In this document: positions 1 through 64,000 of the stretch, in pieces | How the letters are laid out: every line of letters begins with the position of its first letter | Numbering within the stretch: position 1 is the stretch's first letter | Virus record (IMG/VR): IMGVR_UViG_3300037851_000222 | Location: 30,994-94,993 of that record | Direction: 5' to 3' (one strand) | DNA length: 64,000 nt | Origin: a virus | The notes under the pieces: model-generated | Databases searched by the model: none | Told to the model about the DNA's origin: nothing | The model's input: the letters and a program-made list of their open reading frames with translations, nothing else | Made by a program: the position numbers and the translations under genes

Positions 1-3000
1 GCCGACTTGGACGATCTTGCTGCGGCGACCGCCTTGGGTGATGAAAAGGTTTTCGACGAGGACGTTGCCTTCTGCAAAATAGCCGGCCCAGTTCACCGCG
101 TTACCTTCGGCGCTTCCGTGTATAGCGCAGCCATAGCTGGTCGGGTTGCCATAGACTTTCGCATGAACAGCAGTGGCGTTTCCGCCTACGGATTCATCGA
201 CATACATGGTGGTGTCGATGCCGAATGCGGTGCGGCTGTGGTCGCTGCTGCTCGCGTCGTAAGTCACATGATTCTTTATCCCGAAAACGGTACCGATTGT
301 CGGCGTATTAGATTCTACGGACGTATTGACAAACAGTCCCGTGTTGCCGTATCCGTTGATGTTTGACACTACGAAGGCGTGTTGATCCTCAGCACTGTTC
401 TTATAAACCTCCGTAGCTATGCCGATATTGATGTACGGCGACGATCCGTAGGTTCCGTACTCGAAGTTGGGTATGCCGCCGAACGCGCCTGCGTTATTGA
501 ACTGGATCTGCTGGTTGCTGCCACCAGGAGTACCGCCTCCACCGCCAACAGCAGAGGCACCAAAGTAAAGTTTGTTGGCGTCCCCGCTGTTGACCCAGAG
601 CGTAGCCGCATTGCCAGGATTGGCGGCGAGAGGGTTCATCTGCAAGCCAGCACCCTTGACGAGGCCGGAGAGCGTGACAGAGAACTTCTCACTGCTGTTG
701 TGGCTATACGCTGCGAAGACCGATGAAGCGTTGGGAGTGTTGACCGTCATGTTGATCTGGTGCCCGACAGCGGTTGCGCTGTCGGCCCAGTAGGACGACA
801 TTATCAGTTGCGGGTTTCCAGATGTCAGGCCGAACGCCGTGCTGAACGACAGGCGCCCGTCTTGATAGCCGTAAAGCCTGGTGCTGCCGTTATACCCGAT
901 GTCGAAGAGGTCATTGCCGCTGCCGTTGGCGATGTCCACGACCAGAGTGCCGGCTTGGTACGTCCACCCGTCACTGTCCACTGCGAACACTTGCGCGGAG
1001 TTGGCATTGACCATCAGCATGTTCTTGGCGCTGACGATCCCCGTCTCGTAGATTTCCGTGTTCGACGGCAGCTTGAATCGGTTGACGGTGGTTTCGTACC
1101 AGAGGGTCGAGGCAGCGAGCGCACCGCCAGGGTTAGCGCCGACAGCCGTGAAGGCCAGCCCGGTCGGGTCGATGAGCCCGGCAACGGTCAGCTTGCCCGT
1201 GACGTTGGCGTCGCCTACGACGCGGAACTCACCTGCGCGGCCCGTGCCCCCAGCGCCGGCTGCGCCTGGAGTAAGGACGATGTCGCCACCGCGAGGGTTG
1301 TTGCTGATGTGGTTACCGCCGCTCTCGGCCGTGAAGTAGGTGTCTTTGCCAGCGGTGTCGGCGGCGGCAGTGAGGGTCAGAGCCGAACCGACGCGGGCGG
1401 TGAGGGCTGCCCCGACTTGCGTCGCGCCGCTGCCAACGATGCGCGTAGAAGCCGATCCGATGACCAACGTCGAGGCACCGACCATGCTGGTGCCTAACTG
1501 GAGGATGCCGGTCTGGTTCACGTAGCCGCCGACATTGAAACTGAAGGTTCCGTCGTTGCCTGTCAGGTAGAGCCGTCTGTCTGCGACGGACGACTGCGCG
1601 AGGACGATGCCACCCGCCGACCCTGCACCGTTGAGGCCACCACGATCAATATGGACGCCAGCATCGCTGGCGTTGTTCGTACCTGCCGAGACGTGGAACG
1701 ATGTCGAGTTGGTGATGGTCGAGGCGATATGGGACGTGCCAGCCACGCCGATGCCACCGTTCACCCGCAGGGCGCCTGTGGCCGTATTGGTAGCCGCCGA
1801 GCTGTCAGAGACTTGAACGACGCCGAGATCGAAGAATCCAGCGTAGTTCGCTAGACCGCCGCTGGCGGAGCCATAGATACCGCACGCTATAAGCGAGGAG
1901 GCCGCGCCCGTCGCCGTGAAGCTGCCGCCGTAGACCGTGGCGGCGTTGGACCCTCCGGTAGCTCCGGCCGAAGCGAGGACGCCATAGCTGATCTTGCCAG
2001 CCGTAGTCGTGGCGGTCGAGGCGATGGCCTTGACGCCGATGGCACTGGAGGCTCCGACCCCGCCTCCGTTGGTGACTTGGGCGAGGCCGTCCACGCCGAC
2101 GCAGGTGCCGTCGCCCCCCGTCGCACGAACATGGCCATGGACACCGATGTTCGTGCCGCCATTCGCTGTCCGTTCCCCACGTCCGTAGAGGGTGGCGACA
2201 TTACCGTTCAGGCCATCTGTACGATAACCTGCGACTGTCACACCGTTAGTTGCGTTGGAGTTCGTGACGGCGATGGTCGAAGCCAACCCGAGATTCGTGT
2301 AGCCGGTGACATAGAGGTTCTCATTCAGGCCAACACCGCCAGCCACGCGCAGCGCGCCGGTTGTTGAACTGTTCGCAGTGGTGGTCATCGGCACGGAGAC
2401 CGCGATGTGCGCGCCGTTCGCACCGAGGGTGATGATGCCGGCCACGGTGCTGCTCGCGCTTCGCCCGATGGCGACGGCATCGATCGCAGTTGCAGAAGCG
2501 CCACGCCCGAGGGCGACGGTATCGATCGCAGTTGCAGAAGTGCCACGTCCGAGGGCGATGGCGTCACTCGCCGCGGCGGAGGCACTGGCACCGATGACCA
2601 CGGCTCCGTTATTGGCATTGCCCACATAGGCGTTGGCACCGATCACCACCACATCATCCGAGTCCCCGGTGGACTTGGCGTTGTAGCCGATGAACACGTT
2701 GCGAGCCGACGTGGCGTCAAGGGCTCCTGCCAAGTCACCGATGATGACGGTCTGCGTGACGGGGGCACTAGTCGAGGCGCCGATGATGGTATTCGCGGAG
2801 GCGTCAGCCGTGCCACCGCGCACCACCAAGGCCCCAGCGATGCCGACACCGCCGGCAACGCGGAGGGCGCCAGTGAGCGAGTCCGTTGACGCTTCCGTGC
2901 CGGGGATCTGCACGCGCTCGTTGCTGCGACCGAGCATAATCTGGTTGGCAGCGGTGCAGGTGGCACCCGAACCGATGGCGCATCCATAGGAGAATGCGGC

Positions 3001-3705
3001 AGCCGTGGCCGACTTGCCGAGAGCCGTACCGTTGCTGCCGGTGGCGACCGCTGCGTGTCCGATAACAACGCTATTCGGCCCGCCGTTAGCGGTTCGACCG
3101 ATGATGACTGCGCTGGCACCGGTACCATCGGGTCGACCGATCACGATGGAATCGTTGCACGACGTAGCAGTGCCTCCGTTGACGATGACAATGGCATTGG
3201 CATGACTGCCGGCGCCGACAGACACGTTCATTCCGACGAGGACGGTGTTGTTGTAGTTTCCAGTCTTCGTCAGGCTCTTGCCGATGATGAGATTGCTGGT
3301 GCCGGAGCTTGCGCACGACGCGACGATGTCTCGCCCGATCAGGACACCGCCCATTCCGGCCACCGAATCGGACCAAGTGTTGTTCTGCCCGATGTTCAGA
3401 CCCACGCGGGCGGCGTCGGCTTCCAGCTTGATGGCTTCCGTGCCCGCGCCCGCCGCCACGGTGAGCAGGCGGGGGTAGACCAGTTCGGCCGAGGCGTCGA
3501 TGGTGCGGAGGGTGGTGCCGCTGACAACCTCCCCCACGCTGGGAGTGCCGCCACGGGTGAAGAACCAGCCGATGCGTGAGGCGTCGGTATGAGCCGCCGG
3601 GTTGGGATCACCGGCCGCCAGAGGGGCCGCCATGGCGAGGTCGGCATTGCTGCCGAGCGCGCCCAAGCGCAGACCGTTTTTGGCGAGGAAGGATTGTGCG
3701 CTCAT
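1..3705 (-). CDS. Large spike/fibre receptor-binding protein (partial, runs off left edge)
   Basis: ATG at 3705 (MSAQSFLAKNGLRLG). Absent from the ORF track, consistent with no stop before base 1; the plus-strand frame-1 ORFs are its antisense shadow. YadA-head-like repeats (ATAIDAVAIG/ALG) and repeated TGALRVxGGVG motifs typical of phage fibres. Confidence 0.8.
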   Translation of the reverse strand, partial: MSAQSFLAKNGLRLGALGSNADLAMAAPLAAGDPNPAAHTDASRIGWFFTRGGTPSVGEVVSGTTLRTIDASAELVYPRLLTVAAGAGTEAIKLEADAARVGLNIGQNNTWSDSVAGMGGVLIGRDIVASCASSGTSNLIIGKSLTKTGNYNNTVLVGMNVSVGAGSHANAIVIVNGGTATSCNDSIVIGRPDGTGASAVIIGRTANGGPNSVVIGHAAVATGSNGTALGKSATAAAFSYGCAIGSGATCTAANQIMLGRSNERVQIPGTEASTDSLTGALRVAGGVGIAGALVVRGGTADASANTIIGASTSAPVTQTVIIGDLAGALDATSARNVFIGYNAKSTGDSDDVVVIGANAYVGNANNGAVVIGASASAAASDAIALGRGTSATAIDTVALGRGASATAIDAVAIGRSASSTVAGIITLGANGAHIAVSVPMTTTANSSTTGALRVAGGVGLNENLYVTGYTNLGLASTIAVTNSNATNGVTVAGYRTDGLNGNVATLYGRGERTANGGTNIGVHGHVRATGGDGTCVGVDGLAQVTNGGGVGASSAIGVKAIASTATTTAGKISYGVLASAGATGGSNAATVYGGSFTATGAASSLIACGIYGSASGGLANYAGFFDLGVVQVSDSSAATNTATGALRVNGGIGVAGTSHIASTITNSTSFHVSAGTNNASDAGVHIDRGGLNGAGSAGGIVLAQSSVADRRLYLTGNDGTFSFNVGGYVNQTGILQLGTSMVGASTLVIGSASTRIVGSGATQVGAALTARVGSALTLTAAADTAGKDTYFTAESGGNHISNNPRGGDIVLTPGAAGAGGTGRAGEFRVVGDANVTGKLTVAGLIDPTGLAFTAVGANPGGALAASTLWYETTVNRFKLPSNTEIYETGIVSAKNMLMVNANSAQVFAVDSDGWTYQAGTLVVDIANGSGNDLFDIGYNGSTRLYGYQDGRLSFSTAFGLTSGNPQLIMSSYWADSATAVGHQINMTVNTPNASSVFAAYSHNSSEKFSVTLSGLVKGAGLQMNPLAANPGNAATLWVNSGDANKLYFGASAVGGGGGTPGGSNQQIQFNNAGAFGGIPNFEYGTYGSSPYINIGIATEVYKNSAEDQHAFVVSNINGYGNTGLFVNTSVESNTPTIGTVFGIKNHVTYDASSSDHSRTAFGIDTTMYVDESVGGNATAVHAKVYGNPTSYGCAIHGSAEGNAVNWAGYFAEGNVLVENLFITQGGRRSKIVQVG

Positions 3706-3731
3706 GGCTTTTCACCCGTGGAGGCAGAGGT

Positions 3732-4445
3732 TCACAGGCTGAACTCTTTGATCAGCTTGACAGTATGCTTGTTGACTGGCAGGAGACCGCTCTTGAGCCA
3801 CGTCTTCAGTGCCTTGGTCACGATGTCGGCGTTGCTGCGGGTCAGGGTGACGGTGGACTCGGCACCAGTGATGGGCGCAATGCGCTTGTCATAGGCGTCC
3901 TGCGACTCGCCGGCCTCAGGCTCCGGCACATGGTTGATCCCGTCCGGCAGGCACTCGACAATGGATTGCGAGCGGAGGAGGGCAATGGCCTTGTCGCTCT
4001 CGTCCTTGTACCAGCAGAACGCCGTTCGTCGATCCACGATCACCATGGCGGTCAGTGCCTGCTTGATCAGTGCCACACCCCCGACCGTCAGCGAGAAGTC
4101 GATGAGCTTTTCTTCCTTGTTCTCGACCTTGGAGTTGAGGAAGAGGCTCACCAGCCGTGCGGAGTGAGGCGAGGGATTGAGGCGCGCATTGTCGACCATC
4201 ATGGTCAGCGCAGCCTCGACGGCATCGGTCTCGGCCTCGGTCAAGGTCAAGTCGACCTCGATGTCTTGCTCGTTGCCCTTCGCCTGCGGGTACTGCGAGA
4301 TTTGGTTTTCCTGAATCTCGTAGGCCGCGACCATCAGGGCGCTGGCCTTGGGATGCTCCTTGTAGGCATCGGGCGAAGCGAGGGGGCCACGGAGGATGTC
4401 CAGGCACGCTCGGGTGAGGTGGTACTTCGTCGGTTCGGTCGCCAT
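3732..4445 (-). CDS. Hypothetical protein with internal xLT...AL repeats (possible fibre chaperone)
   Basis: Start MATEPTK after GAAAGGGA RBS; four similar strand-helix units. Confidence 0.55.
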   Translation of the reverse strand: MATEPTKYHLTRACLDILRGPLASPDAYKEHPKASALMVAAYEIQENQISQYPQAKGNEQDIEVDLTLTEAETDAVEAALTMMVDNARLNPSPHSARLVSLFLNSKVENKEEKLIDFSLTVGGVALIKQALTAMVIVDRRTAFCWYKDESDKAIALLRSQSIVECLPDGINHVPEPEAGESQDAYDKRIAPITGAESTVTLTRSNADIVTKALKTWLKSGLLPVNKHTVKLIKEFSL

Positions 4446-4492
4446 GATTTCCCTTTCCATCATAGCGGTGGTGGTGCCTAACGCGACGTGCG

Positions 4493-5629
4493 TCAGGTAC
4501 GGAGAGTCGAGATGCTGCGGATCCGCGCCACCCAGCCCAAGCTGGCCGCCGTGGCGGTCAGGCGCAGGTCGGCTCCTGAGATGTCCACGTCGAGCGTGCA
4601 ATCCACGGTACCTGGGGTCAGGACGACATCGGTCTCCAAGTGATATGGCAGCACCCCATCGTGGCTGGCCCGGATGGTAGCCGAGTAGCGGACGGTGCCC
4701 TTGGTCAGGGTCACGTCCCACAGGACTGACTCAGCCGCAGCCAGCGGCACGGTGGCGATGGCGGTGGTGCCCACGGCCAAGGCGCCGCTGGTGGTCTGCC
4801 CAACCGTGCCGGCGCCGAGTTCTTGAAGCGCGCCCTCGACGTTGGACGAGGTGTAGTAGCCCCCGGCGTCAACGATGGCGACTTCGGCCGCCGTATTGGT
4901 GGCGTCGCTGATCTTGGTGTAGTCCGCAGTGTTGCCGGTGATGGCGTTGATGCGGTAGGTACCGTCTTCCGCGCCTCCGGCCGAGCCGTAGATGATGACG
5001 ACCTGTCCGATGATCTGACCGTCTGCCGCTTGGGCCGCCGCCGCGTTGGCCAGCGAGGTGTAGACCAGCGTCGGTGTCCAGACCAGTTCGTTGGTGGTGA
5101 TGTCGTAGAGTAGCTGCGCGCCAGCCGTGGCCGCGGGGGCGGCGATGGGCACGCCGTATAGGCCGACCACGTCGGGGTTTGGGTAGAACCCCGTCAGGTC
5201 GCCGCCGGCCGGGCCGATGACGGCGCCGCCACCGGCGCCCCAGTTGGTGGAGCCGTCCGCGGCGTTCTCATTGTAGACGACATAGACGATGTATGTCGTT
5301 GATTGGCGCTCTTGCGAGAGGTAGCCACCGCGCACTGGCCCGAACCAATAGCCTGGGTTTGCCGCGATGTAGGCCGTCACCGCATTGACCGACTCAATCA
5401 AGGTCCGACCTGTGAAGACCTTGAGTTTGTAGGGGTTGGTGATCGGGGTGCCGCTATCGTTGTAGCGGGTGATGAATTGAAGCTCAAAGTTTTTGGTCCG
5501 AACCCGGTCGCCCGTGACGAATCCGATGTCGATGATGGTATGGTTCAACAGGCCTGAGAAGGCGTTGTTGAAGTTGGTCTCCATGGCTGTCGGAGTTTCG
5601 CCAAAGATACCCAGGACGAAGTCAGCCAT
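4493..5629 (-). CDS. Virion fibre/decoration-like protein
   Basis: GPAGGDLTGFYPNP and SSNVEGALQELG motifs seen in phage fibre proteins; N-terminal domain resembles those of the 9079, 9718 and 11763 ORFs. Confidence 0.65.
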   Translation of the reverse strand: MADFVLGIFGETPTAMETNFNNAFSGLLNHTIIDIGFVTGDRVRTKNFELQFITRYNDSGTPITNPYKLKVFTGRTLIESVNAVTAYIAANPGYWFGPVRGGYLSQERQSTTYIVYVVYNENAADGSTNWGAGGGAVIGPAGGDLTGFYPNPDVVGLYGVPIAAPAATAGAQLLYDITTNELVWTPTLVYTSLANAAAAQAADGQIIGQVVIIYGSAGGAEDGTYRINAITGNTADYTKISDATNTAAEVAIVDAGGYYTSSNVEGALQELGAGTVGQTTSGALAVGTTAIATVPLAAAESVLWDVTLTKGTVRYSATIRASHDGVLPYHLETDVVLTPGTVDCTLDVDISGADLRLTATAASLGWVARIRSISTLRT

Positions 5630-6206
5630 GGGGAGCCTCGCTTCCGCTTACCTTACCCGAGCTTCGTATAAACGCCAGCGGCAGCTCATCCTTCCCGAAG
5701 GTGAACAGGCAGGGCAGGTACTTCTCAGTTAGCCGCTTGGTGTTCTGCGGTGGTTTGCGTGCAGTCCTGGGGCGTCCGATGCCGGCGTAGCCGATGGTCC
5801 CGTAGAGCGGCTTGGGCAGGTGCTCGCGCCACGGGCAGCACCCGCCCACATGCTTCTGCACGACTTCAATCAGGGGTCGGAACTTGGCGGGGTCAGCGGT
5901 GGCTGCTTGGAGGATTCCGCCGGCTTTCAGGAACCGAACCCATGGTTCGGGGTTCTGCTCGGGGGATAAAACCAGCACGTCGACTACCGGGAGGACTTCG
6001 ACCACCTGATGCTTGCGGTTCAACGGCGTGACCTTCTCCGTGGTGTAGACCGCGGTCAGGTCTGGCCATCGGGACACTTCGGCCACTACAGCCGCGGCCA
6101 TGCCCCCTACGGCCCCCACGGTGAACCCCTCCTTGCGCAGGGGGACGTAGAGCACCGGCAGGAGCGCGACGGCTTCAATCAACCGGTGCGGGAGCACGTC
6201 GGTCAT
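5622..6206 (-). CDS. Degenerate spermidine-synthase-like/SAM-methyltransferase-fold protein
   Basis: Start MTDVLPH, coupled to the upstream stop; VGAVGG, FLKAGGIL and C-terminal TEKYLPCLF resemble SpeE motifs, but the protein is short (194 aa). Confidence 0.4.
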   Translation of the reverse strand: MTDVLPHRLIEAVALLPVLYVPLRKEGFTVGAVGGMAAAVVAEVSRWPDLTAVYTTEKVTPLNRKHQVVEVLPVVDVLVLSPEQNPEPWVRFLKAGGILQAATADPAKFRPLIEVVQKHVGGCCPWREHLPKPLYGTIGYAGIGRPRTARKPPQNTKRLTEKYLPCLFTFGKDELPLAFIRSSGKVSGSEAPHG

Positions 6207-7558
6207 GGAGCGGCTTTCTTCCCCTTCTTGCGCGACATGAGGACCACCGCTCCCAGCCCCAGGGCGGCAGCCACGGACATGGCGGCGATGCTCACCCCGC
6301 CGAAGAACCCTTTGGGAGCCGAGGGCAGGTTGGCCGTCAGTTTGGCGGCTTCGGCCAAGCACTGCTGGTACTCGGCCTCAGTGATCTCCTTGGCGTCGAG
6401 CCGGCGTTTGCAGGAGGCCCGCATGTCGAGGATCATCTTGTTGATGGTCCCGCTGACCTCCTCGTAGACCGCGGCCGAGGCGGATTCCGCCTCCGTCATG
6501 CGGGCGAGCATCCACGCCAGGATGGCTAAGCAGACCACCGTGACGCCGCCGATGACGGCGAACTGCACGGCCCCCCAGACCCCCAGCGCGGCTTGGCCAT
6601 GGGCCTCACCCTGCGGCCACATGCCGAGCGGGTTCAGTCGGCTGTACCCCGCGTTGTCGGTGTCCACGAAGGTCTTTTCAGCCTCCTGCACCCGGGCAAC
6701 CTGCGCGGCCGTCACGGCCGGCTTCATGGTCGGATTGCGCAGCACCTCGTTCATCTTGCGGATGTTCTCTCGGGTGCGCTCACGACTCGCGGCGTATTCT
6801 GCGAACTTGGCGGTGATCTGGTCGAGCAGCACCTTGCCCGAGGCGAAGTCCAGGGTGGTCTTGAGGACACCCAGGGCGGCGAGCTTGGAGTCCATCGCCG
6901 TCGTCTGCGCTGCCCAAGTCTGGAGACTGGACGAGGCCCAGCGGCGGACGATGTCGTTCCAACCTGACTGCTTGAGGAACAAAGCCCAGCCGCCGCCGGC
7001 CAGGGGGTCCGAAGGAGAGAATGCGGGAGGTGTGTCCCAGATGGGGAACTTCCGGTCCCCTCGGTTGTCCTTCAGGAGCCCCTGGACGGCGACGGCGAGG
7101 TAGTTGAAGTTGAGCGTGCCGGCGATGATCTGCTTGATCACCCACTCCAACACGTTGCTGGTGACATCGTACCACTGGCGGTCGGTCAGGCCGCTGCCCG
7201 AGGCGAACAGGACGGCCTGCGCCGCTTCCTTCGGGTTGGATAGCCAGGTGGAACCACCCTGCGCCGCGGTCCACACCGCGTTGCTCAGTTGATCCCCGTA
7301 GGACATGACGTAGTAACACCAAGCCCAGTACCCGTTCGGCCCGGACTGCGCCCAGTTCTGGAAGGCGGTCCACCGGGCCTGCTGGTCCGGCGCGAGCCGC
7401 CCGGCCATGCCCATCTTGACGACGCTGGCTGCCGTGCCGAACAGTTGGGCCAGTGTGTGCCCGCTGGCCGAGAAGCTGGGAGTGGCCTTGTAGATGATGT
7501 GGTTAAGCAGGGCTTCGCGGATGGCGAACTCGGACCCCCGCTGGAAGGTGTCACTCAC
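6203..7558 (-). CDS. Helical membrane protein with two C-terminal TM segments
   Basis: GTG start in a GTGA overlap; hydrophobic segments followed by a RKKGKK tail. Confidence 0.65.
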   Translation of the reverse strand: MSDTFQRGSEFAIREALLNHIIYKATPSFSASGHTLAQLFGTAASVVKMGMAGRLAPDQQARWTAFQNWAQSGPNGYWAWCYYVMSYGDQLSNAVWTAAQGGSTWLSNPKEAAQAVLFASGSGLTDRQWYDVTSNVLEWVIKQIIAGTLNFNYLAVAVQGLLKDNRGDRKFPIWDTPPAFSPSDPLAGGGWALFLKQSGWNDIVRRWASSSLQTWAAQTTAMDSKLAALGVLKTTLDFASGKVLLDQITAKFAEYAASRERTRENIRKMNEVLRNPTMKPAVTAAQVARVQEAEKTFVDTDNAGYSRLNPLGMWPQGEAHGQAALGVWGAVQFAVIGGVTVVCLAILAWMLARMTEAESASAAVYEEVSGTINKMILDMRASCKRRLDAKEITEAEYQQCLAEAAKLTANLPSAPKGFFGGVSIAAMSVAAALGLGAVVLMSRKKGKKAAP

Positions 7559-7989
7559 GACTTGGCCTCCAGCGCCTCTCGGCTGTTCTTCCACTCGCGG
7601 AAGATGGCCTGGAACTGCGGCGGGGCCATGTCCGTGATCTTCTTTTTGAGCGCCTGAACCTCGGGCGTCTTGGGCGCGGCCTCCAGGGCGTTGATCATTG
7701 CCCATGCCGTTGACTCAAGGGTCTCGGCCTTGGCCTTGGCCTTCTCCACGGCCGGCGGCCGGATGTGGGACAGGGCCATCTCGCCCAAGCTGTTGATCAT
7801 CGGCCCCCACACGGGGATGAACCGGGCGAACTTCAGCCCCACCGCTACGGCGGCCAGCACGCCACCTACCCACCCGGCGGTCTGCCACATGCCCGCCAGG
7901 GCGTCGTCAATGACCTCGCCGGCCCCATCGGGGTCAGTCAGCCAGTCGGTGTAGGAGGCGTCAGGGGGTACGGCTTGGGGGGACGACAT
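7555..7989 (-). CDS. Membrane protein
   Basis: One hydrophobic helix; translationally coupled. Confidence 0.6.
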   Translation of the reverse strand: MSSPQAVPPDASYTDWLTDPDGAGEVIDDALAGMWQTAGWVGGVLAAVAVGLKFARFIPVWGPMINSLGEMALSHIRPPAVEKAKAKAETLESTAWAMINALEAAPKTPEVQALKKKITDMAPPQFQAIFREWKNSREALEAKS

Positions 7990-8200
7990 ACTGGACTCCG
8001 CTTTTGTCGATGGTGTAGCCGAACGCCTTTTCGTGGGCTTCCGCGATTTTCTGGAGTTGCACGCCTATTTTTCCAGCATCAGCACCCTTTTGGAGGGCCA
8101 CGCCCATGTGCCAGATGTTGGCCATGCACTTCTGGTCGTCACGGCTGGCGCCGCAGCCGCAGAGGGTCAGGGCGGCGGCGAGGAGCAATATGCGGCGCAT
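7961..8200 (-). CDS. Putative lipoprotein
   Basis: MRRILLLAAALTLCG-C signal peptide with lipobox-like end. Confidence 0.65.
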   Translation of the reverse strand: MRRILLLAAALTLCGCGASRDDQKCMANIWHMGVALQKGADAGKIGVQLQKIAEAHEKAFGYTIDKSGVQYVVPPSRTP

Positions 8201-8202
8201 GT

Positions 8203-9066
8203 TCAGGCCTCCCGTGATCTGACAGCTTCCGGCCAGAGTGTATCCAAGGTTTTGAGGATGTCATCGGCGGGTTTCAGCAGGGTCGGGGAGAGCCCTTCTG
8301 GCAGCTTGACACCGGGACGGACGACTAACTTGAACCCCCGCAGACTGCCGAGCCTGGTCAAGACCTTACCCCATCCATCGGCTTGGAAGGCTCCACTGGC
8401 AACGATAATCCCATTACCAATGATCAAAATATGCTCAAAGGCCGCCTTCTCCAGGTTGTCTGAACCCTCGGACGGGAGGGGGGAGATCGCCAACTTGTCT
8501 TCGGGGAGCCCCCAGCCGCGAATGACCTTGAGGATCGGCAGCGTGCCGGGGTTGCTGGGGGTTAGCACCTTGACGAACCAGTGAGGGCTGTTGGCCAGGG
8601 TGTGGACCTGTTCCAGCACCGGCAGGACGCCCTCTGGCGAGGCGATGTGGTCGAGGATGAAAGCCGCCCGGCGGGGCAGCTTCATGGCATTCTGCCCCTG
8701 CTCCTTCAGCTTTTTCTTGGAGGCGCAGGTCTTGCACCCACCCGGATCAGCCGGCTTGGGGGCCACCTTTCCGCCGATCAGGTTGAGGATCCGCACATCG
8801 AGGTCGTAGCACCACATAGCAGCCCGAACGGGGCCGTACGCGGCCAGAGCCAGCCACAGCGGGGCGACCCAGGGGTTGGTCGCCACGGGCAGGGCGCAGG
8901 CCGCGCCCAGGGCGATCCAGAATAGGTTGCAGGCCTCGCAGTTGATGATCGGGACCAGCCGCAGCTTGCTCCGCAGTTCGTCGAAGACCCGCTCACGGTT
9001 GTAGATCCGGTGGATGGCGAGAACCACCAAAGGGTAGAGGGCGAGGGCGACGATTTGAGGCAGCAT
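8203..9066 (-). CDS. Membrane protein with two CxxC motifs (DUF1360-like N-terminus)
   Basis: Three hydrophobic segments; NCEACNLFW and GGCKTC. Confidence 0.55.
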   Translation of the reverse strand: MLPQIVALALYPLVVLAIHRIYNRERVFDELRSKLRLVPIINCEACNLFWIALGAACALPVATNPWVAPLWLALAAYGPVRAAMWCYDLDVRILNLIGGKVAPKPADPGGCKTCASKKKLKEQGQNAMKLPRRAAFILDHIASPEGVLPVLEQVHTLANSPHWFVKVLTPSNPGTLPILKVIRGWGLPEDKLAISPLPSEGSDNLEKAAFEHILIIGNGIIVASGAFQADGWGKVLTRLGSLRGFKLVVRPGVKLPEGLSPTLLKPADDILKTLDTLWPEAVRSREA

Positions 9067-9078
9067 GGAGGCTCCTGG

Positions 9079-9714
9079 TCAAGTGGGGTCGTCGCAGCAG
9101 GTGGGGAAGGCCCAAAGCTGCTGGGAGGTGTGGTCGGAGACGATGATCGCCATGGTCCCTAGGGACATGCTGAATGCCCCTTTGTTCACGGCGGCCACGT
9201 CCCGAAACCGTCCACTGGACGAGTATAACCGTACTGTCCCTGTCGCCCCTGACAAAATGTTGCCTTGGCTCACGCCGATTGCCGGGCGTTTTGTGTTGAA
9301 CTGCTGATCCCCCACTGCGAAAGATCCGGCCCCCGCCGCGGTCACGACCTCCGAGATGAGGATGACCGACTGGATCAGTTGCCGCACGGTCGGCGCGGTC
9401 ACATCAAACAGCATCCTGGGGAACAGGGTTGCGGCATTTGCCGCATAAAACGCCGCAACCTGCGCATCGAACGAAGTACCCGCGTTGGGGTCGAAGGCCA
9501 GCACGTCCGCTTGGTAGGTGGCGAGGCCGCCCGTGCGGTACTGGAACACCCCGGAGAAGATGATGTCGTTCGCGTTGTCTTGCAGCAGCCGCACGTCGGC
9601 GCTGATCAAGGAGATGCCGCCCAGGAGCGCGAAGAGGTTGTTGACCGCCAGGTTGAAGTTGCTGGCGCTCTGCCCGGGCTTGGTCCTGATCTGCGATGAT
9701 TGAATGAAACCCAT
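9079..9714 (-). CDS. Virion protein, minimal member of the CC-terminated paralogue family
   Basis: Shares two-domain N-terminus with the 9718 and 11763 ORFs; ends PTCCDDPT. Confidence 0.6.
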   Translation of the reverse strand: MGFIQSSQIRTKPGQSASNFNLAVNNLFALLGGISLISADVRLLQDNANDIIFSGVFQYRTGGLATYQADVLAFDPNAGTSFDAQVAAFYAANAATLFPRMLFDVTAPTVRQLIQSVILISEVVTAAGAGSFAVGDQQFNTKRPAIGVSQGNILSGATGTVRLYSSSGRFRDVAAVNKGAFSMSLGTMAIIVSDHTSQQLWAFPTCCDDPT

Positions 9715-9717
9715 GGG

Positions 9718-11766
9718 CTACTCCGGGTCCGGGCAGGTGGTGTCATCAATGGTGCAGTCATTTTCCTGCACCGTGGTTCGGATGGCGAAGCACTCCCTCC
9801 CGGGGTTTGTGTCATAGGCCCAGTCCTCTTCCACCCCTCCTGAGACACACTCCCGCGAGACCTCGACCGGATCGCTCCATTCGCTCGTATCACAGTTCCA
9901 CTCGCTCTCCCAGTGGTAGACGCAGTCATAGCAGCAGTTGGACGGCTCAGCCAGCGTTGGCCCATCCGGCGTGTCGGGGCCGGTGGGGCAGTCGCTGCCG
10001 CCGACCGTGCAGGCGTCCTCTTCCGCTGTCTTCCGGGTGGCTTTGCACTCGTTGCCGGCCCCTGCCATGTAGGCCCACGCCGTGACTTGACTGATGCCAT
10101 CCGCCACACATTCGGTGTTGCCCAGCACTGGGTCGCCCCACACACCACTGATGCAGTCCCACTCGGACTCCCAAGTGTAGACGCAATCCCAGTAGATGCA
10201 GTCGGGGACGCATTCATCTTCGACGGTGCTGAACAGCACCCCTTCACCTGTCGCTTGGGTGATGGCCCCCTGGTCTTCGCACAAGCAGCCGCTGCGCAGG
10301 TAGACCTCGGCCCACTCACCGTCCGGGTCGCAGACCCAGTTCTCGGTCTCGTTGGGGCCAGGTGCGCCTTGGTGCTCGCAACCGTCACTGTCGTTGCTGA
10401 TGCACTCGGCGGCGTCGAACTGCCACACGGACTCGCCGTAATCCTCGACACAGATGTACTTGACGTGCGTGCAGCAGGAGACCGGGCAGCACGCGGCTTC
10501 AATGCTGGGCACACGGATCGGGTTGTTGGCCTGCGCCTGGAAGTCAGGCGCCGGCAGCAGTTGCAGCAGTGTGTTCTGATCGTTCTCCCCACACTCGCAC
10601 AAGCCCTGCTCCTCGTACTCGACATGGTCGATGACGTTGTCGAGGTCCAGGTCTTGCTCGGTCAGGGTGGCGTCGGGAGCACAGTCGGCGTTGTCCACGC
10701 AGGCGATGCTGGTCAGCGTCCACTTGGACGTGCAGGTCTGCGTGGCCTCATCGAAGGTGTCTTCGCAGTCGAACACCGCTTGGAGGCAGCAGTCAGGCGG
10801 GGGCGGCGGGGGGGTGCAGCACCGCGGCGGACAGGTGGGGTCGGGCACGACGGCCGGCAACGGTGCACCGCACCGGCAGGCGTACTTGCGCTCCCAGTGG
10901 GCAGTCAGATCGTTGCAGGTGTAGTAGAACCAGCCATGGAGGCATTGGTCGTTCGGCAGACACCGGATGTTGGTCAGCACCCACACGTCGACATTGTTGA
11001 TGCACTGACAGACGTGGTCGTAGGTCAGGCAGCAGTTGTTCTTGGCAGGGTCGGTGGGGTCGGGCGGGTTGTTGCGGTCCTGGGGGTCCGGCGGGTCGAA
11101 GAACACCGGAGGCCCGCCAGCGTTGCAGGCGGCCCCTACCGGTGAGATCGGCAGCGGCAGGATATCGTCAGCCCCAGCCACACCGCAGCAGTTGAGGCCA
11201 CCATGTCCTGCGGTGGCCGCGTTGACCAGCAGGCCGTTGGTCTGCGCTGGCCAAGTCAGGCCGCCGAGGTTGTTCGCTTCCAGCCGGTCTGGTTGGACGG
11301 CGACGTTGCTCAACTGTGAAAACTGCCCGGCGGTGGCCGTGAGCACCGACTCCTCCGCTTGAGCGGGGAAGTGGACGTTGCCCAGGGTCAGGTATTGCGT
11401 GGCCCGAGGTTGGTAGATGGCCAGGATGCGCGTGGGGTGCGTGAACCGGCTCTTGCTCCGGGTGATGTTCCACGTCTTCAGCAGATCGTAAGGGTTGTTC
11501 AGGAACCAGTTGGCCAAGGCTTGGCTGGCAGTCGCCCCGGCCAAGGGGTTGTCGATGAACTCAATGGCCCCATAGGTGGTGCCGCCGGCCGATTCGTAGG
11601 CGACGACGATCTGGTAGCGGTAGTCGGCCCCCCGCTCCTCAAAGCGGACGCTGATGTCCTGAAGGGTGATCTCCGGGTTGACTTGGAAAAACTGATTCAG
11701 CACGCCCGCGATGACGTTGTTGGTCGACCCGGTCGGGATGACGAAGGACTGGATGCGCTGCGTCAT
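9718..11766 (-). CDS. Cysteine-rich, acidic repeat protein
   Basis: Dozens of Cys, repeated CC units, duplicated DCVY(T/H)WESEW(D/N)C motif. Confidence 0.75.
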   Translation of the reverse strand: MTQRIQSFVIPTGSTNNVIAGVLNQFFQVNPEITLQDISVRFEERGADYRYQIVVAYESAGGTTYGAIEFIDNPLAGATASQALANWFLNNPYDLLKTWNITRSKSRFTHPTRILAIYQPRATQYLTLGNVHFPAQAEESVLTATAGQFSQLSNVAVQPDRLEANNLGGLTWPAQTNGLLVNAATAGHGGLNCCGVAGADDILPLPISPVGAACNAGGPPVFFDPPDPQDRNNPPDPTDPAKNNCCLTYDHVCQCINNVDVWVLTNIRCLPNDQCLHGWFYYTCNDLTAHWERKYACRCGAPLPAVVPDPTCPPRCCTPPPPPPDCCLQAVFDCEDTFDEATQTCTSKWTLTSIACVDNADCAPDATLTEQDLDLDNVIDHVEYEEQGLCECGENDQNTLLQLLPAPDFQAQANNPIRVPSIEAACCPVSCCTHVKYICVEDYGESVWQFDAAECISNDSDGCEHQGAPGPNETENWVCDPDGEWAEVYLRSGCLCEDQGAITQATGEGVLFSTVEDECVPDCIYWDCVYTWESEWDCISGVWGDPVLGNTECVADGISQVTAWAYMAGAGNECKATRKTAEEDACTVGGSDCPTGPDTPDGPTLAEPSNCCYDCVYHWESEWNCDTSEWSDPVEVSRECVSGGVEEDWAYDTNPGRECFAIRTTVQENDCTIDDTTCPDPE

Positions 11767-13556
11767 ATTTCAAGCTCGTTGTGTGGGAGTTGCTGGACCG
11801 CGATGACTTGGGCGAAGCTCTCGGGGTTGGTGTCTTCGTGGCCGACCCAAGTCCCCCCATTGTCAGTGGAGTAGAAGGAGCGCCCGAGCACACCGAAGGT
11901 CATGATCCAGGTGTTGCTGAGGCCCTTGCGGTAGGCCAGGGTCACTTCGGGGTCGAAGTTGTCTCCAAAGTTTGCGATGCCGGTGCCGAGGGGTATATTG
12001 CCGACAAAGGTCCAAGTGGTACCATTATCGTCCGACCGGATGAATCCATAGGCCCCGCTACCGCCGTTCACACAGAACACACCGACCAGCCACACCCCGT
12101 TGCCGTCCGTCTCAACGTGCCGGGTGGTGTACGGCCCCGGCAGTGCCAGGGCCAAATTGGCCATGGCCGAGGTGATGTCGGCAGGCGCCCACGATTGCGG
12201 ATTTGAGACTCCCATGACCATAACCAGAGGGCTGCCGAGTGCGTCACGACCCACGGCGACCCCGTACCCGTTGCCCAGCGCGTCGTAGGAGAACGCGGCA
12301 CGGAAGAAATAACCTGGGTTATATGCCTCTAGGGTTGTGACACGGGTTATGGCTGGTATCAGGTTCATGTATTTGTCAGCGAGGAGAACGATTGGATAGG
12401 CGTGTGTGGCTTCCCAACCGAAGATCATCACGTCGCCGTTGTAAAGCCGGTAGCATGCGTTCAGTGACCAGTCCCACGGGGTTGGATAGGGCAGCCCAGC
12501 CACGGTCAGGGCAGGGAAATCTTGGAGAGACCCGAAATCCTCAAACCAGATGATGCTGCCATTGACGTTGGGGTCGTAGTTGTAAATCTGCCGGGACGTG
12601 ATGAAAAGCTGCGGGGGCTGGCCGTAGGTGGCCAAGGTGGCACCCCCTGCGTAGCTGGAGACATCCGGCTGGGTGAAGATGGAGTTGTTCCAAGAGAGCC
12701 CGCGATCCGTTGACTCTTGAAGCACACTGGCGCCGTAGTTGTTCACCGGGATGGAGAACAGGCGGATGTTGGGATACTCCTCTTTCGCCACCAGAATAGG
12801 ATCGGGATTGCCGGTGCCCTCTTCCACGACGACACCGTCCAGGGTGTAGAGGGCGATCCCGAGGGCTTGGTTGTTGCCGGGGCCAGCAAACATGGGGTCC
12901 GGCGGCGGCGGGATGATGTTTCCACAGCAGGACGGCAGCAGGTAGACCAGATTGCTGTTGGGGTCCATCACGGCGTAGTGGCTCACGCCGACCTCGGCCG
13001 TCACGGTCGGGTGGACGTTCAGGGCCACACCGGAGCCCGCACCCGTTCCATCCGGCCGAAGGTAGGTCACGCTGCCCGGCTGACCCGGGAGGATGTCCTC
13101 CTCGGCACGGACCATCAGCAGGTGTTCGGGCAGGTGCCCATGCAGAGGGTTGTCAGCCAGCCCGTCCGTGTAAACCACCAGCAGCCGCAGGGGCGTGGCT
13201 GCGCTGTTCTCCAGGTCGGTGAGGTCCACGATCTTGTAGGGCTTGAGGGGCGTGCCGTTCGGGAAGAACACCTCGTAGGCGGCCTGAACCTCGTCGTGGC
13301 TGCCTTGGAAACCCACGGCCCTGTAGAAGTTCCCCGAGGCGACCGGGGCTGGGGGTGGGGGCAGGATTTCCTCGTAGAGGACGCGCACGACGATGTTGCC
13401 GCCGGTGATGTTGTCCTTCTTCCCCGAGTCGCGGATGATGTCAAAGATCCGCAGGCGCCCCGTGGCGAAAACGGTGTTCAGGTCATCGACGACTTGGTCC
13501 AGGCCGGCGCCGGTGGTATCGCCTGTCGTCAGGATCTTTACAGCGCCGGTGGCCAT
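11763..13556 (-). CDS. Virion protein with Asp-box/BNR beta-propeller C-terminus
   Basis: Start MATGAVK; STDRGLSW, SDDNGTTW and STDNGGTW Asp-boxes after a PSCCG-polyPro linker. Confidence 0.7.
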   Translation of the reverse strand: MATGAVKILTTGDTTGAGLDQVVDDLNTVFATGRLRIFDIIRDSGKKDNITGGNIVVRVLYEEILPPPPAPVASGNFYRAVGFQGSHDEVQAAYEVFFPNGTPLKPYKIVDLTDLENSAATPLRLLVVYTDGLADNPLHGHLPEHLLMVRAEEDILPGQPGSVTYLRPDGTGAGSGVALNVHPTVTAEVGVSHYAVMDPNSNLVYLLPSCCGNIIPPPPDPMFAGPGNNQALGIALYTLDGVVVEEGTGNPDPILVAKEEYPNIRLFSIPVNNYGASVLQESTDRGLSWNNSIFTQPDVSSYAGGATLATYGQPPQLFITSRQIYNYDPNVNGSIIWFEDFGSLQDFPALTVAGLPYPTPWDWSLNACYRLYNGDVMIFGWEATHAYPIVLLADKYMNLIPAITRVTTLEAYNPGYFFRAAFSYDALGNGYGVAVGRDALGSPLVMVMGVSNPQSWAPADITSAMANLALALPGPYTTRHVETDGNGVWLVGVFCVNGGSGAYGFIRSDDNGTTWTFVGNIPLGTGIANFGDNFDPEVTLAYRKGLSNTWIMTFGVLGRSFYSTDNGGTWVGHEDTNPESFAQVIAVQQLPHNELEI

Positions 13557-14350
13557 TGGCGTTCTCCGTTGTGGCAGAGGGCCAGGGCACCCTTGGCCGC
13601 AGCCAGGAACGCCTCGTCTGCGTAAGGGTCGCCGTAGGCGTCGAGGGGGTAGCCGGGGTCCACCGGCCGGGGGGCGTTGTCGGTGTTCTGGAGCATGCTC
13701 GACATCCACCCTTGGATGACGATGCGGCCAGTGCAGTTGAGCACGTCGGTCTCGGTGCGGGGGAAGTTGCCGATGGGCTGCTCAATGCCCATGACCCGCA
13801 TGCGGAAGTTGATGTCCTGGTTGCTGTCCCAGCGCATGAAGGTTGGAATCGGCAGGAAGTGCCCGCCCAGAGCATACTGCTTGGCTGGGTTCGGTTCACC
13901 GCCGGTCAGGTTGTTGATCTTGATGTCCTCAAATACGCCCAGCCGCTCGCTCGACCGCAGGGCCTCAATCTCAAACACTTCATTGATCGGCAACTGCGGG
14001 ATCTCGTAGCTGATCTTGTTGACGATCACCATGTAGTTGTCGGGCACGACGAACCCACTGATGATGTTGTACCACGTCTTGTAGAACAGCATGCAGACGG
14101 TCGTGCTGATCGTGAACGACTTGCCCCAGTAGTTGGCGGCGTTCCACGGCGGTTGGTGGATCGGCAGCAGCAGCGAGCAACCGGGCGCCGAGCCGCGAGG
14201 CTCGGGGGCGTTGACACCGTCCTGGGGCGGCGGTTCGTGCATGAACCTCTCGGCGCGGTCCTGCCGGGCCAAGTCGGTCCAGAAGTACCACATCGCCCGG
14301 TCGAGGATCAGGTCGTCGGGTCCGGTCGGGCGCTTCACTTCGTCAGCCAT
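13538..14350 (-). CDS. Beta-sandwich (jelly-roll-like) virion protein
   Basis: Start MADEVKR; alternating-strand pattern, VVPDNY..I and terminal VIQGW strand shared with neighbours. Confidence 0.5.
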   Translation of the reverse strand: MADEVKRPTGPDDLILDRAMWYFWTDLARQDRAERFMHEPPPQDGVNAPEPRGSAPGCSLLLPIHQPPWNAANYWGKSFTISTTVCMLFYKTWYNIISGFVVPDNYMVIVNKISYEIPQLPINEVFEIEALRSSERLGVFEDIKINNLTGGEPNPAKQYALGGHFLPIPTFMRWDSNQDINFRMRVMGIEQPIGNFPRTETDVLNCTGRIVIQGWMSSMLQNTDNAPRPVDPGYPLDAYGDPYADEAFLAAAKGALALCHNGERQWPPAL

Positions 14351-14873
14351 TGCGGCGCCCTCCGCGCTCTCCGACGTAGGTGGCGGGGTCGGTGTCGGGG
14401 TAGAAGTAGCCGAACAGTCCGACGTAGTAGCGATGCCCCGAGGCGCTGATGTTTCGGACCTCAATCGTCAGTTTGGACTGGAACGCCACGATCTGCTGCA
14501 ACGGGCGCTTGAAACAGGGCCAGAGGATGTTGGCCAAGTCGCGGCAGATTTCCGCGTCCTGGGGCAGGGTGACGTAGGGCATCGGGTTGCCATCGTGCAT
14601 CAGCCGGAACTCGACACCACTGCCTTCTAGCGGCACCTCGGCGGCCACAGCGAAGTGAGTCACGACCCCGACGTAGTGGCTCTTTCCCTCGACGCTGACG
14701 GCCTCGGACCAGAGGGGTTGGTTCATGCCGATGCGGCGGCACCGGGTGGCCAGGAGGGGCAGGGCGTAGAACGGTGCAGTGTTCCAAGCGGGCCGGCGAA
14801 TGCCGGTCTGCCCCGAGCGCAGGGTGAGCGCCGTAGCCCCGATGGCGATGGGGATGGCGGGTGGGAGCGGCAT
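14343..14873 (-). CDS. Beta-sandwich (jelly-roll-like) virion protein
   Basis: GGGAGG RBS; terminal VGLFGYFY strand. Confidence 0.5.
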   Translation of the reverse strand: MPLPPAIPIAIGATALTLRSGQTGIRRPAWNTAPFYALPLLATRCRRIGMNQPLWSEAVSVEGKSHYVGVVTHFAVAAEVPLEGSGVEFRLMHDGNPMPYVTLPQDAEICRDLANILWPCFKRPLQQIVAFQSKLTIEVRNISASGHRYYVGLFGYFYPDTDPATYVGERGGRRNG

Positions 14874-14888
14874 CGGTCGGCCCTCCCG

Positions 14889-15560
14889 TTAAAATGCCAC
14901 GCCGATTTTCGGCCCGCCGGCTTGGTTGAGGGGGCGCCAGGAGTAGCCCTTGAGGCACACGTCCACGTCGGTCGAGCCCACGGCGGCGACAGCGCGGCGC
15001 ACCATGAAGGTGATGCGATCCTCGCGCCAGGACTCGGCCAGGATGAAGGTGCTGGCCGGCAGGACCAGGGTGCCGCGCTGCTCCGCGATGTCTTGCAGGC
15101 CCGGCACGGCCGAGCCGTTCTTGCACACTTGGAACAGGATGCTGCCGTCGTAGGTGTAGAGCGGGTCGAGGACGTTGAACCCGTAGCCCGTGATCCGCAC
15201 GCCCCGCCCCTCGGGCATGGGCACGGTCAGGGCCACGGCGTAGGCGCCGGCCGCAGCCGGGACGGTGACGCGGGCCGACAGGTCGATGGGCTGGGACCAG
15301 TAGTGCGGAGCGTTGTAGGCCGGCTCCGCGGCGGTGAAGTTGGTGTTCTCCAGCAGCTTGACCATGCGCTTCATCAGGAAGGCCACCTCGGCCGCCAGCG
15401 CCGGGGGTACGCCGCTGCCGCGTTGCGGCGCAGTGCCCTGGGCGATGGCGCGGAACCCATCGGGCGGATTGTAGGCCTCGGCGCTACGCCGCCCGTTGGG
15501 GTTCGCTTGGGTGGATTGCGGGGCGCCACCACCCTGGAGGTAGTCCATGTAGGGGTCCAC
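14889..15560 (-). CDS. Beta-sandwich (jelly-roll-like) virion protein
   Basis: MPEGRGVRI and terminal VCLKGYSW strand. Confidence 0.5.
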   Translation of the reverse strand: MDPYMDYLQGGGAPQSTQANPNGRRSAEAYNPPDGFRAIAQGTAPQRGSGVPPALAAEVAFLMKRMVKLLENTNFTAAEPAYNAPHYWSQPIDLSARVTVPAAAGAYAVALTVPMPEGRGVRITGYGFNVLDPLYTYDGSILFQVCKNGSAVPGLQDIAEQRGTLVLPASTFILAESWREDRITFMVRRAVAAVGSTDVDVCLKGYSWRPLNQAGGPKIGVAF

Positions 15561-15572
15561 CTACGGCTCCGA

Positions 15573-16109
15573 TCAGACGTTCGGGGTGTAGCCGTAAATC
15601 TTGAAGCCCAGCAGCGTGAAGAACACGTCATTGTCCGCACCCGACAGGTCGGTCAGGTCGAACGAGACGGTCGTGTTCGCCGGTAGCAACAGGGGCTTCG
15701 GCAAGATGTCGGGACGCTCGGCGGTGCCGACGAACGCCGCGCTGTGGACGGCGCGGTTGTTCAGTTGGCGGTCGCTGGCGTCGATGCGGGTGTCGATCAG
15801 GTAGGCACCGGTCGAGGCACCGTTGACGTAGCGGGCGATGAAGGCCGCGTCGGCGGTGATCTTGATGGTGGCCGTGGCCTGGCCGTTGGCCGCGAGGGCA
15901 TTGCCCAAGCGGCTCGACAACTCAAAGCTGTACGCATACGGCAGCACGTTGGCCGCCGGGTACGCTCCGAGGATGTCGAACAGGGCCTGGCGGATGCTCG
16001 CCAAGCCGAGCATGTTGGCCAGAGCCTCGGGCTGGAGGCTGCGGCCGATTTGCGCCATCTCGGGCGGCATCGGGATTTGACCCTTGCCGGGGAGCATGCC
16101 AGAGTCCAT
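15573..16109 (-). CDS. Jelly-roll-like minor capsid/penton candidate
   Basis: First gene of its operon, AAGGAGGT RBS; PKPLLLPANTTVSF and FTLLGFKI parallel the 51422 protein. Confidence 0.55.
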   Translation of the reverse strand: MDSGMLPGKGQIPMPPEMAQIGRSLQPEALANMLGLASIRQALFDILGAYPAANVLPYAYSFELSSRLGNALAANGQATATIKITADAAFIARYVNGASTGAYLIDTRIDASDRQLNNRAVHSAAFVGTAERPDILPKPLLLPANTTVSFDLTDLSGADNDVFFTLLGFKIYGYTPNV

Positions 16110-16138
16110 TACGGACCTCCTTCGCTGTTGTGCTGTCG

Positions 16139-16181
16139 ATCATACCCTCGTCTAAACGAGGTGCAAGTATTCTGTTTATAC
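16139..16181 (-). promoter_or_regulatory. Sigma70-type promoter with upstream GTATAAAC box
   Basis: GTATAAAC (16181-16174), 7 bp, TTGCAC, 16 bp, TATGAT (16144-16139). Confidence 0.75.
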
Positions 16182-16901
16182 AGAGAATGCCAAGCGTTTC
16201 TTTGATTTATGACGCTTCATCGCCTTAACGTACTTCTCGACCCCCGCATCGGTGGTCAGGTGTGCATAGAGTTTCACCGCGCTGCGAATGGACTCGCAGC
16301 GACGATGGAACTTGGCGGTGGGCAGCACGATGTCCTGACCATTGCGGATGACGACGTGGATGCCGACTGGCTTTTGCTCAAAGAACGGGTAGCGCGGGTT
16401 GTTCTTGACGCCCCGCAGGATTTCCTCCGTCAGGCCGACCTTCATTACTCGGCCGGCGCTGTCCCGCAGCCCCTCGGGGTGGTCGACGGACGGCGAGACC
16501 CAAGCCCTGATCCGCGTCCGCCCCGCCAGTATGTGGGCCACCAGCCGCCGATGGCCGTCGATCACCCGCAGGGTGCCCGCGTCGGTCTGGATGACGTGGA
16601 TGGGCGCGAGCCGCTTGCCCGAGCGCAACTGCTGCGCGTAGGCCAGGGCGTGCGCCTGCTTGGTCGGGTGCAGGTGCTGCCACACCTCGTCGCCCTTGCG
16701 TCCGTAGGTCAACTCCGGGGCCTGCAAGTCGCGGATCCGCACGGAGCGAAGCTGCTCGATCTCGTGCCCGTAGGGACCGGCGACCGCGTCCCGCCGCCAC
16801 GTCCCGAGAGGGTAATTCGGCACCGGCCGGCGCTTGCGGCTGTGGCCGGCGGGGGCCTTGCGGGCGTAGGCTTGGAGGGAGAGGTAGCGGGGGTTGGTCA
16901 T
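16176..16901 (-). CDS. ParB/Srx-like domain protein flanked by NP motifs
   Basis: PIHV...VIDGHRRL; MTNPRY and KNNPRY. Confidence 0.7.
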   Translation of the reverse strand: MTNPRYLSLQAYARKAPAGHSRKRRPVPNYPLGTWRRDAVAGPYGHEIEQLRSVRIRDLQAPELTYGRKGDEVWQHLHPTKQAHALAYAQQLRSGKRLAPIHVIQTDAGTLRVIDGHRRLVAHILAGRTRIRAWVSPSVDHPEGLRDSAGRVMKVGLTEEILRGVKNNPRYPFFEQKPVGIHVVIRNGQDIVLPTAKFHRRCESIRSAVKLYAHLTTDAGVEKYVKAMKRHKSKKRLAFSV

Positions 16902-17989
16902 CCCGGCACCTCCGGTGCGGCGTCCGATGCCTTGACCCTGACGTTCTTGACCACCCGCACCCGGTCAGCGGGGATGGTGCTCTGCCGCAGTCGCAGGATG
17001 TTCGACTCGGGCGCGGCACCCTTGTCCATGACCCAAGTGTCTTCCTCGACGGTGAAGTCTAAGCCCTCCATGTCGATTTCCAACAGGGACACGACACCAG
17101 GGCGCAGGAAGTCATCGCGCAGCAGGAGCGGGATCCATTGCAGGGCGTCACCAGGCGTTGGCGCGACGTGGACCTCGTAGGTCTCGCCGTCGAAGTGCCG
17201 CAGCCCTAGGTACTGCCCCTTCTTCACCCGGCCGCCAACTACTCGATACCAGACGGTCTGTGGCCCCGTCACGACCTCGTCCAGGGCACGCTTGGAGGCT
17301 GCATAGGCCTTGTTGCCGGCCACCTGCTGCGCGACCCACGCCACCACCTCGTCGGTGGGCGCGCCCTCAAACTGCTTCAGGTAGGCTCGCAGGGCGTCGT
17401 CACGGGTGAACGTCGCGGCCCACTCACGCATGATGGGGATGTCGCGGAACCGCTCGGGGAGCCGGCTGGGGTTGGTGATCACGGCTGTCCTCCGGCTGAA
17501 GGCGCCGGTGTTGGCCACCGCCTTGACCTGCTTGGGGTCAAGGACCGCGAGGAAGGCCGGATCGCGGACGGGCACCTTGCCCAGCATGAGGCTTTGCCCC
17601 GGCACCATGACCCCGTCGTGCCCGACCAGCGCGGTGTCGCGCCAAGCCGCCCACCACTGGCTGTCGCCGCCGTGGGCGCCTCGCAGGTCGTTCCATCGCT
17701 CCCTCGTCAGGCGCTTCGGCCGCAGGATGCGCAGGTAGCACGCCATTACCTTGCCGCCGTAGATGCCGGCGAAGTCCCGGTCGTCGGTGAACCAGAACCC
17801 GACTTTGCTCGACCCCTTCCCGGTCTTGGTGCGGTCGAAGCGGTCGAACGCGGCGGTCGTGCCGTGGTAGACCACCAGCGGACGCCCCTGTTCATCAACC
17901 GCTTTGGATTTACCGAACCATTGCCAGAAGTTGACGATACCCGCCTCGGTAGGGTGGATCAACTGCCCGAGACTGTTGTGGCGGATCAC
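16898..17989 (-). CDS. ADP-ribosyltransferase-like (ART-PolyVal-type) protein plus second module
   Basis: NFWQWFGKSK..GRPLVVYHGT, GFWFT, DPKQVK, then VITNP. Probable GTG start at 17989 by alignment with the 18463 ORF. Confidence 0.7.
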   Translation of the reverse strand: MIRHNSLGQLIHPTEAGIVNFWQWFGKSKAVDEQGRPLVVYHGTTAAFDRFDRTKTGKGSSKVGFWFTDDRDFAGIYGGKVMACYLRILRPKRLTRERWNDLRGAHGGDSQWWAAWRDTALVGHDGVMVPGQSLMLGKVPVRDPAFLAVLDPKQVKAVANTGAFSRRTAVITNPSRLPERFRDIPIMREWAATFTRDDALRAYLKQFEGAPTDEVVAWVAQQVAGNKAYAASKRALDEVVTGPQTVWYRVVGGRVKKGQYLGLRHFDGETYEVHVAPTPGDALQWIPLLLRDDFLRPGVVSLLEIDMEGLDFTVEEDTWVMDKGAAPESNILRLRQSTIPADRVRVVKNVRVKASDAAPEVPG

Positions 17990-17999
17990 AACGCCCCGA

Positions 18000-18401
18000 T
18001 CAACCGACCTGCGAGGCCCGCTTGGTGTAGCCGCTGTCGGACTGCCGGGAGGGCTGGTCAATCACCTTGAGGTTGACGTGACTCTCGTTGGCCTTGTCGT
18101 GCAGGCAGGGGCGGTTCTTCATCACGAGAGTATTCTGGTTGATGGCCTTGATCAACTCCCGCTGCACCATGGAGTTCTCGCGGATCGCCTGCACCACTTG
18201 ATCTGTCATCTCGGTCTGCTTGGCGCCGAAGTCGGTTGCCAGCTTCAGCCGATCCTCTTCCGTGTCGTTCAGGCGCTTGGCCAGACGCTCCCACTGGACA
18301 CGGAACCAGACATTTTGCTTGTAAATGTACCACATAAGGACACCAGCGATACTTGCATAGCCGCCAAATGATTTGGCGACTTCCAGCAGTTGCTCAAGCA
18401 T
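18000..18401 (-). CDS. Holin-like small membrane protein
   Basis: One N-terminal TM followed by coiled coil; has its own promoter. Confidence 0.45.
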   Translation of the reverse strand: MLEQLLEVAKSFGGYASIAGVLMWYIYKQNVWFRVQWERLAKRLNDTEEDRLKLATDFGAKQTEMTDQVVQAIRENSMVQRELIKAINQNTLVMKNRPCLHDKANESHVNLKVIDQPSRQSDSGYTKRASQVG

Positions 18402-18430
18402 GATAAGGCTCCGGTTCAGGGTGCGGCTTC

Positions 18431-18458
18431 ATGGTACCGTGCTTCGTATAAACGGCAA
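18431..18458 (-). promoter_or_regulatory. Promoter with GTTTATAC box overlapping the -35/spacer
   Basis: TTGCCG, 16 bp, TACCAT; CGTATAAACG at 18445-18454. Confidence 0.6.
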
Positions 18459-18462
18459 GCAT

Positions 18463-19212
18463 TCACTCGCCCTGGCGGTGTCTCTGTACGACCTTCCAAC
18501 CCTTAGTCTTACAGGCCTTTATCTGTTGATTGGCCTCGGCGTAGGTCAGCTTGGACCGCCGCGCCAGGCCCCATTGGTAGCCGTCGCTCTCGCGCGCCGT
18601 GCAGAGCACCTTGGTCTTGCTGACCCGTCCGTAGCGCCGGGTTGCGAGGCCGCTGGGGGCCTCCAGGGTGATGGAGGTGAGCTTGGTAGGTGGGTTGGTG
18701 ATCACAGGGTCGCTCGGGTCGAAGGTGCCACGGTTGCCGATAGCGGACTTGATTTGGGTGGGGTCGAAGACGATGTAGTAGGTCTCGCCGCTATCTTCGT
18801 CGTACAACCAAACCCCGTCGCAGCCCTCATCTTTGGCTGCCAGCATCAACTCGGCCTCGATCTTGACTTGCCCCAAGTCACCGGGTTCCAAGTCATATTC
18901 GTAGGGGTTTTCCATCTTCAGGTAGACAGGCATGACGTTGTGACCAAAGTATTTTGCAGTTTCTTCATCAGGACTGAAGAAAAACCCTGTAGTATGCTTG
19001 GGGGCTTGAACCCCACGCTTCGCAACGGTGGCACCAAAGTCTTTGTCCGAAAACTGATTGAACTTGGCATTGGTCCCGTGGTAGACGACCAGGGGCACAG
19101 GGCCTTGTTTGGTTATCGTCGTGACCTTGCTGTCCCCGAACCACCGCCAGAAGTTGACAATGCCGGCTTCTGTGGGGTGGATCAGTTTTCCAAGCGAGTT
19201 GTGGCGGATCAT
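18463..19212 (-). CDS. ADP-ribosyltransferase-like (ART-PolyVal-type) protein
   Basis: NFWRWFGDSK, VVYHGT, GFFFS, YIVFDPTQIKSAIGNRGTF, then VITNP. Confidence 0.75.
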   Translation of the reverse strand: MIRHNSLGKLIHPTEAGIVNFWRWFGDSKVTTITKQGPVPLVVYHGTNAKFNQFSDKDFGATVAKRGVQAPKHTTGFFFSPDEETAKYFGHNVMPVYLKMENPYEYDLEPGDLGQVKIEAELMLAAKDEGCDGVWLYDEDSGETYYIVFDPTQIKSAIGNRGTFDPSDPVITNPPTKLTSITLEAPSGLATRRYGRVSKTKVLCTARESDGYQWGLARRSKLTYAEANQQIKACKTKGWKVVQRHRQGE

Positions 19213-19403
19213 CTCGTTAACCCCTCCAGGTCGCGCCCGATGTTGTCAGCCCAGTCGGCGTCGTAGGTCAGTGTCTGCTTGCCCGCCTCAATCATCAGCC
19301 GCCGCTCCTGGGCCAGGTCGAACAAGGTGCGGACCTGCGCGGCGGTCGGCCGCACGACGACGGCGGTCAGGGCGACGATGATGTAGCTGATATGGACGTT
19401 CAT
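19209..19403 (-). CDS. Hypothetical protein
   Basis: Fills the gap between genes and overlaps the downstream start. Confidence 0.45.
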   Translation of the reverse strand: MNVHISYIIVALTAVVVRPTAAQVRTLFDLAQERRLMIEAGKQTLTYDADWADNIGRDLEGLTR

Positions 19404-19404
19404 G

Positions 19405-28434: not shown

Positions 28435-28574
28435 CACCCTCCCCCACACCATACAACGAAAGCGCGAGCCAAGAGAGGTTGGTATAAACATGGTTGACCA
28501 GCCCCAGCGATATTGCTCCACCGGCAAGGACTACTGCCCGAACTGCGCCGTTGAGAAGCGCAAGGAGAACAACC

Positions 28575-29561
28575 ATGGGTGAGGAACGCTACATAGATGA
28601 CCCGATGGACTGCGCGTTCATCGAAATGAAGCCGCCGAAGGGCTGGCAGGAGGGCAAGAGCGACCGGGAGGCGAACCGGCACCGCGCCCTGGTGCGCGAG
28701 GCCGGCATCAGGCTCCCCTATGCCAAGAAGGTCGACCACGCCTTGAAAGTCCTCCGCAGCGCATCGCAGCGGGATGGGGTCGTGTGGGCGGTCTCGTATA
28801 GCGGCGGCAAAGACTCGACTGTCGCGTCGTTCCTGGCAGAGAAGGTGATGGGCCGCCTCCCCCACGTCTACGCCGACACCCGGCTGGAGTACGCCGCCAC
28901 CCGGCGGACCATCGCCTCCCGGAAGGGGTGCAGCGGCTGCGACCTGCATATCGCCAGGTCGTCCGTGCCGCCGATCAGCGTCTGGCGTGAGGGGTTGCCG
29001 TTATTTTCCAAAGAAATCGCATCTAAAATCCGGCAGTTTCAGAACACCGGCAACGAGGCGCACCTCAAGAAGGTGCCCGAGAAGTTCCACGCCGGCATCC
29101 GCGAGTTGACCCAGCGCGGCATCCGGGTGAGCGAGAAGTGCTGCGATGTCCTGAAGAAAACCCCCATGCGGGCGATGGACAAGCGGCTCGGTATCACCGG
29201 TCATATCACCGGCGTCAGGGCTGTCGAGAGCCGGGCGCGGAAGCTCGGCTGGCTGGAGCGCGGCGCGCTCTATTACTCGGCGCGGAACAAGATGTGGCTC
29301 TGCCACCCGCTGATCTACTGGACGGCGGCCGACATCGCCCGGTGCATCCGCGAGAACCACTTGGTGATCGAAACCCCGCCACTGCGCGGGTCTGGCTGCG
29401 TGTGCTGCGCCTTCGGCGCGCATATCGCATCCTCACAGGGTAAAGAGAACGCCATCCAACACCTCTACCGGACCAACCGCAAGATGTGGACGGCCTTCGT
29501 GGAAAACACCCGGCTGGCCGAGGCGATGGACGTTCTGGAGATCCCCTGCCGTGAGTCCTGA
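28575..29561 (+). CDS. PAPS reductase family (PP-loop) protein
   Basis: SYSGGKDS, ADTRLEY, CC..LKK, GVRAVESRAR, HPL..W, GCVCCAFG. Confidence 0.88.
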   Translation: MGEERYIDDPMDCAFIEMKPPKGWQEGKSDREANRHRALVREAGIRLPYAKKVDHALKVLRSASQRDGVVWAVSYSGGKDSTVASFLAEKVMGRLPHVYADTRLEYAATRRTIASRKGCSGCDLHIARSSVPPISVWREGLPLFSKEIASKIRQFQNTGNEAHLKKVPEKFHAGIRELTQRGIRVSEKCCDVLKKTPMRAMDKRLGITGHITGVRAVESRARKLGWLERGALYYSARNKMWLCHPLIYWTAADIARCIRENHLVIETPPLRGSGCVCCAFGAHIASSQGKENAIQHLYRTNRKMWTAFVENTRLAEAMDVLEIPCRES

Positions 29562-29775
29562 CAGCCAAATCCTGTTCATGGCGCTTGGGGTCTGGCAGGA
29601 CCGGATCCAAGAAAACAACCTCACGCCATCACAGATGCAGATGGTCCTTCGGCTGGAAGAGTTGAAGAGCGCCATCGTCCAACGCTACCCACAGATGGAC
29701 TTCGGCTGTCGGCAGCCGGTCCCCAACCTCGACAACCTCACCAGACTCGGCCCAGGCGCCGAGCCACCTTTCTAG
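29551..29775 (+). CDS. Hypothetical protein
   Basis: Overlapping, operon-consistent. Confidence 0.45.
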   Translation: MSPDSQILFMALGVWQDRIQENNLTPSQMQMVLRLEELKSAIVQRYPQMDFGCRQPVPNLDNLTRLGPGAEPPF

Positions 29776-29784
29776 GAGACGACC

Positions 29785-30858
29785 ATGCCAGCCCTGACCA
29801 ACCCCAAGCCGCCCCCAGAAGGTTTGGAAACGCTCGTCAAGCTGGTCCCGCCTCACCACTACGCGGTTGTGATGGGCGGCCCGCTGTTGTCTCTGTATTT
29901 CCGCGACAATGACCATTACTTCGGCAACCGTGGCCCGGGTACGGCGACCTGCCGTATGTACCAACTTACCAAACAAGTATCAACACAGAACATCGGGCGC
30001 GATGGTTGGTGTATGAACAACAACTTGAGTATTATTCAACAAGTACATGATGAACAAGCAACCCATTACAGCGACATGGAACTGGGACAGTTGGAACACG
30101 GCCTACTGGCCGACATCCTCAAGGACAAGACCAGAACCAAGAAGTACCACGAGAAGGTCGAACTTGAGCAGGTTGTGGACGGCAAGCTGCATCAAGACAT
30201 GCCGGACCTCCACGCAGAACCACAAGGAGTTCCCATGCTACCGTCGAAGACGAGGGGTGAAGTCATGGCTAACGCCCTTCAACTCACCTTCAACGGCTCC
30301 AATATCCTGTATGGCGGCACCGTCCTGGGCATCTTATCTAAAACCGAGGACGGTTATTTCAACTTCTGGCCCGACAAGGACCGCGACGGCTACTGGCCCG
30401 CCCATCTGCTAATCAGTATTGGCGAGAAGCTGAACGACCTGAACAAGGAGTGGGACGCGCAGGTGAAGCGCGACTTGGCGGCGCTGGAGGCGTTGGACAA
30501 GAGCCGGCGGCCCGCCCTCGACCCCCCAAGCGAGGACAGCCCCGCCACGCGGGCCGGGCTGCTCAAGCTGCACGAGCGCCTGTGCAGCGCGGCTCATGAC
30601 CTGCTGAAGTCAAAGAACCAAGACTACGCCGGAGGCGGCGACCCCTACGCCAATTTCCGAGGCTCGGCCACCTTCGGCATCCACCCGATCATCGGCATCC
30701 TGTTGAGGATGCAGGACAAGGCAAAAAGAGTGGAGTCCTTCGCCCTCAAGGGCGAGCTTCAGGTCAAGAGCGAATCCGTGACCGACAGCTTGGTCGACCT
30801 GATCAACTACTCGGTGCTGATCGCCGGAATGATCGAAGCGGACAGGAAACAAGTCTAA
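29785..30858 (+). CDS. Composite ORF ending in a DUF1599/nucleotide-modification-associated helical domain
   Basis: KNQDY..DPYANF...DK..R...DSLVDLINY; internal RBS and ATG at 30265. Confidence 0.7.
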   Translation: MPALTNPKPPPEGLETLVKLVPPHHYAVVMGGPLLSLYFRDNDHYFGNRGPGTATCRMYQLTKQVSTQNIGRDGWCMNNNLSIIQQVHDEQATHYSDMELGQLEHGLLADILKDKTRTKKYHEKVELEQVVDGKLHQDMPDLHAEPQGVPMLPSKTRGEVMANALQLTFNGSNILYGGTVLGILSKTEDGYFNFWPDKDRDGYWPAHLLISIGEKLNDLNKEWDAQVKRDLAALEALDKSRRPALDPPSEDSPATRAGLLKLHERLCSAAHDLLKSKNQDYAGGGDPYANFRGSATFGIHPIIGILLRMQDKAKRVESFALKGELQVKSESVTDSLVDLINYSVLIAGMIEADRKQV

Positions 30859-31225
30859 TGGAAAAACTCATGGGTGTTATGGCAGCAGTAGGGTGTATAA
30901 TTTTATGCACAACAATCATCGTCAAAACGATTCACACCCTTTTCTTCTATAAACATGACTGGAGAAAGTGATGTTCACCATCCATATACGGTCCTATGAA
31001 TGGCGCGCTGGGCAAGAACCTCCAGCTTGGGCGTTTCTGCACTACGACAAGTCCATCACAAATAGGCATAAGGCAGATTTGGTACCGCACCCGGCTGACG
31101 AGTCCGCGCCATCACAACCTTGACCACGCACGCACCGAGATGTTTGAGACCCTGCGCGACGTGATCCTCCCGACACCGGACCTCCACGAGTGGGGCAAGG
31201 CCGTCTGGAAAGCATTGGAGGGCGT

Positions 31226-31552
31226 ATGACCCGCATTGAAGCCCTCCGCTACGTCCTCACCCTGATCCCGGCCAAACACCCGGCGAAGAAGGTTATTGAT
31301 AACATTCTCGCAGGCCACGAAGGCCGCCCGGTCGTTCGGACGCTACTCAAGGATCGCATCTATGACGCCATCAAACGTCGTGAGGGAATGACCAAGGCGG
31401 AACTGGCCCGCGAAGTGGAGACCGACTACACTTCCTTGCAGCGCAACATGGAGGATTTGGTTCGGCAAGGCTTGGTCTCCATAAAGATGGGCTACTCGCG
31501 CAAGCGCCCTCGGCTCATGGTCCAAACTGTCTACACTAAAGGTTCCAAATGA
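31226..31552 (+). CDS. Winged-HTH protein
   Basis: GMTKAELAREVETDYTSLQRNMEDLVRQGLV. Confidence 0.7.
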   Translation: MTRIEALRYVLTLIPAKHPAKKVIDNILAGHEGRPVVRTLLKDRIYDAIKRREGMTKAELAREVETDYTSLQRNMEDLVRQGLVSIKMGYSRKRPRLMVQTVYTKGSK

Positions 31553-31743
31553 CCGTCCTGCTGGCCACCCGCGACGGCAAGCCCGTCGCCTTCTGCAACG
31601 TCTGCGACAAGTCGATCCCGCTGCCCCTGCCGTGCGGGATCAGCGACTTGGTGGACCTGCTGCGGGTGTTCATCAACAACCACAAGGCCTGCCGGCCTCC
31701 GACTTGGCAGGACGTTGTTGAGGCTACAAAGAACCCCCGGTAG
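31549..31743 (+). CDS. Small Zn-binding protein
   Basis: CNVC...HKAC. Confidence 0.5.
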   Translation: MTVLLATRDGKPVAFCNVCDKSIPLPLPCGISDLVDLLRVFINNHKACRPPTWQDVVEATKNPR

Positions 31744-31832
31744 TTCCGGGGGTTCCGTGGGCCGCAGGAACGCGGCTGCCGGTCTTGAGGAAGACCCCGG
31801 CAATGTACCATCCGAAGCAAGAAAGCAAGCCA

Positions 31833-32138
31833 ATGTTCGATGATCGCATCCCCGAGTGCCGCCCGTTCTTCGTCGCCTGCCGGAAGCTCAAGCAGGAGTT
31901 CATGGACGACATCGACGCCCTGCGGCGCTCCATCGCCCACCCCCGGCCAGGCTGCTCCATCAAGCTGCTCATGCAGTCGCATAAAGAGGCAACCCAGGAC
32001 TACACCAGCATCATTGAAACCCTCAATGGCAACTTCGACAAGATGAACGACCGAGTCCTCACGGGGCTGCGGAAGTTCACCGACCAGTTGCCGAAAGAGA
32101 CGCTGGAATGGTGCCGGAAGAACGGGATAATGCTCTGA
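31833..32138 (+). CDS. Hypothetical protein
   Basis: Coupled to the methyltransferase start (TGATG). Confidence 0.5.
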   Translation: MFDDRIPECRPFFVACRKLKQEFMDDIDALRRSIAHPRPGCSIKLLMQSHKEATQDYTSIIETLNGNFDKMNDRVLTGLRKFTDQLPKETLEWCRKNGIML

Positions 32139-33217
32139 TGCTCACCGAAACCTCTCTCTTCACAGGCATGGGCGGCGGTCTGCTCGGCAGCATGCTGCTG
32201 CGTGGCATCGCGCCCGTCCAACTGTGCGAAATCAACCAGGATTGCCGGAAGATCCTGCGTCTGCGCTTCCCCGAGGCGCGCATCCACAGCGACATCCGCA
32301 CCTTCCACCCGGCGCCCACCGACATCATCACGGGCGGGTTCCCCTGCCAGGACATCAGCGCCGCCGGCAGGAAGAAGGGCATCACCGGGCCGAAATCGAG
32401 CCTGTTCCACCAGATGATCCGGGTCTGTGACGAGGCACAACCGGGCATCATCTTTGCCGAGAACAGCGACCGCCTGCGCACCAACGGGCTGGCCGTGGTC
32501 CTCCGCGAACTGACCGGCATCGGCTACGGGCGCATCGCATGGGCCACCCTGGCCGCCGGCCACGTCGGCGCGCCGCACCTGCGAAAGCGGATGTGGGTCA
32601 TGGCCATGCGGGGCAAGCGACAGGTGACGGTGCTGGACTCCAACCTACCCAAGCACGGCCTGATCTCCGGCGGGCGGTTCCGCACCCTGGACGTGCCCGA
32701 GGTCGGGCGGACCTGCATGCCGACGCTGATCGGCTCGGACGCCACGAACAGCGGCAACCGGCCCAACCCCACCCTCTGGTCGCTCTGCGACATGCTGGGC
32801 ATCACCGCAAAGGCTTGGCGCCTCACCGGCCGTACCCCGCCGACGCTGGTGGCCACCGACTGGAAGTACCCCTACAACACCACCGGGCTGCTGAAGCAGT
32901 TGCAGAAGCGGTCCAAGCCGCTGCGCGACATCCTGCCCTACATCGAAGGCGGCAAGGGGCGCTACATCCGGCCGGAATGGGCCGAATGGTACATGGGCTG
33001 GCCCATCGGCTGGACCGACCCGACGCTGGTCGCTGTGCCGGGCTTGGCCAAGTGGCAACGCGCCGTCGAGCGGGGCGAGTGGTTCATCGACGACATGGAG
33101 CCGGCTCCCAGGACCACGGCGAAGCCACAGCCGGCACGCATCATGGCCCTAGGCAACGGGCAGGTGCCGGCCCAGATGGCGGCGGCCTTCCGCCTGCTGT
33201 GTGGGGCCTTGACATAA
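32138..33217 (+). CDS. DNA (cytosine-5)-methyltransferase
   Basis: LFTGMGG, GFPCQD, ENS, PHLRKRMW, GNGQVP. Confidence 0.92.
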   Translation: MLTETSLFTGMGGGLLGSMLLRGIAPVQLCEINQDCRKILRLRFPEARIHSDIRTFHPAPTDIITGGFPCQDISAAGRKKGITGPKSSLFHQMIRVCDEAQPGIIFAENSDRLRTNGLAVVLRELTGIGYGRIAWATLAAGHVGAPHLRKRMWVMAMRGKRQVTVLDSNLPKHGLISGGRFRTLDVPEVGRTCMPTLIGSDATNSGNRPNPTLWSLCDMLGITAKAWRLTGRTPPTLVATDWKYPYNTTGLLKQLQKRSKPLRDILPYIEGGKGRYIRPEWAEWYMGWPIGWTDPTLVAVPGLAKWQRAVERGEWFIDDMEPAPRTTAKPQPARIMALGNGQVPAQMAAAFRLLCGALT

Positions 33218-33260
33218 ACCCACCGACTCCATTAGTATCCTGGCAAGGAGGCTCCATGCC

Positions 33261-33515
33261 ATGTCTACGTCATTGAACTGGACGCGAACGCCTACTGGAG
33301 GGCTGCGCGGAGGGAGAGGGGCAATAGCCCTTTTCAACGTCGTCCCGAGTGGGCATCAGCCGAGAGATTGTTATGGTGAGCAGATACGACAATACTCAAT
33401 AAAATGCGATGTCCCTGGTATTGAAATCGGCAACATGATCGTGCGAGACCCGAACCAAGCCAAAGAGATTTGTCAGACAGCCTTCGATCAGTGGATGACG
33501 GTGATTGCCAAATGA
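33261..33515 (+). CDS. Hypothetical protein
   Basis: AAGGAGG RBS; TTGACA..TAGTAT upstream (33209-33238). Confidence 0.5.
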   Translation: MSTSLNWTRTPTGGLRGGRGAIALFNVVPSGHQPRDCYGEQIRQYSIKCDVPGIEIGNMIVRDPNQAKEICQTAFDQWMTVIAK

Positions 33516-33651
33516 TGCCCAACGACATGCCCCTGCGGCAGAAGCGTGGACACCTAGAACGTCGGTTGTCCTTCTTGCTGCAACTCAACAACCCCAAGCA
33601 CAAGAACGAAATCGAGCAGATCCGCAAGGTGATCAAGGAAATTGATATAAA

Positions 33652-33918
33652 ATGCTCTGGAAAATAACCTTTTGGTCAACATTCGCTGGCGCCGGCTTGG
33701 CTGCCTTCGCCATGTGGTGGTCGCTGGCCTGCACCCTGCTCTACGGCGGCGAGTTCTGGCCTACGCTGTGCGTTTGGAGCCTCTTGGGGTGTATCGGCCT
33801 CTTTCTCGCTGCCTCCCACACCGTCAACAAGGCAGGGTTTCCCTATGCGGAAGACGATCAGCAAGATTCGCCAACACACCAACAACCTCAAGACGAAGGG
33901 CAAGGGTACCCCGCTTGA
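33652..33918 (+). CDS. Two-TM membrane protein
   Basis: Hydrophobic segments. Confidence 0.5.
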   Translation: MLWKITFWSTFAGAGLAAFAMWWSLACTLLYGGEFWPTLCVWSLLGCIGLFLAASHTVNKAGFPYAEDDQQDSPTHQQPQDEGQGYPA

Positions 33919-34052
33919 GGCCCTGGCGTCGTCCATCCTCGGCCGGGTCCAACTGGCCGAGGATTGGCTGGCCTACCAAGAGGCGCAAAACCGGGCAATA
34001 AGTTGTCCTCGCAAGGCGAAGTAGGCCGATACAATCGTTGGTCGGAGTTGAT

Positions 34053-34532
34053 ATGAACAAGCCCACTCTGCTGCAACCCATGGCGATGGATCTTTACGAT
34101 ACCGTGGAGATCGAACCCGGCTCACCCCCCGGCAATGTGGATTTCTTCCCAAGCGGCGGCAAAGACCGCCTCAAGACCAACGTCGAAACCAATGGGATGC
34201 TGTTTTATCCCAAAGAGTTCTATATCGACAGCATCAAGGTCCAGTTCGAGAGTCGACCCGAGTCCCATTTCCTATTGGGGGCCGTCATCAGGCTGATGGT
34301 TGCGGAGAGTTGCTGGTTCTGCGCGCCGCTTCTGACCATGGACCGTATCGCAGCCCCTCCAGGTCCGGTGATGCCGTTTGACCTGGGTTGGGTGAAACGC
34401 CTCGACCCGGCAGTCCATATCGCATCACAGCAGTCGTTCGTTGTCTCAATCGACAACAACCACCCGCTCGACACCAGCCTTGTCGTCGCCCGTGTGTCGC
34501 TGTGCGGGCGCCTCATGCGCGAGGTGCAGTGA
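34053..34532 (+). CDS. Paralogue of the putative major capsid protein
   Basis: LYD..FF..TN..G.L..PK.F...I and L.G.L.RE(V/I)Q shared with 51422..51973. Confidence 0.7.
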   Translation: MNKPTLLQPMAMDLYDTVEIEPGSPPGNVDFFPSGGKDRLKTNVETNGMLFYPKEFYIDSIKVQFESRPESHFLLGAVIRLMVAESCWFCAPLLTMDRIAAPPGPVMPFDLGWVKRLDPAVHIASQQSFVVSIDNNHPLDTSLVVARVSLCGRLMREVQ

Positions 34533-34593
34533 TGGTAAAGCGCAAGAACATTGAGCCGTTTGTTTGGCGAGTTAAACCAGAAGAGAAAAAGCA

Positions 34594-34857
34594 ATGGTAA
34601 AGCGCAAGACCAGTGAAGTCGCCGTCGTCAAGGAGACCACCGGCGACCTGATCCCCCGCGAGGAGATCCAGGGCATGATCGTCAGCGCCGTGGCGCAAGC
34701 GATGATGCCCGTCCTCAAGGAACTCAAGGAGATCAAGGAAGGCCTACGGCACCCGCAGGCTGCGGTGTCGGAATCGCAGTGGGACGAGCACGATGCCAAC
34801 TTCCGGCAGATGAACCCCAGCTACAATGCGAAGGTGAGGGCGGCCCGTGGAGGTTGA
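34594..34857 (+). CDS. Hypothetical protein
   Basis: Coding-like composition. Confidence 0.5.
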   Translation: MVKRKTSEVAVVKETTGDLIPREEIQGMIVSAVAQAMMPVLKELKEIKEGLRHPQAAVSESQWDEHDANFRQMNPSYNAKVRAARGG

Positions 34858-35119
34858 AACGCCGGCCTGCCTCAAGGCCCTGATGGCGGCGCTGGATGAA
34901 GAGGGGTTGGACAAGGCCGACTACAACCTGCGGCTGGTCGGCCACACCCTCCAGATCCGGCCTCGCATCGCCGGGCACCAAACCGTCATCAAGCGGGTGT
35001 TCGATCGCTTGTGCGAGGTCGGCACCTACCCATCGCGGGAGGTCAACGCCACCATGATGGTCCTGAGCGATGATCATGCCTTCCGCATGCCGCACATCCC
35101 TGGGAGCAAACTGCCATGA
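34847..35119 (+). CDS. Hypothetical protein
   Basis: Translationally coupled. Confidence 0.5.
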   Translation: MEVETPACLKALMAALDEEGLDKADYNLRLVGHTLQIRPRIAGHQTVIKRVFDRLCEVGTYPSREVNATMMVLSDDHAFRMPHIPGSKLP

Positions 35120-35673
35120 TCCACATTACCGACGCCTACCTCGGCCAGACGCCCCAGGGGCACGTTCACGAGACGATCTGCAAGATGCGCTTCGGCTGCG
35201 CCCAGCGGCTCGCCAAGGGCGGCAAGATCAACCTGGGCGCCCGCGACGGCGACGTGTGCGCCGAGTGCGCCCAGCACCTCATGGGCGTCGGCGGGTCATC
35301 GTTCCTCGACCCCGGCGCGCCGGCCGACCCCAGCCTGGGCGGCCTGATCCAAGAAACCCTGCACGCCGATCAGGACGGGCGCCGGGCGGTCACGAGGGTC
35401 AGCGGGGCGCCGATCCTGGCCACCGTCGAGGCGCACACGGGCGGGGCGCTGGGCGAGTACGGCTTCACCCACGCCTCCGAGGGCGAAGACCCCAACGCCG
35501 GGGTGAGCGACCCTTACGGCGAGGGCGATGTGGCGGCCAAGAAGGGCGCCGACGCCGCTGGGGCGGGGGCGCTGTGCAACGCCAACCCCTACACCGGCAA
35601 GAACGCCTACCTGGCCAGCTGCTGGGCCGAGGGCTGGCGTAAGGGCCGCAGGCTGCGCGGTCTGCCGGTATAA
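35116..35673 (+). CDS. Hypothetical protein with RMF-like C-terminus
   Basis: GADAAGAG..CNANPY......CWAEGW. Confidence 0.55.
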   Translation: MIHITDAYLGQTPQGHVHETICKMRFGCAQRLAKGGKINLGARDGDVCAECAQHLMGVGGSSFLDPGAPADPSLGGLIQETLHADQDGRRAVTRVSGAPILATVEAHTGGALGEYGFTHASEGEDPNAGVSDPYGEGDVAAKKGADAAGAGALCNANPYTGKNAYLASCWAEGWRKGRRLRGLPV

Positions 35674-35710
35674 ACGTAGCCGTTGCCCGAGGTTGACGCC
35701 GCGATAGCAT
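35668..35710 (+). promoter_or_regulatory. Promoter with upstream GTATAAAC box
   Basis: GTATAAAC (35668-35675), 7 bp, TTGCCC, 16 bp, TAGCAT. Confidence 0.7.
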
Positions 35711-35722
35711 GGGGGACAGCCC

Positions 35723-36679
35723 ATGTTCCCGGTCAACACGTCACTCGTGAACCGCTCGCGCTTCCTCCCCGGCCTCGGGGTGGACATGAACGATTGCAGC
35801 ACTGCGGACGCAGGACCGTGCCGAGGCAAGACGGGCGCTGAGTGTGGCCAGTGCATGACCACGTTGATCGCAGCGGCACAGAGTGCAGACCGGTCGCAGA
35901 CCTACACCGGCATGTCGGCCGAAGAGCGCGCCCAAGCGATGCAAAAATCCATCATGAAGTCGGCCATCACCGGGGCAGGGACGCAGGTTGGCATCCAAGT
36001 GGTCCTCAGCGTCATCCCAGTAGTCGGACAGGCCCTGGCCGCGGTGGCGGGTGCCATCAGCTTCTTCGGCGGCCAGCGATACGAGAAGAAGACCAAGGAC
36101 ATGGTCGAAGAGAAGAAGCGCGACTTGGAGGCATACGTCGCCGGCAAGCAACAGACACTGAACGCGGCCGTTGATGGCGCCTACAAGGCGGCGTGGTCAC
36201 AGGCCCTGACCCTGGCCAAGAGCCCCTACCCCATCGTCTTCGACCAGCACACGGAGCAGCAAGTCTTCATGCGCCGACCAATGAACGGATTAGGCATCAT
36301 CGACAAGCTGACTGGGCGCGACACCTTCACCAAGGCCAGGTCGCAGATGGACGCCTTAGTGCGGGAACAGAAGCAGAAGCTGGACATCGAACTGGACCCC
36401 ATCATCACCAGGGCCAACAGCACTGACTTCCGCAACGTCCTAGCCAAATCCATCGCCGTCAATCTGCGGCAACTGCCGGAGTACAAGGGCTTCGCCAAAT
36501 ACTTCGACCGCACCGGACCACAAAGCTACACCGCCAACGTCGCAGACCCGACCAGCCCCGCCTACACCCCCGGCGCCATCGTGGACCCCAGTAAGATTTC
36601 CGTCGACACGTCGCTGTGGAAGAAACTCACCATCGGTGGCGCCGCGATCACCGGTGGTATTTTCCTGATGAGGATGTGA
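35723..36679 (+). CDS. Tail-anchored membrane protein with PGLG/NGLG motifs
   Basis: Internal hydrophobic hairpin (VIPVVGQALAAV) and C-terminal TM. Confidence 0.7.
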   Translation: MFPVNTSLVNRSRFLPGLGVDMNDCSTADAGPCRGKTGAECGQCMTTLIAAAQSADRSQTYTGMSAEERAQAMQKSIMKSAITGAGTQVGIQVVLSVIPVVGQALAAVAGAISFFGGQRYEKKTKDMVEEKKRDLEAYVAGKQQTLNAAVDGAYKAAWSQALTLAKSPYPIVFDQHTEQQVFMRRPMNGLGIIDKLTGRDTFTKARSQMDALVREQKQKLDIELDPIITRANSTDFRNVLAKSIAVNLRQLPEYKGFAKYFDRTGPQSYTANVADPTSPAYTPGAIVDPSKISVDTSLWKKLTIGGAAITGGIFLMRM

Positions 36680-36680
36680 C

Positions 36681-37424
36681 ATGACCCCTTTCCCCGTCCG
36701 CACCCGTGTCGTCCGCACCAACGCCCTGCAAGGGCTGGGTGCTTTTGAGTCTCCCCAGATACGGAACTTCAAGCAGAGCCACCCGCCCCTGGTGCCGTTC
36801 ACCACCGACAGCGTGGGTGACGCCATCCGCCGGAGCGATGCGGCGGCCAACGACCTCTTCAACCAGATCGCCAGCGTGACCAACGAGCACAACGTCAAGC
36901 TGGCCGCCGGGCCGCAGGGGCGCATGGTCAACGTGGGCGGTGCCGGGAAAATGGGGATGGACAGCAAAATGGAGTGGCAGGGCGAGTCCTTCGCCTCATG
37001 GTCCTCGGCCGTCAACGCCCTCGCCAGCCAACGCCAGTCTCTGATCGGTCGCTTCAACAACGCCCTCAACGTCGCCAAGGGGCTGCTGACGCAGCCCGAG
37101 ACCTACCAAGGCTACATCATCAAACCTGAATCGGTCGGCGGTCAGGTCCGCTACGATGTCTACAACGCAGACAACTCGCTCTTCTACAAGGGCGCCGAGT
37201 CCCGTGAGGCTGCCAGGTCGGCGGTCGACACCTTCCTCGCCAAGCAGGCCGAGGAGCAGCGCGAGAGCGAGCGCGCCAGCGGCGAAGCCGCCGCTCGCGC
37301 TGACGCTGCGGCGGCCGTGACCGACGCCCAGACCGCCAGCGGGACGGCCGCGCCGGCCAGCACCGCCACCAAGGCCGTGCTCATCGGCGGGGCCGCCCTG
37401 GCGGCGTTCGCCCTGTTCAAGTAA
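36681..37424 (+). CDS. Tail-anchored membrane protein (QGLG; ETYQGY module)
   Basis: C-terminal LIGGAALAAFALFK. Confidence 0.7.
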   Translation: MTPFPVRTRVVRTNALQGLGAFESPQIRNFKQSHPPLVPFTTDSVGDAIRRSDAAANDLFNQIASVTNEHNVKLAAGPQGRMVNVGGAGKMGMDSKMEWQGESFASWSSAVNALASQRQSLIGRFNNALNVAKGLLTQPETYQGYIIKPESVGGQVRYDVYNADNSLFYKGAESREAARSAVDTFLAKQAEEQRESERASGEAAARADAAAAVTDAQTASGTAAPASTATKAVLIGGAALAAFALFK

Positions 37425-37434
37425 GGAACTGACC

Positions 37435-38358
37435 ATGCCCACCACCTCCACCGTCCTCCGCACCATCCCCGCCCCGTGGATCTTCCAGGGCCTGGGAGGC
37501 ACCCCTGACGAGGACCGCGCCGCTGTTCACGCCCGCCTGAACGCGGCGCTTGCGTCCGAGTCCCAGGCCTGGAACGCCCTGCGCCGTTCGTTCCCTGCGC
37601 AGGTCGCGTCGTTCGGCGCGACGATGAAGAGCACCACTGCCAAGAAGAACGACGCCCTCGCCGCCGTACAGTTGATGGGCAAGGCCCCCACACTGGTCAA
37701 CATCAACGCCGCCGGTGCCGCCGTGACGTTCTACGAGCGTGAGGTGGCGTCCCTGGCGCAGCGGGTCAACGCGATGGTGGCCGAGAAGGAGGCCAAGGAA
37801 AAAGCCGGGCAAGCTGCCAAGGACCAAGCTGCTGCTCTCAAAAACGAATGTCTCGAATTAAGCAATACCCTCACAAAAAAAATACCAGATATGAATGCTT
37901 ATTTAACTACCTTAAAAAAGTATGTTAGTGAAGACGATATGACTAAATCAATGGACAGTGCAACCCAAGACATCGCCCTTCTAACCAGACTGCGCGACGG
38001 GTTAAAACACGCTTTAGAAGATGTCGACAAAGAAGCAGTACCGCCCAACAACGGCGCCACCAATGGCAGTGCCGGCAACACAGAGAAAGAATTGGAGACT
38101 TACCAGGGCTACCATATCTGGCAGGCCGCGCTGACGAGCAAACAAGAGCCGGCCATCTTCATCAAAGACTTGGCCAACGACATGACCGTTCAGGTCATGC
38201 CACCTGGCTCGGGCGTCGTGCAGGCCAAGGAATGGATCGACGCGAGGGTCAAGTCATCTGGCGGTACCACGACCCCCGCCGAACCCACCAAGTCGAACGC
38301 CATGCCCCTGCTGCTCATCGGCGGCGGACTGCTGGCTGCGTTCGCGTTGAAGAAGTGA
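37435..38358 (+). CDS. Tail-anchored membrane protein (QGLG; ETYQGY module)
   Basis: C-terminal LIGGGLLAAFALKK. Confidence 0.7.
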   Translation: MPTTSTVLRTIPAPWIFQGLGGTPDEDRAAVHARLNAALASESQAWNALRRSFPAQVASFGATMKSTTAKKNDALAAVQLMGKAPTLVNINAAGAAVTFYEREVASLAQRVNAMVAEKEAKEKAGQAAKDQAAALKNECLELSNTLTKKIPDMNAYLTTLKKYVSEDDMTKSMDSATQDIALLTRLRDGLKHALEDVDKEAVPPNNGATNGSAGNTEKELETYQGYHIWQAALTSKQEPAIFIKDLANDMTVQVMPPGSGVVQAKEWIDARVKSSGGTTTPAEPTKSNAMPLLLIGGGLLAAFALKK

Positions 38359-38368
38359 GAGGTTGACC

Positions 38369-38635
38369 ATGGCAGTCAAGTTTGCCTTCGTAGTCCCAGC
38401 AATCGGAGGGGTTGTGGGCTTCCTTCTTGGCAAGAGCATGTCCAAGAAGGGCGGCAAGGCAGTGCCGATCATCAGCGGACTCGCCGGTGCCGTAGGGATG
38501 ACCTACTGGGCCATGGCGGAAAGCTCCAGTGGTGGCGGTCCCCTGACCAGCGCCCTGAAGGCCATTATCCCCGCAGGGACGCCGACGACGGTGCCCTTGT
38601 CTACTGGTCCTGCTCCCGTGCCTCGGAGGAACTGA
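38369..38635 (+). CDS. Small two-TM membrane protein
   Basis: Gly-rich hydrophobic helices. Confidence 0.6.
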   Translation: MAVKFAFVVPAIGGVVGFLLGKSMSKKGGKAVPIISGLAGAVGMTYWAMAESSSGGGPLTSALKAIIPAGTPTTVPLSTGPAPVPRRN

Positions 38636-38637
38636 CC

Positions 38638-39480
38638 ATGCGCCGCATCATCTACGCCCCCCGGGCCTTCACCTACGCCAACGCCCCCGTGCCGATGCGC
38701 GCCGTGCCGCCGGCTGGTTGGGGCTACTCCCCACCGCGGGCGCGGCACGTCCGCGGGGTCTACGCTGGGAATCACGGGCTGAGCGGTTTCCCCTGCTCTT
38801 GCCGGGTCGTCAAGACCAACCCGCTGGGCGAACAACCCACGCAGCAGAACGCGGCGGCCCTGGCCCTGTTCCACAAGGCTGAGTTCGCGGCCAAGGCCCC
38901 GGCGTGGCTGGCCCTGGACCCGCTGACCAAGTCGGTGGTGGACGAGAAATGGTCGGCCAAGATGCAGGCCAGGATGACCAACAACGCGGCGGACAACGAG
39001 CGCATGATGCTCGCCAACCTGACCGAACTGAACGAGATGGCCGTGGTGGAGAAGTCCAGCCCGACCGGCACCATGTCCACCAAGGACGTGGAGACCTACC
39101 GGGGCTGGAAGATCACCGCCACCAACCTCGACCGCACCACCACCCGCTACATCGCGGAAAGCCCCGCCGGCAAGACCCTGACCCGCGAGGCGGCGTGGAA
39201 CGCCCTGCCGGCCGCCCTGGCCGAACTGAAGGGCGACATCGACAAGGCCGAGGGTGCCGTTCCGATGCCCGTCAGCACGCCCCCGCAAATGGCGAAGGAG
39301 TCCTGGTGGAAGAGCATCACGGATATGCTGCCGACGCTCCCCGTCACGCCGCTGCCGACCCCCAGCACCCCCGCGCCGGCACCGACCCCCGCGCCGGCCG
39401 TGGTCGAGAAGACGACCATCCCAACCCCAGTCATCGTCGGCGGTGCGGCCCTGGCCGCCCTGCTGCTCCTGCGTCGATGA
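38638..39480 (+). CDS. Tail-anchored membrane protein (ETYRGW module)
   Basis: Pro/Thr linker; IVGGAALAALLLLRR. Confidence 0.7.
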   Translation: MRRIIYAPRAFTYANAPVPMRAVPPAGWGYSPPRARHVRGVYAGNHGLSGFPCSCRVVKTNPLGEQPTQQNAAALALFHKAEFAAKAPAWLALDPLTKSVVDEKWSAKMQARMTNNAADNERMMLANLTELNEMAVVEKSSPTGTMSTKDVETYRGWKITATNLDRTTTRYIAESPAGKTLTREAAWNALPAALAELKGDIDKAEGAVPMPVSTPPQMAKESWWKSITDMLPTLPVTPLPTPSTPAPAPTPAPAVVEKTTIPTPVIVGGAALAALLLLRR

Positions 39481-39875
39481 ACGTCCTGGTGGTCGAGGAC
39501 GACGCCAGCCGAGTCCGGGCCTTCCGCCGGGGGCTCGTCGGACACACCGTGACCGTCACGGACAACCCCGACGAGGCCGTGGCGCTAATGATGACCCGCA
39601 ACTTCCACGCCGTGTTTCTCGACTACGACTTGGACTACTCCAAGGCCCCGCATCGCAAGGTTGGTGAGATGATCCCCAAGATTGAGGCCTGCCCACCCTG
39701 CATCCGCAACATCGACTGGTACATCCACAGCCTGAACGACGCGGGGGCGTCCTACATGGCGGCGCGGTTGGCCCGAGTCGGGGCGCGGGTGCGACGGTGG
39801 CCTTTCGCTTGGCAAGACCCCACGCTGGACGTTCGTATAAACAACGGTAAAGTGGGCAATCGTCATGCAAGCTGA
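39477..39875 (+). CDS. Stand-alone receiver-like domain (cyclic-phosphate-processing REC type)
   Basis: VLVVEDD, FLDYDL, IHSLN..GA..M. Confidence 0.7.
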   Translation: MNVLVVEDDASRVRAFRRGLVGHTVTVTDNPDEAVALMMTRNFHAVFLDYDLDYSKAPHRKVGEMIPKIEACPPCIRNIDWYIHSLNDAGASYMAARLARVGARVRRWPFAWQDPTLDVRINNGKVGNRHAS

Positions 39876-40428
39876 CCCCAACCGGACTTACGCCGCCGTC
39901 GCGCAGACGGTCATGTCGCTTTCACCTGAGCAGCGGCAGCGATTCCTGGCGGAAGCGCAGCGAAAGTATCAGGCACTGCCGGCTCGGTATCGCCGCATGG
40001 CCGATCAATACATCGCTCGCTTCGCGGAGCACGATGTCCGCGCCGCCCCCGGGCTGGGCAGCGCGGGAGCCGTCGCCACGGCAGCCAACACGGCAAGTTG
40101 GGTGAACAGCCTGGCCACCATCCTGCAATCCGTCACTGCCGTTGCCGGGGTCGCCATGGCCTACAAAGGCATGCAGGACGACAAGCAGGCCAAGCGCGAC
40201 CAAGCCGAGAACGAGCGTCAACTGATCGAAGCGCAGAAGCGGTCGATCGACGCCCAGACCGCCGCCGTGCAGGCGCAGGCCGAGGCAACAAGTCGGTCCA
40301 TCACGCCGAGTGCGCCCGGTGCGGCGGCCGGCGGGGGCATCAGCCAGACGACTTGGTTGCTGATCGGCGGCGGCGCCCTGGCGGCTGTCGGTGCCATCGT
40401 GCTGCTGGCGAAGAAGGGGTCCAAGTGA
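39865..40428 (+). CDS. Tail-anchored membrane protein (PGLG)
   Basis: Coiled coil; LLIGGGALAAVGAIVLLAKK. Confidence 0.7.
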   Translation: MQADPNRTYAAVAQTVMSLSPEQRQRFLAEAQRKYQALPARYRRMADQYIARFAEHDVRAAPGLGSAGAVATAANTASWVNSLATILQSVTAVAGVAMAYKGMQDDKQAKRDQAENERQLIEAQKRSIDAQTAAVQAQAEATSRSITPSAPGAAAGGGISQTTWLLIGGGALAAVGAIVLLAKKGSK

Positions 40429-40985
40429 GCTACCCCCAGCCCTACAACATCCGCACCGCATCGAACGAGGTCCGCGACCGCTGGTGGCTGGACGCCGGTG
40501 CCGACGCCGGCCGCTCGCTGACGCGGACGCAGTTGATCGGGCTGCACTACTGGAACGATGGCAACTCCGAGGGCTGGGAGGACGCCACCACCGCTGAACT
40601 GCGTGAGGCGTGGGTGGAACTCCTGCGGGGCGAGGGGTACCTGACCAACCCCCGGCGCAACCCCTACGCCAACGAGCATGCTGCCCGTCTGCACGACCCA
40701 CGCTACTTCCACACCTTCCGCCGGAAGAACGTCAAGAACGGCACCGTTGGCCTGATCCTAGGCAAGCCCTGGGGTCAGCGGACCATGGTGCTGCAATCGG
40801 TGCGCTTCCGCGCCGCCGCGTTCACCCCGGCCCAAGCACGAGCCTGGTTGACGAAACACAAGCTGAAGGCCGTGCTGGAGCCGGCGACCACCCGTGATAG
40901 GGCCTCGCTGTTCCGCGCCGAAGTGGCGCGGGCCAGGCGCACGGCTCGCAAGACCACCAAGCGCCGCGCCCGGCGCCGCGCCTGA
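40425..40985 (+). CDS. Basic NP-motif protein with PYANEHAARL module
   Basis: GTG start; LTNPRRNP boundary; Arg-rich tail. Confidence 0.65.
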   Translation: MSYPQPYNIRTASNEVRDRWWLDAGADAGRSLTRTQLIGLHYWNDGNSEGWEDATTAELREAWVELLRGEGYLTNPRRNPYANEHAARLHDPRYFHTFRRKNVKNGTVGLILGKPWGQRTMVLQSVRFRAAAFTPAQARAWLTKHKLKAVLEPATTRDRASLFRAEVARARRTARKTTKRRARRRA

Positions 40986-40996
40986 AGGATCACCCC

Positions 40997-41257
40997 ATGG
41001 CCAACCTCGGCTCGTTCCTGAACCAGTCCTACCTCGCCGCTGACAACCCCAACGAGGTCACGGCGGCTGACGCCGGGATCGCGCCGGTGGTGCCGGCCGT
41101 GACCCCCGATGAGGCGGCCCAAGCTGCCGCGACGACCGAGGCGGCCCAGGTCGCATGGCTCGATCAGGAACTGATCAAGGGCGTCCAGAACAAGTATCTC
41201 GCCATTGGTGCTGGCCTGCTGGTCGGTATCCTGCTGCTGAAGCGGAAGAAGGGCTAA
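40997..41257 (+). CDS. Small tail-anchored membrane protein
   Basis: MANLGSFLNQSYL; TM followed by KRKKG. Confidence 0.65.
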   Translation: MANLGSFLNQSYLAADNPNEVTAADAGIAPVVPAVTPDEAAQAAATTEAAQVAWLDQELIKGVQNKYLAIGAGLLVGILLLKRKKG

Positions 41258-41259
41258 CC

Positions 41260-41559
41260 ATGGCATTCCTCGGCCTGCTGCCGGACCAGGGAACGGTCAA
41301 GCTGAACCTCGATCCGAAGGACGTGGAGCGCGAGGCCATTGGCCGGTCGCTCTCGCTCTTCGGCGGCACGATCAGCCTGATCGGCGCGGCGCTGATCTTC
41401 AGCGTCAACCCGGCGGCCAAGAAGGACGTGGCGGGAGTGGTCCCGCTGTTCAACAAGAACAAGACCCTGGCGATCATCGGCGCCGGTCTGGGCATCGCCG
41501 CCCTGGCCTACATCGGCATCGCCAAGAAGATGAACCAACGCTACACCAAAGGAGGGTGA
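41260..41559 (+). CDS. Two-TM membrane protein
   Basis: Start MAFLGLL. Confidence 0.6.
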   Translation: MAFLGLLPDQGTVKLNLDPKDVEREAIGRSLSLFGGTISLIGAALIFSVNPAAKKDVAGVVPLFNKNKTLAIIGAGLGIAALAYIGIAKKMNQRYTKGG

Positions 41560-41560
41560 C

Positions 41561-42268
41561 ATGGCTGCCCCGAAGAAGATCACCGCGATCCACACGATCT
41601 ACTGGGTTTCCTACGGCCCGGACGCCTACCACTGGCAGCACACGGTCAAGCGGATCGAGTCCCTGCGGGCGGCCAAGCAGGCCCTGGCCAACAAGCCGGC
41701 GTGGGGCAAGTCCTGGGTCGTCATGCGGAGCCGGGACACGATGTTCAGCCGAGTCGACATGAAGGTCGTCGCGGCCTCCGACTCGTGGACCAAGGAAATG
41801 GCGCAGCAGTTCATTGAGAAGCTGCGCCCGACGTGGAAGACGAACCCCAAAGGGCAGCACAAAGTCATTGAAGGGGTCAGCGGGTGCAAATGGCTGGTGC
41901 AACGCACGAACGACCGCCGCCCGTCGCGCAAGTGGAAACTGCTCAAGGCGCTCCCTCGGGGCGCTCGCACCACCAAGCGCGCCAACCCCAAGCGCGCCAC
42001 CAACACCGACTCGCGTCAAGGCCCTCCCCGTGCTGTCCGCGCCCCCACTTGGGCTGCGCCCAAGGGCGGCTGGAGCGTGGCTGGCACCGACTACGGATAC
42101 TTGCACAGCACAGGCGGGGAGGTCCGGGTCTGGCGCAGCCGCTCTGGTGCGGCGCGAGTGGCCAAACAGTACGCTCGCCGGAAGCAGACGACCAACCCCA
42201 AGAACCCCCCGATGTCCCAAGCCGAGGCCATGGCCATCCGGCGCATCCTGAAGAGGCATGGGTACTGA
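41561..42268 (+). CDS. Basic modular NP-motif protein
   Basis: KTNP, RANP, TNPKNP; ends NPPMSQAEA..RHGY. Confidence 0.7.
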   Translation: MAAPKKITAIHTIYWVSYGPDAYHWQHTVKRIESLRAAKQALANKPAWGKSWVVMRSRDTMFSRVDMKVVAASDSWTKEMAQQFIEKLRPTWKTNPKGQHKVIEGVSGCKWLVQRTNDRRPSRKWKLLKALPRGARTTKRANPKRATNTDSRQGPPRAVRAPTWAAPKGGWSVAGTDYGYLHSTGGEVRVWRSRSGAARVAKQYARRKQTTNPKNPPMSQAEAMAIRRILKRHGY

Positions 42269-42270
42269 CC

Positions 42271-43197
42271 ATGGACACCAGTTCCGTCGCACGGCAGTTG
42301 CGGGGCCTGATCTATGATCGGATCATGGCAGGGGTGGCCACGCCCGCCGATAAGCGCCGTGCCGACGAACTGGCGGAATCCATCAAGGTGCCTCTGCCGA
42401 GCAGTGCGAAAACCCTGGGCGACCTGGACAAGATCGCCAAGCGTGCCTTCAACCGCATGGACAAGTACGATGCGGCGCTCGAATACGGCAGTGCCGAACA
42501 CGAACTGACCAAAGTGCCGCACCTTCCCGTGCCGCGCCTCCATGACCCCGTCGAGCCATGGAGAATGATCGAAGGGGAAGACGAAGGCGAAGAGTGGAAG
42601 AAACCACGGAGCAACCCCCTGAGCAAGACCAAGATCGGCCGCTTCACCGTCGTCTACCCGAAGCGGAAGAACCCCGGCCACACCATCCGCCAAACGCCCC
42701 GCGACTGGCGCGATGCCTACAACCGGGCGCGTGACGCCGAGACCGAGGCCCAGCGCCGTTCGCCGGCCGGCAAGATGTCGGCTGCGCGGCGCAACGCCAA
42801 AACCCGCTACGTCATGCAGGGCCGGGCGGCGGTCGACCGTGGTGAGTGGCGCCTGACGGCGTGCCCCTACGCTGCTGGAACCTGGCGTGCCGAGGCCTGG
42901 AAGCAAGGCGCGTGGGCGCGACAGCAGGAGTTGCGCAAGCCGCGCACCAACCCCGGCCGTCTCGCACGCCTGAAGGCTGCGGCTGCGCGGGCAAGAAACC
43001 GCAGCCTCAATGACCTGCTGCTCGGCAAGTGCCTCGCCCACCCTGCCAAGACCCGCCGTTTAGACCGAGAAGAGGAACGTGCGCTGGCGAAGGTCGCGGT
43101 CGAAGAAGCCCGTATCGCCAAGCGCAAGTCCAACCCCCCGATGTCCAAAGCCGAGGCTGCCGCCCTGAAGCGCGTCCTCCGTCGTCACGGCTACTGA
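42271..43197 (+). CDS. Basic modular NP-motif protein
   Basis: RSNP, RKNP, RTNP, KSNP; ends NPPMSKAEA..RHGY. Confidence 0.7.
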   Translation: MDTSSVARQLRGLIYDRIMAGVATPADKRRADELAESIKVPLPSSAKTLGDLDKIAKRAFNRMDKYDAALEYGSAEHELTKVPHLPVPRLHDPVEPWRMIEGEDEGEEWKKPRSNPLSKTKIGRFTVVYPKRKNPGHTIRQTPRDWRDAYNRARDAETEAQRRSPAGKMSAARRNAKTRYVMQGRAAVDRGEWRLTACPYAAGTWRAEAWKQGAWARQQELRKPRTNPGRLARLKAAAARARNRSLNDLLLGKCLAHPAKTRRLDREEERALAKVAVEEARIAKRKSNPPMSKAEAAALKRVLRRHGY

Positions 43198-43213
43198 TCG
43201 AAAGGATCACCAC

Positions 43214-43447
43214 ATGGCCCGCATCTCGTTCCGCACCCGCACCGGCAAGAAGGTCTCCTTCACCGTGGGTGGCCGCAAGTCGTCCAAGCGTCGGTCGCCC
43301 AAGGCGACGGCGTTCCCCTTCGCCTTCGCCAAGGGCGCACCCAAGAAGCGCCGCAAGGGCATGAAGGCGGGCAACGTCTATCAGATGGACGGCAAGAAGT
43401 ACGTCGCCTGCCGCGACGGCATGCTCCGCAGGGTCCGTGCCATCTAG
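43214..43447 (+). CDS. Small very basic nucleic-acid-binding protein
   Basis: K/R-rich; ISFRTRTGKKVSF. Confidence 0.65.
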   Translation: MARISFRTRTGKKVSFTVGGRKSSKRRSPKATAFPFAFAKGAPKKRRKGMKAGNVYQMDGKKYVACRDGMLRRVRAI

Positions 43448-43450
43448 CGT

Positions 43451-43478
43451 TTGCGTCCGTATAAACGCAAGGTAGGAT
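43451..43478 (+). promoter_or_regulatory. Promoter with GTATAAAC box in the spacer
   Basis: TTGCGT, 16 bp containing CGTATAAACG, TAGGAT; ATG 8 bp downstream. Confidence 0.7.
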
Positions 43479-43485
43479 CAAGACC

Positions 43486-45504
43486 ATGCCCGTGAACGGC
43501 CAAGTGCCTGTGCAGCGTTCCGTCCTCCCAGCCGGCGAGGCCGGTGTGGACGCGACCGTGATGAAGATGGTCGAGATGGCCAAGGGCCGGTACGGGGCCA
43601 AGTCGGCCAAGATCCGTGCCCTGGCCATCGACATCCTCAACGCGGCCCGAGTGCCGGAAAAGGATTACTACGGCGAGGCCGTGGCGATCTTTGAGTGGGT
43701 GCGCGACAACATCCGCTACCTCAAGGATCCCATCGGGCAGGAGACTCTATCCTACCCTGAAGAGTTGGCCTTCAACAGCAAGGCTGCGGACTGCGACGAC
43801 AAGACGATGCTCGTCATGGCGCTGCTGGGCAGCATCGGCATCCAGTCTTACCCGGTCGTCGTGGGCGTGCGGCCGGATATGTTCAGCCACGTCTACCTCC
43901 ACGCCGTCATCCCTCCCGGCAAGCACCGCATGGCCGGGCAGGTCGTCCCGATGGACCCGATCATGCGGGAGTGGCCGGCGGGCAAGGAGGCGCAGGCGCC
44001 TCGTGTCCAGAAGAAGAAAACCTACCCTCAACTCGCAGGACTGGACGGCATGGACAACTTCATCCCCGGCATCGGTGGCGACATGCTCCCTGGCATGGGC
44101 TTGGGCAGCTACGTCGCCGCTCCCTCCTACCTCGACACCGAGAACTCCCAAGCCGCCAAGCTCCTGGCCAGCGGCAGCGCGGGCGGCACCGCCCAAGTGC
44201 GCGCCGACCGCAACTCCATGGTCAACAAGGACGGCACGGTGGCCACGACCACCCGCTCCGTCCAGGGTCTGGAGGGCGCGGACGCCATGTTCGCTGACCG
44301 GACCCCGGTGATCGCCCCGAAGTGGGGTCAGCCCGGTGCGTTCGTCACCGGCCGTGAGGACAAGTTCGGCCGCATCTGGAACAACTCGCCCCAGATCCTC
44401 GACGCCCGCGATACCGGCAGCAGCGGCCCGATGATCGGCCGCCAAGCCGAGGCGATGACCCGCGTCCTCCAGTCGGAGCGCGCCAAGGAAATCCCCACCC
44501 TGATGGGCACCAAGACCGTGGTGGGCCAGGGCAGCAACAAGCGGACCATCGTCACCGTGCAGTCGCCGCAAAAGGCCGCCAAGGGCCGCCCCGCGCCGAT
44601 GCTCGACCGGCCCATGGCCGACGCCGTCCGCGAGATCAAGGGCCTCGGCACCTACCTCGGCGCCATGCAGCAATGCCTGGCCGGCTGCGGTGACTGCGGC
44701 GGCCTCGGCTACGCTTGGGACGGCGCGCCGTCCAAGAACAACGTCGTGGTCGACACAGCCCTGGTGTCGTTCTGGGCGCGGCTGAAGTCTGACCTCATGA
44801 CCGCCTCGGCCAAGGTCATCGACCAGTACGCTGCCCAGTACCCGACCGCCGAGGCCAAGCAGGACGCCCAGATCGCCAAGGAAGCCGCCAAGGAGGCCGA
44901 GAAGGTCGCCAAGGAAGCCGAGAAGGCCGAGAAGACCGTCGCCGCTACGCCCGAGGCCAAGGCCGCCGTCAACGACGTGAAGGTCAAGCTGGCGACCGAG
45001 AACGCCACCAACGGGTTCGGCTTTATGATTGAGGGCTTGGGCGCCCTGCCGGTCAACGCCGTCAAGGCCACCCTGCCGGTGGGCCTGGTCGGCACGATGA
45101 TGACCCGCGAGCGCATCCAGACCCAGCAGCAACTCGACCAGGCCACCGCCGATCAGCAACTGATCATGGCCAAGATTGAGATGCTGCGCCGGAAGCTGGC
45201 CGAGATCGTCAACCGCGAGCAATCACGGACGAACCGCCCCGAGGCGATGCTTTACCAGGGTCCGGTCAAGGGCGCTTCCGCTGCCACAGCACCCCAGTCG
45301 TGGGCAGCCCGCCACGTCACGGCCACTACCACGGTCGCCAAACCATCCGCTGTGTCGCAACTGCAAAATGCCTTCAAGACCCGCCAAGCCAGCGTCCAAG
45401 GTCTGGGCGAGGGCATCGTCGACACCATCAAGAAGCCCATGACCATGGCCCTCCTGGCGGCCGGCGTCCTGGGCGCGCTCTACCTCCGCAAGAAGGCCAA
45501 GTAA
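43486..45504 (+). CDS. Transglutaminase-like Cys-His-Asp enzyme (candidate maturation protease) with GLG-punctuated stalk and C-terminal TM
   Basis: FEWVRDNIRYLKDP, ADCDD, SHVY, PMDP triad pattern. Confidence 0.8.
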   Translation: MPVNGQVPVQRSVLPAGEAGVDATVMKMVEMAKGRYGAKSAKIRALAIDILNAARVPEKDYYGEAVAIFEWVRDNIRYLKDPIGQETLSYPEELAFNSKAADCDDKTMLVMALLGSIGIQSYPVVVGVRPDMFSHVYLHAVIPPGKHRMAGQVVPMDPIMREWPAGKEAQAPRVQKKKTYPQLAGLDGMDNFIPGIGGDMLPGMGLGSYVAAPSYLDTENSQAAKLLASGSAGGTAQVRADRNSMVNKDGTVATTTRSVQGLEGADAMFADRTPVIAPKWGQPGAFVTGREDKFGRIWNNSPQILDARDTGSSGPMIGRQAEAMTRVLQSERAKEIPTLMGTKTVVGQGSNKRTIVTVQSPQKAAKGRPAPMLDRPMADAVREIKGLGTYLGAMQQCLAGCGDCGGLGYAWDGAPSKNNVVVDTALVSFWARLKSDLMTASAKVIDQYAAQYPTAEAKQDAQIAKEAAKEAEKVAKEAEKAEKTVAATPEAKAAVNDVKVKLATENATNGFGFMIEGLGALPVNAVKATLPVGLVGTMMTRERIQTQQQLDQATADQQLIMAKIEMLRRKLAEIVNREQSRTNRPEAMLYQGPVKGASAATAPQSWAARHVTATTTVAKPSAVSQLQNAFKTRQASVQGLGEGIVDTIKKPMTMALLAAGVLGALYLRKKAK

Positions 45505-45515
45505 GGCTGATCGCC

Positions 45516-46124
45516 ATGCAGCAAGCCATCCCCATCGTCGCCGCCCAGGCTCCCGCCCGGCTGCCGACCCCGGTGGTGAACACCCTCCACGCCCGCGAGC
45601 CGGTCGACCTCAAGCCGGCGGGCAACACCGTGGCCATCACGACCACGGCGCAAAACCCGTTCGCCCTGCGGCAGTCGATCAGCGTCCGCACGCAGGCCAG
45701 CGGCGGCATGGCTCCGACCGCCCCGCAGGCGGCCCAGTCGCAGAGCCTGCTCACCCGGTTCATTCCGGGCATCGGTGAGGATCCGGCCAACACCGGCACG
45801 CCCGCCGTGCAGTCGCAGGCCCCGAGCGGCGGCGTGATGTCGGCCATCACCAACATATTCCAGACCGGGTCGAGCGCCTACGCCTCCCAGCAGGCGGCCA
45901 AGGCCGAGATCGCCAAGGCCGAGCAAGAGAAGGCCAAGGCTGAAGCCGAGGGCAACCGCACGGCTGCCATCCAGGCCCAAGCCCGTCTGGACGCCATCCT
46001 GGCCACCGCCGGCAAGGCCCAGCCCTGGCTGCTCTATGGCGGCATCGCCCTCCTGGGCGTGGCCGGCTTCCTGATGCTGCGCAACAAGCGCGCCGGTCGG
46101 CGCCTCACCGGTCGGCGTCGGTGA
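45516..46124 (+). CDS. Tail-anchored membrane protein (PGIG)
   Basis: Start MQQAIP; TM followed by basic tail. Confidence 0.7.
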   Translation: MQQAIPIVAAQAPARLPTPVVNTLHAREPVDLKPAGNTVAITTTAQNPFALRQSISVRTQASGGMAPTAPQAAQSQSLLTRFIPGIGEDPANTGTPAVQSQAPSGGVMSAITNIFQTGSSAYASQQAAKAEIAKAEQEKAKAEAEGNRTAAIQAQARLDAILATAGKAQPWLLYGGIALLGVAGFLMLRNKRAGRRLTGRRR

Positions 46125-46128
46125 TCCC

Positions 46129-46647
46129 ATGCTGAACGGCGTCCCCCTCGTCGGTGGCGTCATCCCTGTCCGAGGCGACCGGGCGGCCAGCCGCGTCATG
46201 CACCAATCCCTGCGGAGGGGGCGGCCGACGTGGAAGCTCCCCGGACGCCGCGTGCGGACGCTTCAGGTGTCCCGACCGGCCCCGCAGCAGGGCGGCGACA
46301 TCAACCCCCAGCCCGTTGAGGGCCTGGGCGTTGATCCCGCTTCGACCGCGCCCCAACCCCCGGGCTGGCTCCAGACCATCGTTGGGGTCGGCCAGAACGC
46401 CCTGCAACTGATGCAGGCCCGCGACGACCGCAAAGCCGAGGAGCGAGCCGCTGCCAACGCCCGAGCCGCTGCGGACCTCGCCGCCCGGCAAAGCCAACTG
46501 GAACAGACACAGATCGCCCAGGACCGCGGCTTGGTCGAGAAGCTGGCCGAGGCCTCCACCAAACGGACCCTCATCATCGGCGGCGTCGTCGCCGGTGTCG
46601 CTGCCCTCGGAATCATCGCCTACATGGCCACAAGGAAATCCAAATGA
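46129..46647 (+). CDS. Tail-anchored membrane protein (EGLG)
   Basis: LIIGGVVAGVAALGIIAYMATRKSK. Confidence 0.7.
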   Translation: MLNGVPLVGGVIPVRGDRAASRVMHQSLRRGRPTWKLPGRRVRTLQVSRPAPQQGGDINPQPVEGLGVDPASTAPQPPGWLQTIVGVGQNALQLMQARDDRKAEERAAANARAAADLAARQSQLEQTQIAQDRGLVEKLAEASTKRTLIIGGVVAGVAALGIIAYMATRKSK

Positions 46648-46988
46648 AGCGCGACATGAGCTACGCCCTCGATGGCGCCATGAGCACCCGCAACCAGGGG
46701 CAACTCGTCTCGACGCAGCGGGTCCAGACCCAGACCATGCGGACCCCTGGCCTCGTCGCCACCGGCGACCAGGGCGGCATGGGCAAGCCCCTGCCCACCG
46801 TGGGCACCAAGCCGGCCCAAGGCCTCGGCGCGTTCAGTCTGGAACTGCCCCTGGTGGGCACGGTCCACTGGCCGACCCTGGCGCTCGGTGTCATCGCCGG
46901 TGCGGCTGTCTGGTCGCTGACCTCGGCTCGCCGGCAGGCCTTCAAGCAACGGGTCGCGTCGAAGGCCGCCCAACTCGCCATGGGCTGA
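46644..46988 (+). CDS. Membrane protein (QGLG)
   Basis: TM near the C-terminus. Confidence 0.65.
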   Translation: MKRDMSYALDGAMSTRNQGQLVSTQRVQTQTMRTPGLVATGDQGGMGKPLPTVGTKPAQGLGAFSLELPLVGTVHWPTLALGVIAGAAVWSLTSARRQAFKQRVASKAAQLAMG

Positions 46989-46992
46989 TACC

Positions 46993-47220
46993 GTGCGGCG
47001 CAATCCTCGCTTCCCCATGCCGGAGAAGAACCGCGCCGTCAAGCAGGTCGGGCCGTTCGCCGTCGTCCGCAGCTACCACACCGTTCAAGTCGTGGGCCAT
47101 GAACGGTTGGTGGCGATGAAGGAATACAGCACCAAGCTGCGAGCGCACGCAGAATGGTTGAAGCTGTCCGACCCCGCGACCATGCTGCGCTTCATGGGAG
47201 CCAACAGTGTCAACCGGTAG
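46993..47220 (+). CDS. Small NP-motif protein
   Basis: MRRNPRF start. Confidence 0.55.
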   Translation: MRRNPRFPMPEKNRAVKQVGPFAVVRSYHTVQVVGHERLVAMKEYSTKLRAHAEWLKLSDPATMLRFMGANSVNR

Positions 47221-47695
47221 CGGAATCCAGATCGGCAAGCTCGTCCAACTCCAACTGGAGAACGGCCGCACCATGTCGCCCCGCGGCTGGATCGTCGGCT
47301 GCAAGGGCCGCACGGGGCTGCTGCTGGGGCGCCCTGTGCGCCGGGTCCAAGCCCGGCTGCCGGCCGGCGTCGTGCGGATGCACCGGCAGTTCCACGGCGC
47401 CAACCCCGCCGGCTCAATGGTCTGCGAGTACGGCACCTCAACCAAGGGCATGAAGTGCGTCGGCCGCCTCAAGGCGATCATGTACCGGGCGCAGGGCGTC
47501 CGCTCCCCCGCTAAGCGTGGCGCCAACTGGAACCATGCCTTCGGTGACACCGGCCACGAAGGGCTCACCAACCACCCGCGAAGCCGGATGCCGGAGCTAT
47601 GGAGCGACGGCACCAGGCTGGTGATCAAGCGCATGCGCGGCAACACCTACTATGTCGGCCCCTACGATGACGGAGTCGGCTACATCATCGGCTGA
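47207..47695 (+). CDS. Basic hypothetical protein
   Basis: HRQFHGANP, WNHAFG. Confidence 0.6.
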   Translation: MSTGSGIQIGKLVQLQLENGRTMSPRGWIVGCKGRTGLLLGRPVRRVQARLPAGVVRMHRQFHGANPAGSMVCEYGTSTKGMKCVGRLKAIMYRAQGVRSPAKRGANWNHAFGDTGHEGLTNHPRSRMPELWSDGTRLVIKRMRGNTYYVGPYDDGVGYIIG

Positions 47696-47705
47696 AAGGC
47701 ACACC

Positions 47706-55714: not shown

Positions 55715-56209
55715 TCAGTCCTTCGGGTGAAGGGGGGTAATGTCTTGGGAGGAAAGCACCTCGCCCTGAGGCGCCTCGGTCATCTTGACGCCGGGGTCGT
55801 ACTGCTCGGCCAGGGCCTCGCGGCGGGTCTTGCGCACGAAATCGAGCATGCCGACGAACGGGGTGCTACGCAGGTGGTCCCCATGCTCGGTGTCAGGCGA
55901 GGCCAGCATCAGGAGGCCGCAAGGCTGCTCGACACCATTGCGCTCGACCGTGTTGGGGCAGCAGATGCCTTCATTGATCGTGCCGTCGCTGAAGACGAAG
56001 GTCTGCACCTGGCCGAAGCGGGCTCGGTCGGCCACCATCTGCTGGCAGCGGCGGCAGCGCAGGCCGGTCTCGGCAATGTCCCAACGGGACACGAACTCAA
56101 TGTCATGCTCGTAGGGGTCGGCCCCCAGCGGGGTGAAGCCGAGGAAGATGGCGTTGCGCAGGCGCCACCAGCGCCGCAGCCGCGCCAGGAGACGCTTCAG
56201 GAAAACCAT
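55715..56209 (-). CDS. Zn-binding hypothetical protein
   Basis: Start MVFLKR; CRRC, CP..CG. Confidence 0.55.
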   Translation of the reverse strand: MVFLKRLLARLRRWWRLRNAIFLGFTPLGADPYEHDIEFVSRWDIAETGLRCRRCQQMVADRARFGQVQTFVFSDGTINEGICCPNTVERNGVEQPCGLLMLASPDTEHGDHLRSTPFVGMLDFVRKTRREALAEQYDPGVKMTEAPQGEVLSSQDITPLHPKD

Positions 56210-56637
56210 GATTGAACCTCGGATTGGTGAACGTCGGCGTTGGGCAGACACAAGGCCGACCAGAAGGCCCTGGTCAAGGCCGAGAATGACATCTGCGTGG
56301 AAAGCTGCCACTTCCCGCCGGGGAGGAATCGAAGGATGGAGAACCGCCAGAGGGAACGGTCTTGATCGAAATGGTGCAGGGTGAACAGATAGGCGTTCTG
56401 CCCGCAGTTGGCCAGCCTGGTCAACTGAAGGTGCTGGTTGGGGGTCAGGACATGCTTGCCCTCGACCTTGCACTCAACCCACGCGAACCCACCGGCCGCG
56501 CCGAAATAGCGATCCGGCAGGCCAATCGGCTGACCCAAAGCAACCCCAATGGCGCCGGTCATGGACTCGGTGCTCTTGGGAAAAGCCTTCTCGAAGCTCT
56601 CCCGCAGGATGACCTTAAACCTGCCCTCGGGTGTCAT
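56197..56637 (-). CDS. VRR-NUC/PD-(D/E)xK nuclease
   Basis: MTPEG.FK, GLPD, WVECK, LTPNQ. Confidence 0.8.
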   Translation of the reverse strand: MTPEGRFKVILRESFEKAFPKSTESMTGAIGVALGQPIGLPDRYFGAAGGFAWVECKVEGKHVLTPNQHLQLTRLANCGQNAYLFTLHHFDQDRSLWRFSILRFLPGGKWQLSTQMSFSALTRAFWSALCLPNADVHQSEVQSWFS

Positions 56638-56688
56638 GGCAGGTGATCATAAACACCCACAACCAATGGTGTTAGGGCAACCTTTTGC

Positions 56689-56943
56689 CTACAAAGTCTC
56701 GGCGTCGGGCGGGGCCTTCGTGCCACGGGGCACCCTGATCAGCACCTCGCCGCCGAAGGACTGCGCTAGCTTTTGCAGGGTTTCGACGTAGCAGTTGGAG
56801 TTGCCCTTGAGCAACTGGAACAGGCTGAATCGCCCGATCCCGGCCCGGCGAGAGACCCGGACGCGCCGGAGATCCTTCTTGGATCGGAGGCGCCCGAAGA
56901 ACTGCTCGACGGACAAGATTTCTTCATCTTCGGTGGCCATCAT
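56689..56943 (-). CDS. XRE-like HTH protein
   Basis: VSRRAGIGRFSLFQLLKG..N..VETLQKLAQ. Confidence 0.75.
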   Translation of the reverse strand: MMATEDEEILSVEQFFGRLRSKKDLRRVRVSRRAGIGRFSLFQLLKGNSNCYVETLQKLAQSFGGEVLIRVPRGTKAPPDAETL

Positions 56944-57251
56944 GGCACCCTCTCCAATCGTTTGGGGTTGATCGCGGCGAAAGGGAAGCGATCACTGACG
57001 AAAAAGCCGTCCACCAAGCCATCTGGGTGATTATTGGTGAGGATAACCTCGCGCCCCTGGGCCTCCTTAAACCAATGCGTGTCCCCATTGATTTCGTCGT
57101 CGACACGGAACCGCCAAACTTCAAGTGGCGGTGGGGTCGGGACATAGCGCGTACTGGTCACAGGACCGGACTCGGGCGCCTGCTGTATGTCCCCCAGGAC
57201 CACCTCGTCAATGGTGATCGTCACCTTGCGGAGGGTAATGTTTTGGCCCAT
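56940..57251 (-). CDS. Hypothetical protein
   Basis: AAGGAG RBS. Confidence 0.5.
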   Translation of the reverse strand: MGQNITLRKVTITIDEVVLGDIQQAPESGPVTSTRYVPTPPPLEVWRFRVDDEINGDTHWFKEAQGREVILTNNHPDGLVDGFFVSDRFPFAAINPKRLERVP

Positions 57252-57589
57252 TCTGCGGCTCCTTTCAAGAGGTCGTTCATATTGTTGTAAATACCGGTGA
57301 TCTGCTCAATGTAGCCGGCGGCCATCTGGGTCTGGTCATCCGGCCAATCGCACATCAGGACGCGGGCAGAAGCTGCGGAAATCACAGGCAGGTAAGACGA
57401 AGTGCCGCGGCTCCACACCTTGGCAGGCTTATCCCACGCTTGGGCCTGCACCTGCTCCTGGGTGTAAAACTGGCTGTAAAGGCCATAGTGAGCATTGCCT
57501 TCCCTTCGGAGGCAGAGCATTTCCAGGTGGTAGGCGGGCAACGACTCGCTGCCGGCCTTGTTGGTCCATCGTTGGGCCAGAATAATCAT
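57221..57589 (-). CDS. Hypothetical protein
   Basis: ATGA-coupled to the helicase. Confidence 0.55.
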   Translation of the reverse strand: MIILAQRWTNKAGSESLPAYHLEMLCLRREGNAHYGLYSQFYTQEQVQAQAWDKPAKVWSRGTSSYLPVISAASARVLMCDWPDDQTQMAAGYIEQITGIYNNMNDLLKGAAEWAKTLPSAR

Positions 57590-59490
57590 ACCAGTGCTCC
57601 CAAGTTGGGGGTGTCGTCGGTGAGGAGGGACAGGTAAAAGTCCTTGCCGGTCTTGTGAACCACGTTGGCGGTGCTTTCCTTGGCCAGCAGGGCTTGATAA
57701 ATGGCATTATCAACCCCGTTCGGGGTGAGAAGGTACTTGTAATAACACTTAAACTTTTGAGTCAAACGATGGATGCGGTCCTGAGTCTGCTTCCAGTTGA
57801 CGTAGCGATAATCCAACCCGAGGTAGTAGGTCTCAAAGCACGGGGTCATGCAGTTTTCCGCAACCAACTCAATCCCCTCGCCCATGGCCAACTGGCCCAC
57901 GAACAAGGTATAGCGTGGGTCGTTGTTCCAGGCGTCAATCGACCGATTGCGCATGGAACCGGAAATCTCGCTGTCGAACCGCAGAGACCAGATGCCGGCC
58001 TTGTGAGCCGCCTCGACCAGAGAGTTGATTTCCTCAGTAAAACGACACCAGACCACCACCTTCCGCCCGCGTAGCTCGCTCTGCAAGTCTTCCAACAAGG
58101 TTTCCTGCTTGATGTTGTTAAACCGCTTCCAAGTGCCGTCGTCCCCACGGACGATGCCCTGACAAATCTGCATCAGCTTCATCATTCGCTGGGCGGCCAT
58201 CTCAACCGTGACCTCGGCGTCTTGGATATAGGTGATCGCCTCTTTCTTCACCTGCTCATAGTAGCGGGCTTGGTCGTCGGTCATTTCCAGGTAGACCGGA
58301 GCGTGGACCTTCTCGGGCAGGTCCAGGGCCTCCTCTTTCTTGAGGAAGTAGCAATGCGAGGCCATCTTGGCCGCGATCTGCTCGGCCGCCGTCTCCTTGG
58401 CCTGCGGTGCCGTGTGTCCCTTGTTATCAACCGGCTGCTGGGTGAAGAACTGCTGCATAAACGCGGTGTGCGACACCCCGAGGGAACGCCCACCGTCTGT
58501 GATCAACATTTGATAGAACAGGGACGCCAGGTTGTTGCTGACGGGGGTTCCGGTCAGGGTCAGGCGACGGTTGCAGCGAAGGGAGATTTCAAGGACGCGG
58601 GTGGTCTGCGTCGTATGGTTCGCGCAGCGGTGGCACTCGTCCACGATGATCGCGTCATAGTGGTTCTGAACCACGATGTCCAACGACTCATAGTTGATGA
58701 TGTGGGCATGCGCCTGCATGCCGGCCTTCTTGAACTTGGATTCACGACTGCCGGTGATTTCCACCGAAGTCATGCCCTGCCAGTTCTTCAACTCACGAGT
58801 CCACGTCCGCATGACCGACTTCGGGCACACCACCAAGATGCCGCCGATCACGCCCCAGCGCGCCGGACGGTCCACCCGCCACTCCTTCTGCTGGGTTTTC
58901 TTGTTCTCGACCAACTTCATGTCCACTGGCCACCAGACGGGCTTGCCATCTGGCAGGTAGTTGGACATCGGGCGGATGTAGCCGTGGCGATACCACCCGC
59001 CGGCCATGTCGGTGCCGGCCTTGGTCTTGCCCGTGCCGGGATCCCATGCCAGCATCAGGCCGGTGACGCGCAGGCCCCAGTGATAGGCGATCTGCTGGTG
59101 GCGCATCGGCGCCCGATTGTTGTGCAGCGCAGTCGGGTAGGACGGAAGTTGGTCCGTGCTGCGCATGGACTTCTCGACCGCCAAGCGCACGGAATGTTCG
59201 TAATTGTCGGTCTCAATCTGCTTGTGGGCGTACTCGGCCAAGCCGGACTCCCACTGAATCGGGATATTGAACTCCTCGGCCACTTGCTTCAAGACCACCA
59301 CCGACGCAGGGGTCAGCGGGCAGTCCCACTCGCACTTGGACTGGTCCCACCGGGCAGGGCTGCCGATGTTTTTTATTTTGTCACGAAAGTTGTCAGAATG
59401 AAAAAAGTTTTGCTGGACAACCAAGTGAGGGTTGCCGCTGGCGGTCCAGTGGACCTTTGCGATCAAACAGTTTTGCTGGGCCACCATCAC
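57586..59490 (-). CDS. SNF2-family (SF2) helicase
   Basis: DPGTGKT, VVCPKSV, INYES, DECH, LTGTP, GEGIEL, QTQDRIHR. Confidence 0.92.
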   Translation of the reverse strand: MMVAQQNCLIAKVHWTASGNPHLVVQQNFFHSDNFRDKIKNIGSPARWDQSKCEWDCPLTPASVVVLKQVAEEFNIPIQWESGLAEYAHKQIETDNYEHSVRLAVEKSMRSTDQLPSYPTALHNNRAPMRHQQIAYHWGLRVTGLMLAWDPGTGKTKAGTDMAGGWYRHGYIRPMSNYLPDGKPVWWPVDMKLVENKKTQQKEWRVDRPARWGVIGGILVVCPKSVMRTWTRELKNWQGMTSVEITGSRESKFKKAGMQAHAHIINYESLDIVVQNHYDAIIVDECHRCANHTTQTTRVLEISLRCNRRLTLTGTPVSNNLASLFYQMLITDGGRSLGVSHTAFMQQFFTQQPVDNKGHTAPQAKETAAEQIAAKMASHCYFLKKEEALDLPEKVHAPVYLEMTDDQARYYEQVKKEAITYIQDAEVTVEMAAQRMMKLMQICQGIVRGDDGTWKRFNNIKQETLLEDLQSELRGRKVVVWCRFTEEINSLVEAAHKAGIWSLRFDSEISGSMRNRSIDAWNNDPRYTLFVGQLAMGEGIELVAENCMTPCFETYYLGLDYRYVNWKQTQDRIHRLTQKFKCYYKYLLTPNGVDNAIYQALLAKESTANVVHKTGKDFYLSLLTDDTPNLGALV

Positions 59491-59744
59491 GGCAGGAACT
59501 TCCGATCCTCGACCCACACAGGGTAGGTCTCCACGGGTTCGCGGTGCTTGGCCCGAAGGGACCGCAACTGCTGTGCCAACGCCTCATAATCGTCGCTGAT
59601 CTCTCCAACTCCGGCGTCAGTAGCGGCATCCCAGATGATCCACCAGCGCCAGCGGGTGCCGGGCTTGTGCCGCAATGTCGTTTTGATCCCCTGCGGGTTG
59701 GTCTTGCTGGCTCTAAGCCAGAAACGGTTGCGAGGCGAGTCCAT
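59487..59744 (-). CDS. Hypothetical protein
   Basis: Fills the polymerase-helicase gap. Confidence 0.45.
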   Translation of the reverse strand: MDSPRNRFWLRASKTNPQGIKTTLRHKPGTRWRWWIIWDAATDAGVGEISDDYEALAQQLRSLRAKHREPVETYPVWVEDRKFLP

Positions 59745-59746
59745 GC

Positions 59747-62182
59747 CTAGTGCCCCCAGTTGTGCTGCAACTTCCCCTCCACCCGGATGGTGATGAGGTT
59801 CTGGCACTCTGCCTGCATCTCGCTGACCATCAAGTCCTGTTGCCGCTGGAAAGCGTCCTTGCCCTGCTGGCCCTCCGGGTGTTCGGCCACGACCTCGTCA
59901 TGGACGAAGGCGGCGATATGCGAGGAGCGTAGCGGGTTGTCCCGATGCTCGGAGCCGTAGCCACCGGCCTGCGGGAACTGGTGATGGAACCAGCCCAACA
60001 TGATCTCGCGCCAGATGGCGTAGACCGCCCGCTTGGCGCCGTCCGCCGCGAGGCCCTGGAACTTGAAATTGGACATCTCGGTGAAGATGCACTTGGCCTT
60101 GACCCGACCGTTGATCAGGCGCGAGTCCGCCACGTCGCCGTGACGCGGGATAGACCGCTTGTGGCTGGCCAAGTAGTAGCCATCCACCTCAGGCACCGCC
60201 TGCCGCCATGCTTCGCGGACCTGCTTGGCCTCGTCAAACGTGAACTTCACGCCGTAGTTGTTTTCAGCGTAAGCGATGAAGGCGTTGGGGCCGAGACCGC
60301 CGGGGTACCCAAAGTTGCTGTTGCCGGAGACCGTGACCTTCCCGTTGCGGCGGGTCAGTACCCAGGATGACGGAACTGTGACACAAAATGAATCTGCTTT
60401 GGTGGACGGCTTGACCTTTGCACTGCCGAGGGGCCGGAAGAGCAGCCCATTAGGTCCACCGTTGACCGACATCCATTTAGCGTAGCGTGGGTCTGATGGG
60501 TTGTATTCTTTCGCCAAAAGCTCAAAATACACGCCGTTTGGGGTTATAAACACCAAACGATGCTCGGGGGTCACACACAAATCCATAAAATCCGATGTAA
60601 TGTGTAAAAAATCACAATCAAAATAATGATGCCAGTGGGTTGGAATGACGAACTCAATGCCTTGGCGACTATCATATTGGGCGACCATAACCTCGCGCCC
60701 ATATAGCTCGTCAATACGCTGCCAACCCTCTAGCGTCAACAACTCGGTATCAGCGGAATAACAAGCCTTGGCCCCCTGCCTATAGGTGAAATAAGGCTCC
60801 TTCTTCTTGTTGTCCCTCACCTCCTCATACGGCTTGCCGGCGATCAAAGCACCTGTGAAACTGTGAACGTCGACATCCCGGTCGATCATGTCGCCCAGGG
60901 CACACTGGATGTGTGGAAACTCCTTGCGGATCGTCGCAGCAAGGGTGCAAAGCTCCAGCATGGAGTAATCCACCGTGCCGAACTGGTGCCCGGGGCGGGG
61001 GACAAACTGATCACGGTACCCGCTATTGTCGGGGTCTTTCTTGTCGTCTCGTGGGATCGTCTGGTGGCCTGGTGAACACGATGTCCGGCCGGTGGTGACG
61101 AGAGAGCAATACCGACCGTGCGAAACCTCCACGTCATAGGGCTTGATGTAGCTGGACAGCATCTTCTCTTCATGATGCAGCTTGACAAACCTCTCCAAAT
61201 CAGGGGCGATGTCGAACAGGTGCTTTATGACATCCTCGGAGACCTGCAACTTCCCTTTCGGGGTGCGAGGGAACCCAGGAACCCGTTTGGTGAACAGGCC
61301 AAAGTTCTGCACAGGGAGCCACGCCGGGGGGCAGCCGCGCTTGCCGGCGGCCTCCAACTCCTCGCGCAGGTCCGTTGTGCTTGGCGCGTCCTGCCAACGG
61401 AACGAGGCTCCACAGGCCTCCTGCAAGATCACCTTCTGCTTGTAGTTGAACAGAGACGAGACATCGCCGGCCAGCTTGGCCTGTGACCCCTTGCCGCTCC
61501 ATCCATGATGCCCGATGGCGGCCTGCAAGGCGTCGATCTTCGACTGCTGCCTGGCAGCCAGTTCTCGGTTCTTCTTCCGGTCTATGGCGAAGCCCCACAC
61601 GCCGATGGCACGCAGGGCCATGTCGCCACGGACTTGAGCCTGCTCCGTAGGCCAAGTGGCGTTGATGCCGCCCTGGGCCTGGAACACCTGCCAAGTCAGG
61701 CGGGCGTCGTCCATGGCGTAGTCCAGCGCCTCCTTCGGCCAGGAGGCGAAGTCCACACCGTGCAACGTGCCATACTTGAGGCGCCAGACATCGCCCTCCT
61801 TGGTGGCGGAAATGTCTTTCCCGAGGTACTTCAGGACCAAGTCGGCCAAGCTGATGAACTGCCGATACCCCTGGCCACCGTTGGTGGCGAGGTGCTGCAA
61901 CTGCTCGCGGATCGTGGTGTCGAAGACCCTCCCCTCATCCAAGGCGCGCAGGATCAGCGGGATGAACTGCGGATGCCAAAGCATCATCACAATCAGGTCG
62001 TAGCTGATCGTCTGCCCCACAAACACATTGCCGGGGTCGGCCCACCGCGCATAGGTCGCCGGGTCTTCCGGGTTGGTGATGAACGCATTTTGCCCGTCAG
62101 ACCAAGTGCAGCAAACCGGTCTGGGGGCCTGGATGCGATCCGTGATCAGGAACGTCTCGGTGTCGAAGGCGAGGACGCGCAT
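59747..62182 (-). CDS. Family A DNA polymerase with 3'-5' exonuclease, intein-interrupted
   Basis: FDTET, YAMDD, TGRTS, VDYSMLEL, RQGAKA/SNFG, FQGLAAD, FVHDE. Confidence 0.95.
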   Translation of the reverse strand: MRVLAFDTETFLITDRIQAPRPVCCTWSDGQNAFITNPEDPATYARWADPGNVFVGQTISYDLIVMMLWHPQFIPLILRALDEGRVFDTTIREQLQHLATNGGQGYRQFISLADLVLKYLGKDISATKEGDVWRLKYGTLHGVDFASWPKEALDYAMDDARLTWQVFQAQGGINATWPTEQAQVRGDMALRAIGVWGFAIDRKKNRELAARQQSKIDALQAAIGHHGWSGKGSQAKLAGDVSSLFNYKQKVILQEACGASFRWQDAPSTTDLREELEAAGKRGCPPAWLPVQNFGLFTKRVPGFPRTPKGKLQVSEDVIKHLFDIAPDLERFVKLHHEEKMLSSYIKPYDVEVSHGRYCSLVTTGRTSCSPGHQTIPRDDKKDPDNSGYRDQFVPRPGHQFGTVDYSMLELCTLAATIRKEFPHIQCALGDMIDRDVDVHSFTGALIAGKPYEEVRDNKKKEPYFTYRQGAKACYSADTELLTLEGWQRIDELYGREVMVAQYDSRQGIEFVIPTHWHHYFDCDFLHITSDFMDLCVTPEHRLVFITPNGVYFELLAKEYNPSDPRYAKWMSVNGGPNGLLFRPLGSAKVKPSTKADSFCVTVPSSWVLTRRNGKVTVSGNSNFGYPGGLGPNAFIAYAENNYGVKFTFDEAKQVREAWRQAVPEVDGYYLASHKRSIPRHGDVADSRLINGRVKAKCIFTEMSNFKFQGLAADGAKRAVYAIWREIMLGWFHHQFPQAGGYGSEHRDNPLRSSHIAAFVHDEVVAEHPEGQQGKDAFQRQQDLMVSEMQAECQNLITIRVEGKLQHNWGH
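60320..60763 (-). mobile_element. Mini-intein (148 aa) in polymerase motif B
   Basis: CYSADTELLT..GW, VTPEHR, ends VTVSGN with +1 Ser; AT-rich; no endonuclease domain. Confidence 0.92.
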
Positions 62183-62224
62183 ACCAACCTCATTGCGTTT
62201 GAGCCAGAGACGACGGAGAGATTC

Positions 62225-62470
62225 CTAATCGCGGGCGCGAAGCTGATCGCACTTGATCTTGATGATCAAGTCATTCAGGAACATCGCCTTCTCGTCATCA
62301 GCCAACACCTTGCCGATGATCACCCGGAGCGAATGCGGGCTGGGGTAGGTCTTCTCAATGGGCTTCTCGCCAGGATCCTTGAACTCAATCCGCACCTTCA
62401 GGTCGGTCGGGTCCAAAGTGATCGTGTGCTTGGCGCACTGGATCGTCACGAGCTTGGCATTCTTGATCAT
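62225..62470 (-). CDS. Hypothetical protein
   Basis: GAGGT RBS. Confidence 0.55.
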   Translation of the reverse strand: MIKNAKLVTIQCAKHTITLDPTDLKVRIEFKDPGEKPIEKTYPSPHSLRVIIGKVLADDEKAMFLNDLIIKIKCDQLRARD

Positions 62471-62488
62471 GGTCTACCTCGTAGAAAT

Positions 62489-62518
62489 GACAGGGGGCAC
62501 ACATCGTGCCCCCCTGTC
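62489..62518 (-). terminator. GC-rich hairpin after the SSB-like gene
   Basis: GACAGGGGGCAC/GTGCCCCCCTGTC; short U-tract. Confidence 0.5.
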
Positions 62519-62529
62519 GTGTTGGTTGA

Positions 62530-63435
62530 TCAGCGGGCGCCGAACTGCGGGGGCGGCGGGGGCGGCGGTATGCCGGCCGGCGTCTGGAACTGTGGCTGAA
62601 GCGGGGACTGCTGGAACTGAGGCTGGGGCGGCGCTTGCTGGAACTGCGGTTGGGCAGGCTGCTGGAACTGCGGTTGGGGTTGAGGCTGGAACTGCGGTTG
62701 TGGTTGAGGCGGGAACTGCGGTTGGGCAGGCTGCTGGAACTGCTGGGCTTGGGTCACGGCAGGAGCCGCGTTGGCTGCCGAGTGGACGCCCATGGCGGCC
62801 AAGGTGAAGGCCTCGTTGGTGAAGAAGCCCCAGTTGTGATTGGCGAAAGCCTCCTCGTAGGACTTGCCCTCGCGCATCTGCTTCTGGCTGCGCCGCACCT
62901 TCAGGTAGGCGTAGACCGGGCCGCGAGTCTGGAGGGCCTGGATGCCCTCCAGAGCCTTGATCGCCACCTGCTCGGGGGTGGGGTTGCTCATGGCGAACTG
63001 CGCCGACTGCTCCATGCCCCAGACGGCCTTGAACAGGTCCGAGAGGTCTTGGATCTGGAAGGGCCGCTCCCAGAGATTGACGTGCCCGTACTGCTGGCCG
63101 ATGTTGCTGGCCACGGTCGAGTCAACGACCTCAAACTCCAGCAACAGCATGTTGCCGCCGGCCTGACGCTGCTTCAGTTCAGCCAGGACAATCTTCACGA
63201 CGTGGTCGCCATCATCGGCCTTGACGCGGCTGACCGCCGCCCGGGGCGGCTGGGTCAGGTAGCCGGCCATGATGTTGTGGGTCGCAGCGCGTCCGATCTG
63301 CTGCAACTGCTGGGCGGCCTGCTGCGGGTTCCGGCTGGGCGGCGCCTGCATCGGCTGCTGGGTTTGGTGGGGGTACTGCTGCTGCGGCTGCTGGAACTGC
63401 TGCGGCGGCTGCTGGGGATACATGGGCTGGTTCAC
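62530..63435 (-). CDS. SSB-like (OB-fold candidate) protein with Q/P-rich termini
   Basis: GAGGAG RBS and GTG start; DGDHVVKIV..MLLLEFEVVD; QPQF repeats; adjacent to the polymerase. Confidence 0.55.
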   Translation of the reverse strand: MNQPMYPQQPPQQFQQPQQQYPHQTQQPMQAPPSRNPQQAAQQLQQIGRAATHNIMAGYLTQPPRAAVSRVKADDGDHVVKIVLAELKQRQAGGNMLLLEFEVVDSTVASNIGQQYGHVNLWERPFQIQDLSDLFKAVWGMEQSAQFAMSNPTPEQVAIKALEGIQALQTRGPVYAYLKVRRSQKQMREGKSYEEAFANHNWGFFTNEAFTLAAMGVHSAANAAPAVTQAQQFQQPAQPQFPPQPQPQFQPQPQPQFQQPAQPQFQQAPPQPQFQQSPLQPQFQTPAGIPPPPPPPQFGAR

Positions 63436-63463
63436 GGGGTGTCTCCTCGTGGTGGTGGGTTGG

Positions 63464-64000
63464 TCAGGGGAGGACGATCTCATCCATCGACAGGCCACCC
63501 TTGGCGACCAGGATCAACTTGGTGGTGCGGGCCAGGAGTCCTCGGAGCAGGTTGGGGTCGACCACCCACTCAAAGTTCTGGACCAGGACGTAGACCAGGG
63601 GGTGCTGGGTGATCAGGTCGTGGAAAACCCGCTCCTTGACCTGATCGCCCTTGCGGAAGCCCTTGACATCGGCCAAGTCCTCGGCGCACAACTGCGCCAG
63701 GGCGTTCTTCTCCGACACCCGGGCCAGGACGTTGGCGTCGGTGTAGCCGGCCAGGTTGACCTGCTTGAGGTCTTCCATGCGGACCACCAGTAGGGTCACA
63801 GCCCCGCCCATCGCCGCGGCGGCCTCGGCACGGCTCATGGGGCGACCGACCGGTGACGCTTGGACCGGGGCAGGGTACTGGGCCGCCGGTGCGGTCTGCT
63901 GGGCCATCAGCGCCGGGGGGGCCTGCTGCGGGGCCTGGGCGGGGGCGGCAGACAGGAAAGACAACCCGGGAGGGGGCGAAACCTGCGAAACGGCGGGGGG
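63464..64000 (-). CDS. Hypothetical protein (possibly 5'-truncated)
   Basis: Open from at least 63964; A/P/Q-rich. Confidence 0.45.
   Translation of the reverse strand, partial: PPAVSQVSPPPGLSFLSAAPAQAPQQAPPALMAQQTAPAAQYPAPVQASPVGRPMSRAEAAAAMGGAVTLLVVRMEDLKQVNLAGYTDANVLARVSEKNALAQLCAEDLADVKGFRKGDQVKERVFHDLITQHPLVYVLVQNFEWVVDPNLLRGLLARTTKLILVAKGGLSMDEIVLP

Follow-up and report, generated by a model that had tools for sequence, protein, structure and literature searches.

The window analysed here is a 64,000-nucleotide stretch of an incomplete 95-kb viral record (IMG/VR record IMGVR_UViG_3300037851_000222), in which the block at 35723-46988 contains 17 genes, all on the + strand. Eleven of the encoded proteins end in a C-terminal hydrophobic helix followed by K/R (genes starting at 35723, 36681, 37435, 38638, 39865, 40997, 41260, 43486, 45516, 46129 and 46644), and these helices mostly contain GG, GxG or GxxG. 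An earlier, sequence-only reading of the window had described about ten unrelated tail-anchored proteins here; when the helix is cut off, the eleven show no similarity to one another by BLAST. C-terminal sorting signals for sortase, exosortase or rhombosortase (e.g. GlyGly-CTERM), which combine a motif, helix and basic cluster with a signal peptide at the N-terminus, were considered and rejected, because the N-termini of the anchored proteins lack a hydrophobic segment in a hydropathy scan.

Three of these proteins start with short leaders. The first (35723..36679, 318 aa) has an internal helix at aa 94-112, a leader ending in LPGLG (aa 15-19, nt 35765-35779) and a second site, MNGLG, at aa 187-191; its C-terminal helix is present but weak, with a hydropathy of 1.4 and a single Arg after it. 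The leader of the second (36681..37424, 247 aa; no Pfam or PHROG family match) ends in LQGLG at aa 16-20, and that of the third, a coiled-coil protein (37435..38358, 307 aa), in FQGLG at aa 17-21. The 280-aa protein at 38638..39480 has the anchor and lacks G[LIM]G. The 187-aa tail-anchored protein at 39865..40428 carries APGLG at aa 60-64. It is followed by a soluble protein with an Arg/Lys-rich C-terminus (40425..40985), probably a DNA-binding core protein, by a small tail-anchored membrane protein with the N-terminus MANLGSFLNQSYL (40997..41257), by a small membrane protein with two helices and orthologues in contigs L005, L007, L010 and L011 (41260..41559), and by three soluble basic proteins (41561..43447), among which those at 41561-42268 and 42271-43197 have in common only a 21-aa C-terminal NPPMS..RHGY peptide. 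Downstream of the enzyme gene at 43486-45504 lie a 202-aa tail-anchored protein with a conserved 80-aa N-domain and then FIPGIG at aa 82-87 (45516..46124), a 172-aa tail-anchored protein with VEGLG at aa 63-67 (46129..46647), and a 114-aa membrane protein with AQGLG at aa 58-62 directly ahead of its helix and a 25-aa basic tail (46644..46988). A related protein encoded on the + strand beyond the range of the earlier reading (49812..51227) has a protamine-like basic N-half and membrane helices, with GYV[DN]AP[SA]Y repeated three times and QGIGAYLDQNYLEKSYLDV at the C-terminus.

All the motif sites quoted in the sequence-only reading are present. Matches to xG[LI]G start at 35768, 36284, 36729, 37486, 40048, 45765, 46318 and 46818, that is, three positions before the coordinates given there, as the residue preceding GLG is counted in. 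Expected numbers of G[LIM]G were derived from 2000 rounds of within-protein shuffling. The block minus the enzyme has 9 occurrences against 2.08 expected and the enzyme 7 against 0.74, and in both cases none of the 2000 shuffles reached the observed number. In the 103 remaining proteins of the record, 22 occurrences are found against 25.8 expected, and the excess is limited to the block and the enzyme. An unbiased tally of every tripeptide puts GLG at the top (12 against 1.4 expected, Poisson P ~3e-8). The signal resides at the protein level, because the codons vary and the matches fall mostly in frame (17, against 1 and 3 in the two other frames).

The enzyme consists of a transglutaminase-core catalytic domain (aa 1-185, 43486..44040) and an extension (aa 186-672, 44041..45504) with a stretch of coiled coil and, after its C-terminal helix, RKKAK. 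The domain matches Pfam PF01841 (Transglut_core) over aa 57-140 with 28.7 bits, above the cut-off of 23, and a relative in L035 matches it with 48 bits. The residues Cys103 (43792-43794), His135 (43888-43890) and Asp157 (43954-43956), in that order, are invariant in alignments of 34, 71 and 31 sequences. In the AlphaFold monomer model the pLDDT exceeds 90 across the catalytic domain, and VIA-align places the model near 3kd4 (Z 13.3, rmsd 3.1, 146 aligned) and near factor XIII, TG2 and TG3 (Z 11-11.6). The Foldseek matches include the putative cysteine protease 3isr, LapG, PeiW, PeiP and the protease CPR-C4; LapG, PeiW and PeiP have the core fold and triad of the enzyme at 12-15% sequence identity. 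The enzyme is therefore a transglutaminase-core Cys-His-Asp protein with the fold and invariant triad of transglutaminase-like enzymes, and the earlier description of it as such, with its own C-terminal anchor, is borne out by Pfam, the alignments and the fold comparison.

At least five motif copies had been reported between the catalytic domain and the anchor, and these are all found. The extension sites are IPGIG (44062-44076), LPGMGLG (44086-44106), IKGLG, CGGLG, IEGLG and VQGLG, the further five-residue sites occupying 44635-44649, 44695-44709, 45028-45042 and 45394-45408. The monomer model gives a pLDDT below 50 to the segment with the first sites, residues 196-211 being disordered and outside the active site; the model thus gives no support to docking of the first site in the active site. 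Behind the first site, Y209, Y215 and D217 hardly vary, and they are reminiscent of the GYVDAPAY repeats in the 49812-51227 protein. At E<=1e-30 the family counts 638 cluster representatives, and at E<=1e-10 it counts 4414. Stand-alone relatives of 175-190 aa end where the extension and first site of the fused form begin.

The motif is kept both in the enzyme homologues and in the orthologues of neighbouring anchored proteins. Among 120 enzyme homologues, 328 G[LIM]G occur downstream of the catalytic domain against 74 expected, and in 83% of cases L/V/M/I/F stands two positions upstream, compared with a background of 22%. The resulting consensus of the tag is [LVMI]-[APSN]-G-[LM]-G, and it occurs directly past the catalytic domain, in the middle of the protein and ahead of the membrane anchor. 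A C-terminal helix is found in 105 of the 120, and in 61 a site lies within 30 aa ahead of the helix. Among the neighbours, the 35723 orthologues (contigs L004, L005, L007, L010 and L011) keep x-L-G at the aligned N-terminal position; the eight 45516 orthologues have invariant P84 and G85, with F[IM]PG[IMV] aligned in all; and in those of 46644 the aligned residues are GLG, GMG, GLA or GLD. In all three the tag position remains aligned despite diverged flanks, even in a contig of 41% G+C.

Enzyme and tagged proteins occur together in every related viral contig examined, as the sequence-only reading would have it. In a wider survey of 80 enzyme loci from genomes of many phyla, G[LIM]G occurs 347 times in same-strand proteins downstream of the enzyme, where 196 would be expected, and the tag lies within the first 30 aa in 47 of 450 such proteins compared with 13 of 526 other proteins. 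The N-terminally tagged proteins at distant loci include peptidoglycan hydrolases with MY[LIM]RT..GLGQ leaders, and the module at such loci has dedicated M15, SLT and VanY hydrolases. G[LIM]G is absent from about 45% of the extended enzymes in the wider family, and some relatives have three or more tags in tandem (three FMPGLGA in L011 2709-3461; GxDGLGN repeats in L035). By motif counts alone, the PRD1 proteome shows no enrichment (2 G[LIM]G, 6.5 expected) and P23-77 a mild excess (17, 9.2 expected), with several matches inside hydrophobic segments.

In the collection of phage genomes searched, the enzyme has a single relative, gp34 (NC_017983, 21296-22210) of the membrane-containing phage SSIP-1 (Salisaeta icosahedral phage 1), with 32% identity over 138 aa (E 3e-10 to 4e-16). 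Like the enzyme, gp34 has a transglutaminase core, a C-terminal GGG helix and a GMG site between the two, although it is smaller: it has 304 aa where the enzyme has 672, and its genome of 44 kb compares with a partial record of 95 kb. Its neighbours gp36, gp52 and gp53 resemble the tagged block proteins, being helix-anchored with G[LM]G at aa 17-31. Placing gp34 in the virion goes back solely to its GenBank annotation as a "structural protein", and a description of its function was not found in the literature searched. Beyond gp34 and a methyltransferase segment, BLAST found no protein matches between SSIP-1 and this record.

A single jelly-roll protein, a candidate capsid protein, is encoded on the + strand at 51422..51973; a paralogue lies at 34053-34532. 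The former is the most conserved gene of the module, with 130 homologues (46-77% identical) that share their contigs with the enzyme, and in the survey a jelly-roll gene lies within 10 kb of the enzyme gene at 60 of the 80 loci. The best VIA-align matches of its model (pLDDT 86.5), with Z values that are all middling, are capsid proteins of membrane-containing viruses (Helvetiavirae, Portogloboviridae): the SPV1 capsid protein (Z 8.6, 145 aligned), HHIV-2 (Z 7.4), HCIV-1 (Z 6.8) and P23-77 VP17 (Z 6.5). A packaging ATPase of the FtsK/A32 type, which in such viruses stands beside the capsid genes, was sought with SSIP-1 gp40 and PF04665, neither of which has a match in the record, which is 63% complete according to CheckV. 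The uncultured virus is large and probably tailless and lipid-containing; the internal-membrane virion proposed earlier is plausible from the gp34 homology and the jelly-roll neighbour. Labels of the nearest contigs suggest that its host belongs to the Planctomycetota.

The adenovirus protease adenain cuts at (M/I/L)XGX|G, for example at IVGL|G in pVI (PMC4246237). It also has a second site type, (M/I/L)XGG|X. The tag matches the first type, with a hydrophobic residue at P4, Gly at P2 and Gly at P1', and the parallel with adenovirus is closer than had been stated earlier once the hydrophobic residue two places upstream is counted. The two systems are also alike in that the site stands near the termini of many unrelated virion proteins (here putative ones), basic DNA-associated ones among them. 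They differ in the enzymes. Adenain belongs to clan CE, with His-Glu-Cys, whereas the present enzyme has a transglutaminase core with Cys-His-Asp in the opposite order, and an assignment to clan CE was rejected on account of this fold and order; the adenain and Ulp1 profiles PF00770 (Peptidase_C5) and PF02902 (C48) have no match in the incomplete 95-kb record. Unlike adenain, moreover, the enzyme is membrane-tethered and its virus has a prokaryotic host, and cleavage is here a prediction.

The block may be read as a module for the virion membrane, belonging to a large virus that has no tail and builds its capsid from jelly-roll proteins. Each protein would be anchored in the viral membrane via one C-terminal helix, with its bulk toward the capsid and its short basic tail toward the DNA, and the enzyme would be a transglutaminase-fold cysteine protease on the same membrane face. 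During assembly it would cut at [LVMI]-x-G-[LMI]-G; the adenain analogy makes the bond that joins L/M/I to the second Gly the likeliest target. The cut would remove the 16-19-residue leaders of 35723, 36681 and 37435, free the N-terminal domains of 39865, 45516, 46129 and 46644 from their anchors and, in the enzyme itself, release the catalytic domain from the extension and anchor. In favour of cleavage we count the enrichment, the sites in homologues and in neighbour orthologues, the stand-alone relatives, the fold, the co-occurrence, SSIP-1, the lack of enrichment in PRD1 and the adenain rule; against it we count the disordered first sites of the model, the extended enzymes that lack G[LIM]G and the mild excess in P23-77, besides the signs of docking and the possible wall activity taken up below. 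A membrane-tethered maturation protease cutting itself and its neighbours at the tag is our preferred reading, at about even odds.

The tag could also be an uncut docking or loading signal that binds the capsid lattice or an assembly factor and recruits membrane proteins, lytic enzymes and the enzyme, the last being merely cargo too. Tandem tags fit docking about as well as cutting, and three or more in a row suit repeated binding better; the triple GYVDAPAY repeats also speak for docking. The tag is often followed by Y-x-x-A-P-x-Y or YLD, and the conserved Y-x-x-A-P-S-Y-L-D behind it in some proteins fits docking about equally well. Conservation of Y209, Y215 and D217 beyond the tag of the enzyme, with their likeness to GYVDAPAY, points to docking besides, or in place of, cleavage, and the same leader is found on unrelated peptidoglycan hydrolases at distant loci, which a loading tag predicts. 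Docking alone, however, leaves unexplained why, across very wide distances, the tag goes together with a Cys-His-Asp enzyme whose catalytic residues are intact, and why tags stand at both boundaries that would free the catalytic domain. Loading and cutting are also compatible. In phage T4 the capsid-targeting sequences are short N-terminal leaders common to unrelated cargo that end at a protease consensus, and they serve as loading and cutting signal both; the present leaders are likewise short and shared by unrelated proteins, although T4 is a tailed phage without a membrane, and its prohead protease gp21 is a serine protease of the herpesvirus-assemblin type with an L-x-E site. An uncut tag is thus regarded as rather unlikely.

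Some enzymes of the transglutaminase fold are isopeptidases and amidases of the cell wall, and the wall of the host could therefore be the target here too. It would then be a virion-borne endopeptidase or amidase for entry or exit, like the pseudomurein endoisopeptidases of archaeal viruses, and the GLG tags would be unrelated to its activity, e.g. flexible hinges or a membrane-insertion feature. Its fold matches include PeiW and PeiP, which cut cell-wall isopeptide bonds, and particles of membrane phages are annotated with wall-degrading enzymes (PRD1 P7; the virion-associated lysozyme of P23-77). Another of the fold matches, LapG, is a soluble, calcium-dependent periplasmic protease that cuts a single defined di-alanine site in a surface protein. 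Yet the module already has its dedicated hydrolases at distant loci, and hinges would neither call for a hydrophobic residue conserved at a set distance nor be missing from the 103 other proteins of the record. A wall-directed role is accordingly judged improbable. The cross-linker that the earlier reading had allowed, here a true transglutaminase stabilising a layer of tagged proteins, is very improbable: factor XIII, TG2 and TG3 (Z ~11) are as near in fold as the proteases, but neither Gln nor Lys is conserved in the tag, which leaves this alternative unsupported, and to our knowledge the prokaryotic members of the superfamily with known function are hydrolases (cf. LapG, PeiW and PNGase among the Foldseek matches).

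Cleavage combined with loading leads to a broader and more tentative proposal, to which we give slightly less than even weight: a large new lineage of prokaryotic tailless membrane viruses, comprising SSIP-1 and viruses of at least 95 kb whose closest relatives are labelled Planctomycetota, may use an adenovirus-like code, hydrophobic-x-G-[LM]|G, read by a non-homologous, membrane-tethered protease of transglutaminase fold, with leader-plus-GLG tags as combined loading and cutting signals on membrane, core and lytic proteins. A published description of the pairing of enzyme and tag was not found in the literature searched, and we know of no maturation protease in prokaryotic tailless membrane viruses (PRD1, PM2, sphaerolipoviruses, SSIP-1). 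If the enzyme cuts the tag, maturation by a Gly-specific cysteine protease either arose independently of adenain or is much older than assumed in viruses with jelly-roll capsids. The tag would then provide a simple sequence rule to spot virion proteins across thousands of uncharacterised viral contigs, and it would account for the entry of both membrane proteins and soluble lytic enzymes into such particles. SSIP-1 is cultivable, so that the idea is directly testable there.

The block at 35723-46988 consists of 17 tightly packed genes on the + strand, and its proteins are rich in the tripeptide G[LIM]G (the tag; in its five-residue form, hydrophobic-x-G-[LMI]-G). With expected counts derived from 2000 within-protein shuffles per set, the block without the enzyme contains 9 tags against 2.08 expected, and the enzyme itself (43486-45504, + strand, 672 residues) contains 7 against 0.74; no shuffle among the 2000 reaches the observed count in either set. 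The other 103 proteins of the record contain 22 against 25.8 expected, a count reached in 1625 of 2000 shuffles. When all tripeptides are counted, GLG ranks first (12 vs 1.4 expected), and the GLG- and GIG-type sites quoted in the sequence-only reading are all present in the sequence. The codons of the tag vary between sites and the pattern is frame-specific; therefore, the tag is a signal at the protein level, and a DNA-level repeat as the source of the motif is rejected.

Eleven of the 17 block proteins have a C-terminal hydrophobic helix, which is followed by Lys/Arg and in most cases contains GG or GxG. Trimmed of this helix, the anchored proteins give no BLAST match among one another, and paralogy among them was rejected on that basis. 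The sole mutual similarity is a 21-residue C-terminal peptide, NPPMS.AEA.A..R.L.RHGY, which is all that is common to two basic soluble proteins (41561-42268 and 42271-43197, + strand). Among the block proteins, PHROGs assigns a family only to a receiver-like domain encoded amid the membrane-protein genes (39477-39875, + strand; cREC_REC, 28.6 bits, with Response_reg below the cut-off). Because the anchored proteins have no N-terminal hydrophobic segments, sortase-type sorting signals were rejected, and the N-terminal parts would stay cytoplasmic and face the capsid. By enrichment TNP ranks third among the tripeptides of the block, and many basic proteins of the relatives terminate in TNPRRRR. 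Since the tails that follow the helix in the relatives share this ending with the soluble basic proteins, contact of the tails with DNA is suggested.

The enzyme has a Transglut_core match above the cut-off and 131 homologues in a metagenome protein collection, many of them on contigs of 70-115 kb; Cys103, His135, and Asp157 are invariant across the alignments. The AlphaFold model of residues 1-240 has a pLDDT >90 over the domain, and in structural alignment it shows a transglutaminase fold, with a Z of 13.3 to 3kd4 (a putative protease) and of 11-11.6 to factor XIII, TG2, and TG3. Foldseek matches include 3isr (a putative cysteine protease), TgpA, LapG, PeiW/PeiP, and CPR-C4. In the monomer model the first site, the tag just after the catalytic domain, is not docked in the active site.

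A hydrophobic C-terminal helix is found in 105 of 120 homologues of the enzyme. After the domain these 120 proteins contain 328 G[LIM]G where 74 are expected, bearing out the expectation that the motif would be conserved in homologues. The consensus is [LVMI]-[APSN]-G-[LM]-G-[ADSE], with the hydrophobic residue in place in 83% of cases (background, 22%). The tags cluster directly after the domain (residues ~186-215) and near residue 390, and in 61 of the 120 proteins a tag lies within 30 residues of the anchor. Some homologues are far longer, at 1153-1380 residues (9989-14131 of the related locus L011, and the proteins P0007 and P0084); Pfam intein or homing-endonuclease domains are present in two of the long forms, and the alignment of L011 with the enzyme is interrupted directly after the catalytic Cys.

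A query of viral contigs with the single enzyme protein returned no related loci; an alignment query returned nine contigs, one of them of only 41% G+C. All nine have the same layout, tagged tail-anchored proteins flanking the enzyme (e.g., FMPGMGE, DLAGLGD, and three FMPGLGA within one protein), and the predicted co-occurrence of enzyme and GLG proteins is thus upheld. In alignments of orthologues the position of the tag is fixed while its flanks change. In the family of 45516, an 80-residue domain precedes F[IM]PG[IMV], and neither P84 nor G85 varies; in that of 35723, x-L-G closes an N-terminal leader; and in that of 46644, GLG, GMG, or GLA stands ahead of the helix. Another small cluster of helix-anchored proteins lies 6-7 kb upstream of the window (record bases ~24000-25100, minus strand), with the tags MGGLG, MPGIGGYV, and LPGMG, and one of its proteins starts with MSSYLDDNYL, resembling the YLD element that follows some tags.

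The association extends well beyond these contigs. In a collection of species-representative genomes the closest loci are labelled Planctomycetota (41-62% identity), and more distant enzyme loci occur in many phyla. In the distant loci the enzyme is often the catalytic domain alone (175-190 residues), ending at the first site of the fused form. Among the downstream same-strand proteins of 80 loci, 347 G[LIM]G occur where 196 are expected, and a tag falls within the first 30 residues in 47 of 450 such proteins vs 13 of 526 other proteins. Leaders that recur are MY[LIM]RT..GLGQ, borne by M15, SLT, and VanY peptidoglycan hydrolases, and MRYLSEDDVTQMMGIGYLGE. A domain profile search gave 638 cluster representatives at E<=1e-30; 44 of 63 extended representatives are tail-anchored, and they contain 53 tags against 17.5 expected.

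From sequence and model, there is about an even chance that the enzyme would be a maturation protease tethered to the membrane and acting on itself and on neighbouring proteins. This reading is favoured because enzyme and tag co-occur across long evolutionary distances, because tags lie at both of the boundaries where a cut would release the catalytic domain as well as at leader ends and in linkers, and because the enzyme and the sites should share one membrane face. The tag would also fit a docking signal, a reading favoured by its tandem copies and by the conserved Y..AP.Y/YLD element behind some copies. The enzyme may also be a cell-wall hydrolase, with which its fold is compatible. The adenovirus protease rule is (M/I/L)XGX|G, as in the cleavage of pVI at IVGL|G (PMC4246237), and the tag of the enzyme and block agrees with that rule. 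The enzyme is not an adenain (adenovirus protease), because its fold and residue order are different and the adenain and Ulp1 profiles have no match in the record, which is 63% complete by its CheckV rating. No published description of the pairing of a transglutaminase-like enzyme with the tag, or of such viruses, was found in the literature searched.

Downstream of the block, gene order is kept among the relatives up to a basic membrane protein (49812-51227, + strand) and a 183-residue protein (51422-51973). The former, which six related contigs retain, is extremely basic and NP-punctuated in its N-terminal half, which is followed by membrane helices, three GYV[DN]AP[SA]YQG repeats, and a C-terminal GIGAYLDQNYLEKSYLDV; it may link genome, membrane, and capsid. 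The first site of the enzyme, GMGLGSYVAAPSYLD, resembles one copy of its repeat. The latter has 130 homologues (46-77% identity) on enzyme-bearing contigs and is modelled as a jelly roll (pLDDT 86.5), the best matches of which are capsid proteins of membrane-containing viruses at only middling Z values (SPV1, 8.6; HHIV-2, 7.4; HCIV-1, 6.8; P23-77 VP17, 6.5). A paralogue lies at 34053-34532 (+ strand), and one or more further jelly-roll-like genes at 14889-16109 (- strand), where the product of 15573-16109 ends in ..LLGFKIYGY, similar to the second jelly-roll type of the distant loci (..HGYKILG). A jelly-roll gene lies within 10 kb of the enzyme in 60 of the 80 genome loci, in 18 of which 80 the crude gene caller missed the enzyme.

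The only match to the enzyme in 50,697 phage records is gp34 of SSIP-1 (Salisaeta icosahedral phage 1), a tailless membrane-containing phage. This protein, annotated in GenBank as structural, is likewise tail-anchored, with GMG between domain and helix, and helices also anchor gp36, gp52, and gp53, which bear G[LM]G at residues 17-31. The excess of tags is only marginal in the late genes of SSIP-1 (11 vs 6.1 expected; 94 of 2000 shuffles) and absent in its early genes (1 vs 3.1) and in PRD1 (2 vs 6.5); P23-77 has a mild excess, partly within hydrophobic segments.

Part of a 6.1-Mb cyanobacterial chromosome (L035 9400-20400 with L094 1-1900) carries a core module of transglutaminase-like enzyme, small protein, jelly-roll A, GLG-repeat protein, jelly-roll B, and peptidoglycan hydrolases with MY..GLG leaders. 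It forms an island of ~12 kb, with the suf operon downstream and unscanned host-like genes upstream; no ATPase, integrase, or replication gene was seen in the scanned parts, and the island could represent a defective provirus or a particle system that has been domesticated.

The window covers bases 30994-94993 of the 94,993-base IMG/VR record. G+C content is ~63%, and genes were called by third-position G+C. Terminase, portal, HK97 capsid, and A32 ATPase profiles and SSIP-1 gp40 have no match in it; these empty searches, like those for adenain and Ulp1, are weak evidence because the record is incomplete. The record encodes a family A DNA polymerase, SNF2 and UvrD-type helicases, and a D5-like primase-helicase, and also PAPS reductase, a DUF1599 protein, several DNA methyltransferases, and a serine recombinase. 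Two paralogous ADP-ribosyltransferase (ART-PolyVal) genes (16898-18061 and 18463-19212, - strand) have products with near-identical N-termini, MIRHNSLG.LIHPTEAGIVNFW.
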